64,000 nucleotides of DNA, taken from the NCBI GenBank assembly GCA_905178155.1, contig CAJINV010000012.1:1182492-1246491 (forward strand), in the 5' to 3' direction. The position numbers and the translations under genes were made by a program. Origin of the DNA: Amoebophrya sp. A120. Lineage: Eukaryota > Protista > Dinoflagellata. The notes below the pieces were generated by a model. The model had not been told where the DNA came from. It did not search any database and saw only the letters and a program-made list of their open reading frames with translations. Positions 1 through 64,000 of the stretch are shown one piece after another. Numbering within the stretch: position 1 is the stretch's first letter; every line of letters starts with the position of its first letter.

Positions 1-3000
1 GCCCCGCGACTACCCACGGCCAAAATGTGGCCCCGGGGCTTCGCGCGATAGCCGGAGAAGAGAAGAACAGAGGGAGGGAGCGGGGCAAGGTTGGCCAGCT
101 GTGTTGCTTCCTTTGCGGCCTTGCGTCGGTTTTCGGAAAAGCTGGCCACACTTGAAAAGGCTTTGCCACTTTCCTCAAGGTCCCCCGCCCGCGTTCGTAT
201 CACCTACGGCCAAAATGTGGCGGGCCTCGGGGTTTCGCACGAGCGCCGGAGAAGCAAGGAACAGAGCGGGGCAAGGCTGGCCAGCTCGCTGGACCGCTTT
301 GCGGCCTTACATTCCCGGAAAAGCTTGCCAAGCTCCCCAGAGCTTTCAGCGTTTTCCCGAGACCCCCCTTCCCGACTTCGCACTGCCTACCGCCAAAATT
401 TGGCCCCGGGGCGTTCCGCGATAGCCCGAGAAGCAGGGAGCCAACAGAACGGAGCAAGGGATGGCTGGCTCGCTGGGCTGCTTTGCGGGCTTGGCTGAGT
501 TTTCGGAAAAGGCGGCGAGACTTCGGAGCTTTTGCAAGACCTCCCAGGGTCGCACCGCCTGCAGCCAAAGTGTGGCGCTGGGGCTTCGCGCGCTAGGTAG
601 CTCAGGGAGCAAAAATGAAGCAAAGCGGGGCAAGGCTTGCCGGCGGGACTGCTTTGCGCGCGGCCTTGCGTTTTCGGAAACGCTGGCCAAGCGAACCGGG
701 AAAAACTACCGAGGCCGATGCAAGATAGAGGCGGCCCCGCGGCTTCGCGCGATAGCGGGGGAAGCAAGGAGCTGTCGGAGGGGGGCACGCAAGGCCGGCC
801 AGTTGGCCTTGCGTTTTCGGAAAAGCGGGCCGGACTTGAAACAATTTTTCAAGTTTTTTCGCACTCCCCTTCCCCCGCCCAGCTTCGCACTACCTACGGC
901 CAAAGTGTGGCCGCGGGGCTTCGCGCAATAGCCGGAGAAGCACGGCACAGAGCGGGGCAAGGCAGGCCGGGGCCGGCTGGACGGCTTTGCCTGAGGCCTG
1001 GGGGCTTCGGAAAAGCTTGCCAAACTTGCAAAAATTTTTTGAAGTTTTTTCACGATCTCCCGCCCGCCTTCGCATTGCCTACGGCCACCCTTTGGCCCCG
1101 CGGCGTCGCGCGATAGCTGGGGAAGCTAGGATGGATGGAAAGGAGCGGGGCAAGGTTGGCCTGCCGGATCGCTTTGCGGCCTTGGGTTTTCGGAGAAGCT
1201 TGCCAGGCTTCCAAGCTTTATTTGCCAAGTTTTTTCAAGATCGCCCGCCCTCGCATTACCTCCGGGCAATGTGAGGGCGGCCCCGGGGCTTCGCGCGATA
1301 GCCGGAGCAGCAAGGAACAGACAGAGCGGAGCAAGGCTGGCCAGCTGGTCTGTTTTGATTGCGGCCTCGGGTCGGTTTTCGGAAAAGCCTGCCGAGCTTG
1401 CAAGTTTTTTTTTTCGAGTTTTTCGCATGACCTGCGGCCAACGCGTGGCCTCGGGGCTTCGCGCGATAGCAGGATAAGCAAGGAACAGAGCGGGGCAAGG
1501 CTGGCCAGCCGGAAGGCTATGCGGCCTCGGACAGACTTCCGGGACAGCTGGCCAAACTTGGAAGCTTTGGCCGCTTTGTCAGGTTTTTTCAAAATTCCCC
1601 GCCGTCGCACTCCCTGCGGCCAATCCGTGGCCCCAGGACTTCGCGCGATAGCCGGAGAAGCAGGGGAAAGATACGAGCGGGGCAAGGCTGGCCAGCTGGG
1701 CTGCGCTGCGTGCGGCCTCGCTTGGGTTTTCGGAAAAGATGGCCCGGCTTGGGGGCTCTTTTCAAGTTTCCCGAGGTGTTCCGCCTCGCATTACCCCCGG
1801 CCAATCTGCGGCCTCGGGGCTTCGCGCGATAGCTGGAGAAGCAAGGAACAGAGCGGGGCAAGGCTGGCCAGCTGGACTGCTTTGCGGCCTTGGGGGGTAG
1901 GTTTTCGGAAGCGCTAGCCTAACTTGAGAACTTTTCTCAACTGTCTGCAAGGTCCCCGGCCTTCGCACCACCTGCGGCCTCGGGGCTTCGTCCGATAGCC
2001 GGAGAAGCGAGGAACAGAGCGAGGCAGGCCGGCCAGCTGGACTGCTTTGCGGTGTCGGGGGGTTTTCGGAAAAGCTAGCCAAACTTGCGAAATCTTTTCA
2101 AGCCTTTTCAAAGGGTCCCCGCCTTCGCATTACCTGCGGCCAATCTGTGGCCTCGCCTCGGGGCTTCGCGCGGTACATAGCCGCAGAAGCAAGGAGCAGA
2201 CAGAGCGGGGGAAGGCTGGCAAGCGGGACGGCTTTGCGGCCTTGGGTTTTCGGAGCAGCTGGCCAAAGTCGAAAAGTTCTGCCGAGGTTTTCCAAAGTTC
2301 CCCGCCTTTACATTACCGACGGCCAATCTCTGGCGGGCCGCGGGGCCGCTTCGCGCGATAGCCGGAGAGGCAAGAAACAGAGCGGGCGAAGGCCGGCCAG
2401 CTGGACTGCTTTGCGGCCTTGGGCTTTCGGGGGGGCTGGCCTAACTTGGCAAATCTCCCCGAGCTGTTTCAAGGTTTCCCGCCTTCACATCGCCTACGGC
2501 CGGTTTGTTGTTGGCCTCGGAGCTTCGCGCGATGGTCGGGGAGGCAAGGAACAGACCGGGGCAAGGCGGGCCAGCTCGTTGGGCTGTTTTGTGGCCTTGG
2601 GCCTTCGGAAAAGCGGGCCAAACTTGAAAACTTTTCGCAACTTTTTCCCAGATTCCCCACCTTGTTCGCATTACCTGCGGCCAACTTCTGGCTTCGGGGC
2701 TTCGCGCGATAGCCGGAGACGCAAGGAACAGAGCGGGGCAAGGCTGGCCGGCTGGACTGCTTTGCGGCCTTGCGTTTTCGGGAAAGCGGGCCAAACTGGA
2801 AAAATTTTCTCAAGGTTTTCCAAACTTCCCCGGCTTCGCATTACCTGGGAGCGGCCAATCTGTGGCCTCGCGGCTTCGCGCGATAGCCGGAGGGGCAAGG
2901 AAAGGAGCGGGGCAAGGCTGGCCAGCTGGACTGCTTTGGTTGCGGTTTTGGCCAAACTCGAGAGCGCTCCCGCGGCTTTCGGGCTTTTACTTTTTCAAGC

Positions 3001-5062
3001 CGCCCCGCTTTCGCATTATCTCCGGCCAGTCTGTGGCCCCGAAGCTTCGCGCGCGCGATAGCCGGAGAAGCAAGGAACAGGGCGGGGCAAGACTGGCCAG
3101 CCTGGGATGCTTTGCGGCCTTGGCTTTTCGGAAAAGCTTGCCAAACTCCAAGCATTTTTCCAAATTCCCCGCGCCCGTTCGCATTCCCTCCCAACCCTTC
3201 GGCCAATTTGTGGCCCCGGGGCCTCGCGCGATAAGTGGCGAAGCAAGGAACAGAGCGGGGCAAGGCTGGCCAGCGCGCTGGACTGCTCTGCTGCCTCCGT
3301 GCTTTTTCAATATGCCCCGCCTCGCATTACCTACGGCCAGTCCGTGGCCTCGGGGCTTCGCGCGATAGCCGGGGAAGCAAGGAACAGAGCGCGGCAAGGC
3401 TGGCCAGCGAGCTTGACTGCTTTGCGGCCTTGGGTTTGCGGAAGAGCTGGCCAAAGTGTCAAGGAGCCCCGCCGTCGCATCACCTGCGGCCAAAAATTTG
3501 TGGCCTCGGGGCTTCACGCGATAGCCGGAGAAGCGGGGAGCAGGGCGGGGCAGGGCTGGCCAGCTGGACTGCTTTGTTTGCGTGTTGCCTTTGGTTAGTT
3601 TTCGGCATTACCTAAGCCCACCGCCTCGGGGCTTCGCGCGATAGCCGGAGAAGGAAGGAACAGGGCGGGGCAACGCTGGCAAGCTGGACCGCTTTGCGGC
3701 CTTGCGTTTTCGGAAAAACTGGCCAAACTTGGGGAATTTCCTCAAACCCTTCCAAGGCCTTCCGCCTTCGCATTACCTTCAGCCAATCTGTGGCGTCGGG
3801 CGGGGCTTTGCGTGGTAGCCGGAGAAGCAAGGGGCGAGGGAGCAAAGAAAGGATGGAAAGGCCGGCCCCGGCCTGCTTTTTGGCCTTGGGTTTTCGGAAA
3901 AGCGGGCCAAGCTTGCGCGCTTTTGTTTCTCGAGTTCTTTCAAGGTTTCCCGCCCGCGCATTACCTTCGGCCGCTTTGCGGCGTCGGGGCTTCGCGCGAT
4001 AGCCGGAGAAGCAAGGAACAGACGGGCAGGGCAAGGCTGGCCTGCTGGGCTGCTTTGCGGCCTTGGCTCTTCGGAGAAGCTGGCAAAATTTGGAAATTTT
4101 TTCAAGTTTTTCCAAGGTTCCCCGCCTTCGCATTACGAGCGGCCGGCCAAACTGTGGGCGGCCTCGGGGCTTCGTGCGATAGCCGGAGAGGCAAGGAAGG
4201 GAACAGAGCGGGGCAAGGCTGCCCAGCTGGTCGGCTTTGCGGCCTTGGTTGGGTTTACGGAAAAGCTAGCCAAACTTGCGAAATTTTGCCAAGTCTTTCC
4301 GAGGTTTTCCGCATTCGCATCACCAGCAGCCAACGCATGGCCCCCCTGGCTTCGCACGATAGCCGGAGGGGCACGGAGCAGGGCGCGCGGGGAAAGGCTG
4401 GCCGGCTGGACTGCTTTGCGGCCCTGCCTTGGTTTTCGGAGAAGCCGGCCAAGCTTGAGGGCTTGTCTTTTCGGGCTTTTCAAAATTTCCCGCGTTCGCT
4501 TTACCTACGGCCATTGCTTTGCCTCGGGGCTTCGTGCGATAGCCGAAGAAGCAAAGAACAGAGCGGGGCAAGGCTGCCCAGGCAGCTGGGCTGCTTCATG
4601 GCCTTGGATTTTCGGAGAAGCTTGCCAAACTTGAAAGCTTTCGAACTTTTCCAAGATTCCCCGCCGGCCTCCCTTCGCATTACCTGCGGCCAGTCTGTGG
4701 CCTCGGGGCTTCGCGCGAGAGCCGGAGAAGCAGGGAGCAGAGCGGGCCAAGGCTGGCCAACTGGGCCGCTTTGTCTGTGGCCTGGCTTACTTTTCGGAAA
4801 AGCTGGCCAAACTTGAGAAATTTTCTGAAGGCTGCCAGTCTTGGAAATACCTGCGGCCGGCCAAAATGTGGCCTCGGGGCTTCGCGCGATACCCGGCACC
4901 CCAGGGACGGAACAGAGCGGGGCAAGGCTGGCCAACTGGATTGCTTTGCGCCCTTGGATTTTCGGATAAGCTCGGCAAACTTGAAAAAGTTGCACGCTTT
5001 TCCAAGATTCCCCGCCTTCGCATTACTGACGGCCAAAATGGCGCCCCGGGGCTTCGCACGCG
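1..5062. repeat. Degenerate tandem satellite 1, unit about 170-190 bp, roughly 28 copies; runs off the window start
   Basis: Core GGGGCTTCGCGCGATAGCCGGAGAAGCAAGGAACAGAGCGGGGCAAGGCTGGCCAGC...TTTGCGGCCTTG...TTTTCGGAAAAGC recurs near 36, 228, 407, 580, 738, 915 ... 4875, 5046. Confidence 0.95.
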
Positions 5063-5077
5063 GAGCGGGCTGCAACC

Positions 5078-6935
5078 CCTCGAGAAATTTTCGCGCGTAT
5101 TCGTCCCAGCAGAAGGCCTCTCCCTTCAAGACTCGGGGCGGGCCCCATACTCTTGCGCAAAGTTTTCAAATATTCCAGAACACAACCCCCGCCCGAATAT
5201 TCGCGAGTATATCAGGGCAATCCGAAGCCCTTCGGAGAATATTCGCGCATATTCCAGGACAGTCCAGACCCCTACTGAGGCTGTTCGCGAATATTCCACC
5301 ACGGACGCAACACCTTCCCCGGCTGTTGGCGAATATTCCCCGAGCACCCGAAGACCCGGGGCGGGCCCTACACTCTTGCGAAATGTTTCCGGATATTCCA
5401 GAACACAACCCCCGCCCGAATATTCGGATACATATTTATCACGGCGGTCCGGAGCCCCCCGGGAAATATTCGCGAGCATTCCAGAGCACGACCCCTTCCC
5501 CGACTCTTCGCGAATCTTCCAGAACCAAACCCCCCCCCGACTATTCGCGAATATTCCAACCAGGAAAACCGGGAGACTCCTGGCGGGCCCAATATTCTTG
5601 CGAAATATTCCCGAACATTCCAGAACACAAGAACCCCCGCCCGAATGTCCGCGAATATTTCAGGGCAATCCGAAGCCCCTTGGGACTTGCTCTCGAATAT
5701 TCCAGAACCAACAAAACCCCCTCCCCGGCTCTTCGCGAATATTCCAGAGGAAGCGAAACTACCCTTGGCCCGCCTCTTCGCGAATATTCTTTCTAGGAGC
5801 ATACCCCTGCAGACCCCTGGCGGGCCTCCTGCTCCTGCGAAATATTTCCGAATATTCCAGAACACAACCCCCGCCCAGATATTTTTGACTATACCAGGGC
5901 AGCCCGAAGCCCCTTGGAGGGGATCGTCCAGTCTTAACTGGCCGACTGATGCCCGAAGGCCCGATACCGTATAGAATCCGAGGACTCGAGATAACTAGAC
6001 GCGGCGCATCATAGCTTCTAGCTTCCGAAGAAGCATAATCTGCTAGGCTCCGAGGAGAATTAATTACAAATCGGTTTGCTTAGTGAATCGTCACTGGATC
6101 GGTAAGATCTAGTCTCCGAGGAGCTCTCAATAGTCGTATAGCCTCCAAAGAGTATTTTTTTGATAACTGCTTGCTGTCGCTTGCGAGTCTCTTTTTTTTT
6201 GGCGATGCTGAGAAAGGCTCCGAGGAGCAAATATCAAGTTCATCGAGGTAAGGTTGATTTTATCCAAAGTTAGTTCGCCGAAGCCCCTTGGAAAGTATTC
6301 GCGAATAATCCAGAGCAAAACCCTTCCCCCGGCAATTCGCGAATATTCCACAACAGACCTCCGCTTCCGGCTGTTCGCGACTATTCTACGAACGCCCGGG
6401 GACTCGGGGTGGGCCCTATGCTCTTGCGAAATAATTGCGAATATTCGAGAACACAACCCCCGCCCGAATATTCGCGAGTATATCAGGACAGCGAGCCCAC
6501 AGCCCCTTGGGAAGCCTCTGCGAGTATTCCAGAGCAAAACCCCCTCCCCGGCTCTTCGCGAATATTCCAGAACCAAACCCGCCCCGGGTTGTGCGCGAAG
6601 ATTCTCCCGAAAGGACACCTGAAGACCCTTGGCGGGCCCGATAGGTGGTCTTGCGAAGTGTTTCGGAATATTTCAGAACACAGCCCCCGCCCGAATACTC
6701 GCGAATATACCAGGGCAGTCCGAAACCCCGGCCGGGGAGAGTGCTCGCAGATATTCCAGAACAAAACCCCTGCCGCGGCTCTTCGCGTATATTCCACGAA
6801 CAGCTGAAGGCTCTTGGCGGGCCTCATGCTTTTGGAGGTAAGTGCTTTCGAATATTCCAGAACACAACCCCCGCCCGAATGTGCGCGGATATTCCAGAAG
6901 AAAACCCCTGCCCCGGCTATTTGCGGGCATTCTAC
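5078..6935. repeat. Degenerate tandem satellite 2, unit about 220 bp built from GAATATTC/TTCGCGAA sub-repeats; interrupted at 5919-6277
   Basis: GGCGGGCCC..CTCTTGCGAAA..AATATTCCAGAACACAACCCCCGCCCGAATATTCGCGA recurs near 5137, 5360, 5582, 5820, 6410, 6631 and 6817. Confidence 0.9.
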
Positions 6936-7058
6936 TAAAAACGCTGGAAATCAGTCCGAGGCGCTTTTTTTCGGGCGCGATCGGCTTCTCCTTTATTTGC
7001 GAAAAGAAAAGGCAAAGAGCCAAAGTGCGTCAGACTTTCCTTCCGGGCTCTGGAATCA

Positions 7059-7908
7059 GACACCCCAGGCGACAGGCGGCGGCGACAGGCGACGCGACAG
7101 GCGAAACGACAGGTGGAGCGACAGGCGAAACGACAGGCGACGACGCCAGGCCAAAAGCTGCAGCGCTTCATGCGGTTCCGCACCAGCAGCAGCAACAAAA
7201 AAAAGCAAAGGGCTATTGAGTTCCGCGAGCAACAAAGCAGTTTTTTGATTTTTATTCACGTGCATAAAATAGTCCCGGTTTTTCGGATATGAATGCGCTG
7301 GCTATTTTTTACACATGAATAAAAATAAAAAAGTTGGCTTTTTCTTCTCGGAAGTAGCTGAGTCGTTGCTTTTTTTTGTTGCTGCTGCTGGTGCGGAACC
7401 GCGTGAGAAATTGCCACTTTTGGCCTGTCGCCGTCGCCTGTCGTTTCGCCTCTCCTTTCGCCTGTCGTTTCGCCTCTCCTTTCGCCTGTCGCCGTCGCCT
7501 CTCGTCCTCACCTGTCGCCGTCACCTGTCGTCTGGGGTATGTGAAAAAAATAGCTCTTTTGTTTTTATTCACGTGCAAAAAGTAATTAGTTTCTTCTTAT
7601 CCGAAAAATAAGAGTGAAGCAATTATTTTTATTTTTTGCACGTGAATAAAAATAAAAAAAAACTAACTTTTTTTTGTCGAAAGTCAATAACTGTTTTATT
7701 TATTTTTTTGCTTGGAATGTCCACGCTGCTTGTGCGAAACCGCATGGGAAGTTGCCACTTTTGGCCTGTCGTCGCCGCCTGTCGTTTCGCCTCTCCTTTC
7801 GCCTGTCGTTTCGCCTGTCCTTTCGCCTGTCGTTTCGCCTGTCGTTTCACCTCTCGCCGCCACCTGTCGCCGTCACCTCTCGCCGTCACCTCTCGTCTGG
7901 GGTATGTG
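7059..7908. repeat. Fold-back repeat block: three copies of a ~220-270 bp unit (one +, two -) containing 12-bp AGGCGAAACGAC micro-repeats
   Basis: 7059-7272 is the approximate reverse complement of 7301-7545 and of 7630-7908; shared ends TTTATTCACGTGCA and GTCTGGGGTATGTGA. Confidence 0.85.
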
Positions 7909-7943
7909 ATTACAGAACCCGGAAGTCAAGCAATATAAATATT

Positions 7944-8100
7944 AATTTTCTCTGTGTGGCAGAGAAAACTTGTAATGCGAAGATCATAAGGGAAAACAGG
8001 AAGGAAACGAGACTCCCAAGCATTTCCTGCATGAGAAAGGTTGTCTGTGTTGCCGGTCTTGCAACACAATGTGTAACTGTAACACTTTTTTCTTGCGATA
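7944..8100. mobile_element. Introner family D, left end truncated
   Basis: Right TIR GTAACACTTTTTTCTTGCGATA; body is the reverse complement of the 24550-24760 copy; about 55 bp of the left end is missing next to the fold-back block. Confidence 0.8.
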
Positions 8101-11100
8101 ATATCTGCAGCTGAAATTCCATTTCGTCCATCTCGTGTTTGTTGCGCGGACGGGCGGTCAAGGCACCTGTAGTGCGTTTTTGACTTTTACTTTTTTTTGA
8201 ATGCACAAAAATGCATGACAGAGTCACCCTCTGGTGGTGTCGTGTGCATGAGAAAGTGGATCAGTAATTTATGTAAATAAGTACCTTTATGCAACAGCTC
8301 GATGGGTTTCTTCGCTTGATTCTCGAATTCCAACACTTTTTTCAGTTGTTGCTTCAAGAATTCCTTCGTCCGCAGGTGCTCTTTCACCTCCCGATTAAAC
8401 CTATGGTCCAGCGTCTTCGCGATTCTGTTGGTGAAGGACTTGACGGCCTTCAATTGCTTCAAAATGTCCTCCGTACTCGGGCCGCCGCAGGTAGGAGAAC
8501 GAGAACCAGACCCGTAGCTGCTGGAGAATAAATTGCTCTTGACGTCGTAGTTGTATATTAACGCTTTATCATCATGCTCATAGTTGTACTCCGCCGAGGA
8601 ACTAATTGCAGCTGTTGGCGCCGTGGTCTTCTGCTGTTCTAAATCGTATTTGCTGTAAATGTTTTGCAGGCTGTTTTCTACGATTTCGCTAATCACGCTT
8701 GGATCCGCAAGTTGTAGGTGGGATTGATGTTGACCAGGTTGCACTTTTTCGATCAGCGTCGCGGACTCATTCAGGGCGTCTTCAGCACTTGCACCTGCCT
8801 CGTCCTCCTGGTCATGCGAGGACACCCCGGTTGCAGAAGAGGAAGTTGCTGGACCGACGTGGTCACCGGTTTTGATGCGACGGCTGTTCTTCGTTCTCGG
8901 TGAGCTCGGATAGGTCGGTGCAACATCATCTCGTCGTGGTTTCTGATACTGGTCGCCGTTTTTAACATCGTTTTTGTCATTTCCGCTGCCTGAAATAACC
9001 AAAGTGCTGCTCAGATTACTAATTGCGCCACCAGCGGAATCCGTACTGTGGTCAACATCGAAGAGTTCCTGCGTTATCACACAGAAATCTGGGTCTGGAA
9101 GATGCAAGGTTTTTTGTCGTGCTCGGCTACCATGCCTCTCAAGTGAGTCTGTCATGCACGTTCTTCAAAAGCTGCCCCAACTATCTGTCAGTTCGAAGAC
9201 GCAGTTTTTCATGCTGAATAGACAACATTTTTTAGCAACTCGGAAGCTTGTCTTGCTGAGCCGTCAACACTTGATGTGGCGTCTTTATGCTTGCTTCTCC
9301 ACTCAGCATCACAAGTTTATTCCAGATGACCCAGACTACATATTTGCATCTGATATGCGTTACGTCGAGACAATCATGTTCGTTGGCGCCGGACTCCAGT
9401 GCTTGTTGTCGCAGCGTGGCGAGCTGTTTTTGATGTTGTGTTTCAGTCTCTCTACAATACTTTCAAGATCATGCAGAACTGATCCGCGGAGGAAAAACAG
9501 GAGCTGCGCTTTGATGACGATAAGCATCCGCGTTTCCACCCCGCAAACGCAACTCTTCGCTCCTGTGGCTACATTTACATGCTGGCACGACGTCGCAACT
9601 GAAAAAAGAAACACAATTTACCTGCTCCTCAATTTCCCCAGCCACCTTTGTTCTAAACACCTGCAGCACCTCCTGTGTCTCGATCAACTTGCTGCCCGAC
9701 CGCCGCAAACTTTCAAACGACTCCTTATAACCCGCTCAGATGTTACAATCTCAAATGTTACAATAGAATATGGAAATCTGTGATGCAAGAAGAGTGCATG
9801 ATCTAGCCAACTCTCATAGTATTGCGCATGACAAGTTCTGGAGTCCCAATCCGCACTACAATCTGGCTAAATTTGTATTGCAGAAAGTGGAATGCTGTCC
9901 GAGTCTGTCATGTTCATCATGCAAGACAAGTCTCAGATTCTATTGTAACGCTTGAGATTGTAACACCTGAGCGGGTTGTACTCCTGCAACCGCGCTTCTA
10001 AACTGGAAATCTCCTTGGATTCTGCCTCGAGGGTTGTGTGCAGCTTTGTTATCTCCTCGCGCAAGCCTTCCTCGGTCTGCTTCTGGGCGGAGATCTGGGG
10101 TATTAATCGGGATTTTATAGAAGGTGGTACTTAATACTTCTTTGTGTGCAAAAATTTGTGATGTCGTCCTGTGGCCGCTGTAAATGATGTCATGCAGTGC
10201 TCAACTACTCTCTTTCAAATACAGCTAGCGCGCCGCTACTTACTTTTGCATATGCATAAACAACGCCAAAGCTATATTGTACCTGTTTCTCAAATTCTTT
10301 CCTTTCATCCTCGAACTTCGTCCTCTCCAAGGAGCTGCTATCGGCTGCCCGTATGCCGCGATCAGGTGTTACAATCAAAATCACAATCTCAAGTAGAACT
10401 GTTGCAAATGATACTTACACTGTTGAAAATCACGGAGCTTTGATGTAATGCAAAAGCTGGGTAAAAAAAAAATCGTTTTGCTTAACATCTCCACAGGGCT
10501 CATAAAAAAAATGCGAATGACATAATTAAAGCGGCCCGAAATAGATGCAGTAGAATTATCCGGCGAAATTTGTACTGACATGCGAAATCAATAAAGCGCC
10601 ATTTTTGTTTGTATGTACTTAATATCTGTGGCTCTCAACATGCTGTCCACCATGCAAGATCCCACAGCAAAGTCCGCGGTTTGTTATCGCACTTGAGATG
10701 TTGATTGTAAAAACACCTGAACCCCCTTCGCCGTTCATAGCCTGGAGAATGAGCTTCTGCTGCTCAAGTTTCAGGTCGTCGAACTCTTTGGTCAGTTTTT
10801 GCAGCGTCTCGCTTTTCTCCGCCAGTTGCTGTGCCGTACTAGCATGCTTCTGCTTCTCCTGAACAAGTATGGAATCCTGCAAGTCAATCGTATGTCGGGG
10901 TCTTCTTCTTCTAGAAGAAATTACTTGCAACTCGATGCGGTGCGCCGACGTGGTCCTGTACTAGGTTTCACAAAAAAAGCGCTGTTAGTTTTGCGCAACT
11001 TCCAAAAGACGCCCACAATTTTATTTTGAGAAGACTACTCTCATCCACAGGGTGGGAAACATTGCAACGACCTTGCAGAGGACGTCCCTGGAAGGTCCCG

Positions 11101-11290
11101 AATGCCAGACCTGAGGTGCGGGCATGCAAAAGTTCTGGCATGATCAAAATCATCATTCTTTGCCCGTCTCTACTTCAATTAAATTTGCAGCGGATACGAA
11201 GCTCCTCCTGCACGTCCTTCAGTTTTGGGGCCATGCTGCAGCTGCTTCGCTCGTCTTCCGTGTATCTTTATTTTTCGTCTCAAAACCTGT
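8101..11290 (-). CDS. Multi-exon hypothetical coiled-coil protein; ends uncertain, 3' end not found
   Basis: Minus-strand ORF pieces (10619-10930 QLAEKSETLQKLTKEFDDLKLEQQK; 8187-9155 KEHLRTKEFLKQQLKKVLEFENQAK) are separated by introners at 9075 and 9726. No recognisable domain. Confidence 0.4.
9075..9355. mobile_element. Introner family A
   Basis: TIR TATCAC..TCTGGGTCTGGAA / CCCAGAC..TGATA; 5-bp direct repeat TGCGT. Confidence 0.85.
9726..9980. mobile_element. Introner family E
   Basis: TIR TATAACCCGCTCAGATGTTACAATCTCAA / TTGAGATTGTAACACCTGAGCGGGTTGTA; direct repeat CTCCT; homologous to 62516-62770. Confidence 0.9.
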
Positions 11291-12175
11291 TTAGATGACG
11301 CTACTGCAGCAGACACGACGAAATGAAACGCTAAAAGAAAAGGCTCCTGCACAAGAATTCTCGTCCACGACCTTAGTTGTCAGACGCACAATGAATTCTC
11401 GCCTGGTCCACTGCAGCCCTTGTTGGTCCATCCTCACGCAGATCAATGTTTCTGTCACTCGGAAGAAAAATTTTTATGCGTGTTGTGCATAACATCTGTA
11501 CAAAAGCTCGCTCCTGCAAGAACGCAAGTAGACCCTCCGCATTCTTTCACCCGTGTTCAGGAGAGAACTTTTTCACGACTCTACCCACGAAGAGAAAAGT
11601 TGAAGTTGAGGTAAGCATTGTAACCGTAAGCGGCCAAGACCAAGAGCAAGACCACGGGAAAAAAAAATATACATGTGTTGCGAAACAACGGATCCTGGCC
11701 TGCAGTAGCCGAGGGAGTGGGAGGCACCTTCGAGCCGCGTATGTTGAAACAAACGAAAAAAAAACAACGAAGAACAGTCCAAAAGTGTGCACAGAGCAGT
11801 TGTGCCGGTCTCGGTAGGCAAATAATCCGTCCTCTTTTTAGTGTATTAAGTGCCGAGTTGTTGTACTCATCTTCAAGGCCTGACAGCTAATAACGCTCAG
11901 CATTCGCATTGCCCCTTTAAGAATACGAATAGCGTCGCGCTTTATAGCTCTACCTCTACCACTGACTTGGCCGCATGATGATGGCACGACTGTTCGGGCC
12001 ATTTCTGCATATTTGTTTTAGTTTGATTCTTCTTCATGAGCGATCTGGATTGGAGTGGCTCCCTTGTTATGGTGGTGCTTGAAGAGCATACTCGTTGTAG
12101 CAACCCCCTGACCCCAATTCCAGTTGAACAGTAAATGGCCCAAAAAAATCCAAAATTATAAAAAAACATGTAAAA

Positions 12176-12275
12176 ACTTTCAAAACTACTATAGCGCAAT
12201 CTTACATGATGAAATTAATTTTCAAAACTATAGCTCAATCTTACATCATGAAATTTTCAAAACTATAGCTCAATG
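12176..12275. repeat. Short tandem repeat, ~35 bp x ~2.7
   Basis: TTTTCAAAACTATAGCTCAATCTTACATCATGAAA repeated with small variations. Confidence 0.75.
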
Positions 12276-12507
12276 CTACGTCAATTCTTGTTTTATTTCA
12301 TTACCAAAAACTTCTACTTTTCAAAACAGGAATAAATATCGAGTAACTAAACAACATCGCAAATGATCCAAAACCGTTTTTCAAAATGGTGATTTAAATC
12401 TCTTATGTTCCTGGTGGCAGCATCAGCGCGTCTCTGCTACTAGCGACGTGTTGAGTTCTTGGAAAAAAAGTGTCGTATACTTTTGAGCTTTTTTGTCACG
12501 GTGTTTA

Positions 12508-13523
12508 TTACAGGGCTGTGGGGGGCTGCAAGCCGGGCGCAGCTCCCAATGACTCCTCAAGGAGCGGGCCCACATGATCTTCGACCATTTCGCGGATCAG
12601 ACCCCTTCCCAGCGGCAATGCATCCCAGTCGTCCCACGAACGAATTACACGGTGCCTCAGCGCATCCTCGATAACAAACATGTCTTTTCTGAGCGGTTCC
12701 GGCAGGGCGCGGAACTGCTCAAAAGTGTTGATGATTCCACTTCTGATCGCATACCTCACCACCTGCAAATCTTCCCGCATGTACTGGGGCAGAGCCGCAA
12801 ACTGTTCCCACGTTCCGGGGAGCCGCTCGTCACGACCGCCAAAACGGTATGCGTCGACCGCTGCGGCCCTCACGTTGTGGCGAGCATCCCTCTCTACGCT
12901 GCTTTCCGTCTGCCGGTCGTAGTGATCTCTTTCGTTTGTGCTGGCCGCGCGAATGTTTTTACCCGGGTGAAAGCCGGCGTTCGATTGACGCGGTAGGAAG
13001 CCTGCTATGTATTCTGTGCAAAAGCGAGGTCCCCAACCCAGAGTCAACAACGAATGGGAAATGTGCTAGAGACAACTGAATCAGCCAGATTTGCGTATGC
13101 GTTTGGGTTTGGCTGTTGCGCATGACAAAATTGTCTTTGGCTTTGTAGTGTATTAATACCATTTAGCTAGTTGAGCAGCATCACAGATCTAGCCTCTTAT
13201 GCTGATTCAAGCATCACAAATTCCAAAATACCCCTAGAAAACGTTCCCAATGGGGCTCCGGCGGATGAGGACGATTTTACTCAGCATACTATGCGTTCGA
13301 GAACCAAACCCCGCTCTTTCACTTGATCCGGTACTGCAGCTTCCACCTCTGCGCGCGCAAGCAAATTGCGGTTGATCTTGCTCGCTTCGCGAGGGGCGGG
13401 GCTGTCGCCCCGTTCTGCTCGATGCCGGATCTTCACGGCGTCGACTCGTCCAGGAGAGCAGAAAGATGCTGCGAACCAAATCACAGTATAGAGGAGAGAA
13501 CTTGCAACACGGGAGGACAGCAT
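12508..13523 (-). CDS. Two-exon putative secreted protein with ~25-aa helical repeats
   Basis: ATG at 13523 gives signal-like MLSSRVASSLLYTVIWFAASFCSPGRVDA. Removing introner 13010-13288 plus one repeat joins ..VLERI|AGFLPRQSN.. in frame. Repeats: WEQFAALPQYMREDLQVVRYAI / FEQFRALPEPLRKDMFVIEDAL / WDDWDALP. Confidence 0.75.
13010..13288. mobile_element. Introner family G (diverged)
   Basis: TATTCTGTGCAAAAGCG.. / ..CGATTTTACTCAGCATA; direct repeat CTATG; removal restores the frame. Confidence 0.85.
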
Positions 13524-14230
13524 GATTTTTGTATATTGCAATTTCAAATCAAAAATTGAAATCTGAGTCGATCACTGTACTACTACTAGCCGAAGCGAAC
13601 TACTGTGATAAGAAAGCAGTCAAAAGATGAAAACCAAAAACGTATTAAAGGCGATGCAGAACAAGCACCAGCAGCACTAGGTAAATCGTAATCGCGTTTG
13701 ATTTGCGAGCTGTATGATAGTAGACGATTCAGTAGAATAAACACTAGTCTCAACCTGTGCGAATTTGGGACAATGGCGAGGATCATGGCCAACATGATAA
13801 AACGGCCACCGAAGGAGGAGGATCATGGATTTGGATCCAGGCGCTAAAAAGCTCACGATATTTGACATCAGATCAGATCTGCGTCGGGATTGCCGTCTTG
13901 GTTTCGCACACTGATCGTCTTCACTAGATCATTCAAATTTCGATCCATCCAACAATGAGGCTCTTGCCGGTCCATGCAGCGTGCCACTCGTAGCAAGGTG
14001 CGGGTGTGCTAGGAGCTTCGTATTTCGGATTGTATTTGGTTCTCTCTCACAATATTCTGTAGCGTGAAGTAGATGTGATAGAAAGTGAAGATCGCTGTTT
14101 GTTTTCTAAGCTTCAGGTTTAAGTTGGAGCTCAGAGGCACACCCTGTTCAAGAGGGAACTACGACTCCTGGCACCGTATGCCAGAAAGTGCCTTACGATC
14201 TTCAAGTAGATTGACTCAGACTAGATCCGT

Positions 14231-17090
14231 CTACAACTGATGTAGAAAGCTCCTGCAAGAACGAGCCTCCACAACCACATCGTTCACCCGGCTTGAGGGA
14301 ACTGCAAAGAGGGCATGAGGGAACTTTTTCACTCTATACACGAAGAGAAAAGCAAGTACTTCGACCACCCAGACCAGCAAAAAGGAGATAACTTGCGTAA
14401 AATGCTGAACAACGGGTTCTGGAAGTGCAGCCTGGGCCACTATATCGAAATAGTCGATTGAAGCGACTTAGAGCGCTGCGGCAGGCTTCTTTTCAATGTT
14501 CCGGATGGCAGCGCCAGAGTCAACGCTACAAATACAGGCTCGAGTTGGAGTTGCTCTTGGTAATTGGTTCATCTTTGATTATACGTCAGACTCTTTCAGC
14601 GTCTGCGCAGGGCTTCTCTACTTCCTCCTCCATCTTCCCGCCCGCACAGGGACACAGTGGGTGTGGTTACTTCTAAATGGCTGCTCGCCGTTGTTCCCCT
14701 CCTGCCTAGCTGTCTCCTCGTCACGGTCGCCGCCAAGTCGAACGTTAATTGCGTATGCATTCAGCAAACATAAGTCTGGTTCTGGAAAGGAGCAAACTTG
14801 CGATGCGTTCTTCTGTCAGTCAGAGAAAAATCTGTCTTGCATGGGCTGCAAAATTTGCACCTGTGTTGATGCCACCCACAAGAGTGAACCAATATCACAT
14901 GCTCATGATGCGGAATAGACTGCATGGAATCGGAATGGTTCTCTGTACTATAATAAATGCTGTATTGCATTCCAGACACTTTTTGGGTGAGCGTGAGGCA
15001 AGAAAAGACGCATGACAGAAAGTTGCGCTGTTCTAGAAGACCCATATCCCACAGAAAAAAGCTGGCAGGTCACATTCGTAATGCAAAAATAAATACACAA
15101 AAAAATCTGTATTGCGTATCCCAAGCAGCATGCTATGAGGCCGCCCATGACAGATTTTTCTGTGTATTTATTTCTGCATTACAAACATGCCCTGCCAGCT
15201 TTTTTCTGTGGGATAACCCAGACATAGTTCTTACGGTTGGTACTTCAGTATCTTCAACAACAGCATCATATCGCAAGAACAAAAGACTGCTTCTTCACTG
15301 TGACCTTGTGATGCAGAGGATGTCAAAGTCCAGCGCTTGATGTCCTGCTGCAACTGCAACAAGTCGTGGCATAATTTTGGCCCACATTACTCAACTAAAT
15401 GGTTCATTTAGGTGAATAATTTTCGTTCTTGTCATGCGACACAAATTTGTCATGCGAGTCCTCCAATAAAATCGTCACAGTGAACCTACACAGCTCTTCA
15501 CGCGCGATACACCACGTTCAAACACAGCAAGGGGAAGCCGACCGTGGCCGTGACAAACCAGCCGTCCTCATATTACAATGAAAACTGCCCCCACCACGAC
15601 CCCAGAACGACGTGGATGCATTTGTATTCGCAAAAATTTCCTCGGGAAACATCTCCCATCCTACATTTTTCAGCACAACAAATTCTCACTCAATGCTGAA
15701 TAACTATGAATTTGTGTTGCACACGAGCAGCCCAGCAACAGCCGAACCTGGTATGCCAAAGATGCCTTGCTCAGTCTAGGTTCCGCATCAGAAAGATTCT
15801 ATAGATAAAAAAAGATTTTCAGCATTTCTTTGAAAACGTTATGCATCAGAAATTTTTGCAGCTTCCGGGGTCGTCGTGGGCGCACTTTTCATTGTAATAC
15901 CTCATCAAAGTAATTCGCAGACAACCCGAAAACCTTGATCGCGTTCGTCGAACTAACGCTAGTAGAGCTGGTATCGGTAAGATCTTCTCCACCCCGGCGC
16001 ATGAAATCGTTGAACATTGGTAGGAAGTAACTGCAAATAGCCGCGTTGCAGAAAAAGAGAAGAAAACAGGTTTTCGCTGAGAGCTTCAAAAACAGGATCG
16101 CGAGCAGGTACTGGAGATGAAAGGAGAAGAGCAGGAGGAAAAATATCCCGTGTAAATAAATCGTCGCCCCTGCACTAACTACATAAACTTGTCATGCATT
16201 ATCATGCAAGACCGAAATGCTTATCGTGGTGCACAGCCTCAACTACAATCAACATGACAACCATCTATTCCCAGTGGTGTTTTGAAATTTCTCTTGCTTA
16301 ATTCAGGAGAGGGCGCTCGATCTTTTGTGAAGATGCTACTGCTGCACTTGGTCGAAAAACACCAGTACACCACCGCAAGGAGCCCAACCCCAACAACCAA
16401 ACCTTGTGGATCATTTGTCTTTCAGACTATTTCCCAGCTGCTTGACTGTGGGCGCGCGGGGGCGTTTTAATATTTGCGCAGGGTAAAGAAAACTCCGTCC
16501 TTTCTCCAGTTCACGGCGATTCTGAAGTCTTCGAGTTCTTGTCTGAAAAACTCGAACTGCGAATAGACATTGTCAAAAAGCAGAGTTGGGATTTCGTCCC
16601 AGTTTAGCATTGTTCCCGAGGACCACGTCTGCTGGTAGTTATGGTGTTGTAAGGACGCCGCGCCTGTCATGTTGATATTATTCCGTGCGGACGCTGCAGC
16701 TGCTATGTTCTGCTCCTCGGTGCTCCATTTCATTTCTCCGGTCGTTGGAGTCGTACTACTTGGGCCGTAAGTACTATCCACAGTAAAAAAAATAATTTCC
16801 TGCACACGACATACAAAAGCGGTTTCTGCATGACAAAGCTTGCCTTCGCCTTCTCTCTTAGTTAGCAGGACATCAAGTGACATCCTCTAAGTTGACGAAA
16901 TTTCTGATGCATTTTGTACCTCGTGTACGGGAATAAAAATAAATTTACTGTTGATAGTTGTAAAAGTGGTCCCCTAGTAGATGGGCGAACATGTTCTTCA
17001 CTTCTGTCATTTTGCTTTTCAAGAATTGTGATATTGGCAGCAATCATACTGTAACACCATAGACCTAGAGTAGATAGAAGAATTGTGATA
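14231..17090 (-). CDS. Probable multi-exon multi-pass membrane protein; structure unresolved
   Basis: Hydrophobic minus-strand segments (VISFLLVWVVEVLAFLFVY; KTCFLLFFCNAAICSYFLP) alternate with degenerate introner-like inserts. Confidence 0.3.
14754..15242. mobile_element. Degenerate family A introner carrying a nested family H element
   Basis: Left end TATGCA..AAGTCTGGTTCTGGAA; right TIR TTCTAGAAGACCCA[insert]GACATAGTTCTTACGGTTGGTA; direct repeat not recognisable. Confidence 0.5.
15045..15215. mobile_element. Family H near-perfect hairpin element
   Basis: TATCCCACAGAAAAAAGCTGGCAGG.. / ..CCTGCCAGCTTTTTTCTGTGGGATA; the arms pair for about 65 bp; direct repeat ACCCA. Confidence 0.92.
16775..16956. 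mobile_element. Degenerate introner-like element
   Basis: TATCCACAGTAAAAAAAATAATTTCC / GGAATAAAAATAAATTTACTGTTGATA; no matching direct repeat. Confidence 0.4.
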
Positions 17091-17564
17091 TCAAGGAGTG
17101 TGTAAATTTTCCATACCCAGACGGCGAGTCATGCAGCTTGCAACAAGGAAGGAAACCGACTGCGACCCGATTTGATCATTATGAATGTTCTGATTTTCTA
17201 TTTCGAATTCCAGCGACGTTGCTATGAGTACTAACTTACTATCTTGTGCAAGATGAAAGTAAAATAAGGTCTTCTTGCGCAACAAGAATAGAAAGACACA
17301 AGTTTTTGGAATGGAAGTTCTGGTGGCACGCGCCGACGAAAATTATGACACGAACAGGAAACAAGCAACGTGGTTCGACGCAAATAACCGGAATAAACAT
17401 GATCTACTGCATTCATAATTGGCATTCCCCATGTGCAGCCGCGCGGCACATAAATATTTTTGAAGATTTTTGCATCGCATAGGAATAGAACTAATTTTGC
17501 ATCTTCACATTAGTAAGTAGCGCCAGGTCTTCGAGGCGAACCAGGGTGTAGTTGAAAAACGGGT

Positions 17565-20500
17565 TCATTTTATTGCCGCTCGATGTAGTTCTTGACTGTC
17601 ACGAAAATGAATCCTTGACTTGTCACAGAACTTCCTCTTCCAGCAGCTATGTGCCGCTTATCAAATGTAAAAATGTCTGGGTCTGGAAGATTACCAGGTT
17701 TGTCATGCACGTTTTGCATGGATCCTGATGTCTGTGATGCATGCCCAAGCATCACAGATTTTGTGAGGGCTTCCTGATGCCTATACCGCATGACAAATGC
17801 TCTTTCCGTGTAGCAAAACTTGGACTCTCTTTTCTGCTCATGCAATACAGATTTTTTTAGCATCCAAAATCAGCACGACAAGTTGGATTCTTCCAGACCC
17901 AGACATTTTTACATTTGATACCGCTTCTATTACTGGCAAACACTCCTCCGCAGAAAAAAACCGTCCGTTTTCGAAGAAATCGTTTACCGGCTTGCCCTCT
18001 GCGGTTTTGTAGAATCGGAACCAGTTTTATCGAAGAAAAAAACATTCGTTAGTCTAGCTTCTGCGCATGACAGGTTTATTTTGCTCTCATGCCACCCAGA
18101 TTTGTAATGCCGTTCCTCAAAAAAAGTATACAACTCCTACAATTTTTTTTTTCTTGGATAATTTTCTGATCCGATCAAGTTGCGGCGCATCAGGGATAAA
18201 ATCATTATGTGTGCCGTCTTCCTCGATCCGGACACAAAGCATTTTCCAGTCCGTTTCGCTATCAATTGCAAATATGTCTGGCTCTGGACGATTGGGGGAG
18301 TTTGTCATGCAAATTTTACATGCCCTGCGATGTCGGTGACGCATGCTTTAGCATTACAGGTTATTTTGTGAAGGCTTTCTTATGCCTACACTGCATGAGA
18401 AATGCCTTTTCAAATAGCAAAAATCTGAGTGCCGTTTGCTGCTCATGCAACACAGGTTTTTTTGTATCATCGAAAGTTAGCATCACAAATTCCATTCTTT
18501 CCAGACCCAGACACATTTGCACTTGATATTCGCCCTCGTCAATCAACGCCAGTCCACCAAGCAGCTTTACCAAAAAACATTCGCCGACCTTTGTCGTGGT
18601 TGACGTCTTAAAGGAAGTACAAGAGCTATTGTCGCTTTTACGTACTACTTGTGTTTGCTCGGCAGGAGAGGTCATCTTCTCTCCATTGGTTTTAGCGTAG
18701 TTCCCGAGTTGTAGATCATCGTGATCTGTAGTGCTTATAACCAGCACGTCTAGTGGGTCGTCATCACCAGGAACGTCGGTGACGCTATCCCTTTCCTCAC
18801 GTGAGGAAAAGGTCTGCGGAAAAAACCCGTAGTCTCCGACAAACATGCCCTTCTCGCCCTCGCTTTCATACTGGTAGTGGCGATGTCAAGTGCAAAAGTG
18901 TCTGGGTCTGGAAGAGCCGGAACTTGTCATGCACATCTTGATGCATGACCAGTGAGGTCTGTGATGCTGGTGCTAGCATCACAGATCTTTTGAGAGCTTC
19001 TTGATGCTAATTACGCATCAGAAATGCCCTCTCCGCGTGCCAAGAACTGACTCCTCTTGCTGCTCTTGCAACACTGATATTTTTAGAATCCGCATACAGC
19101 ATTACAAGTTCCACTCTTCCAAACCCAGACATGTTTGCCATCCATAGGCGAAGGTGGACGTCGGGGCCATCGCTCTATCAACTGCAAAAGTATCGTACTC
19201 GTATAAATGCATTACAAATCTCCTCAGCATGAGAAGTAAAATTTGTAATGCGGATTTACCTTGGGAAAAAAATTTGTAATGCAAGACTTGCATTTCTACG
19301 AATACGATACTTTTGCAGAGGATACGCTCTTCTTCCGGGTGTCTTGCTTGATCGGATTGAAGTCTTCTGTTTTCGAAGTTTCGAATATGAGAGTGCACAA
19401 CTCCACCTCCCCCTCATTTGTCATGCAAAATACCCAATCGACTCTTTGCCCCTTTGGGTTGTTAGCATGACAGATTCTGGCAGGAGCCACCAGAGTGCTA
19501 CAATCGTCCTGTGTAAAATTTGTCATGCAAAAGTTGCATTCTTGTCGCCGCTTCTATTGCTGTTCATGCAATGCTGCAAATGATGGGAGGAGGGGCGCTG
19601 TGCACTCTCATATCGAACTTCGCAGTGGTAAACATCGGCACCTCGCAGACGAAGTGGAAGAAAAGGTCGGGCGTGTTCTCATCTTCTTTACTAGAGTTGT
19701 ATGCCGAGTCTTCTGTTACTCGTTGCGCTAATATCGGTCGCAGCGGTATGTCGTGCCAAGGAGAAATGTAGGTAGTAGACGAAGGGGCAGCAGCTACTTC
19801 TGCAGGTAGTTGTGAACAACAACCTTTCGAGGAGGTCGCGAAAAAGACTCGATAGTCCGGTGTTCCAGGTTATCAAAAGTAAAAGTGTCTTAGTCTGGAA
19901 ACTTGTAATGCTGGGTGGCGTCTCATGATGAGGCTACGAATACTGGCTCAGCATGACAAGTTTCTGAGCTCCTAGGTGTTGCCTATTCTGCATGACAAAC
20001 TACGGCTCTGCATCACAGAAAAACGGAGCTCTAGCTCTTGAGTAACGTGCATGACAGATTTAAGAGTCATGCCAGACAAGGATGACACACATGAATTCTT
20101 CCAGACCCAGACATTTTTACAGTTGATACAGGTGTCCCCTTCTCGATGGTGCGCAGCTCGTTCTTCGCACCATGTACTGATCTTCCCGGGGCGGTTGATG
20201 AGATAGAGATGGTTGTTGATGAAAGAAATCTCGTCCACCTTCCCCTTTGATCATTGTTGCTGTTCTTGACGGCACCAGGATGACTGTACGACGTGTACGG
20301 CAGCACCGCACCTGCTCCTACTTGATCATGTTCAAAAGCTGCAATGTTGCCTGCCGGGCGGCGAAAAATCTCCTGCTGTGTAGTGGTGCACCAGCTTCCT
20401 GTTTTTCTAGTACCTCTAGACGACCGCGCCGACGCAACGTCTGTTCCACCAGAAGATCTGGTGTTTATTCCCAACGATGACACCGCGCTTGAAAAGCAGA

Positions 20501-20666
20501 AACGACCCCGGGAGGTAGATGTTTTTTTCGCCCCCACGGGTAGCAACATGACAACCCGGGGGCGTCCTCGATTCTCACTTTTATTCCAGGGCTGCACGGA
20601 TGTACTGAATAAAACAGGTGGCGTAGAAGAACACCCCGTGGTGATCCTCTTCGGTGGTGGTCTCAT
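17565..20666 (-). CDS. ppa: Soluble inorganic pyrophosphatase (family I), 8 exons and 7 introners; start codon uncertain, long N-terminal extension
   Basis: After removing the introners the protein reads GTPGTPDYRVFF, ISPWHDIPL, FVCEVPMFTTAKFETSKTEDFNPIKQDT, DYGFFPQT, GDDDPLDVLV, VKLLGGLALIDEGETDWK, WFRFYKTAEGKPVN. These are the eukaryotic family I PPase motifs in order; stop at 17565. Confidence 0.95.
17659..17920. mobile_element. Introner family A
   Basis: Perfect TIR TATCAAATGTAAAAATGTCTGGGTCTGGAAGA; direct repeat CCGCT. Confidence 0.95.
18028..18160. mobile_element. Introner, singleton family
   Basis: TATCGAAGAAAAAAA / TTTTTTTCTTGGATA; repeat AGTTT/ATTTT; removal restores IR(N/K)WFRFYK. 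Confidence 0.8.
18260..18528. mobile_element. Introner family A
   Basis: Family A TIRs; direct repeat TTCGC; removal restores DEGE|TDWK. Confidence 0.95.
18884..19146. mobile_element. Introner family A
   Basis: TGTCAAGTGCAAAAGTGTCTGGGTCTGG / CCCAGACATGTTTGCCATCCATA; direct repeat GGCGA. Confidence 0.92.
19176..19324. mobile_element. Introner family B
   Basis: TIR TATCAACTGCAAAAGTATCGTACTCGTA; direct repeat CGCTC. Confidence 0.93.
19386..19612. mobile_element. Introner family C
   Basis: TIR TATGAGAGTGCACA / TGTGCACTCTCATA; direct repeat TCGAA; removal restores AKFE|TSKTEDFNPIKQD. Confidence 0.95.
19871..20128. mobile_element. Introner family A (subfamily A2)
   Basis: Family A TIRs; direct repeat CAGGT; body is close to the reverse complement of 60842-61093. 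Confidence 0.95.
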
Positions 20667-21913
20667 GGCGATCAAGTGAAAGTTGGGCTCGTTCTGCACG
20701 CTCCGTTAAGTAGTACAACCTGACAACTTGTTCTCCTATAGGGAAGAGTATCTGATGTTAGTAGGGAAAGAGAAAGCGAGCTGAGTAGATAAGATTTATC
20801 ATTATAGTTTGAAGAAACTCGTCCAGATGAAAAATAAAAACGCAAGTCCAAGTCCTCGTCCTCTTGATGCACTAGTACTACCTTCCGTCTGAGATCTATT
20901 TTGATGACCTTCAAACAGAAACACCAGGCAGCGTACATTGATCTGCTTTATAAGTCGGTCAAACCTTTGTAAGTAAAAAACCGATGATTTCGAAGAAGAT
21001 GAACGTTGGTTTAGCTTCGAGATTTTTGTTATCTAAGTAAGTAGGTACCCGGCTGATGATAGATCATGATCTTCTTCGTTCCCCGACATGCAGTATAATA
21101 GTACTGCGCTGGTACTACAGCCACTTACTTCGTACCTGTTGAGCAGTAGACTGTCGTCACGCAAAATAAAATCCTTCCACCCAGAGTGAGAGGGGGCATG
21201 AAAAACATTTCCAAAAAGACGAACGCCGTCACTACTGAACGACACCAAGTGGACTAGCAGCTAGCACGAGGAGGTCCTGCTCTCACCACGTGGTATAATT
21301 CTTTGAAGATATTTCAAGCAAGATACTTCTTCACTTCTGCACCTCCTTCGATAAGTACAGAAACACTGGATCTTCTGTTCGGTACTTTTTATGACCAAAG
21401 GCTATATTTTTTCAGTGTGATTTTGACTACCATCAACAATCTAAATGACAACCAAAATCCGTATCTTCAAATGCAGCCTCCAAGTGGACTGCAAAACTCT
21501 GCTGTCTGGAGTGCTGAAGAACCGCGCTAGGTTTATATTTTCGAAAAAAACAACTCTGCTGTTGTTCTCCTACATGGAAAATTGTACATGGGCACTACAT
21601 ACTTCACGATATCGAGACAAACATGCTCTATTGTACTCCGGTTGTACGGCGCCTCGATAATGTCAACGACTAATATGGTTCTTGTTCTAACTCTATCTCT
21701 ATGTATATATATCTATATGAAACCACGAACTGAATCTGAAAATAAATGATCGACACGATGAAGAAAGCAAAACTCTGCTTCTTCTCCACAAGTGGGCGAA
21801 CTACGCATAGTACCAAAACAAAATTCTAAATAAACACCCAGTTCTTGTAGTACCACGACATCTTTATTTCTGAAAGCATGATTTTTCATTTTTTACAACT
21901 TGTACTTCCCGTC

Positions 21914-24900
21914 CTACTGGATGGAGCAGGGACTGGGCGATCGCCTCCTGCGATACACGGGGCTCGGCGTTCGCAATCTTCTCCGCTGGGCCGCAATTTG
22001 CCGCTCCGACTCTTCTTGTTCGCGCTGCTGCTGCCTTCGCATGCATTCCTCCGCTTCCCTCTGTCGGCGCCGTTGCTCTTCCCACTCACGCTCGCGCCGG
22101 CGCTGCTCTGCCCGCCGCTCCAGGTCCGCAAGCGCTATCGCCTCCCGCCGCTCCCGCTCCTGCCGCTCCCGCTCCTCGCGCTTCAGCGCTTGGACCTTAC
22201 TCTCGTATTCTGTCCGTAGTTCAGCGTTCAGCGACCGCGCCAGCTCGTCTTCCTTCTTTTTGAATTCCTGAAACGCGAGATTTTTGTTGCGGTTGTTTTC
22301 AACCACCTCTTCCACACCGCTGCTTCTCGATCTCTATCAAGAGGAAAAATCCCCCCTCCCCATATCGAAAAGGTCTGTTTCCGAAAATTTGTGTTGCTGA
22401 TTTGAGGTCACAAATCGCATTTGTCTTGCAAGAAGACAAGGGCAGAAGCTTCCGCCCCATTATGGAAGCGATTTGTCATGCTGTTGTGCCTAAAGGGGAG
22501 CCGTTTGCCATGCTGAACAACTAGACCCATGCGCCCCTACCTAGCCTGGGGATCTGGCCGCAATGCCTCTCTGCAATACAAACCTGATTTGTGTACACAA
22601 ATCCAGCATCAGAAATTCCGTTTTGATATGGGGAGGGGGGATTTTTCCCTTCGATAATCTCGCCGCGGTGTTCTCATCTACTTGGAAGTTTTCCAACCAA
22701 GTGCGCAATTGCGGTCCGCCTACCATTATGGATTGCAAAAAGGTCTGGGTCTGGAAGATTCTGAGACTTGTCATGCATATTTTGTATGATCCATGACGCC
22801 TCTAATGCATGATCTAGCATCACAGATCTTTAGAGGGCTTCCTAATGCCTATTCCGCATGACAAATGCCCTCTCCGCGTAGCAAAAATTATGATTCCTTT
22901 TGCTGCTCATGCAACACAAATTTTTTAGACATCCAAATGCAGCATCACAAGTTGCATTCTTCCAGACCCAGACACTTTTGCATTTGATAACCATTTGATG
23001 GCTCCGTTGGAAAATAAGACCACGGCGGCTGTCCGCGGGTTGAAACCGGGCAAGCTGGCCCAAAAGGTCGTACTTTTGCCGCAGCCGCCGGAGGGTACCG
23101 ATGTCCTCGCCAGGGATCGTGTCGTACCAAAAGGGTTTCTCCGGTTTTTCGCCCTGAACCCACACGCGCAAGAGGATGTCCCGCATTGCCGCTTGGACCC
23201 AGTGGGCAGACCACAGGTGGTCTACTTGGTAAAGCTGCGCCTTATCCTGAGTAAAAACGTACCCACACCAGGGTCAGGATGGGGATTTTGCAACACAAAC
23301 CTAAGAGTTTTGTGAGTCACGCATGACAAGTTGCACTCTGCAGCGTAGTGCGGGTTAGCAAGTGCAGCCGCATCACAGATTCATCTGCTCATCCTGTTCA
23401 CAGCATCACAAATTCCAAAACACGACTGGAAATGGCTCTCATGGGGATGCGCATTACAAGTCTTCCTGTCTTTGCAAATCTGCATTTACAACTCTGGTGT
23501 GGGGACGTTTTTACTCAGGATACGCCTCACCGTTTCGATACTGGTCCGCCTTGTATGGATTGCAAAAATGTCTGGGTCTGGAAGAATGCAACTTGTGATG
23601 CTATTTTTGGAATCTAAGAAAACCTGTATTGCATGAGCAGCAAGAGGCGTCCAGTTTTTGCTCCGCGGAGAGAGCATTTGTCATGCGGGATAGGCATCAA
23701 GATACCCGCAGAAAATCTGTCATGCTAGGTCATGCATTACAGGCATCATAGCCCATGCGAAATATGCGTGACAAACCTGGAAATCTTCCAGACCCAGACA
23801 TTTTTACAGTTGATACCTTGCGCGCCACAGCAATAGAGCGTAGGTCCTCGTCAGACGAAGACGCGAACTCGGTATAGATGCTTCCAAACCGCCAAGCCGC
23901 ATAAAAATTGCCTGCCGCGGCAAAGTTGAGAAATTTCCGTCGGCCGACCTTTTCCACGGAGAAAACCTTCTCCAAGCTTGTGAGAATTTGGTCCGCGGCC
24001 TTGCTAAACTCGGTCTCGAAAAAGTCCGTCACCTTTTTTTCTGCCGCCGTCGCTTGCGCTACCAAGTTCGCAAACACACTGCTCCTCGCCTTCAGCTGCT
24101 GAATCGATCCGTGGGCCTTGACCTCCCGGTTCACAATATCAAAGTGAAAAATCCCCCCACCCCATACTCAAACTAGAAATTTGTGATGCAGATTTGTGGC
24201 CACATCTTTGTCATGCTAGAAGGGAAAAGATGCGGACTTTAGTGCTGGTTGGCGTGGGAAAGCCTTGCATCTTCAGCATGACAGGGGGCAGCTGGAAGTG
24301 GGAAACAGCATGACAAATTGCCTGCAAACGAGGCCACAGCTGCGTCTCTTGGCCTTCTAGCATTACAAGTCGATTTGTGTACTCAAATCCAGCATCACAA
24401 ATTTCGTTTTCGATATGGGGAGGGGGGATTTTTCCTTTTGATACACAAACGCAACCGCCTCCTGTGCCCACAGTGCTTCGTTCACCAGAAACAGATTCGC
24501 GGAAGATGAATCTGGTTCTCTCAGTTTTCCCGTGGTACTGTCGATAAAGTATCGCAAGAAAAAAGTGTTACAGTCACACATTGTGTTGCAAGACCGGTAA
24601 CACGGACAACCATTCTCATGCAGGAAATGCTTGGGCGCCTCGTTTCCTTCCTGTTTTCCCTTATGATCTTCGCATTACAAGTTTTCTGTGCCGCACAGAG
24701 AAAATTTGTGATGCGGAAACTCCAACAAATGTGTAGCTGTAACACTTTTTTCTGGTGATATAAAGAGCGCGCTCTCCACTGCCGGCACGACCACGCGGCT
24801 CCACCAAGCAAACACTTCTATCAACTGCAAAAATGTCTGGGTCTGGAAACTTGTAATGCTGCTTTGGGAATAGTGAATGCTCTGTAATGCACAGGCAAGC

Positions 24901-27900
24901 ATGAGAAACATCTGCGCTTCTTTGTATTGGGTTTTTCGCGTGCCAAACTGCGTTTTTGGATGACAGGCAAAAGGGTCTCTTCTTGGACACGCATCACAAA
25001 CTTTTTGGTCAGGCCAGACAAGCATGACAAATCTCAAAATCTTCCTGAACCAGACATTTTTGCATTTGATAACTTCCTCTATCAAACGAAAAAAGTTCGC
25101 CACGATAACTCACGCGCTTTTTTGCGAATGCAAAACGTTCGGGGGCCATGCGCAAAAATTATGCATCTTCACAGCCAAACTTCATAAGGGATTTCCCTAG
25201 AAGTGTTTGTTTCTGCAATTATACAAGGACGAAAAGCTGCGACGCCAAAAAAAATTGTAAAAATGCAAAGCCTGCAACTTAGTGACGGTGACAAACAACT
25301 TTTTTCCATATCCTCGTCCGGTGTTGCACTACCAATTCGCGAGGAAACGAAGGCCGAGAGTGGGAGCTGAATGAGCTTGGACGTCGTCGCAGTCGCTTGT
25401 CCCTGGTGGACTACAGTCCGGTATGCATTGCAAATATGTCTGGATGTCTGGAAACTTGTAATGCTAGAAGTGAATGATAGACGCACTGCAATACGCAGCT
25501 ACTCATGACAAATTTTTTGGCTGCCATGTCTTACGTATTCCGCATGGCAAACTGCGTTTTTGCGTGACAGGTAAGAGGGCTTTCTCCTGCCTATGCAACA
25601 CAGATTCTCGAGTCATGCCAGACAAGCATGACAAACTTGCCTTCTTCCAGACCCAGACACTTTTCCATTTGATATCCGGAGGCTGGCTACGCTTTCATCA
25701 TCATCTGTGGAACGAAGAACTTCCGGCGTCCGGTCCTGCACGTGAGAGGTGACCAACGCTGGCAGAAGCTTCGCCTGGATATGAATTGCAAAAGTATCGT
25801 ACTCGTAGAAATGCATCACAAATTTCCTCAGCATGAGAAAGAAAATTTGTAATGCGGATTTACCTTAACAATGCATGATTGCAATACGAGTACGATACTT
25901 TTGCACAGGATACTGGATATTGGCGACCAAATCCGCGAACTGCTTCTTCTGGATTATCGTAAGGAAAAATCCCTTCTCACCATATTGAACACGCATGCGC
26001 CTGAAATAAATTTGTGATGTAGATTTGTGACCACAAATAATCCTGTTTGTCTTGCAAGAAGGCAAATCTAGTAGAGAGTCCGCCGCACTATGTAGGCGGC
26101 TTTTGAAGATGCTGCTGGGCCTACAGCATAGACGTTTGTCATGCTAGGCACCTACGTAAAAACCTCTCGTCTCAGGCTTGGCATCTGCCTGCAGTCCTCT
26201 GCTGCAAGACAAACGCGATTTGTGTATCCACATCCAGCATCAGAAGTTTCGTTTTCGATATGGGGAGGGGGGATTTTTCCTTTTGATATGGATCCCGAGC
26301 GCATCGCTGCTCACGTCCGGATAAATGTCCTTGGCGTCGCTGTTCACGTTTTTTACCAAGCCCTGCAGGATGGTGACCAGCTGCGCCCCCGTGTGCACCG
26401 TGGCATCGCCCACCTGCAGCGCCCGCAGCGACTGCTCCATATCAAATGCAAAAATGTCTGGGTCTGGAAACTTGTGATGCTAAGTGGCGTAGCATGAGGA
26501 GGCCACAAGTGCTGGCTCAGCATGACAAATTTCTGAGCTTGTAGGTGTTGCCTATTCTGCATGACAAATTGCGTCTCCGCAGGACAGAAAAATGCGGCTC
26601 TTGGGCAACGTGCATGACAGATTTAAGCTTCATGCCAGACAAGCATGACAAACATGCATTCTTTTTCTTCCAGACCCAGACATTTTTACATTTGATACTC
26701 CACTTTCCGGAGCAGGCGGTCGAACGTCCGGCGGAAGGGGTCGCTCCTCTCGATGCTGTCCGGCTGACTATGACAGTGCACAACTCCCCCTCGGCCTCAT
26801 TTCTCATGCAAAAGCCCAAATCCAGTTGCAGCTTCCCTGCGTCAGTATTATGCACGGCAAATTCCGGACGCCCAAACAGTACTACATCAGGTACAGAAAT
26901 TTGTCATGCATAGGCTCCACGTGTGCCGGTGTTTGTATTGCTGTTCACGCCACACAAATGAGGAGAGGGGGAGTTGTTGTGCACTCTCATATTGACCCTC
27001 CAGCGCTTTGATCACGTTGTTGTCAAACTTCTGGCGCTTGCCGCCCTTACCCCGCATCAGGTGCTCCTCCGGGTTTTCGAACAAAAATATCGGGCTCTCC
27101 TCGGTGTCCGCTTCCCGAATGTCCGTCGGCGAGCTGGTGGGCAGAATGAACTGGTACTCGTTCGACTGGAACATGTTCTTCCGTTCCGGATTGTTCAGCA
27201 GTGCGTTTTGCAAAATTTCCCGCCGCCCGGCCACGTCATCGTCCTCCGTCTCGCTGTCGCGGATCAAAACGAATACGGATTTATTTTTGTGGTCCTTTTC
27301 GCCAGCAACATCCCGCGATTTTTGGTTCAGCAACGTCCCCTTGGCACCAGCTGCTGCTGCCCCGACTTCCGCGGTTTTCCGCAGCGCGTTCCGTACGACA
27401 GTATCAAAAGGAAAATAAATCCCCCCTCCCCATATCGAAAACGAAATTTGTGCTGCTGTATTTTAGTACACAAGTCGACTCGTATTGCTAGAAGGCCAAG
27501 AGACGCAGTTGCTCCCTCCTTTGCAGGCATATATTGTCATGCTGTTTTCCATTTCCACCATTGGCCTCCTGTCATGCTGAAGACGCATCAGGGCTCTCCT
27601 ACGCCACCCAGCACTTCTAGAGTCCGGTTCTTTTGCCTTCTGGCATGACAACAGGATTCGTGGTCTCAAATCATGCTACACAAATCTCCGCTGCAGTGTG
27701 GGGAGGGGGGATTTATTTTCATTTTGATACACAGTCAAGCTCGTTTCCAGCATGTTCAGGCATATCCTGAGTAAAAACGTACCCACACCAGAGTCAAGAT
27801 GGAAAATCTGCTAGACAAATCGGCCAACTTTGCTTGTTTCGCATGACAAATTTGGACGCGTAGTGTAGTGCTGTTTGTGCTAGTTCAGCAGCATTACAGA

Positions 27901-30630
27901 TCTAGTCTCTCATGCTGATTGGAGCATGACAAATTTCAAAACACCCTTAGAAAATGCTTCTCATGGGGCTCCGCATGACAAACATTTTAAGCATGCAGAT
28001 TTGCATGACAACTATGGTGTGGGTACGTTTTTACTCAGGATAAGGCACGCTTCGTCGTTGACACGGACCGCGTTGGGGCGGAACATCACCACCGAAGAAA
28101 GCCCGTACGCGATGGTAAAGAGCTGCTGGTCGAACTTTTCGCTCAACCCGCCCCGCTTCGGATTGTTGCTGCCTTCGGAGTCGATGAGTATCACCGTCCC
28201 CCGGCCGGACTTGTGGGGAAACACGACAAAGTTTTGGCCGAGCGTGTGTGTGTCGATGCCCGATTTGGACGAAAATTCCTCGAACGGGGCCTCCAGGGCG
28301 GGGTAGCTCTCGGGCGGGGAGATCACCTGTGCGGTATAAAAAAACGTAGAATGAAGATTTAGATTTAGTTAAGTCCTAAAACAATGCAAAGCCTAGCTCC
28401 ACCTGTAGTCGACAGTTGATGTCGACATATTGCGGCGGCCTGCCTGTTCTTTGTTGAAGCACGCCGAGGAGCGAAGTAGAAGAAGAAGTACTACTACTCG
28501 TACTAGCAGACCCTCGTGTGCTGGTCACATAACTAATAGTAGCATCCACTTCACTTTGATGGCGCGGCCCGTTTCATCAGCTACGCGGAGGAGAGAGCTT
28601 GCGTCGCAGCTCGGTCAACATCACGGGTAGATGTACTCATACTAATACTTTTATTTACGCAGCAAAACTCCTGCATGATCATGCCACGATCCGGCGGTTT
28701 CATCTTTTATCATGATTTCTACGTAAATTATAATTTCTGCTCCATGATGAACAATACAGTAGATCTTGTCGAGGACATCGCGTGCTGGGCGGGCTGGGAT
28801 TGGCTTTGGCAAGGTGGTCGTGTCTTACTATCTGCAGGCGAGAGCTTCTCAACGCCACTGTTTGTCGACGATGGTGCACTGGCTCTTGTATTAAAAGCAG
28901 GTCTACTTCCACCTCGTCTTTGTCTTTCATCTTCATCTTGCCTCCCACTATCAATTCCGGGCACGACCACTGCAGCTGGCGCTGCGACAGGAGATGGGGA
29001 AGTTGTACCGGATAAACCGGCCAGACAAAGAGCCGCCCCCGCGCCGCAGACACACCCAGCGACTTCGCACGCGGTGCCGGCTGCCGCGCAAACCCCGGCT
29101 GCAGCTGCGGAAAGACAGGCGCCAGCGCCTGTGCGATAGAAGTATGACGGGGGCTGACGTTGCGGGGGCTGCTGCTGCTGTTCTTTTACTTCGTCCTCGA
29201 AAGAAATTGTGCCTTTCTTTGTCGTTGTCCCAGACGAGCAGGAGCCGGTTTTATTTCGGAGTAGACATGTTGAAAGCATCCTACCGCAGCTCTGCGCGCT
29301 CTCCTTCCCCATTCTCCACGCGGCGGGAAACGCGTAAGTCCTGGACGCGTGTGTCAATCCTGAGGCGGTTGCTTGACACACTTTCGCTGCGATTTTCTTT
29401 GCGGCAAATAATCGCGGTGGGGCGGGGTCGTGCCGAGATGAAGATTCTACCACTGTTGCTCGCGCCGTGGGGGTTGAAGTTGTCCTGACGCCCGTGGCTC
29501 CTAGTACTGGAGCGACCTTTTTCGGTTTTGGTTTTGCCACGTCCTCTCAGCAGCTGCTGTATTTATCCACCCAGAAGGAGGCAAACAGCACTCTTTTTGC
29601 ATGAGTTTCGATATTGCTCTCGTCGCGGCGACTTTCCCATTTCAAGATCGACATGTTCATGCGATAGAACCTCGCATGATAATGTTGACCATTTCCCCGG
29701 CGGAGCGGCCCGGAGCCGGAGCCAGCAGCACGCGATGTTGCAATTATGTTGAGAGCAGTAGTTTATTTTTCTCTAGTAGTTGCGGTATTATTCTAGAACG
29801 TGAACAATCTCGTGGTCACGACGGCGGTGGTCTACCACACCTTATGTTCTTTCAACATCTTTGTCTAGCCAACATGATCTGTGCTCTACCCTGAGATTAG
29901 CATTATGGACGAGAAGAAAATGTTTATTCATCAATTCCGTGGTACGCCAGCAGTATTCTCAACCTGTTACCTGTCCAGCCGTCCTCGGCCTAAAAGGTGT
30001 TGCCGTACCACTTCCCCCGCCACTGCCCGCCCGCGGACTGCCCCTGCCCGACTGGTAGTAGTGCGCCCCGGCCATTTCCCGCGCCAACAGTGTCAGCAGC
30101 GTGCTCTTCCCGCTGCGAAAGGTCCCGTGCACGGCGGCCACGTAAAAGGGTCCCGGCCACTTTTGCAACATAGAGATAGCTTCTGAAGAGAGCGAGAATT
30201 CGTACTCGCCTGGAGCACCTCCAGATGCGTTTGGTGTCGTGGACGACGTAGTAGTTCCTGAGGAAGTTGTGTTCTTTCTCTTTAATTTGTGCGTGACCAA
30301 CGGAAAGGGCCCGTCCATGTGAAAGTGGTTCCCGGCGCCACGGTAACTCCACAACATCTCATGCGAAGAGGACTGGTCCTGATAGTGTTCCTGAGACTTC
30401 TCCGAAGTCGCTGGTGTTTTTACCGCCTTCACTTGCAAACCAAAAACGACGATGGTGGAGGCCGGATGGTGGAGCCCGAAAAAAAATTCACAAGCCAAGA
30501 CACCGGACAGGACCGTAGAAGCCAGCTTGACACGTGAACTCGCAGCACGACCAGCCACAGTGCGACGCGCAGCCCCCAGGGACGAGGTGCGCTCGTGCAA
30601 AAGAAGACTCGAAGGTGCTGGAGCTGCCAT
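21914..30630 (-). CDS. Guanylate-binding protein / atlastin-like large GTPase; 15 introners and one 1.6-kb GT-AG intron (28327-29970)
   Basis: P-loop VAAVHGTFRSGKSTLL; switch I DTHTLG; VILIDSEG..DQQLFTIAYGLSSVVMF; FVLIRDS (RD motif); C-terminal E/R-rich coiled coil ending CSIQ* (CaaX). The junctions I translated stay in frame. Confidence 0.88.
22335..22656. mobile_element. Introner family F
   Basis: TIR TATCAAGAGGAAAAATCCCCCCTCCCCATATC; direct repeat ATCTC. Confidence 0.93.
22727..22989. mobile_element. Introner family A
   Basis: Family A TIRs; direct repeat ACCAT. Confidence 0.93.
23243..23522. mobile_element. Introner family G
   Basis: TIR TATCCTGAGTAAAAACGT(A/C)CCCACACCAG; direct repeat CGCCT. 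Confidence 0.95.
23554..23815. mobile_element. Introner family A
   Basis: Family A TIRs; direct repeat CCTTG. Confidence 0.93.
24137..24443. mobile_element. Introner family F
   Basis: Family F TIRs; direct repeat CACAA. Confidence 0.93.
24550..24760. mobile_element. Introner family D
   Basis: TIR TATCGCAAGAAAAAAGTGTTACAG / CTGTAACACTTTTTTCTGGTGATA; direct repeat TAAAG. Confidence 0.93.
24819..25071. mobile_element. Introner family A
   Basis: Family A TIRs; direct repeat ACTTC. Confidence 0.93.
25080..25310. mobile_element. Introner, singleton family
   Basis: TATCAAACGAAAAAAGTT / AACTTTTTTCCATA; direct repeat TCCTC. Confidence 0.8.
25422..25674. mobile_element. Introner family A
   Basis: Family A TIRs; direct repeat TCCGG. 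Confidence 0.92.
25780..25912. mobile_element. Introner family B
   Basis: Family B TIRs; direct repeat CTGGA. Confidence 0.92.
25955..26288. mobile_element. Introner family F
   Basis: Family F TIRs; direct repeat TGGAT. Confidence 0.9.
26440..26697. mobile_element. Introner family A (subfamily A2)
   Basis: Family A TIRs; direct repeat CTCCA. Confidence 0.94.
26769..26991. mobile_element. Introner family C
   Basis: TATGACAGTGCACAAC / GTTGTGCACTCTCATA; repeat CTGAC/TTGAC. Confidence 0.9.
27402..27729. mobile_element. Introner family F
   Basis: Family F TIRs; repeat GACAG/CACAG; removal restores the frame. Confidence 0.9.
27763..28042. mobile_element. Introner family G
   Basis: Perfect TIR TATCCTGAGTAAAAACGTACCCACACCA; direct repeat AGGCA. 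Confidence 0.95.
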
Positions 30631-31053
30631 CTTGTTTGGTGCCTGTGATTAGCGACTGATCTTCAGCGACTGATGTTCACCTCGATCAGAGGATCTGTTT
30701 TCGAGGTAAGTAGCTGTAAAACGAATGTTGAAAAGAAGTACCAGAACTACAAGACCTGGTGCAGTATTCCAAGCGTCGGACAGAGGCAAACGTAATTATG
30801 AACCGCCTAGCAAGCACGTGTAAGTAAGTAGTTGTCAAGAGTAGAAGCAGCACAAGCAAAGGGCTTGCTGTGCGAAAAGTGGAGAAAACTCCACCTCCTT
30901 CTGGACGACTTGCAAAATTGATCTGATATGAAGCGCCAGTCTTAAGTATTTTTTTCCAGGGCGGCAGTTGAGCTAGCTACCTCCTTAATACGATGGCACG
31001 ACTGCATTTGGCATAATAATTACGTTGGAACTGCAGCCCTTGAATCTTGCGTC

Positions 31054-31165
31054 TTCTTCACAGATCTTGCAGTATACTTCGAAAGCATGTCTTCACAGAT
31101 CTTGCACGGTCGGTGGATAAGGATATGTCTTTGTCTTCACAGATCTTGGATAGTGGATAAAAATA
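31054..31165. repeat. Three short direct repeats of TCTTCACAGATCTTG
   Basis: Copies near 31055, 31090 and 31134; GTGGATAA follows the last two. Confidence 0.65.
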
Positions 31166-31599
31166 TTGCCGCGATTCACAACTCGTGGCTCCGATCAATG
31201 CGACCAACGGTCGATATGCGTGCGCCGATCCTGCTCGTGCTTAGAATCTAAACGATGCTGGTGGAATAAATCCCGCTGCACTAGATCGTCCCAATCTGAT
31301 CTTTTTCATCTTTTTCATATCTGCGTATCTACATCTAGAAGCTTTTAGGTCCTCCTTGTAGTTGTGCTATCTAGCAGCGGACGAGATCTGCTTCGAACAC
31401 AGCTTGCGATTATTTTCGCGGTAAAATAAAGGTTTTAGACCTACGTGCAGCAGAAAAGATTCGCACGGCTTTCCTCACTCGAATCTTCGTTGATTACTAC
31501 TGATCGCACAAAGAAGAACTTATACTTTTTCGCTGCAAATCAGGTAGTTACTAAACAACATGGGGCGCTAGTTTGATGTGATCTTTGCGTGGTTTTATA

Positions 31600-34500
31600 T
31601 CAGTCGTATCTGTGTCCTATCGTTGCGTTCGGAGGTTGATACGAACCCCACCTTCTGTATCAAATGTAAAAATGTCTGGGTCTGGAAGAGTGCGCGATTT
31701 GTCATGCAGCTTTTCCATGACCCATGAGGTCTGAAATGCAGGACCTAGCATGACAGAGTCTGTGCGATCTCTCTCATGCCTATCCTGCATGAGAAACTCC
31801 CTCCCGACTTGGTCAAAACTGGGCGACTTTTGGTAATCATGCAACACAGATTTTTCGCATGCTTCAGATTTAGCATGACAAGTTGCATTCTTCCAGACCC
31901 AGACATTTTTACATTTGATATTCTGCTGTCGTACCTGTTTTTGCTTTCCGAACGCCGACTACTCGTTGCGGAAAAATTGGTCATTTCGATCTCGTCATCA
32001 GAGTCGGCCTATCCAGTGCAAATATGTCTGGGTCTGGAAACTTGTGATGCTACGTGGCGATGATTGAGCATACTCCTGAGAGCAGCCAAGCATGACAGAT
32101 TTTCGGGACGCTTCCTCATGCGTGATGCGCATGAGAAACTGCGCCATGACAAAGAATTCGGGCTTTTGTCGGTCACGCAAGACAGATTTTACAGGAGTGC
32201 AAGACAAGCAATACAGATTCCAATTTTACCAGACCCAGACATATTTGCATTTGATACGGCCAGACCGAGCTTCACAAAAAGCATCTTTGCGACGTTGCCC
32301 TTGTAGCACACGAGGTAGGCAAACACGCCCAGGAAAAGCCAGGGGAGGTACTGCGTGAAGAAAACGGAGGCGGGTATGGAAGAGTGACACAGTGCTTTGT
32401 CTTTACTCGAGCTCCACGCACGGTCTCAATTTGAATTTCATGCATCTTCATCAAAGTACAATAGTTACAGGTTGCCGGTGCCACCTCGCGCTGAGTAAAA
32501 GCACGACGCTGCGCATGGCAAGAGGCGACACAGTTCTACTGCTCCATCCGCGGCCACTTAAACTTAGTTGCACGTAGATCAAGAACATGAAAACCCCTGT
32601 AAAACTTTGCGTCAACGCGACACGTTCACGTAGAACGAACTCTACAAGAGTGCAAGTTGTTCTAAAAAGTTGTGCCAAATGGATACAGGTTGTCGACGCG
32701 GTTACCGTCCCGTCGGTGTGCTCATGCTCCTCCGGCGCGTGCAAGGGAGCTCCTGCTGCTGTTTCCCCATGTGCTTCGCCGTCCTGACTCGTCCTGGCAG
32801 CATCCTTTTCGACTGGATGCTTTATTTTGTTTTTCCGTTCTCGGCGAGACCGGGCGGAGGCTGAGGAGCTCCCTGATTCTTGGCGCGACGTAGTAGATTC
32901 GTCGACGTTCATCTTCATATCAGACGAGGCGCCATGAGAGGTCTTTTTCATTGCGTCAGTATTTTTGCTTCCACCAGTGCTGTCAGGAAGATTACTAGTA
33001 CTGTCGACCGCACTATTCATCTCGCCTCGCCCTCTCCCGCTACTTGTTTCGACTTCTTTGGGCAATTCATAGATCACCACGTCGCTCACACTGGCGCCGT
33101 GCGTCTTGCGCTGCTTTAAGTGCAAGCAGGTAACAGTGTAGGAAGTATCTGTGATGTTGATGAAAGTGCATTATTTCATACGACCACCGATATTGAAAGC
33201 TACTACTTACAACTTCTAGATCTAGGTACAAGGTTATCAGAACACCATACCATGGGTATTCTAGTCCGAGAATATATGAAACCACGCATGAGAACTATAA
33301 TTTTTTCGTCTAGAATATTAGTAAAATTTACCTTTCACGAGCGGCGTTTGCCGATAGGTGGTGCGAAACTGCAGATTGGTAAACTCCATGCCGGCTTCTG
33401 ACTCTTCGCACCCGGGGTTCTCTTCACTGCCGACGAACGACTATCGCAAGGAAAAATCCCCATTCCCCATATCGAAAACGAAACTCGTCATGCTGCATTT
33501 GAGTACACCGATCAGACTTGTCTTGCTGGAGAGGACTGCAGGCCTATAATGAGACTGAGTAGAGAAGTCTTGCGCTAGGCTCTGAGCATGGCACGCGTCT
33601 AGTCTGTAGGGCCAACAGCATCAGAAAACGCCTGCCGAATGCGGCGGAGCCTGTGGAGTTGCGTTCTTGCAAGACAGAGACGATTTGTGGTCACAAATCA
33701 GCATTGCAACTTTTCTGAGACACACCTTTTCGATATGGGGAGGGTTAATTTTTCCTCGCAATAAGGACGTTCTCAACCTTCGGCGCGAAAGACAACATCG
33801 GACTTTGTTATTTCTTGTTGTGTATGGATTGCAGATGTGTCTGGGTCTGGAAAGAATGGGATTTGTCATGCTAACTTGCGAGCAGAGAAAAATCTGTATT
33901 GCATTGAGCAGCAAAAGGTGCTCAGATTTTTGCTTCCCGGAGACCCATTTCTCATGCAGAATACGCATGAGAAACCCTTGGCGGAACCTGTAATGCTAGA
34001 GTATGCATCACCGACATCGCGTTCCTTCGCGGGTCATGTAAAATTTGCATGACAAACGCCCTCGATCTTCCAGACCCAGACGCAGACATGTTTGCAATGC
34101 ATATTATGGAAGTAGATGATGACGACCTGGTAGTTGCGGCGCTGGTGTTTGCTTGTAGATTACGAACTCGCGCAATAACCACACCCGTGTTGCTGGCAAC
34201 TCTTAGGGAAACTGTTTTTATGGAAAAAAGCAACTTTCAAATGGATCCATATCAGTCTTAACGAGGGAAGTAGATGAAGAAAACGAGGGTATAACTTCGC
34301 CGCGTTCAAACCATAAAGGACAAGAAAGATCTTGCTTATGATTTTGATTTTATCGCTCAAAGCATTACTTAAATACGAATTTTTGCCTGCGGGGTCGTGA
34401 CGGCGCCGGCACTATCCGTGTCCGCGGCTGATGGCGTGCCTTGGGAGGACGAGGTGTGCGACGAAACAGATTCCGATCCAGTACCCAGCGAGGTGGAGAC

Positions 34501-34650
34501 GACTCCTGTAGAAGAGCCGTAGGTCCTCATCTCCGCGTCGCCCTGCCGTTGCCGTTCCTGATTTTTTCTTGTTTTAGCTGTAGTAGCAACATCAAGTAGG
34601 GTTTTTTTATCGACATGAGGATCATAGATAGCGCCACCACGACTCAACAT
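31600..34650 (-). CDS. Multi-exon hypothetical protein; ends approximate
   Basis: Minus-strand ORF pieces (34369-34650, 34160-34360, 33067-33285, 32451-33125) are separated by four introners and AT-rich introns. No recognisable domain. Confidence 0.4.
31658..31920. mobile_element. Introner family A
   Basis: Perfect TIR TATCAAATGTAAAAATGTCTGGGTCTGGAAGA; direct repeat TTCTG. Confidence 0.95.
32010..32256. mobile_element. Introner family A
   Basis: Family A TIRs; direct repeat CGGCC. Confidence 0.93.
33442..33763. mobile_element. Introner family F
   Basis: Family F TIRs; repeat ACGAC/AGGAC. Confidence 0.88.
33823..34103. mobile_element. Introner family A
   Basis: Family A TIRs; repeat TTGTG/TTATG. 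Confidence 0.85.
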
Positions 34651-35045
34651 AGTCTAAGTACCTCCCTTTCAGGGTCAGACTGAGCCTGAAAAGCCGTGGT
34701 CATAGGCTCCGCAAGCATGCATGAGAAGTGGTGATCATATTAACTACCGAACGAGATTATTCGTAAACAACTTAGTCGTTCATAGTACCCGTTCTGACAT
34801 GTGCACGCCATCCCCATGATCGTCAGAAGCCGTGGTTGACCCCGAACTCTCGTATCCATCAAAAACAAGCCCGCTTATGTTCCCCGACTCCAATAAACCC
34901 GATCATCATTCGACGCACACAGTGATATGCAGAAACACTACACGTTAGACTTTAACGAGTATGAGTAAAAACCATTGACTACACAAAAAAAGAATATTGT
35001 TCGTGAGCAGGAATAGAGTGGTGAAGCAGGAGCTTGTGCTTATCA

Positions 35046-38000
35046 TCACGCGTGATATCTTGACGTGCTTCCGCAGCGATACTGGTCTGTCGTCGTCCAC
35101 ACCCGATCCCGCTGTAGCGGAGGACGAAGCTGCTGCTGCTTATGCAATACCAAAATTATTTTGCCGGACACTAAGTACAAAACGCATCTAGACACTTCTG
35201 CAATTATCAGCAGCGCGTGTGTTTTCATGATGTTGCTGCATCAGGTTCCTGTGCCAAATCCATGTCACGCGGAGCCAGCATTTGCATTTTGTAGTGTCCG
35301 GTAAAATAACATTATCTGTGGATAGTGCCACGGCACTGTTGTCCTTGTCACCAACGGATGCTGAGGCACCAGCATGTTCTTGATCCGTACTACCAGGAAC
35401 GGCTCCGGTGTTGATACCCCTGGTCTTTTTCCTCTTGATAGTACCGCTGCCACTGCTGAACGCCGTTTCTGCAGCTTCGTGCCCCCCAGGAACTTTATTC
35501 TCCGCTTCCGGACAGTGGTTGCAGGTTTTGCGGCAGTGCTTCCGGACTTTTTCCAGGTCCGCAGAGCTGTACCCCGAGAGCTCCTTGTCCCGGCTCTCCA
35601 GTTGGCTCTTCTTGCCGCAGTCGTAGCTGCTCCACTGCGCGCAGTTGTAACCTTTTTTGTCGCGAAAAAACGCATCGTCTTCATCACAGCGGTAGTGCTT
35701 GCGCAGGTGCTTCCGCACTAAAAACTCTTTCTCACAAAACCCGCACTTTTGCTTGCAGTGCGAGTGGACTTCCGTTATTTCTGTCTGGTTATACTGGGGG
35801 GACGGATTTCTACACCAGGCTTCCGTCCACTCCTTGCACTTAAAACCTGATTGTTTCGATTGTAGGCCATGTTCTTGCGCATGACAAAAATACTTTCTGT
35901 TTCTTATATCTTCCACGCGAACGGTGGAACATGAACAACTATGCGTACTTATGCCAACACATAGATACTACATCTTCGCAGGTTTTAAGTGCAAGGAGAG
36001 TACTTCTTCTTCTTTTCAACTACTATCCGTCTTCCTCAGCGAATGCTGCGCACCGTCACCCCAGATGAAAAATGTGTTTTCGTTTTTTATTTTTCCCCGC
36101 ACGCATTTATTTCGTACTAGTAATAGTAAATGTACAACCACTACCAGCACATAAAGAAAATCTTCCTTGGGCGCTGCGCACCCGGAACGTCTACCTCCAT
36201 TAAAAGTTTATGCTGTCACAAAATACCAAACGCGCATTTTCGTTTTTCACAATTTCGAGAAAAATAATACAAAAAAGATTTTATATGCTGTTTATTATTT
36301 TCGAAAATCCTAGCTCGTATCAGGGGGCTCTGGAGCAGGTGGAGGAACGGCTGGCGCAGGCGACCTGGTAAGAAGTGTTTTTAGTGGTGGAGCGAGTGCT
36401 CATGACAGTAAATTCCTTAACTAGCTAGTGGTGCACGCGGCGGCGTTTCCACCCGGTGGTGAATGGTTACGGTCCGGACCAAAACCGTAACCTTTCGGGC
36501 GGTCGTCCCTGCAATCGGCGCCCGGACTTACACGGAGACGGACGCAAATACCCGGCACCAGCAGCACGAAATGGGTCACGGTTGGAGAGCGGAATCTTGG
36601 CGACGGGTACCTCCGCGATGAACTTGATGGCGAAGTCGGCTCCGACGGAAGCATACCGGGTGAAAATATCATAGCCATGTGGGGCCTTGCTATGGGACAT
36701 GACTGTTACCACTATCCACCGCCACCGAGGGCGACACGCCTTGCATGACAAAGTGAACCGCATGACCAAAATTAGCTGCACTTGACGGCCATAGACTGGA
36801 AGAAATGAAAGTTTTAAGGCCGCCGGAGATACAAACGCGTTTGTCTCACTGAGATCCGGAACCAACCTAGCTTCCAACTCCTGGCGCGCCTGCGTGCAGG
36901 CGGTAGTAACAGTCACGCCCACCCCTCTTAGGTTCCCCACATGGCTAAAGTATTTTCATCGTGGATACTGGACTAGTACTCGCGAGAAGGAGTTCGGCGG
37001 CCACGAAACAGGTCGCCACCCAGCCTTCCATCGCCGAGCGGAACCTGGGGCAATCGAGTGAGATCGCCCGCACGGCTGCCAGGCGGCCAACACCTAGCGC
37101 CAGGACGACTACGCGAGCAAAGGCAAAGCATTATTTTTCTATGGTGTCCAGGCCGCGCACAAGTCGACATGTCTGGCAGTGGCTGCTACGTGAAGGGACG
37201 GAGCCCGTCTCTCGGGCGAGCGAGTTTCAGCGTACTTCTCCGTAAACGAGCACGATCTCCACTGCCTCTCAACGCCCACAAAGGGAAAGACGACGACACC
37301 CAACCACGACGCGAAAAAACGACAGGCCGGAAGTGCGACCGTGGGCAACCTACGACGCTTGGGCAAGAGTCACCATTCAAATTACGCACCGACCTACGAC
37401 GCAGGTGCATCATCCTTGAATTGTCCGCAAAGCTTGTGGACCAGATGATTAGAATCCAAAGCGATTGAATTTTGTTTCTCTTGCATTGCTAGTTGCACTG
37501 CAGGGTTGGTCCATCAATCAGTTTTTGTATGTACCAGACAGGTGGAAAAAAGAAATTGACATAGCACGCAAACTACAATACAGTCAGATCGAGGTAGAGA
37601 CGGAGCAAAACCTAATAAAGCAGATGTGTAGAAAAGCCGAAGTTGCAGTCATGTTGCCAAGCAGAGTAAGAAAATAAAAACAAAGTAGAAAAGTGCGTCT
37701 GGATAGAAGTGAAGATGACAATAATACGAAGATCAAGATAAATAAGACAACAGAAACTCTTTATATCGGTCGCGCGTGCAGGTGGGGAAAAAACAATCGT
37801 CTTACGTGACCGAAAGAGCAGCAACAATACCACACGGTCAACGTCTCAGAGTAAACAGAAACAGAAGATGAAGACTCAGGAAATGACTGACCACTATGCC
37901 GTCTATCAAAGCCGCTGGGTTTCTCATCTCGCTCTCTCCGTCACGACACAGAAAGACTTCTCTTAGTTTTACCGAAGCGCTGTTCTCGATTCGACTTCTA

Positions 38001-41000
38001 GAAAAGACCACGACCTTCTACTTCTTGGTGGAGCTGGAAGACGAGGACGAGGAAGATTTGGAAGAAGACGAAGAACCCTCCGGCGCGGACTGACTGAAGG
38101 CCAACGTCTTGGAAACCATCTCCTGCTCACGCTGCATCTGCTTCTCGCGGGCGTCCTTCGACTTCTTGGTGATGCCCTTGACCTTCAAGGACTGGTCTTC
38201 CGGCTCGACGGCGAGGAGGAACTCCATGTCGAGGAAGCTCACGGTCTTCGGCACCACTTCGTCCGCAAATTTGACCTTTTTGGACTTCTTCGGCTGGTCC
38301 AGCAACGGGTCATTGAAGGTAGTGATCGGGTTCGGGCCGCAGGACTGTGTTGTTCGAAATTTACATGTTACATTTTGCACAACTACAACAAAAAAAAGCG
38401 AGATCGTCCCGAATCCATGAGCAACGTGATTTCTTGTCATTATCTCAATCGGACATCATGAATATCTTTATTTGCCATGCGCTTACCATGGCAAACGGGA
38501 CGAGGCAGAACTTGTTTTTCCACTTGTCCGGCCCAATGTTCGTGGTCTTGAATCGCAGGGCCAACGCACAACCGGTGTCCCTGTTGCAGGTGAGGGGGAG
38601 CAAGGCCGCGATTCCGAGGCAGCAGTTCTCGTACATGATCGTCTTGGTCTCATACAGGTTTCCGGGCCCGCTGAAGTCCACCGCGTAATGCCCGCGGTCG
38701 ATCGAGCAGTTCGCCGTGGGGACCGTCACCTGTTGTCGCAGTAGATTTTTGCATTATTTATACGAATGGGAACCAGGCAACATTACCCAGCGAAAAGATG
38801 GTGGGCCACACACGCACCACAGCTACCTCTCATCGCCAGCTATTCTCATGCAAATGCAACAAATTCTCACTACTGCAAAACACAACATCAATATGCGTCC
38901 TTCGTGAAATAATCGAAAGAAATATGCTGTCGATTACCGGCTTGTCGTCATCATCCCACGAGAGGATCTTGATCAAAGAGTGCGGCTCGGAGGACTGCTT
39001 CTTCGCGATCTCCGCCAAACGGTTGCACTCGCTTTCGTACAACAGCTTCGCGGCCTTAAACCGGGCGGCCTCCTCCTGCATGAGGCGCTGCATGTCGTTG
39101 TGGGACTCGAAGTTCATGTTGCCCAGGTTGTCATCGTCGTCCTCATCCGAAGAGACGGCAACCGCCGCAGCCAAATTATCTGCGAGATATTTCATTGCGG
39201 GTTTCGACGTTCAGATATGACCATGCGGGAAAATAGATGTGGGTCTGCAGTCATTGACGATGCGTTTTTACTGGGCGACAGAAATAGTACTCGAGAAAAC
39301 GACAAGAGTAATACTCTTCTTCTTTTTCGCGGCCTTTTCGGATTTCTCCCGTTCCTTGGCTTCTTTGCGGAGGCCCTTTTTGATCTGGGTCACCTTCGAC
39401 TCGTGCTGCTTCTTCGCCTGGTTCTCGGCCTCGCGGTACTTGGAGCGGAGGCTTTTCAGCCGCTCGTCGATCATGTTGGTGACCGTCGAGGGGGTGCTGA
39501 CCTTGTTGACCTCGCCCATTTCGAGTTCACCACCGTAATAGGCCTTGACGCGCATTTTTTCTTTTAACTTCGTCTTCTCAATCGTCGCGGGGGCAGGCAA
39601 GGTGACAACCTAGCGAGAGTTGTAAATTAAAACTTCATATCTGTGTGGGGTGTTAAGTCTCAAAACATGCACGCCAGTTTCATAATCGTATGTATCTGCC
39701 TGGGACAGGCTATAACAAAAACATCCCGAAACTAGAGGAGTAGTCTTTACCTCATAGGTTCCAGAGACGCACCCCGGGGTGTTCGCGACATACTTGTTGA
39801 TCAAGACCGACAGCTCCGAGCAAAACTTCTTGCTCCGCGCTTTCAACTCTTGTTCCTCCTTCGTACTCGGGTCCCAGTTATCGTACAAGAGCCCAAAATC
39901 ATCCGGGTGGACTTTCAGGTAGTGGTCCTGGGGGGTATGTTTTGTTGGTAGATTTGTCATGCGTGGCGGGTTGGACAAAAAAGAAAAAGCCCAATGCCCA
40001 GCATCAACATCTATATGGACTGAAAAGTAAAAAACCCACTTGATGTGCCTAACGACGGAGGAGTAGACGCATCCTACGAACAACTTTTGAAAAAATGCAA
40101 CTATACCGCCCCATGAATCATCTCGTGCTCCAACAAGAGCGAGTTCTGGTCGTTCTGCGCGGCACGCCTGTTCCGCATCAACTCACAGCAATCCCGCGCA
40201 AACTCTTCGGAATGGTCGGCGTGGAAAAAGAGACCGTCGTCACCAGCCTCCGGGTAGGTGTGCTTCGCGAACTCGAACACCTGCTGCAACTCCTCTTCAG
40301 AGAAGCCGTTCAAGCGCTTGCGGTACTGCTTGTGGAACTTCGCCATGATCATGGCCGACAAAACGCGGTCGAAATGGCCGCGGGACAGCTGCGTGGGATT
40401 CAGGCTCCGCACAGTAGTGTGGCACAAGGTGAAAATCTCCAGGTCGTCCTTTTTGACACAGGACTTCAACACCCTCAGGGCGCCACTGTTCGGCTCGAAA
40501 AACTTGTTCTCGGCAGTGTAGCACCCGGTCTTGTATTGCTGCTCAGTCAGCCCGTCCATGCGGCCGATCGCGTAGGCCACCTCGTCGGCAAAGGTCGGCA
40601 ACGGTTGACCCTGGGCGACGAGAGCCTCCTTCTTCTTCAGAAACTGCTTGCGCAGCTGATTGAAATAGAAATTGAAACTTTTTCGAATTCCGACTTCTAT
40701 GTTCTCCAAATGCCAATATATAGAGTGAGATCAACTTCAACAGGCTGAAACTTGGTCCAAAAATGCACCGGATCGAAATCGAAGACGGAAACTCACCTGA
40801 GCCGTGGGCGCTCAGAAGCTCACGCAAAATAAAAGGTAAGCATCCACCACTGCCGGTCCGACGGCATTCCGAATAAGCGCGCCCGGACCTGCCTACCCCT
40901 GCGCCAATGATAACCATGCTGCCCCCCCGCGCTGCCGGAAGGCCATTGCCCGCCCACCGCCGCGCGCATACTTGGTAGCGCTGGCGGGGCTGGCGGGGTG

Positions 41001-44000
41001 GGCCTACGTCCACCACAAACGAAGCGGATACGGGCAACCGCGGGGCCGGCGGATTTCCATCCACTCTCCCCGCCCTCAGGTTGCGATCTGTAGCGCTGAA
41101 ACTACCAAACACCATGCTAGTCCCCAACTAGCACGGTTTGTCGCTTTACCCTATTGATCTTGCAGCAACACCGGGCGGGGGTGGGCCCCAGGGCCACGCA
41201 AAGGGCCCCGCCCTTTGGAGGCAATGCGGGGCCCACCGGCAAAATGGCGCCGGAGACCCGCCAAACGCCCAGGACCGTGCCACGCTCGCCACCCAAAAAC
41301 GAAACGAGTTCCCCCATGTGTAATTTTTCGCAACAGGAAAAAGGACCACAATAGGACACATCAGACCACTTGACCTGCCTCGCTTTTTTAAAACATTTAG
41401 CCTGCCACCGGCCCTAATTTTTAAAATTTAATTTTTTTGAGCAAAAAGAATGGCGCCACCAAAGCAGAAACGAAAAAAACCACCCTGCGCACGGGCGAAA
41501 CAGGCGGCGAAAAGCAAAACAGCGCAGAAAATCCCCGCGCAGGCCGAACACGCCGAAAAATCCGGCGCCCTGACAATGAAAGACTGTGGGCGGTTTGGCG
41601 AACACCTGCGGGACTCGACAGGGCGAAAAAAGGCCGCCGGGCTCCGCGCCCAGTTTGCGTGGCTCCTTCAATGCCTGACCGGCCGACGGGGCGCAGATGT
41701 GCGCCAACTTTGCTGGGAAGATCTCAACCCCGAATGGACGCAAATCCAGGTAGGGGACTCGAAAACAGCACGGGGCGGCGGGCGCGGGCTGCTTGCGTGC
41801 TGCCCCATCGCCCCGGGCGCCGAGACGCTTATGACGCTCGCCAACTTCCGGAAGCACTGCGAGCGCGAGGCCCCCGACGGAAAACTTTCCGGCCCCATCT
41901 TTTCTTTCTCATACCATGCGTACGAAAAATTAATCCGCAAGGCCCGCCAGGGCTTCACGCCTTGCGACCCGGAGAGCTGCCGGCCGAGTGCAATCACGAG
42001 CCACACACCACGCCGGAGCTTCTGCACCCGCCTGATTCTCCAGGGCGTCGCCCCAACGGTGGTGCAGCAAATGTCAGGCCACAAATCCGCCACAAGCTTC
42101 CTGCGCTACGTGGCAACGGGCTTTGCATTTCGCCACCAAGCGGCCAAGCGCCTCGACCTGTAGATCGCGGTGGCGGCCGCGGACCAAAAAGCGGCGCGGC
42201 GCGGCCGAAGGCGGCGGGGCTGACCAGCGGGGGCCCGAGAAAACAAAAACCGCCGGCCGGCTTGCGCGGGTTGGCGTGGCAACATGGGGCCCACCAAAAC
42301 AGGCCGGCTAGCAGGCGGGGCGCCGTCGGGGCGGGTGCCCGCGCCCGGCGACCAAGACATGCCAGCTGCCATCTTGAATGGGCGCCCGGGCCCCGAAGAT
42401 TGCATGGCCACGCTCCATATGTGGGGCGTCGCACACGAGACGAAACCGAGCCAACGGTAGACCTAATGATAACACGCTTCGCGATCAGAATGATCCCTGT
42501 TAGTCGTTTTCACTACTGAACTGGACCGAATACTTGAAAGTGAAATTATGAAAAAAAATCTACGTACAGTGAGGCACTTTCCGGACAATTTCTGCCAGGG
42601 CGTGACCAAGAGATTCAGGTTTCCGTTGTTCTTGTAAAGCACGTACAACTGGAGAAGCTCGGGCCGAAATCTGGTCGGGTCCAAAACGAGGTGGCTCAGG
42701 ATACGGATCTGTAGGGTTTCATGGCGTTGTGGTGAGATGCTTCTCGTTGGAACGTGATGCGCGTGCTAGTTGGTTTCTCACCTTCACATGGGGCACAGAG
42801 CTTCCCCATCTCTGTCTTTTGCATGACCTACGAAAGAAAAATGCAAACTCGGTGGTGATTTGGTTTTGAAGATGAGAAAGACAAAAAGCACACAGTACAC
42901 AGATTCCCAGAGCAGCGACGGTCTCCCAGGCGAGGTTCTTCATGGCGATGGTGCTGTGGTGCCCAGCGGCCGGGCCTCGCGCGCGCAAATACGTGTCCAA
43001 GAATATGTACACCCAAACTGTAGGTGAGTTTCGGTTTTCAGATGTTGGGGGGGTGAAGAGAAATACATGAGAAGAATACGGGAGGTCTGCACGCACGAAA
43101 CTACTGTAGTGGATCTAAAAACAAAGGCGCGAACTATACTAATGCCGTCGCCGGCCATCCAGCCACCCGTTTCCACCAGGTTTTTCAAGACCCCGGGCTG
43201 GTCCGGGTCTCGCACCGGGTTGACATCGGCACCACAGTGCTTGACGTCGAGCGGCACGTAATTGTCGAGATCATCTTGTTGCACCTTCCGGGGTGCAACC
43301 ACCGTTGTGCCTTCCTCGACGAAGTCGATCACGGCCTGATTGGTCACAGCAACCGGGTCGACGGCGTGCCGCTGCAAAATGCGGTCTTGCGCCTCCAGCG
43401 ACGGAAAATCCGTGGCCGGGGTGGTTTGCAACACGATAGGGTTACGGGGGTCCGTCATTCTGTGATAAGCTTATCCGGGTACGGAAGCTTCGCGATTTGC
43501 TCGAAAGAGAAGTTGCTACTGCGTCAAAAGTGATTGGTTATTGGATAGGGACAGGGGAAAAAAACACTGCCACGAACAAGATCCAGAACACCACACACGC
43601 AAAAAGGGAAGACGAAACGGATGATCTTTTCTGGTTTCGAGCAGTAGCGTGGAGCTTTGGATTTTTCGATCAGAAGAATATGAGGAAAAATAAATGAAAA
43701 ATGCACAAGATTTTCACGAACCACGCCAAGAAAATGGAATTTTCATTTTTCCAACGAGGACTGCGAATTATCCAGATACTTTTCAAAAAAAAACGCTTAT
43801 ATTTTTCGATTCGAAAAATACGAACCGGCACGACGAAGACGGACATCTCTTTTTTTGCCGTATTCAGAGCCCGCGTGGCCCTCTCACGCTGGCGCCACAG
43901 CGGGTTCATTCGGAACGTTCGCATTTATGAACCGCTGCATTTCTTCTTGCGCGCGCCGCTCTTCGGCCTCCGCTGGGTCGCTGATTTCTTCGTCAAGAAA

Positions 44001-47000
44001 CTTTCCGACCTTCTTCAGCCAGGCCTTTCGGGCCTTGGAGATGTCTTTCATCTCCAAGGACGCAGCAACCTTTGTCACGCACTTCACCACGGCCTGGCTT
44101 CTCGCGGCTGCTGGCTGGTTGCTCGCTGCGACCCGGTTTTCATGGGCGGCGCGGGCAGCTTCACTGCGGTACTTCAGCGGAAGGTGTGCGCGCCAGGACC
44201 GATTGAACGGGCAGAAATTGCAGTAGAAATTGTACTCCCGGAGCCCGGTCTGCGCTAGTTCCGGAACCAGTTTCCGGACGTTGAAAGACCTGTCATATGG
44301 ACAAGAGTGCGTGATGATTAGGCACAACGTGCGCGCTGGGAAATTATCTCTTTTTGCAAGTTGCTTCCCAGCAGGCGGGGCTGGGGCAAAACAAACAACA
44401 CGGGGGCACTTCCAATAATTCGACTCGCCGAAAGCGCGTTTTGTAATGCTGCTTTCGACGATTTCGTAGGATTTTCGGGCAATCTTCCCGGATGCTCGCA
44501 CTTTAGGGCGAGAAACCGCAGCTGGGCTTGCAGTGGGCCCGAAGCCCGAACTTGTCATGCTGCCGAGCCCCCTCGGATAGGCGATTCAAAAGAATCGCCT
44601 GCACAAGGGGCCATCGCAGCATGCCGCGCTTGTTTCTCTAAACGACAAGCGACCTACAGACTTAGACAGATTTCGAGCATAGCACGCGGACCAGGCGAGG
44701 CGGATAGGGCAAACGCAGCAACTTTACTTCGTGTTGTGCGTTGTTAAGCCCAAAAAGAACTACTGACATAAAGCAAAAGCACGGCTTGTCATGCTGAGCG
44801 GCATTCTGCACCGGATTGCAATTGCCACACAGGAAAAAACTCGCCTTTTATGTATAGAGAACGAGTCAGATCATGAGCGTAGCATGCGGACCAGGCGAGA
44901 AGGATAGAACGACAGTAGCACTTTTAGGCTGTGGCGTCATGCATTGTTATTTTTATCCCCTGTTCTCATCGACGAATGACTTTCGCTGAAAAGTCAAAAT
45001 ATGGAAGTACCTCCAGGACGAGTCCGCCTTGCGCTCCCGCTCCGCCTGCTCCCGTGTCTCGGGGTCCGCCCCGGGATCGAACTCTGCCTCCTTTCTGGGT
45101 TCTCGCGCAGCAATAACATCGACCTGGTGGCGGGAAACTGCGCTCGACCCGAAGACTTATCCACCCCAAGAATGGGGCGACACACCCAACAGGCTGTCAC
45201 GCCCAAGGAGATCCTCCCAACACCTCAAGCGCGTGTTTGTCATGCGTACGGGCGTTCTTGCGAATTGCCGCTGCGGCGCGAGCTTGGTTTGTCATGCAAA
45301 AGTCGCCGCCTCCTTGATCATGATCTGTCATGCAAAGTCCGAACTTGGTTTGTCATGCAAAATTGGACCACCGCGCCAGCTAAGAGATAACCCTGCTGAT
45401 CTTAGAACTCCACCGTGTGGCGTGACAGCAATTGCGGTGATTTGCCCCACTCTCAATACATAGACCACCTAATACCCGCACCCGCAACTCCCGGTCGCAG
45501 GCATCCAGAGCGGGGCCGACACTGCTGCTTCCTTGCAGACCACCTGCAGTGGCGACGGCATGAACCTCCAGTAAGACGGAGGACGGCGTGACGCGTTCGA
45601 AGGAAATGTTCGTGACCTTCCGGTTGCTGCTGCACAGATAATCCTCCGCCCACCTCCCCAGACTTTTCCACTCCCCCGGCACCAGTTTGTAACATTCGTC
45701 TGATGCTGCCTTGACTCCTTGGTCTGGTTGCAGCAGGTCCGCGCGAGCGGGAGCAGAAGACGATGATGAGGATGATGATGAAGACCCGCCGTGACTATCA
45801 CCGGAGGGGCCGTTCCGCGCGGAGGAGCTGTTGTTCGAAGAATAAGCCGATGCGGGCATGCGGGTGCAGCGGTTGATCAATGCATTGCCCGGCTTGATGA
45901 AGAAGACCAGCCAGGCCTGCTGGTTTTTTTTGTCTGCTTCCGACCGCAGCAACATTCCCAGCCCCTGCGAGGCCGGGTTACCGTCATGGCCATGCCCAAG
46001 ATACTCGCTGATCTTTATGGCGCTCCCGAAAGGCTTAAAGTGGTGCGGAAGCAATTCAGCAGATGGAGGTGGGATCTCCAGGTCGTCGGCTAAGGTGACT
46101 GCCCTTTCCCACCGCTCGTCCACGAACCTCTCTGCCGCTTTTATATTCTCCTCCACAACCGTCGGGTCGAAGGCGTAGTCGAAAACTGCGTCCCGGAGTC
46201 CCTCATCTTCAGCATCCAGCCCGGCGTCGTTTTCACTGGTGTTTTCGGCAGCCACACGCATTTATCCAAGGAAAAAACACACCCAGCCCTATACAGCCAC
46301 CCAGAGTCAGTTTTTGTGGATATCCGCAATTTGTCATGCGTGGCGGAGATCGGCCTCTAAGGACGTTTTCCAGAATATGCAGGTCCTTATAGGCCGGCCT
46401 CTTTCACGCATGACAAATTGCGCAGTCGATCTCAATTCATTGGTGGGGCTCTTGCATTACATATCGGTCGCCACACTACAGCTCCTGCTCGTGACACAGG
46501 TACCAGAACAGGCCGGGCACAAACACAATTTGTATTGCATATGCCAGCAGAGACCCCTTCATCTATGGATATCGCTGTCGGGGCTCAACTTACTGTCAGG
46601 GCTCTCACAAAGGTCATGGCCACCACCATGGTCTTTGCTGCCTTTGTCCCTCTGCCAATCTGTCATGCAAAATAAGTCGTTGAGTGAACGCAGGAAGCCC
46701 AGGCGTGGCACCTTGCAAATCTGCGATGCAATCTGTCATGCTGATTTCCCAGGCGCTTTCGTGGCTGGGTGTGGCGGGGGGGCGGATCGCATACTGCCCG
46801 CTTTTTGGTTTTGTTGTGAGACAACCGCCCATCTGTTCGATGCTTCTGCTCGGCGCGGAGGCATTTGTACTCGTCGTACGGCAACCCACGGTCGAGCGCA
46901 ATCTTGGTCCTGTGAAGATGGTGTTTTGCGGGCGAGATGGTGTGTGGATGATCAATGGGACTAGTGCTTGCTCTACCGGCCGCCGAAAGGGAGCGGCACA

Positions 47001-50000
47001 CCAAAAAAGTTCTTGTCAGGAGAGGAGGGATGGGTGGAAACTGCTACTACTTACTTATTCGCCGGCGGGACCCGCAGGTCGAAACCCCACCGCCGGTGTA
47101 CTTTGATGAATGCATCCAGATGAAGTAAAAACTAACGATGCCACCGTGCGGCCGGGGGGACATGAAGTGAATACTTTTCCGCGACGTGTTCGGCAGTTGA
47201 CCGCCCACACCCTTCGCGCCGCTGGTGCATCAAGACAGAGTGCTGCGACTCGGCGCCCTGCGACGCCGGGTGGATTTGGCGAAGAAGGGAAACCAAAAAC
47301 GGCACTGCAAACCACCACCAAACCGGTCCCGGCTCCTTTCCGGCGGCGAGCAGCCGGAGCTCCTCGCGGTACGACTCCCTGAAGCTCAGCGACAAGTCGT
47401 CCAACTCCTGCTCCGCCCGGTCTATCCCGAGCAGCAGCTGTGCCATCTGGCGTGGGCGGAGGTCGGACCTCTGTACGCCTCCGGACGAGTCGACCTCGCC
47501 GAGCAAAAAAACCAACAGGTACGGAAAGCTCCGCAGCTGCAAAGTTCGGCCGCTGAAAATGGTCTTGCAGGCCAGAAGGAACAGCATGGTCGCGCGGCGA
47601 ATGGGGGCGTTTCGGATCAAGTCCTGATTTTGCTCCATCAACAACATCCACTCGGCGCCCGCAAGTGCTCGTGGCGCCATGCGAACGAGGTCCGTGGCCT
47701 TGACCGCACTAGACAGTGCCGCCCCGAACTTGCAAACCCGCGCACTCTGCCACTGAACAAAGGCCACAACAGGTGCAAGGGCCCGGGCCGCTATCCAGAA
47801 AAACTCCGAGGCAGTAGCCTTGATGCCACGGCCGCTGTGGGCGCCATCCTGTTCCGCCTTCCGCTCCGGGCTGGTTTTGTATGTGTTGAACATGGAGGAC
47901 ACGACGTCGCGATTGGCCTGCAGGTACTGCAAAAAAGGGTCCAAGCTCATCCACCTTGTTTTCACCCACTGCTGTGGAACCGGCTGCGGAAGCCGCGCAT
48001 GCTCCACGAACCATTTTCGTGTCCGGAGGCACATCTGGATGGAGGATAGGGCCGCGACGAATTCGCTGTACAATGCGGCGCCAAGCGTGATCAAAGACCC
48101 CGCCAGCAGGTCGTACTGATGGAGCTGGCACACGAGAATAACCATCAGGAACGGCAGGAGGCACTCCGCGTTGGCGCGGAACGGATGCTTGATCGAACTG
48201 GACGGCATCACCGCGGAGCTACTGGAGCTTGTAAAAGACGAGGACGCAGCCGGCGCACTCGCGTTGCCAGCGAGAAAAGCTCCCCCGCCCAGCTGGGCCG
48301 GGCTGTTCCAAAGTGTTGCGCCGCACGCCGCCGTCACCGCGCGGCAGAGTTGATAAAGACGGCTGCCGGCAAGAAGTACATCGCTGGCACTGTCGGTGAC
48401 CCAGATGATGACGCTCACATGGTAGCCGAGGCCGGCACAAGAACCAGGGAGGTGCAGATGCTTGAGCGCCCGGTAGACATCCTGGACCGCGTTCTCACTT
48501 CCACCGGACACCACGAAGGGCTTTGGAACAACCCGCCTGGAATATGACCGCGTGTTTTCCGCTCCCGAAGGTCCCCCGTTTGTTGTGGTGTACAGCAGAA
48601 CACACTCCACGTTCAGCAGCTTCTTGTAAGTGAAACAGGTCGCGTCCGGAGAAATGCGGGTGAAGATGCAGGCAACTGATTTTGTTTATGGCCAGGAGTT
48701 CATTTGTTACTTCTAATCGCCAAACCGACTAGCTGGGGCTGCAACGATAAAAAAGTCCTCCCACCCCTAGCTCGCCGCCAACAAGACCAGGCGCAACAAG
48801 CTCACTACTGTGTGTCATCATCACCATTGATTTATTTCGAGAGGGCAGACGCTCACGATGATACCGCAACGAATATTGACGGCTGGGAACTCGAAGACGA
48901 GATCCGGTGGCGCTACGGGGTTGGCCCGAGGAAAAACCGGCCGAGTTGCTGGTGGGAAAACCGACGACGAAGATGCCGATGACGATGAGGAAGGTGGCAG
49001 AGAAGCAACATTTCCGCCACGGTCCAGCGACGCTGCGAAGCCCCCCACGAGCGAGAGGAGTGATATCCCAACCAAAATCCCCACAAACATCGCACAGCAG
49101 CAGCTGCGCATAGTTACCCCTGCAGCTGCTGCTGCTCCACAAACAAGCCTCCTCAGGGTCTTCGCCCCGCCTGACAGTAAAAGCCTTCATGGCGCCCTGT
49201 CAGGAGGCGCTACGCATGACAAAAACAGAGTGCGTGGCCCGATCATGCCTGCTACCTCGAGCAGCTGCGGTGCCATGTTTGTGGGGATTTTTGGACAAGA
49301 TAGAATCCGTGATGAACTGCCGGTAGAAGGCGGAGGCCTCAAGCTCGTCCCGCAAAAGCAAAAGTCCCGCGACCTCTCGCTGTGCGCGAAGAATGAACAT
49401 CTTGGCCCGCGATTCGTTTTTCTGAGCATCCGCGCGCAGCAGTTTCGCCGCCTCCTCGTACTGGCTACTCGACAGGCTCTCATCCAAAACCGTCTGGCCG
49501 CGATGTCCGGTGATGGCGACAAACCTGTTTTTACCATGGGGAAACTGGGGCGCAGGACCGGTAGCTCGGTCATCCTGCCGAGCAGTTTGACAAAGGTGGT
49601 GGCAGCACTGTTTTCAGGATCACGAGCACAAACGCGAATGTCTTATCATCATCATCTTCATGTACCCGCCCTCACCCATCGCAGCTGCTGCTTTCACCTC
49701 AGCCTCGAAATCATCCGCGCCGGCCCCGTCGCCGCGGGCACTATTTGACACGGGGCGGACGTTCCTCTTTTTCCGCGAGTTCTGGCCGGTGAGAAACGTT
49801 TCCAGCAACCTTGCCCGCGTCATCGAACTGCCTGCTTGCGTTGCGACAGCCCACTGAAGGTATACCGCCCCGTCAGCTTTGAGCGTGTCCATCATCTCCT
49901 GGACCTCCTGAACGAGGGCGTCGCGGTCGTAGGCCCAATGCTTCTTCCGCTGCCTTGGCGGCGGGGGAGCCTCGTTGCCTGGTAGGAGGGGGGAGTCCTG

Positions 50001-53000
50001 ATCTTGCTGCCCATTCTCGAACCACGCGTCGCCGCGCGGGCTTACTTCAAGGAGCTCGGCTTCTGCTGGAGCAGCTGGTTGCTCCGGAGGAGCCGGAGGT
50101 TGTGCGACCAGTTCGCTGACGGTGTCGTACCGGTGGAGGATGAATTTTTTTACCGACTGCTGGATGCGGGTGAAATGTAGCTTCGTGGACCCCCATTCCT
50201 CGTTCAGCACCTTTCGGAACTGTGACACAGACACAGTTGCTTTGTTCCGCCGCTTTTTCAGCGCATCGCCGTGTTGCTCAGCGAAGTTGTTCAAGAAAAA
50301 AACGGCTTCTGCTGGTGTCGTTAGTGTTGCGCGTTGCAGCTCGTCGTCCAGGCTGCTTTGATCGAGCGCAGACATGGCCAGAAGCCTCTCCCTCAATGGG
50401 GCTACGCTCCGGGCACCAAACTACGGCAAGCCGGCATCTCGGGAGGTTGAAGTTATTGGAGACGACTCCACGGACATACTTGAACTTGTTGTGCGAAGAT
50501 GCAGCTGCAATTGGCGACAGTGAAAGCATCTGCGCCAAGGGCCTGAGCGGGAGACGGTCAAGACAGTGGCTAACCGAAATAAAAAACCACGGCCGCCAAA
50601 AACCGGCACTGTTAGGAGATCTGTGCAAAGACCCCTCGCAAGATCGCATCGTGATCGATTGGAACCTTGTGAAGCCCGGAAAAGAACATCGACTCCGAAC
50701 TGATCAGAGATTGCACAAGCAGCTCGCTGACATGAGCCACCGCACGCCACCTACTATTCTTTCAACACTGAGCGGCAGAGGGGATTCGGGCTGCCGATCA
50801 ACATTAACTCCATGCTCGCACGCAGTTGCTCACATTCGCTCCGCAATCCCAATCCAGACCCCGTGTGCGCGTCACGGACGTGCGTATGCGGTCGGCCGTT
50901 CGGGTTCGCTCACCCGTTTGGAAGTTCGCCTATCCCATGCGAAACCCGCGTCATCCCCTGCACGACCGCCCGAAAGGTTACGGTTTTGGTCCGGACCGTA
51001 ACCATTCACCACCGGGTGGAAACGCCGCCGCGTGCACCACTAGCTAGTTAGCATTCCATTCAGTTAACTACATGATGTCCATAGCAAAAACCTTACCATT
51101 CAGGTGCTCGGTAGGAGTGTTCTGGCGGCCGGGCGAAGAGGGGCAGGGCGGCGACTCGAGAATGCGGCTTGCGAATGCAATTTTGAAAAATGTTTTTTTC
51201 ATTTTTGAACGAAAAAATCGAAAAACGAAAATGCGCGTTTGGTATTTTGTGACAGCATATAAAAGTTGGCAACCAATTATACGAATACCCTGCGAATCCT
51301 TGAACACGGGGTCGTCGGCGCAAACCGTCGTCTCGTGCTGTTTCAGCATCGCAGCTTCGGCGACGTCCTCGTCTTTGATGGGCACGGGCGCTGCTTTCCC
51401 ACCGCCACTCGAGGAAGCCGCCTCCGAGGTGGCCGGTGGCGGGGCGGGGCTGCTGTGTTCTTCCACTAACTTCCCCACAAACGCCTTCTCGGCGCCCAAC
51501 GCGTGTTCCACTTGCGCCAATGCGGCCTTCTCCGTAGCCTCTACCTTCTGGACGACCGCCGCGATGTTGCTGGAAAGATCGCTTTTCTTCGGGTCGACAG
51601 GACTGTTCGGCGCCGAGGCCGGCTCGCTTTCGGAAGCGGCAGCGGTCGCCCCAGGAGTAGTTGCGGGCTCCAGCGCTGCAGTAGCATCAATCACTGGTGG
51701 CGCCGCAGAAGTTCTTACAACAGCGGCACTACTAGCGCTTGTTGTTTCTTCGGCTGTTTGTGCAGCCGCGGCCGCCGGCGCAGCGGCTGCTTGTTCCACC
51801 TCGGCAGATTTCGCTAGTCCAACAACCGGCACAGGAGCTGGTGCTGCTTCTTGCGCTAGTACAACGACCGGCGCGGAAGTCGTGGCTACAGCTTCGGCGG
51901 AGGAAGATGTTGGTCCAGCTGCTACAGTGGCTGCTCCCGCTGCTTCCACAGCGGGTGCTTCCGCAGCGGGTGCTTCCGCGGCCCGAGTAGCGCTGGAAGT
52001 GACTGCCGGCGCTCCGGCTTGTTCGCCTGGTTGGAGTTCCTGAGAAACTGCAGAAGATGAACTACCTTCTGTTATAACGGGAAGAACATGAGGACTTCGA
52101 CCCGCCCCGGCTGCGGCCTCTTGCTCCGCCGTCGTGACAGCCGGTGCTGGTGGCGCGGCCGTCACGACGGCTGCTACTGCTTCTGCTGCACCTGGACTCG
52201 TCGCGTCCGCTGCCGGCGCAGGAGCTGTTGTAGTAGCAGTAGCAGTTTCAGGTGCAGCAGCAGCCGCGGACGTCGTCACAACTTCGGTTTTATTTTCCTC
52301 GGTAGGTGGTGATGTTGCAGCACCAGGTGCTTCCTTTTGGTCCTCGGTCGTTTTCGCGACGGGTTGCTGCTCCTCCGACACCAACAGGCCAGTGTCTTCC
52401 GATGTGGTTGGCTTCGTAGTACTTGCCGGCGTTTCCGTCTCCAGTGTCGAATCTTCACCAACTGCCTTCCGCGACACTAGTTATGCCTTGCAAATATGTC
52501 TGGGTCTGGAAACTTGTCATGCAACAAAGGGAATACTAGTGAGCACACTGTAATGCGCTGCCAAGCATGACAAGATTTTCCGTGGTTCTGAGTTGCGTAC
52601 TTCGCATGAGAAACTGCGTTTTTGAAACACAGTTTTGAGGAGCTGTGCGCGACCACGCAATACAGAGTTTAGAGTCATGCCAGACTAGCATGACAAATCT
52701 CGCCCATCTCCCAGACCCAGACATATTTGCAGTTGATACTAGCGGTAGCTCCGCGAAGGAAGACACGGCGCCGGCGGTGGTGTCTGGTGCCCTTGCACGA
52801 TCTGTGGCGGCGTTCGGTGCCCCGGGTTTTGCGTTTTGTACGTGTTGCTGCGTTATGCTGTGCAAAAGTATCGTACTCGTAGTAATTGCAATCATGCATT
52901 ACTTTTTCTTAAGGTAAATCAGCAATACAAATTTCGTTTCATCCCATCCTGAGGAAATTTGTAATGCATTTATACGAGTACGATGCTTTTGCATTGCATA

Positions 53001-56000
53001 TGCGTCGCTGGGAAAGCTGGAGATGTGGCTCCTTGCGGCGACCATTGTTCCGGCGTTGTGACGCCGACCGCTGTAGGAGGGGTACTTCTAGTACTTCCGG
53101 GCTGCAAAAGCACCTTGCCAGACCTCTCGTTCTTCGCAACGTCACCCTCTTGTTTCGTATTCGTATCTAGTTCTGACAGTAGTTGTGGTGCACCGTCGCC
53201 AGGTTGTGCAAGAACATGAGTCCTACCTGTTTCATCCTGGTGTCCAGCCGCTGGAGACGGCGCGGGGTTTTGTGAAGATAGCCCTTCTTGTGCAGCACCA
53301 CTGGCGGCGGCGGGGTCCACTAAAGCTCCTGCACTCAAAGGCCCGCTTCCAGACATCGTTTTCTGCTGCAAGTCTGCAGCTGTTCCCGAATGGTCTCCCA
53401 CGCTCGACACATCTGCATCTGTACTCTTCGTAGCACTCACCCGTTTCGCGGATATCAGCGGCCCGAGCGCTGTATCAAATGCAAATATGTTGTCTGGGTC
53501 TGGAATGGTAGTTGAACCTGTTGTATTGCGTGTTTCGCATATCTAAAAAATCTGTATTGCACAAGCAGCAAATAAAGTGCCACACTTTCGCTATGCAAAA
53601 GTGCAGTCTGTAATGCCCTCTGCGCATGGGATTTGTCATGCTACACTGCACTTAAAGGCGCAGTCAATCATGACCATTCAGCATTACAAGTTTCCAGACC
53701 CAGACATAAGTATTTGCATTTGATACGCTGCCGCGACGTGTGTCTGCACCGCGGTTCTCCCTGCCACCCCGATTGGCTGCGCGATCTCTTTATCCTGTGC
53801 AAAAGTATCGTACTCGTACTAATCGCTTTTATGCATGACAAATTTTTTTCCTGAGTGAAATCCGCATTACAAATTTCATTTGTAATGCTAAGTCAATTTG
53901 CGTTGCAATTTATACTAGTACGATGCTTTTGCAGTTCATACTCTTGCATCAAAGGCAAATGTGTCAACATCTGGGGCGGGAAAAGAAGTGGAATTTCTAC
54001 CTGCTTTTTTGCCGCGTGCCGTATTGAATTTCTGTAGTAGAATCTGTTACAGTACTACATGACCAAGAACAGCGAATACGCACTACGATGTCCAATTCGG
54101 CTATTAAGTCCACTGGCCGTCTCATGCCTGGCTGCATTTGTCTAGAAATTGCCTCATCTGACTCACCAGGACCAGCCACAGCGACAGCGCAGCACCACAA
54201 GTATTCCCACGCAGAGGACCTCCCAGACATCTTCACATTTTCGATGCATATCGTGACCGGTGGACTGCTATGCACTGCAAATTAGTATGCCTCGGTCTGG
54301 AAGAGTCGGGGGCTGTCATGCACATTTTGCATCACCCGTGAGGTCTGTGATGCTGGTGCTAGCATGAGAGACTTTTCGAGGGCTTCTTGATGCTAGTTAC
54401 GCATGAGAAATGCCCTCGCCGCGTGCCAAGAACTGACTCCTCTTGCTGCTCATGCAACACAGATATTTTTAGAATCCAAAAACAGCATGACAAGTTGGAT
54501 CCTTCCAGACCCAGACGTACTTGCATTTGGTAACTGCAACGTTGCTTCGTGGGCGTGCTCGTAGTGGTGCTTGTCCCGCTTTTCGTGGTGGTTTTTCCGC
54601 GGGAGGGACGGATCGCCCCCGTGGGCCGTGTGCTTCAGCGGAAAGCTGACCGAAACGCCCACCGGTCGATCAGGTAGGTGCCCGTATCAACTGTAAAAAT
54701 GTCTGGGTCTGGAAGAATTCATGTTTGTCATGCTTGTCTGGCATGACTCTTAAATCTGTCATGCCCGTTACCCAAGAGCTGCGCTTTTGTGTGATGCAGA
54801 AGCGCAGTTTGTCATGCAGAGTAGGCAACACCTAGGAGCTCAGAAAGTTGTCATGCTGAGCCAGCATTTGTAGCCTCATCATGAGACGCTGCCCAGCATC
54901 ACAAGTTCCCAGACCCAGACATTTTTACATTTCCTAGCCCGTCCGCGGAAACGAAAAATACCGACTGGAAAAAATGGCTTTGGAGCCAAAGGAGCACAGA
55001 CACGAATAAAAGAACCGGGGGCGAACTGCCCGCAGCTAGAGGTGGCCTCATTTTTCTCTCTCTCTTTGGACAGACACAGATCAGACGACGACGCTGCGTC
55101 ATTTACAGCTCGGCGTCGTGGTGTTGACCTTGACCAGGGCAGTTTGCATTTTCTTGAAGCAGTTCCTTGTCGCAAGAAACGAACCAAGTAGTAAGAAAGA
55201 GTAGCTTAAAAAGGGCGGCATGATAGATAAACAAGAACGTGACAACTACATCACTCCTCCTCTCGACGGCGAAGTACTTGGACAAAAAGCGTTGCTTCGA
55301 ACACAAGTCCAGTAAACTTGAAACGCCAGGCTGCACTGCGCAGGTACGAGGACCTTCGGCACAGTGCTATCTTCGCCGCACTGCATTGGAATTTCACCCT
55401 CGCTCGGGGGGACCACGAAAGAAACGCTTTCTTGTGTTGAAGTATCTCTTGCAAGAGATGAGGTCGTGATGGGTTCTTCGGGTTTGTTGATAAGATAAGG
55501 TGTCGGCCTTTCTTTCAACCCGGTCTTCTGTGGGTTGGGTGGGGAGTTGGGTTTGGGGCTACCTATGCTTCGGTCTACTTCCAGGGGTGATCATGTTTGG
55601 GGCTACCTACTTATGTTCCTGTACCGCTTTTGTCAAAATAAATCGAAACTGCTGGGTTGGTAGTGTTGGGTTGGTGCTGGTGCTAGGTTAGTTTTGCTAG
55701 GTTGGTGATGCTAGGTTGGTGGTGCTAGGTTGGTGATGCTAGGTTGATTGGTGGTGCTAGGTTGGTGGTGCTAGGTTGGTGATGATAGGTTCATGAAACT
55801 GAGTTAATGATGCTGGGTTGGTGGTGCTCGTGGTTTTATTAAAGGTTTAAAACATCAAAAGGCCTCAATATCGCAATGCAAAGAATTGGCGCCAGGACCT
55901 TTTCGTCAGCCGTGGCTATTCGAAAGAAAATCATCTTGGCGCGTATTTACGTTGCAAAGCAAAGAGCGAGCAAAATGAAAGAAAGGTGAAGAAACTCGAA

Positions 56001-58080
56001 AAAAGGACTTGCTTTGTATTTGTTTTCCTGATAATGTCGTGCTGACGCTGAGTAGACGTGCTTTATTTTGCTGTGCGACTAGTTGTGCGTATTCGCAAGA
56101 GTCGTGTCGAAAAGTGCAGTCAAAGGAAAAATACACTTTTACATGTTAGCGTACTCCTTCGACCAATCGGGGTCGAACATCTTCTCAAGCCTCTGCATTC
56201 GGCAGGTTATGCTCTCGTCGCTTACTATTCGTGTTCTATGTGGAGAAGATGAAGATCATGCGAACTTACAAACAAAAAAGATGGCGTCGTAGCATTGAAA
56301 ATGTATGTGATCAACAGATAACAGGACCAGGTCCAACGACGACCTTGAGAAATAATAAAAAGTATTACTCGTTATTGCAGTGGCACTCTCTACCGTTAAA
56401 CCATTGGCAAGCCGCCTGCACAGTGCCGCCGTTGAACGGGATCTTGATCTGGACAGGGCATCCACCGGCCTTTCCGCTTACTAAGTCTTCGGCATACTGC
56501 CACTTGGCGCCCAAGGCTTCCGCCGAGTTCGGGAAGGTTCCACCTAGCTATCACCTTGAAAAAAGTTCGCTCCCTTGAGAAAGGCGATGGCTGCGCTAGC
56601 GCACTACTTCCCGTTTTGACGAACGAAGCTAACATCATTCTATGCTTCGCACATCAGTACAGACGAAATTTTCGATGCAGCGATGCACCATTCGATCCAG
56701 AGCGGTAATCTGCAAGGCGTCTTGTAACACGATTGATCAATACAAGACAACTCACTGCTCTAGCTTTAGCCACGATTTTAATGGGGATGGGCTGCGCAAT
56801 TCTCCGTCCGTCTATACGTTTCCTTTTTTACGAAACGGGACAGCGCTAATTTAGTGAAAATTTCGTCTGGCCGACATTGCTGGACCTTGGCAGTGCGGAG
56901 AGCGAAACTCTTTTCAAGAACATAAGGGCCCCGCCGTGTGCCTGTAGCAGGCAGTGCTCGAACCCCCGACGGGTTTCCAGCCTTCTGCGCACCCGCACTG
57001 CTCGTAGTAGCCTTCTGCTTCTGTTTTCGAAAGGCAGGAGGCTGCGCCGGCCTGTATGAAAGAAGCAGGCACCGCAGCCCCATCATCCGCACTCGACTCC
57101 CCGACTAGCGGCCAAGACGTGGACCAGCCTGTATGTAATTTGATTTGTGTGCGGCCAAAGAAATATTCACTGCGCGCGATTCAACTTACGCGTGATGCAC
57201 AAGTACAACTCAGGCCACGCTGTACGACCCACAAAAAGATGCGCGCCGAATGCGCTTCGGCCCGCAGGCACAGGTGCACATCATAGGTAATATGACTGCA
57301 GTGAAAGCGGTACAATATCGGCGGGAAGCCACTCACTTGATCTTAAACAACCACAGCAACCCAGATAAGTAACAAGAAGAAGAACGCATACACAACACCT
57401 ACATAACACGAGAACATAGATAACACGAGAACCCAACATCAAGAACATGAACATCTAACTACTAAGTATATATAAATAAAATACATACCCACTTGGTCGC
57501 CGAACGGCTGCGGCACCAGGAACAAAACCTGCAAGCCCAGGCCAATCGTGGCGGTCACCAGCACGAAAATCAAGACCTGGAAGACGAACTTGCGCAACAG
57601 GGTTTTGATCCCTGGAGCGGCATGGTCCTCACCGAGGAGTCCAGCCTTCTTCGCCAGCAACTTGTCGTCAGCCGGGTGGTCGCAGGCTCCGTACGCTTCC
57701 GCGTTGACCAAACGCTGCGACTCCTGTTGCTTCGCGAACAACCTGGAGTTGAGTTTTGAATTTGTATTTGAACTTGTGACGCAGCTGCATCAAGAAGATT
57801 CGATTTCATCTAACTACATCTAGACTCAAACTCATCTTGGAGTAGCGCTTCATCCGCCCACAGGGGAACTCAATGGAACTCCGTCTACTTACTTCTCCTC
57901 ACAGATGCAGGACAACCAAGTTTCTTTGCCAAGGTCGAGATAGCAACACTAAAAATATATCTAAGTGCAAAAATATTACGCTTCCGCTTCTTTGGCCGGC
58001 GACATGGCCATCTTCTCGGTTTGCTCCAGGACCGCGCCCGCCTCAGGGGCGCCAGTTTTCACTTCCTGCGAAGCCGCCAT
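35046..58080 (-). CDS. Large putative surface protein: possible N-terminal TM, Ala/Thr/Pro/Glu-rich stalk, two C-terminal ShK-like Cys domains; contains a 15.4-kb GT-AG intron (35847-51288); 5' part above ~55000 tentative
   Basis: Splicing CAG G|GT at 51288 to AATCAG|GT at 35847 gives CADDPVFKDSQG|FKCKEWTEAWC..HCKQKCGFC. This parallels the downstream repeat CDEDDAFFRDKKGYNCAQWSSYDC..HCRKTCNHC. Introner removal joins ORFs 52970-53440, 52536-52895 and 51068-52477 in frame. A TM-like segment lies in 57439-57741. Confidence 0.7.
35157..35308. mobile_element. Introner, singleton family
   Basis: TATTTTGCCGGACACTA / TAGTGTCCGGTAAAATA; direct repeat degenerate (AAAAT/ACATT). Confidence 0.7.
38018..43458 (-). 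CDS. Multi-exon cargo gene of unknown function with canonical introns
   Basis: GC3-rich exons (within ORFs 42940-43458, 42463-42684, 40101-40709, 39610-40083, 39268-39600, 38830-39195, 38445-38729, 38018-38440) are separated by AT-rich introns, e.g. TATGAG|GTAAAG..CGCTAG|GTTGTC and CTCACT|GTACGT..AATCAG|CTGCGC. It could be more than one gene. Confidence 0.6.
41450..42163 (+). CDS. Tyrosine recombinase (phage integrase/Crypton-like catalytic domain), intronless, 237 aa
   Basis: Box I LLQCLTGRRGADVRQLCWEDL (R); DSKT (K); box II SHTPRRSFCT (HxxR); MSGHKS (H); FLRY (Y). Basic N-terminus PPKQKRKK; no obvious N-terminal core-binding domain. Confidence 0.93.
   Translation: MAPPKQKRKKPPCARAKQAAKSKTAQKIPAQAEHAEKSGALTMKDCGRFGEHLRDSTGRKKAAGLRAQFAWLLQCLTGRRGADVRQLCWEDLNPEWTQIQVGDSKTARGGGRGLLACCPIAPGAETLMTLANFRKHCEREAPDGKLSGPIFSFSYHAYEKLIRKARQGFTPCDPESCRPSAITSHTPRRSFCTRLILQGVAPTVVQQMSGHKSATSFLRYVATGFAFRHQAAKRLDL
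43884..44558 (-). CDS. Hypothetical element-encoded protein with a possible Zn-binding motif and a charged helical C-terminus
   Basis: 224-aa ATG ORF containing HSC..FYCNFCPFNRSWRAHL followed by a K/E/A-rich helix. Confidence 0.45.
   Translation of the reverse strand: MTSSGFGPTASPAAVSRPKVRASGKIARKSYEIVESSITKRAFGESNYWKCPRVVCFAPAPPAGKQLAKRDNFPARTLCLIITHSCPYDRSFNVRKLVPELAQTGLREYNFYCNFCPFNRSWRAHLPLKYRSEAARAAHENRVAASNQPAAARSQAVVKCVTKVAASLEMKDISKARKAWLKKVGKFLDEEISDPAEAEERRAQEEMQRFINANVPNEPAVAPA
44675..44925. repeat. Two diverged ~50-bp direct repeats about 200 bp apart
   Basis: GAGCATAGCACGCGGACCAGGCGAGGCGGATAG (44675) versus GAGCGTAGCATGCGGACCAGGCGAGAAGGATAG (44875). Confidence 0.65.
45380..46261 (-). 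CDS. Element-encoded ORF/exon, possibly a C-terminal exon of the transposase gene
   Basis: 293-aa protein-like open frame downstream of, and co-oriented with, the transposase; no motif recognised. Confidence 0.45.
   Translation of the reverse strand: MRVAAENTSENDAGLDAEDEGLRDAVFDYAFDPTVVEENIKAAERFVDERWERAVTLADDLEIPPPSAELLPHHFKPFGSAIKISEYLGHGHDGNPASQGLGMLLRSEADKKNQQAWLVFFIKPGNALINRCTRMPASAYSSNNSSSARNGPSGDSHGGSSSSSSSSSSAPARADLLQPDQGVKAASDECYKLVPGEWKSLGRWAEDYLCSSNRKVTNISFERVTPSSVLLEVHAVATAGGLQGSSSVGPALDACDRELRVRVLGGLCIESGANHRNCCHATRWSSKISRVIS
47132..50396 (-). CDS. hAT-like DDE transposase (multi-exon)
   Basis: ORF 47132-48610 contains VIIWVTDSASDV (second D), VCQLHQYDLL (CxxH), VKTRWMSL (RW) and WW..LLRQIHPASQGAESQHSVL (catalytic E, resembling hAT PATSxxxERxFS). 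The first D is probably in RQFITDS near 49310. Upstream exons lie in 49200-49487 and 49620-50396. Confidence 0.8.
49064..49302. mobile_element. Introner-like element inside the transposase gene
   Basis: IR TATCCCAACCAAAATCCCCACAAACATCGCAC / GTGCCATGTTTGTGGGGATTTTTGGACAAGATA; direct repeat degenerate. Confidence 0.7.
52482..52738. mobile_element. Introner family A
   Basis: Family A TIRs; repeat CTAGT/CTAGC; removal restores AELPL|VSRKAVGE. Confidence 0.9.
52854..53000. mobile_element. Introner family B
   Basis: Family B TIRs; direct repeat TGCGT; removal restores the frame. Confidence 0.92.
53473..53725. mobile_element. Introner family A
   Basis: TATCAAATGCAAATA / TATTTGCATTTGATA; direct repeat CGCTG. 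Confidence 0.92.
53791..53940. mobile_element. Introner family B
   Basis: Family B TIRs; direct repeat CTCTT. Confidence 0.9.
53947..54250. mobile_element. Degenerate family A-like introner
   Basis: CATCAAAGGCAAATGTG..TCTGGG / CCCAGACATCTTCACATTTTCGATGCATA; repeat TCTTG/TCGTG. Confidence 0.5.
54269..54532. mobile_element. Introner family A
   Basis: Family A TIRs; direct repeat ACTGC; body closely similar to 18884-19146. Confidence 0.9.
54685..54936. mobile_element. Introner family A (subfamily A2)
   Basis: Family A TIRs; direct repeat GCCCG. Confidence 0.92.
55655..55830. repeat. 14-bp minisatellite (GCTAGGTTGGTGRT)n
   Basis: About 9-10 imperfect tandem copies. Confidence 0.85.
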
Positions 58081-59656
58081 TTCTTTTTGGACTCCCTTTG
58101 GTGCCGAGCGTGAAACTGAAAGCCCTTTGCTTATATGGTAAAATTTAGGTTTTCGGATTTTAAACGAGCCGCGAACTGCGATTACGTTTCTTGTGCTTTC
58201 TAATTGTGTTTCTGAAGTTTTCGAAAGTCTCGACCTACGAAGTGTATCCGCGCAACAGCAGACAACTGATGACGTTTTTATTGCCTGTTCGGGATGTTTA
58301 ATCATTGCAGAAATTATGACACGACGTTTGTTTTCATGTCATTAGTGGTCTAAACGTCTACGATGCGGGGCCTTTTAGCAGGTCTCCACGACTACACGAA
58401 GAGCCACGACGAAGGAGTACGGCACGTTTTTAGAGTGGTGATGCCGCCGCTAGAACGAAAGCTACCACGTCGACGACCTTGGTATTGATATACAGGAACG
58501 ATATTTCTGCTTGCGCATGAAAGTGGAACGAAAGCGACTTAGACGACCTCCACGATTATACCCTGCTAATACGTATACTTTCTGAGACCACGACGACGAC
58601 GCACGCCCGTCGTGACATGTTCGATAGAACCATACGCAAACGACAGCTGATTTCTACTACGGTAAACTGCTTATACACAGAGGACTGACGAACGAGGCCC
58701 CGCCCACGACACACATCATTGTTGAAGATGTTCCTTTGTGCATGTCAATTTATGAATCTATGCCGGACTTCAGGACCATTAGCCTCTGTTTGGACGATGT
58801 GGCCTTCCTACCAAAGCGAACAGTGCGCGGAAGCACCGCGGAAGCACCTGAATTCCAGGGCGGAGTAGACGAGGTGTTGTGAACGGCAATGGTCACATTG
58901 ACTTTTCCTCGCATAGATTTTGGATTCTTTAATTAATGTTTCTACTCACTGTTGAAAAAATCAATCATACCGTTGAAACGCGGTGGATTCGAAAGCTTTT
59001 GCAGCTTCGTTCCGAGTAAAGATTGGAGGCACTTTTACTGGATACTGACACTTCGAAGTTATTTAAAAAGTTGGCTGGATATCACAAACGCAATGTTTCC
59101 TTATACTCACTTCTTTGGCATTTCACTTTTATTAGGATATTCAGCAATTATATGCAACAAATTAGTCAGACTCCTATATGCCAAGACTGGTTTCAAAGAA
59201 AACGCCAAAGCAGGAGCGGACTCTTTGCAGCTAAAACGCAAATTCACACTAAACTCGATATTCCTTCGGACCGACGAAGATGTTCGCACTTAAAAACTCA
59301 TGCGACGCTAAAAGAGACAAAAGAAAATGAATTTTGCGGTGACGAAACTGAGGTGTTGATTGATATTCGTTACAAATGGAATGTATTTCGTCCGCTTCAT
59401 ATATTTGTATTTGACAAAGTTAAAAATACGGGTGGCTGCCTATCAACATCGCTGAGTGTCTTCGTTCGGTGTAAAGATATCTTTTCGGATGATGAAAAAC
59501 AATGCAAGTCGATTACGATTCGAGATCCATCCGTGGCTCTCAGAAATATTCCCCGCATGCTGGAGAATTCAAGAAAAAACTCATACGATAGGTCTAGTTG
59601 GCTGTGTACATGAGGCGCGCCCCTTTTTGCTGCACACACAAGTCGTCGATCTGCCT

Positions 59657-62600
59657 CTACAACCGCCGCAACCGTCTCTCCACAGCTAGGGCGTGTCTCC
59701 TATCAAATGCAAACATGTCTGGGTCTGGAAGATTTCTAGATTTGTCGTGCATATTTTCCATGAGCCATGATGTCTGTGATGCATGCCGTAGCATCACAGA
59801 TTTTTAGAGGGCTTTGTGATACCTCTACCGCATGAGAAATGCTCTCTCCACGTAGGACAAACCCGACCCCACTTGCTGGTCATGCAACACAATTTTTTTT
59901 GGAATCCACAGACAGCATCACAAGTTGTGACCTTCCAGACCCAGACATTTTTGCATTTGATATCTCCGACTCTGCTGCAATTCCAATCGTAACTCTCTCA
60001 TTTGTAAAAACGTCCCCACCCCAGAGTTGTCATGCAGATTTGCAATGACAGAAACATTTGTAATGCGCATCTTCATGAGAGGCATTTCTAATGGTGTTTT
60101 GGCATTTGTAATGCTGTAACCAGGATGAGCAGATGGATTTGTGATGCGTTTTTCCCTGCTAACCTGCACTACACTGCGTACCGCAACTTCTGATGCGTGA
60201 CCTCCAAAAGTTCTAGGTTTGTGTTGCAAAATCCCCATGTTGACTCTGGGGTGGGGATGTTTTTACTCAGGATAAACTCTTCCATCTCGGCTAGCATGGC
60301 CTTCTCCTGTTTTTTCTGCGCAAGTTTTGCTTCCAGGTCGGTCACACGGGTTTTCAGTTCGGTTTCCTTCTTTTTCTGCAGCATTTTCTGCAAAAACTGG
60401 AAAAAAAGCTGCTGCGGCTCGTCTTCTCGAGCTGCTGCTTTGGTGCCGGAGGCACTGTTCGTCTTATCTTCACCCGACCACGAGTTGTATGAAGGTGCAC
60501 AAGAACCAGACGCGGCTGCTTCACCGCAAATGTCCCGCAGAAGCTGCGGTAGCACGAGAAGCTCTTCGCTTGCTGAATTTGCGGCCGCAAGGTAGTCGTA
60601 GCAGGGCATCATCATCTCAGTAGCGGGACCCGCCGTCGCGCGCCCGGAAAGTGCTGCTGTTGTCCCTGCTTTGCTTTTAAAGGACACCTTGGAACAAACA
60701 CCGGCAGGGAAATGCAGGGGCGGAAGGGCTGAAGTGGGATGACCTGTTTGATATAACCCGGACGATTCAAAGCCATGATGATCCATCTGATCGCCAACAC
60801 CACTATCGGCAATATTTCCGCGATTGTTCAAATGATCTTGCTATCAACTGTAAAAGTGTCTGGGTCTGGAAGAATCCATGTTTGTCATGCTTGTCTGGCA
60901 TGACTCTTAAATCTGTCATGCACGTTACCCAAGAGCTCCGTTTTTCTGTGATGCAGAAGCGCAGCTTGTCATGCAGAATAGGCAACACCTAGGAGCTCAG
61001 AAACTTGTCATGCTGAGCCAGCATTTGTAGCCTCATCATGAGACGCCACCCAGCATCACAAGTTTCCAGACCCAGACATATTTGCATCTGATACTTGCAG
61101 AAACGCAAGCTCCGCGTCCTTCACAATGGAACTCAGCGTTGCTCGGTCGAAATAAGTAGTGTCGTGTGCGCCTCCTGTTGATGTACTGCCCTCTTTGTAC
61201 TCGCTTGCTGCTTCTTCGTTCGCTGGAGATTTTTTGTTCTTCTTGTTTTTCCCCGTTATGATCTTTTCCGCCGGTACTTCTTCCGCAGTACTAGATCCTA
61301 GTTCTCCAAAGACGACCTTGAACGCCTGAACGAGCGAAACATTCGCCTCCTTCTCGGCTTTTCTCAACTCCTTGTCGCGGAATCTGAAGGGCTTGTTTTG
61401 TAAAATCTTCCCGTAGTCGAATCGCAGCTGAAGTTCTTTCGTTTCCGAATCTTCAATGTTAGTTTCGTCGTTCTTTCGAGTTGCAGATGTCGTTCTCGTT
61501 GACAGTTGCACAAATTGCAAGAAGCTACCGTCTAAAATTCTTATCCCCGGCGACTCCTCCTCTTTGCGCTTGGAAGTTGTACAAGATTCCTCAACTTGAT
61601 GTTCGCGGAACCGGTTCGAACTTCTTAAGTTCTCTTTCTTCTCCATGTAGAACACGTTTTGCGCTAGTTTTCCACCCGGCATATTAGGAGAAATACAAGG
61701 CGCTCCCTTCTGCACTAGCTCGTCCTTTTGCTCCTCCAATAATGTTTTGATATCCCGCGACTTGTCGATGTCCACATGATTGTTCAGTTGCTCCTTGATA
61801 AACGCTATGCATTGCAGATATGTCTGGCTCTGGGAACTTGTGATGCAAGGCAGAGAATAGGGAGCGCACTGTTTCATGCGCTGCCAAGCAGGACAACTTT
61901 TTCCACCATGGTTCTCAGTTGCGTACTCCGCGTGAGAAGCAGCGTTTTTGCATGACAGGTAAGAGGAGCTCATTGCGGCCACGCAATACAGAGTTCAGAC
62001 TCATGCCAGGCTAGCATCTCAAATATCGCAATCTCCCAGACCCAGAAATGTTTGCATTCGCTAAACGCGCTTTTCGTTTTCCCGAACAAACCACCGGCGG
62101 TGGTCCTGGCAGAATTGCCCGCCTGGCCGGTTTTGTTCGTCATTGCGGTCGTACTCGTTTCCGAGCCGCGCACGGAGCTGCCTCGGCCCAGCGGCACCAC
62201 GGTCGGGGTGTACTGTTCCTGGAATTTCTTCTTGTCGCGGTCCGACCACTGGTCGTAGTTCACGGAAAACATTTGCACGTCGCTCTCCGACTCAGTGACC
62301 GTTTCGTGAATGACTTTCCGGCTGTCCACGCCGAAGGTGTTGATCATAATCAGCGAGTTTTCGTGGTACTTCCGGTAGAGCTCAAACCAGCTCCGGACTA
62401 TCCCGCCCTTCGTTCGCTTCAGCAGCAGTGCGTACTCGTGGTAGAGCAGGTCAAAATCCTCGATTTTGGTCATGGTTTTCCCGTAAATCTTGATGTTTCC
62501 CTTCAGCAAGCAGTATATGACCTGCTTAAACATTACAGTCTCAAACGTTACAATAGAATGTCGAAATCTCTGATGCAAGAGTGCATGATCTAGCCAACTC

Positions 62601-64000
62601 ACGTAAGATTGCGCATGACACGTTCCGGAGCCCCAAACCCCACTACAATCTGACGAAATTTGTATTGCAAAAGGTGGAACGCTATGCGAGTCTGTCATGA
62701 CCATCATGCAACACAAATTCCAGATTCTATTGTAACGTGGTTTGAGATTGTAACGCTTGAGCAAGTTGTACAGTACTGCAGCAGCTTCTTGCAGTTCTCC
62801 GGTTTCCAAAATTTTTTGTAGGCTTCCCGGTCGTTTTGCAATAGGAAATTCTTCACCAGCTTTTTCAGCGCTATCTGCCTCCCCTTCTGGCACTCGCAAG
62901 AACTGGTGGTTGATGATGATGCAGCAACTCCGCTCGGCGCGGCGGTTGGTGTTGCCGCGGGATAGTCCTTACGTCTTCCGCTAGAAGAAGTAGTCGCTGT
63001 GCTAGTTCCCGTGCCGGCGCTAAAAGAACTGACACCACCACCAGCATGCAAAGAAAAACGTGTTACAGTTACACATCTGTTGTCAATTCAGCAGCACAAA
63101 TTTCTGCGCATGAGGAAGAAAACTTGCAATGCAGAAATCCTACGGGAAAACACCTATGAAACGAGGCTGCTATGCATATTCGGCATGACAGAGCTTGTCT
63201 GTCTTGCTTGGAATGCAACACAAAGTGTAACTGTGACACTTTTTTAGCGCGATAACCACTCGATTCGTAGTTCTTGTTTGGGTCGTAGTCGAACACGAAC
63301 GTTTCCTTGGGCTGCAGTATCAAAATGAAAAATCCCCCCTCTCCATACTAAAACGGAGACTTGTGTAGCGTGATTTGCTACCACAAATTATCGCGTTGTC
63401 ATGCTAGAAGGCAAAAGATGTAGACACTGTAGTGCTGGCTGGCGTGGGAACAAAGCCTTGCATCTTCAGCATGACAGGAGGCAACTGGGAGTGGTGCGAG
63501 ACAGCATGACAAATTGCCTGCAATTCAGGCCACAACAAACTGCGTCTCTTGGCCTTCTAGCAATACAAGTCGATTTGTGTACGCAAATCCAGCATCACAA
63601 ATGTCCTTTTCAATATGGGGAGGTGGGATTTTTCCTCGCAATATGCAGAATGATCGCTTCAAACAGCGTGGAGAGCAGCACGAAGTCTGGGTCTTTCCCG
63701 CTCATCAGGTCGCCGAACACGATGGTCGAGTTGACGTCCATGAAGATCATGATGCGTTCCTTGGGCCGCGAAAACCGCTCGATGATGCGCGTGAAAAACT
63801 CGTCATCGGTCATGGCATCCAAGATGCAGACCTTGCACAGCACCACATTGTACTCCTTACTGTACAGGATCGGCGAGCACGTGGTCTCGCGCGTTGAAGA
63901 TGTCGCGGAGTTTGCGGCTACTTGATCCCCCGCCGGGCGGTCGTCGTTGTTCATCGGGTTTATTTTGCTACTGGTGCTACTGTAACCGTCCTCATACACA
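59657..64000 (-). CDS. HAD-superfamily-like protein with a C-terminal coiled coil; 5' end at or beyond the window edge; 7 introners
   Basis: RIMIFMDVNSTIVFGD resembles HAD motif I (DxNxT); later LIMINTFGVD. Introner removal gives in-frame joins KKLLQYC|LLKGNIK and MEE|LRLELQQSRR|HALAVERRLRRL*. Confidence 0.65.
59701..59962. mobile_element. Introner family A
   Basis: Family A TIRs; direct repeat TCTCC. Confidence 0.95.
59996..60274. mobile_element. Introner family G
   Basis: Opposite-orientation homologue of 23243-23522; direct repeat AACTC. Confidence 0.9.
60842..61093. mobile_element. Introner family A (subfamily A2)
   Basis: Family A TIRs; direct repeat CTTGC. Confidence 0.95.
61806..62063. 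mobile_element. Introner family A
   Basis: Family A TIRs; direct repeat AACGC; body similar to 52482-52738. Confidence 0.88.
62516..62770. mobile_element. Introner family E
   Basis: Homologous to 9726-9980; direct repeat CAGTA; removal restores the frame. Confidence 0.9.
63042..63254. mobile_element. Introner family D
   Basis: AAAAACGTGTTACAGTTACAC / GTGTAACTGTGACACTTTTTTAGCGCGATA; direct repeat ACCAC. Confidence 0.8.
63318..63643. mobile_element. Introner family F
   Basis: Family F TIRs; direct repeat TGCAG; body similar to 24137-24443. Confidence 0.92.

Follow-up and report, generated by a model that had tools for sequence, protein, structure and literature searches.

A probable large hAT-like element in a host intron

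In a 64,000-nucleotide stretch of the Amoebophrya sp. A120 genome (hereafter, the window), we found a 15,051-bp insert lying between two copies of an 8-bp duplication inside a host intron. We tentatively read this insert, at a probability of roughly 0.45, as a single large hAT-like element whose ends are double, carrying a cargo gene and a tyrosine recombinase (YR) that is likely a later passenger.

The duplication, TAAAAGTT, stands as a direct repeat at 36201..36208 and 51260..51267. Directly inside it lie the outer terminal inverted repeats (TIRs; 36209..36248 and 51220..51259), which are 100% complementary over 40 bp and extend to about 75 bp at 84%. The outer element with 40-bp TIRs and an 8-bp target duplication, as described in the initial annotation, is thus confirmed. 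A second outer end with a different flank stops at the same base as the right outer TIR (loose contig ends at 51202 and 51259 in run X4), which marks these ends as those of a mobile family; diverged relatives of this end are present elsewhere. An 8-bp target duplication is given as a signature of the hAT superfamily in passages of a published source (PMC3942097), and since a clear 8-bp duplication occurs only at the outer ends, it supports these as the ends of the hAT-like element.

In the DNA runs X1 and X2, each matching contig shows 0-2 differences from the stretch, which speaks against an assembly artefact, while short reads leave the orientation of the interior unfixed. It is scarcely credible that the locus is misassembled or that the repeats enclose host genes by chance: although short-read contigs break at both repeat pairs and no single record spans the locus, the contigs tile the entire stretch with overlaps, and RNA-like contigs both read through the left ends without change and join, by splicing, the sequences on either side of the entire insert. 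No close second copy of the interior was found, leaving it single-copy in the contig data; that no second interior copy links the outer ends, the inner repeats and the genes in travel counts against a single element. Joints for an empty outer or inner site were likewise absent from the contigs of X2-X5, which drop rare variants and show presence only. Recent activity had been proposed with the perfection of the repeats as its sole basis; the perfection holds, but it is accompanied in these data by neither an empty site nor a close second copy, and the transposase gene has acquired introner-type introns. The inner-repeat pattern gave 0 matches in metagenome contigs. The raw RNA runs X9 and X10 contained 1 and 0 reads on the stretch, too few for a test.

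A divergent transposase

The core exon of the transposase gene (47175..48682, minus strand) encodes the motifs PDAT (D), TDSASD (D), CQLH, TRW and ESQHS (E), at positions 48649, 48397, 48130, 47959 and 47254, respectively. The same motifs were seen again in most of six relatives from strain AT5.2, which are 1,269-1,869 aa long with a long C-terminal extension and come from gene lists that are incomplete samples of another strain. Judging by their positions, the motif residues may have the corresponding catalytic roles. Nine of the ten best Atlas hits having a family fall in the hAT family or clan (scores 0.86-0.88, all <0.9). Similarly, Hermes was the sole chain among 48,161 to reach a Z of 8 (its Z was 9.4, with rmsd 4.4 and 161 aligned), a comparison made with a poor fold model (mean pLDDT 50.8; single-sequence fold pLDDT 40). 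Foldseek returned nothing at E 0.001 and placed Hermes at rank 23. A Pfam scan of the six relatives and of the core ORF by itself gave no match, hAT domains (Dimer_Tnp_hAT, BED finger) included, a profile search of PDB sequences gave 0 matches, and a word-index search with the core gave 0 among 7,993 candidates. Overall, the hAT-like call made earlier holds on the D, D, CxxH, W and E motifs, the top fold match and the Atlas hits, and the enzyme is likely a very divergent hAT-like transposase of an Amoebophrya lineage. RNA-like contigs over the core exon were absent from X3-X5, where contigs show presence only.

Downstream, three exons on the minus strand (46258-45464, 45153-45011 and 44289-43884; together 43884..46258) are open over 447 codons, and two spliced joints between them were observed in X3. 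Treating them as a separate gene was rejected because the last exon matches the C-terminal profile of the AT5.2 relatives (E 1.3e-11). Upstream, open frames at 48700..50375 (minus strand), with an inverted-repeat intron at 49074-49291, likely represent the 5' exons of the same gene; when profiles of the N-terminal and middle parts of the relatives were run against the window, neither matched an exon. The transposase gene also contains introner-type introns. The "other ORFs" listed in the initial annotation are therefore present, but they are mostly exons of the transposase and cargo genes and not genes of their own.

The cargo gene and the tyrosine recombinase

The cargo gene (38018..43455, minus strand) consists of nine exons with an open frame of 802 codons, matches no known family and has GT-AG introns throughout. 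Six of these introns were seen as joints in RNA-like contigs and one as a loose end, with one more inferred, so the gene is confirmed by spliced RNA contigs. No Pfam or NCBIfam profile matched the cargo exon ORFs scanned, and exon 40107-40655, the one exon searched, had no homologue among 1,009 longer proteins. The first exons may resemble Ulp1-type proteases.

One intron of this gene (40656..42567; minus strand, 1,912 nt, GT-AG, 60% GC) holds the YR and was found spliced in one contig of run X5, in agreement with the earlier description of a YR antisense within a cargo intron. The YR ORF (41450..42163, plus strand) is intronless and encodes 237 aa comprising the catalytic domain only. It matches Pfam PF00589 (E 3.1e-10) and no other profile, and it keeps R, K, HxxR, H and Y, the full catalytic set. 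Among the matches listed, its Atlas neighbours are short YRs from prokaryotes or viruses; the scan showed neither GCR1_C nor another Crypton domain in it, and alignment against metagenome and viral contigs gave 0 loci. Contigs of the RNA-like runs X3-X5, which show presence only, included none over the YR ORF.

The YR lies in a cassette (41180..42295) bounded by three copies of GGGGCCCACC (41180 minus, 41228 plus and 42286 plus) and by an imperfect inverted repeat of ~24 nt, matched in 1 of 500 shuffles. The three copies are the only exact matches in 64 kb, against 0.06 expected for a motif that was picked after inspection. The GC-rich YR block as a whole showed no clear boundary of direct repeats (268/500 shuffles). 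In strain AT5.2, two YR genes were found (g2071 and g1514), and neither has a gene number adjoining that of a transposase relative among the six found. We regard the YR as a likely later passenger, a ~1.1-kb cassette inserted in the cargo intron, because it has its own flanking repeats, because the AT5.2 YR and transposase genes are not neighbours, and because an intronless, antisense ORF occupies an intron that exceeds the other cargo introns about tenfold in length and is also richer in GC (135-208 nt and 37-47% GC in the six others measured).

Inner repeats and the order of insertion

A second repeat pair, unrelated in sequence to the outer pair, encloses all of these genes. Its arms (36418..36506, with a palindrome at its start, and 50962..51050) are 100% complementary over 89 nt. 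An element with perfect 89-bp TIRs had been proposed here, and the repeat pair stands. Since the 89 nt include a terminal palindrome, the point at which a TIR would end and a target duplication begin is unreadable. Left and right spacers of 169 nt (36249..36417 and 51051..51219) separate the two pairs, such that the inner pair is exactly centred in the outer one, with both midpoints at 43734. If a second insertion landed at random, such centring would be expected for about one position in 340, or one TA site in 17. The likeness of the spacers beyond their first 35 nt is not significant (560/2000 shuffles), and the idea that they are a decayed long TIR, once a perfect 298 bp, is unsupported given this chance-level likeness.

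One alternative, possible but on balance unlikely, is a stack of three insertions: a non-autonomous element of 420-432 bp with the 8-bp duplication, an autonomous 14.6-kb hAT-like element on its central palindrome, and finally the YR cassette. In agreement with such stacking, the outer ends are found elsewhere, every gene lies inside the inner pair, and the inner repeat assembles into a single 89-nt contig whose depth, 38 versus 20-27 for its neighbours, is what two copies would give. Moreover, the inner empty site would be a perfect 14-bp palindrome that could hide a duplication of 2 to 10 bp, so a hidden palindromic 8-bp duplication, and with it a separate inner hAT element, is allowed. Similar nesting is described in passages on ToxhAT (PMC6737239). 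However, stacking requires the second element to have landed precisely in the middle of the first, and close to that midpoint the two arms of the small element show no significant likeness (172/2000 shuffles). In addition, no non-palindromic duplication flanks the inner pair, and the empty form was not seen in X2-X5, whose contigs drop rare variants.

The inner repeats also contain a candidate recombination site, with 13-bp inverted arms (12/13 matched) around an asymmetric 10-bp spacer, at 36461..36496 on the left and, in inverted orientation, at 50972..51007 on the right. A site of this kind arose in 5 of 5000 shuffles and in 10 of 1421 window tiles. It resembles a recombinase target and could, going by sequence, let the YR invert the interior. 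This invites another alternative, which we consider quite unlikely: one element with two enzymes, in which transposition of the whole, by the outer ends, is the work of the hAT-like transposase, while the YR acts at the 13-10-13 sites and thereby either flips the 14.4-kb interior or resolves an intermediate. Recombination by the YR at the inner repeats would, under this alternative, also keep them identical. The intact YR, the opposite orientation of the sites at the two ends and the precedent of the Tec and Sardine elements, which put DDE and YR genes together inside complex TIRs, all fit. So do the 13-bp arms, since YR sites have 11-13-bp arms around 6-8 bp according to passages of one source (PMC3212892). 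On the other side, the 10-bp spacer departs from this pattern, and short inner repeats are common in TIRs. One X4 contig ends precisely where the repeat meets the interior (36506), an end that branching into the opposite orientation would produce, but reads starting within the right repeat explain this end equally well, and an X3 contig from the same sample crosses the junction unbranched (35623-37063).

The initial annotation had raised two recombination chemistries in one element. This claim goes beyond the data: the interior is single-copy, the YR has its own repeats and the AT5.2 genes are not adjacent. We give a slim chance to a hAT-like transposon that would own its YR and two loxP/FRT-like sites in inverted repeats, the transposase moving the element and the YR flipping the 14.4-kb interior. 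If true, it would be the first such element found in the literature searched, with a transposase lineage missed by profile searches, and relatives of that lineage could be movers of Amoebophrya introners.

Returning to the single element, the repeats, the duplication, the splicing, the gene structures and the protein families are observed, whereas the ends used by the transposase, the order of insertion and any activity are inferred as follows. A divergent Amoebophrya hAT-like cut-and-paste transposon would have entered a 383-nt host intron as a unit, generating the 8-bp duplication; the insert leaves the transcript by splicing along with the host intron. Its long, intron-bearing transposase would act on the outer ends, each of which would include an 89-bp inner repeat as a further conserved part. 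The YR cassette would have landed in the cargo intron later, where splicing would hide it.

Relation to known systems

The insert shares with the hAT superfamily (Hermes, Ac, Buster, Tip) a DDE enzyme that has the CxxH motif, the W and a helical insertion, Hermes as top fold match, and TIRs with an 8-bp duplication. Unlike these elements, as far as passages of PMC3942097 describe them, it measures 15 kb versus 2.5-5 kb and has repeats of 40-89 bp versus 10-25 bp. It further differs in its two repeat pairs, cargo gene and YR, and in the length, long C-terminal extension and missing Pfam hAT match of its AT5.2 relatives. ToxhAT, a fungal element of about 14 kb, is similar in size and likewise combines cargo genes and a hAT-like transposase with inverted repeats in its interior (passages of PMC6737239). 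In the ToxhAT passages, however, there is no YR, the inner repeats belong to a small nested transposon and do not enclose nearly the whole element, and the element is not described as intronic. A precedent for one element with two conserved TIR pairs is provided by MULEs with multiple TIRs (PMC3310237), although those are mostly tandem duplicates of one TIR in plants, whereas the pairs here are unrelated.

The pairing of DDE and YR genes within one TIR pair is already known in eukaryotes, in Tec1/Tec2 (Euplotes), Sardine/Thon (Paramecium) and MarCry-1_FO (Fusarium). Those elements encode Tc1/mariner enzymes, with a TA duplication stated for MarCry and excision between TA dinucleotides for Tec, whereas the enzyme here is hAT-like with an 8-bp duplication; they are also multi-copy with a proven pairing, in contrast to one copy with the YR in another gene's intron. 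In the open full-text literature searched, no description was found of a hAT and YR element or of the present Amoebophrya family. If the YR works on the inner repeats, the DDE and YR design would extend beyond Tc1/mariner.

Crypton elements have a YR as sole enzyme, 4-6-bp terminal direct repeats and no TIRs, and they are often nested in other elements. The cassette, with its putative ends, is similar in its lone YR gene and short end repeats without long TIRs, and differs in a 237-aa, catalytic-domain-only YR and a 10-bp end repeat. Starships carry a DUF3435 YR captain as their first gene and lack TIRs, whereas here the YR is internal and matches PF00589 only, and the ends are TIRs with an 8-bp duplication. 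Polinton-like viruses have capsid, packaging ATPase, and polymerase or helicase genes; none of these was found among the 23 ORFs scanned, and the coding space is filled by three genes, two of them spliced.

Amoebophrya introners share TAT...ATA termini with the outer TIR and are likewise spliced out of host genes, but they are non-coding, 100-400 bp long and have 3-5-bp duplications. Of 37 introner-type elements in the window, 21 show a duplication of 5 bp and not one shows 8 bp, and the outer TIR scores low on the introner end profile (its score is equalled at 92 of 631 TATS sites). Membership of the outer element in the 5-bp introner family was rejected on its 8-bp duplication and this low score. 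Farhat et al. 2021, who compared two Amoebophrya strains, reported two putative transposases from one of them but none from its counterpart, and on the basis of so few transposases ruled out a general transposase-driven introner spread (passages of PMC7789003); passages of a later paper (PMC12130899) trace A120 introners to diverse TIR transposons. The hAT-like transposase described here, transcribed, spliced and part of a bounded element, together with six AT5.2 relatives of which none is Pfam-detected, provides a concrete enzyme family to test for introners.

Splicing of the host gene

The host intron, as spliced in RNA contigs, spans 35652..51288 (minus strand; 15,637 nt, GT...AG). The splice joins 51289 to 35651 in one contig each of the RNA-like runs X3, X4 and X5, all from one sample (mapped joint 35649/51287, cut moved +2, CT..AC; shorter side 27 nt). 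The intronic position of the element, as first annotated, is therefore correct, but the left boundary of the intron is 35652 and not 35847. The observed splice leaves out a host segment (35652..35846, minus strand) of 195 nt, which is in frame and encodes one Cys-rich repeat unit; 35847 is likely an older acceptor of this intron. An inverted copy of the host exon junction (35975..35998, plus strand) pairs over 20 nt with 35830-35849 (fold z -4.9, 0/200 shuffles), and this pairing would hide the 35847 acceptor. The host gene tolerates a 15-kb, three-gene element in this intron and continues to splice it, although one repeat unit is lost by skipping.

Element boundaries and copy number

The 15,051-bp element in the host intron is real, unusual and well bounded. 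Its outer terminal inverted repeats (TIRs; 36209-36248 and 51220-51259) are exact over 40 nt and 84% alike over ~75 nt, while the inner repeats (36418-36506 and 50962-51050) form an exact 89-nt pair. The initial annotation had called both pairs and the outer target-site duplication perfect, and all three were borne out, with the 8-bp duplication TAAAAGTT on either side of the outer pair. In the DNA run X1, a 14,515-nt contig spans 36477-50991 with zero differences, at a depth of 43 against 43-46 for the host flanks, and contigs end at the repeats. A second DNA run, X2, agrees with X1 and renders the inner repeat as a single 89-nt contig (depth 38, versus 20-27 for its neighbours). These depths and contigs indicate an interior without a close second copy and ~2 copies of the inner repeat; both runs are possibly the source of the window and so check the assembly rather than serve as independent samples.

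Relatives of the outer end exist at other sites. A contig from X4, one of three RNA-like runs of one sample (X3, X4 and X5), matches 51202-51259, exits at the last TIR base into a different flank and diverges inward. X2 depth is raised near the right outer end, which agrees with such relatives and may include a host paralogue. The X4 copy continues into CGAAACTT, which has AAA and a final TT in common with the duplication here; across these two sites, the likeness hints at a possible target preference.

Since the left and right spacers are each 169 nt, the midpoints of the outer and inner pairs coincide at 43734. We favour a single element with double ends, at a probability of roughly 0.45; two conserved TIR pairs in one element have a precedent in MULEs (PMC3310237). 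Two stacked TIR elements are a less likely alternative. The inner ends start with a palindrome, and the empty inner site, which would read TAACTAGCTAGTTA, could hide a 2-10-bp duplication; the spacers also show no likeness beyond 35 nt. However, a second insertion at random would seldom land at the exact centre (1/340 positions, or 1/17 TA sites), a feature noticed after the fact. The outer ends combine relatives elsewhere with a duplication of 8 bp, the hAT type (PMC3942097). At 36367-36417 and 51051-51097 the spacers contain GTAAG...CTTAC motifs, which read as donor and acceptor on both strands and resemble a small bidirectional intron enclosing the inner element; RNA-like contigs contained no joint at them.

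A hAT-like transposase gene

Searching the transposase core ORF against 1.8 billion representatives recovered six proteins at E 0.001 or better, all in clusters from another Amoebophrya strain, AT5.2, in which the full-length proteins are 1,269-1,869 aa long. Most of the relatives' rows have PDAT, TD, CxxH, (T)RW and E-x-x-H-S motifs in common. The exon at 44289-43884 is matched by a profile of their C-terminal end (E 1.3e-11), and thus the exons from 46258 downward belong to the transposase gene; X3 shows them spliced, and they keep an open frame of 447 codons. We infer that the join of 47175 to 46258 and 5' exons up to 50375 are part of it as well. Atlas ranks hAT clusters first (0.86-0.88, a lead-level score). 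The predicted structure is of modest confidence (pLDDT 50.8), and its best match among 48,161 chains is Hermes (residues 188-384 on 265-430; Z 9.4, next chain 6.7), although the tool warns that such values may be generic in helical proteins. Both approaches are nevertheless consistent with each other and with the 8-bp duplication in pointing to a hAT-like enzyme, and the transposase assignment proposed at first stands. The element works like a hAT, with membership supported by motifs, fold and duplication and not by profile matches, size or tree; no Pfam hAT match was found in the AT5.2 relatives. The firmest value of the locus is a hAT-like transposase family invisible to profiles, in a genus reported to have almost no transposases (PMC7789003).

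Inverted-repeat insertions occur within the element at 36650-36969, 45154-45463, 46325-46422 and 49074-49291. Those at 45154-45463 and 49074-49291 are introns of the transposase gene resembling introners, the short inverted-repeat introns of Amoebophrya; the former is spliced with non-canonical ends in an RNA-like contig. A 721-nt transposase intron holds a direct repeat of 72 nt (44655-44726 and 44855-44926; 72% alike, 200 nt apart). The perfect repeats, intact tyrosine recombinase (YR) and open, spliced transposase exons would be in keeping with an insertion that is young or remains competent; single copy number, no empty site in the contigs and introner-type introns argue for an old lineage and for a copy here that is not spreading.

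Cargo gene and tyrosine recombinase

The many interior ORFs of the initial annotation reduce to three genes, and its cargo, transposase and YR calls hold. The cargo gene (43455-38018, minus strand) is open over 802 codons with GT-AG introns throughout; RNA-like contigs show six of them as joints and a seventh as a loose end, and the remaining one is inferred. None of the scanned exon ORFs could be assigned to a family. The first exons (42899-43455) carry motifs that we take to be reminiscent of a Ulp1-type cysteine protease. Some Cryptons possess such a gene (PMC3212892).

The intronless YR (41450-42163, plus strand; 237 aa) retains R, K, HxxR, H and Y. Its closest look-alikes in feature terms are short YRs of prokaryotes and viruses, and it shares 59-60% and 40-42% identity with three relatives; every named relative of the YR and the transposase comes from Amoebophrya sp. 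AT5.2. Three features suggest that the YR arrived later. The cargo intron bearing it is 1,912 nt long with 60% GC, whereas the other six measured introns of the cargo gene span 135-208 nt with 37-47% GC. The YR has flanking repeats of its own: all three exact window copies of GGGGCCCACC lie beside it, a pair of them forming a direct repeat that brackets the ORF, and there is an imperfect inverted repeat (1/500 shuffles). In AT5.2, two YR genes (g1514 and g2071) are numbered far from six transposase genes (g6567 to g17901), within partial gene lists in which only the YR and transposase genes found were compared. A later arrival is weakened by the whole GC-rich YR block, for which a clear boundary was sought and none was found.

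Also counting against a later arrival, both inner repeats contain a 13-10-13 inverted site (5/5000 shuffles; 10/1421 tiles), and the sites at the two element ends face opposite ways, an inversion geometry. One X4 contig stops exactly at 36506, while in X3, from the same sample, a contig continues past this point, a weak and ambiguous hint. That the YR functions in a two-enzyme element is improbable. DDE transposase and YR occur together in one TIR element in Tec1/2, Sardine/Thon and MarCry-1_FO, all Tc1/mariner (PMC3464196, PMC3212892). As far as their available text goes, a 2026 paper names MarCry as the only reported case of a DDE gene in Cryptons (PMC13465315), and PMC6431247 gives only bacterial examples. 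ToxhAT is likewise a hAT-like cargo element of ~14 kb, with a nested transposon (PMC6737239). Limited full-text literature searches found neither a hAT and YR element nor this Amoebophrya family.

Host splicing

The initial annotation placed the host acceptor at 35847, the use of which was not seen: contigs of X3-X5, recorded as RNA by guess and containing GT-AG joints, join 51289 to 35651 (27 nt on the shorter side), removing 15,637 nt. Without the element, the intron is computed at 383 nt. The 35847 site would be a sensible older acceptor, retaining a 65-codon Cys-rich repeat unit. The intron contains, 130 nt in from its edge (35975-35998), 24 nt that repeat the host exon-exon junction in inverted orientation, lacking one G relative to the in-frame join; this copy would pair with 35830-35849. 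The predicted stem covers the 35847 acceptor (fold z -4.9; 0/200 shuffles), which likely explains why this unit is skipped.

Unspliced RNA-like contigs (35623-37063 and 37038-38236) start at the cargo stop, cross the left ends and reach into the host exon. The former, from X3, passes from inside the element into that exon and is either pre-mRNA or cargo read-through, which contigs cannot separate; transcription of the cargo gene may therefore extend into the 3' exons of the host gene.

Introners in the window

Dozens of TAT...ATA inverted-repeat introners of 100-400 bp lie between 15045 and 63643, and 21 of 37 such elements in the window carry an exact 5-bp duplication. Short inverted-repeat introns with duplications have been described for Amoebophrya (PMC7789003); this likeness, together with the AT5.2 origin of the named YR and transposase relatives, makes it likely that the window comes from an Amoebophrya genome. 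At some introners the summed contig depth exceeds that of single-copy sequence by a factor of thousands. A tandem array at 55647-55848 comprises ~10 copies of a 14-nt unit.

Follow-up and report, generated by a model that had tools for sequence, protein, structure and literature searches.

Eukaryotic DDE transposons that also carry a tyrosine recombinase (YR) have been described among Tc1/mariner-type elements, namely Tec of ciliates, elements of Paramecium and the fungal MarCry-1, and the role assigned to their YR is guesswork in the accessible text of PMC3212892. The closest parallel to the locus described here is the ciliate Tec type, since Euplotes Tec1 and Tec2 and the YR-bearing ITm elements of Paramecium are also alveolate terminal inverted repeat (TIR) transposons that combine a DDE transposase and a YR in about three genes (PMC9797194, PMC5405496, PMC3212892; partial texts). 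We analysed 64,000 nucleotides from the dinoflagellate Amoebophrya sp. A120 (the window), in which a 15,051-bp element at 36209-51259 encloses a YR gene, a large gene (gene A) and a candidate transposase gene (Table 1). Whereas the Tec and Paramecium elements belong to Tc1/mariner (ITm), the Amoebophrya element has an 8-bp target-site duplication (TSD) and a hAT-like enzyme, and it further differs from Tec in its 15-kb size, intron-rich genes, the antisense placement of its YR within an intron, and inner repeats that are separate from the TIRs and contain a dyad (comparison with the same partial texts). A Tec/TBE-type ITm assignment was rejected on the 8-bp TSD and hAT-like motifs, as against a Tc1/mariner transposase and a TA target.

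Table 1. Features of the 15-kb element and its surroundings (window positions)
Feature	Position	Strand	Basis or remark
Left TSD TAAAAGTT, 8 bp	36201..36208	+	Same letters at 51260-51267
Left TIR, 40 bp	36209..36248	+	100% complementary to 51220-51259
Left end-specific segment, 169 bp	36249..36417	.	58/169 identical in register to right segment
Left inner inverted repeat, 89 bp	36418..36506	+	100% complementary to 50962-51050
Candidate YR site: two 13-bp arms around an asymmetric 10-bp spacer	36461..36496	+	Dyad scan; arms match 12/13
Gene A, multi-exon, function unassigned; intron holds YR	38018..43458	-	Five splice joints; contigs guessed to be RNA
Gene A GT-AG intron, 1,912 nt (CT..AC on plus)	40656..42567	-	Bridged by X5 contig
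Originally predicted left end GAAACTT/GGTCCA	40747..40759	+	Unsupported as element end (shuffle tests)
Possible short 5' exon of YR	40763..40835	+	Sequence only; GTAAGC donor 40836, in frame with acceptor 41441
Branch-point-like CTAAT, T-rich tract, AG 8 nt before YR ATG	41414..41441	+	Suggested by sequence
YR, catalytic domain only, 237 aa, basic N-terminal tail	41450..42163	+	Pfam, catalytic residues, AlphaFold model
Originally predicted right end TGGACC/GAATACTT	42522..42535	+	Unsupported as element end
Further exons, possibly C-terminal part of transposase	43884..46261	-	ORFs, X3 contigs
Putative hAT-like transposase catalytic exon, 517-aa open frame	47132..48685	-	Motif order, ESM Atlas lead
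Likely first exon of transposase gene	49620..50375	-	ORF; by eye like N-termini of AT5.2 g1515, g9705, g8988 (partial source)
Right inner inverted repeat, 89 bp	50962..51050	-	Dyad at 50972-51007, opposite in orientation to left dyad
Right end-specific segment, 169 bp	51051..51219	.	Length equal to left segment
Right TIR, 40 bp	51220..51259	-	100% complementary to left TIR
Right TSD TAAAAGTT, 8 bp	51260..51267	+	Perfect 8/8 copy of left

The chance of an 8/8 TSD at a fixed position is about 2e-5. The GC content of the element is 55% against 48% in its flanks, and the host exons to its left and right join in frame. If the inner 89-bp repeat occurs twice in the reads, a 31-mer graph should break at it, and a contig of DNA run X1 spans 36477-50991, ending exactly there as predicted. 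That the inverted repeats are an assembly artefact is scarcely credible: the window assembly and X1 may share source data, but the breaks in the short-read contig graph fall precisely on the inner repeats, misassembly would create neither a TSD nor a composition shift, and the flanking host exons join in frame. Judged from X1 alone, possibly the window's own source data, the element core has no near-identical second copy in the source genome; no inverted isomer, circle or empty site of the element was observed, and an Rfam scan of 36000-51500 gave no matches. The original prediction, which took a ~1.8-kb unit around the YR gene as the mobile unit, had missed this enclosing TIR/TSD element and was wrong on that point.

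The inner repeats sit exactly 169 bp inward of each 40-bp TIR, equally at both ends. Considering this symmetry, a nested pair, in which a ~420-bp hAT MITE received a 14.6-kb element ending in the 89-bp repeats, is highly improbable, since the insertion point would have to lie at exactly 209 bp from either outer end; the 8 bp beside the inner repeats do match at 5/8 positions (AAATTCCT / GCATTCCA) and the repeats start with TA, but a decayed TSD is inconsistent with the 89/89 identical repeats beside it, and it is the outer 8-bp TSD that agrees with the transposase inside. YR sites consist of 11-13-bp inverted arms around a spacer of usually 6-8 bp (PMC3212892, partial text), and the 10-bp spacer of the candidate dyad falls outside this usual range. 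Dyads of such type occurred in 6 of 661 window tiles and in 4 of 5,000 shuffles of the 89-bp repeat, and the repeat folds modestly better than shuffles (z -1.7). The atypical spacer and modest folding would also suit subterminal repeats bound by the transposase, which hAT ends often carry (PMC4763223, partial text), the YR then being a passenger or acting elsewhere. However, the dyad is rare by chance, and an intact YR is found in constant gene context across copies 35-42% identical, which argues for a function in cis; we therefore regard the subterminal-repeat explanation as improbable. From the sequence, it seems slightly favoured that the dyads are the YR's targets and that core inversion would be the outcome.

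Much of what had been predicted for the YR gene itself was borne out. Its product scores 40.6 bits against Pfam Phage_integrase (cut-off 27.1), and the six catalytic residues are all present (R80, K105, H185, R188, H211 and Y220). The N-terminus is basic, as proposed, with 11 K/R among the first 40 residues, and the AlphaFold model (pLDDT 84) consists of a low-confidence N-terminal stretch of ~40 residues followed by the YR catalytic domain only, in agreement with the claimed absence of a core-binding domain. Sequence and predicted structure thus combine the R-K-H-R-H/W-Y residues with an integrase catalytic fold. Lacking a core-binding domain, the YR may need a cofactor or be weakly active. 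Upstream, the putative 5' exon fits acceptor 41441 in frame, which has a 1-in-3 likelihood by chance, and 41414-41441 is a possible cis- or trans-splice acceptor. Contigs of X3, X5, X6 and X7 (RNA by guess; one sample, depth 3-8) leave the YR span uncovered, which is no evidence of silence, and raw RNA runs X8-X10 had 0 reads on 38000-44500 and are uninformative as an expression test. Positions 41401-41434 gave a 34-nt match with 3 mismatches, partly of low complexity, to a depth-171 contig.

Gene A, whose intron holds the YR, has four first exons that join without a stop, and its single exons have no Pfam or NCBIfam match. The 5/5 distinct splice joints found in contigs are on the minus strand, and one X5 contig (RNA by guess; short side 31 letters) bridges the intron that had been predicted to enclose the YR. 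The insert is indeed GC-rich (61.7% vs. 34% and 25% in the intron remnants), and without it the intron would be of ordinary size, i.e., 138 nt compared with 141-208 nt in four other contig-supported introns. The letters of the tentative 1.8-kb ends are present, but they are at chance level as element ends, a 6-bp inverted match arising in 79-100% of 300 shuffles; the inverted repeat together with a flanking near-direct repeat arose in 0.9-2.3% of 3,000 shuffles, this pattern having been defined after it was seen. GC change-points of the insert lie at 40741-40847 and 42442-42506, so the predicted right end is about 20 bp off. A 7-bp likeness between the predicted end hexamers and the dyad spacer was too short to use. 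The other copies or empty intron sites expected of a 1.8-kb unit were not found in X1, which holds the stretch in one contig and has no copy of the insert at at least 80% identity and no empty-site joint.

An independent ~1.8-kb Crypton-like YR element, or a domesticated module, in an ordinary host intron is consequently decidedly improbable. Such a unit would account for the GC-rich insert and ordinary-sized remnant, the joint end pattern is infrequent in shuffles, its inverted-inside/direct-outside ends would, once joined in a circle, form a plausible YR site, and certain Cryptons lack clear terminal repeats (PMC3212892, partial text). However, the 6-bp arms are at chance level, X1 lacks a second copy or empty site, the supposed host gene A lies itself within the TIR/TSD element, and 14 members of the YR family match neither DUF3504 or another Crypton-linked Pfam family nor GCR1_C. 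Moreover, the layout of a YR between two parts recurs in Amoebophrya AT5.2, where neighbours are conserved at 6/6 loci (by eye, partial source), which disfavours both an independent Crypton and a domesticated host gene, while membership of a mobile element stands. For the same reason, a Crypton as a YR-only unit at unrelated sites was rejected. The element does resemble Cryptons in being a mobile element with a eukaryotic YR gene, and MarCry-1_FO, a Mariner-Crypton fusion, likewise pairs a YR with a moving DDE transposase, but Cryptons are without TIRs and carry direct repeats of 4-6 bp (PMC3212892, partial text), and the Amoebophrya YR scores with phage-integrase models. On present evidence, the YR is not the mobilising enzyme of the element, unlike Crypton YRs.

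Close YR relatives with a named host came from Amoebophrya AT5.2 only and are ~35-42% identical to the window YR. They were compared by eye on the first ~400 residues per protein in the supplement of PMC6482013, a source that gives gene neighbours but keeps strands and element ends out of view. At the six loci inspected (g1514, g1758, g2071, g8986, g9703 and g10417), neighbours matched in every case, the YR being flanked by a large gene and, no more than three genes away in the other direction, by a gene of 1,365-1,869 aa. An adjoining SGNHT-motif gene like the 5' exons of gene A was present at four of these loci and degenerate at a fifth; g1514 has no separate 5'-part gene. The motifs DAT, FDSASSN and CALH of g10414 resemble the window transposase, and within the ~400 residues hAT motifs were visible by eye in one of the six large neighbours only; the part of the AT5.2 annotation table examined has no hAT or BED Pfam rows, and six neighbour genes are unannotated there. 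Since neighbours match at all six loci, the YR is very probably a long-standing part of this element family, possibly acquired long ago, when a YR cassette inserted into an ancestor of the big element. Several AT5.2 copies are broken: in g8986 a C stands in place of the catalytic Y seen in its cluster mate, HxxR is missing from g17899, and g19149 is 89 aa long. Transposon copies tend to break, so this decay is transposon-like.

Set against the hAT consensus, the 47132-48685 frame has candidate motifs D, D, CxxH, W and E at aa ~12, 96, 186, 243 and 473, with the E motif one residue off the hAT spacing. As a lead only, its top ESM Atlas matches were hAT transposases (0.86-0.88; 103-138 shared features), and 9 of the 10 best family-bearing matches belonged to the hAT family or clan. 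hAT elements such as Hermes, Ac and Kat1 have an 8-bp TSD, short TIRs, a DDE triad, CxxH and a conserved W (PMC4763223, partial text), and the 15-kb element shares the 8-bp TSD, the TIRs and the candidate D-D-CxxH-W-E order. It differs from them in being much larger and in carrying a YR and a second large gene, and the transposase candidate has no Pfam, NCBIfam or PDB sequence match. Since neither the C-terminal dimerisation domain (PF05699) nor a BED finger was matched by Pfam on the exons scanned, where divergence or unscanned exons may hide them, we file the element as hAT-like; a hAT identity of the transposase is nevertheless highly likely. A single-sequence structure model had a pLDDT of 39, making its Foldseek matches meaningless. 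In run X3, contigs extend over 43858-44291, and a loose end matches the sequence from 45014 on. Among the element ORFs scanned, DIRS/Ngaro/VIPER was rejected for want of a reverse transcriptase/RNase H Pfam match, and a Polinton-like element or endogenous virus for want of a capsid, packaging ATPase or polymerase match (Pfam, NCBIfam), although very divergent capsids could escape.

The hAT-like transposase would likely move the element by cut-and-paste. For the YR, recombination between the two dyads is predicted; as these face opposite ways, the 14.5-kb core would be inverted relative to the element ends, and we put this combined reading at a little better than even. In yeast 2-micron Flp/FRT, the recombinase gene likewise lies between inverted sites with 13-bp arms, inversion being the geometric outcome, and bacterial Tn3-family resolvase/invertase systems have comparable geometry. 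The Amoebophrya sites differ in lying in an integrated transposon and in their 10-bp spacer, and the YR is related to Flp by fold only. In the 2-micron plasmid, Flp flips the circle during replication, which leads to amplification. This layout of two inverted sites and a recombinase suggests that the YR of the same hAT-like element might instead resolve dimers or cointegrates, or flip an excised circle for amplification, gene A then serving as a ParB-like helper in segregation; at the gene A N-terminus, the motifs NP[VIL]R and G[NH]H have a ParB/Srx-like look, but this label has no HMM support. We consider this alternative unlikely, since neither circles nor raised depth were observed (for X1, depth is one flat figure) and, while Tec YRs have been proposed to act in resolution (PMC3212892), hAT transposases cut and paste via flanking hairpins and need no resolvase (PMC4763223; both partial texts).

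If the YR does invert the core, its expression might depend on orientation, since it is antisense to the other element genes and co-oriented blocks contain 83-98.5% of the genes of Amoebophrya (PMC7789003, partial text). The YR would be read only if the element landed against a host gene block, and would then flip the core so that transposase and cargo genes ran with the block, whereupon the YR would fall silent. Such a self-orienting giant hAT-type transposon, its core flipped by an antisense, intron-nested YR, is a tentative and rather doubtful proposal.

The Amoebophrya element represents a probable hAT-type case of DDE plus YR. Because it offers a concrete candidate for the target site, the role of the YR reduces to a simple assay question. 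If the self-orienting reading is true, the YR would be a new site-specific recombinase of eukaryotes, minimal at 237 aa, whose target site is already identified, and a recombinase without a core-binding domain and with a defined site could serve as a compact genome-engineering tool. Our literature search, covering sources other than subscription papers and Repbase, found no hAT+YR element and no earlier account of the Amoebophrya element. The element also shows that large DNA transposons, so divergent that standard profiles overlook them, are present in Amoebophrya; DNA transposons are reported as absent in the accessible text of one genome paper (PMC12005148), and scarce transposases were argued to speak against transposase-driven introner spread (PMC7789003, partial text). 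Since profiles miss divergent transposons, that scarcity argument needs rechecking. Nothing found ties the 15-kb element to introners, nor was a link found to the introner removal once suggested for the YR.

Searches for further YR relatives gave no relative with DNA context by alignment in viral and metagenome contigs; the YR motif pattern found one Bacteroidetes-type phage integrase and no family member in viral contigs, and 17 loci with 0 family members in metagenomes. The transposase had no relative in viral contigs, tblastn of phage and plasmid DNA returned only integrases at 22-30% identity, and no longer or fused YR homolog was among 7,988 candidates scored, which is weak evidence. PF00589 was matched by 12 of the 14 family members at E up to 0.1, with one stray AP3D1 match. 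In a quick tree of 69 rows, composed without Crypton, DIRS, Tec or giant-virus YRs, the 15 YR family rows grouped at SH-aLRT 99 without a supported sister. Short phage and bacterial integrases, about 20% identical to the Amoebophrya YR and not its supported sister in this tree, resemble it in their small size (~190-210 aa) and in having no core-binding domain, and include a marine 192-aa group with an HTPRRS-type motif.

The open reading frame of the tyrosine recombinase (YR) encodes 237 aa on the plus strand and matches Pfam Phage_integrase above the cut-off, while its residues 22-234 match PHROG 1. As originally predicted, the R-K-HxxR-H-Y set is intact (R80, K105, H185, R188, H211, and Y220). 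AlphaFold, run on an alignment of 10 sequences, gave a model (pLDDT 84) that consists of a basic, low-confidence tail, where an NLS-like N-terminus had been proposed, followed by the catalytic domain alone, bearing out the predicted absence of a core-binding domain; it structurally matches integrase, XerA, and Cre structures. Since the closest ESM clusters are phage and bacterial integrases of ~200 aa, this absence is not unique to this YR. A search of 1.84 billion representatives returned 8 proteins at E up to 1e-10, and the only named host among the close relatives was Amoebophrya sp. AT5.2 (g2071, g1514, g19144, g8986, g9703, g19149, and g17899), which points to an Amoebophrya-like parasite as the source of the window. 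The AT5.2 supplement (PMC6482013) adds g1758 and g10417, and damage was seen in several AT5.2 copies. In a quick tree of 15 family rows and 54 other YRs, the family formed a single group (SH-aLRT 99), and no supported sister was found among the 54. Marine 192-aa integrases, also catalytic-domain-only, were seen in sequences L002 (674-3669), L004, L005, L015, L017, and L018; that of L002 adjoins a primase/helicase-like ORF and is possibly from a phage satellite. Just upstream of the YR start, 41401-41434 matches a 127-nt contig of the DNA run X1 over 34 nt with 3 differences, the contig having about four times the local depth.

The location of YR within an intron of gene A, a large minus-strand gene, was confirmed by one contig of X5, a run presumed to be RNA, in which 40655 is followed directly by 42568, the 1,912 nt of a CT..AC intron being bridged. 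Removing the insert, which is rich in GC, would leave 138 nt, an ordinary size as had been predicted, considering that four further contig-supported minus-strand introns nearby measure 141-208 nt. The predicted ends of a ~1.8-kb unit fared less well: shuffled sequences yield the 6-bp inverted match in 79-100% of cases and the joint end pattern, which was defined after the fact, in 0.9-2.3%. In X1, possibly the run from which the window was assembled, neither another copy of the unit at 80% or more nor an empty site was found. The 15-kb element described below fails the Crypton tests that could be run, and we consider a stand-alone Crypton very unlikely; no link of YR to introner removal was found either. 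The cassette may nonetheless have entered an ancestral form of the larger element by a Crypton-like insertion.

This larger element is bounded by two nested, perfect inverted repeats that surround the YR region (see table). An exact 8-bp duplication, TAAAAGTT, flanks the outer pair, and at each end 169 bp separate outer from inner repeat, the two segments being identical at 58/169 positions. The element is 15,051 bp long, has 55% GC versus 48% outside, and appears from sequence to interrupt an intron of a host gene on the minus strand: the exons that flank it can be joined in frame, and removing the element leaves 383 nt. An X1 contig spans 36477 to 50991, ending exactly at the breaks predicted for a 31-mer graph at the inner repeat. 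The repeat is therefore present in the reads, and X1 holds no near-identical second copy of the core. The interrupted gene encodes a long Ala/Thr/Glu-rich region, then repeats rich in Cys that match ShK weakly (E 0.1); its product may be secreted or lie at the cell surface.

Coordinates of the 15-kb element, its parts, and other repeats
Feature	Position	Remarks
15-kb element	36209-51259	
Outer inverted repeat, 40 bp	36209-36248 / 51220-51259	perfect; repeat scan
Inner inverted repeat, 89 bp	36418-36506 / 50962-51050	perfect; repeat scan
Candidate YR dyad	36461-36496 and 50972-51007	13-bp arms, 12/13 matched; 10-bp asymmetric spacer; one per inner repeat
YR gene	41450-42163	plus strand
Intron holding YR	40656-42567	in gene A
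Gene A	38018..43458	minus strand
hAT-like transposase frame	47132-48685	517 aa
Interrupted host gene	35188-35846 + 51289-52480	minus strand
Small inserts in element	49074-49291, 46325-46422, 45169-45453, 36650-36969	bounded by inverted repeats; first is introner-like in appearance and splits the likely transposase gene
Tandem satellite	1-5050	~177 bp, diverged, at least 24 copies
MITE-like family	17659-17920, 26440-26697, 31658-31920, 32010-32256, and others	~260 bp
Tandem array	55647-55848	14-bp repeats

The 517-aa frame carries SPDAT, VTDSAS, CQLH, TRWMS, and PASQGAE motifs in that succession, which we take to be the one a hAT enzyme would show. hAT features include an 8-bp TSD, DDE, CxxH, and W (excerpts of PMC4763223), and a hAT-type transposase is supported mainly by the 8-bp TSD, which agrees with it independently. 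ESM Atlas returned hAT transposase clusters at 0.86-0.88, a score rated as a lead only, while nothing was matched in sequence searches of Pfam, NCBIfam, and PDB, and a single-sequence fold proved unusable. Because hAT Pfam domains were unmatched, the element is best called hAT-like. A TRWLS motif is also present in two other unannotated AT5.2 proteins, g7460 and g3281, the former with CxxH as well, which suggests that further hAT-like transposases are hidden in Amoebophrya.

YR also recurs in the same company in AT5.2, as judged from proteins up to about g11,000 (first 400 residues each), with six of the nine named family loci compared by eye on their proteins and gene order. In all six, one side held a large gene resembling the 3' part of gene A and the other a 1,365-1,869-aa gene within three genes. 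An adjacent gene with the SGNHT motif set of gene A's 5' exons was present at 4/6 loci, degenerate at a fifth, and not annotated at the g1514 locus; the full-length proteome could shift these counts. Protein g10414 resembles the window transposase (DAT, FDSASSN, and CALH motifs). The gene order thus compared is that of the window, gene A being cut in two at YR in the way that gene-finding software would cut a gene with another nested inside it.

Each inner repeat contains a candidate YR site, comparable dyads occurring in 6/661 89-nt window tiles and 4/5,000 shuffles of the inner repeat. The spacer is long, since typical YR sites have 6-8 bp spacers between 11-13 bp arms (excerpts of PMC3212892). 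The two dyads are oppositely oriented. Oppositely facing YR sites yield inversion rather than excision, and recombination would therefore invert the core, not excise it. The most likely reading, to which we give somewhat better than an even chance, is that the hAT-like transposase would move the entire 15 kb, as TIR plus 8-bp TSD indicate, with YR as an accessory invertase acting at the inner sites. The main rival, a 2-micron-like role of YR in replication or resolution, would draw on gene A as a putatively ParB-like gene; HMM searches gave that label no support, and we regard this role as unlikely. If YR is an invertase, core flipping might serve as a self-limiting orientation switch, a prediction we make tentatively and hold to be doubtful. 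It would follow naturally from the co-oriented blocks that hold 83-98.5% of Amoebophrya genes (excerpts of PMC7789003) and from YR being antisense with an acceptor-like signal (41441) just ahead of its ATG, while the remaining genes of the element point the same way as the host strand (minus in 5/5 distinct joints).

Pairing of a DDE transposase with a YR is already known from ciliate Tec and Paramecium elements (PMC3212892, PMC9797194, and PMC5405496, in excerpts) and from MarCry-1_FO (PMC3212892, likewise); however, the 15-kb element fails the Tc1/mariner test that these pass. Searches of the accessible literature found neither a hAT + YR element nor a description of this Amoebophrya family, and "recombinase" and "integrase" are absent from the main text of PMC7789003 and from PMC6482013 and PMC12005148. 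Among the window's other repeats, the MITE-like family has ~30-bp terminal inverted repeats starting TATC, a terminal pattern that 13 ends fit.
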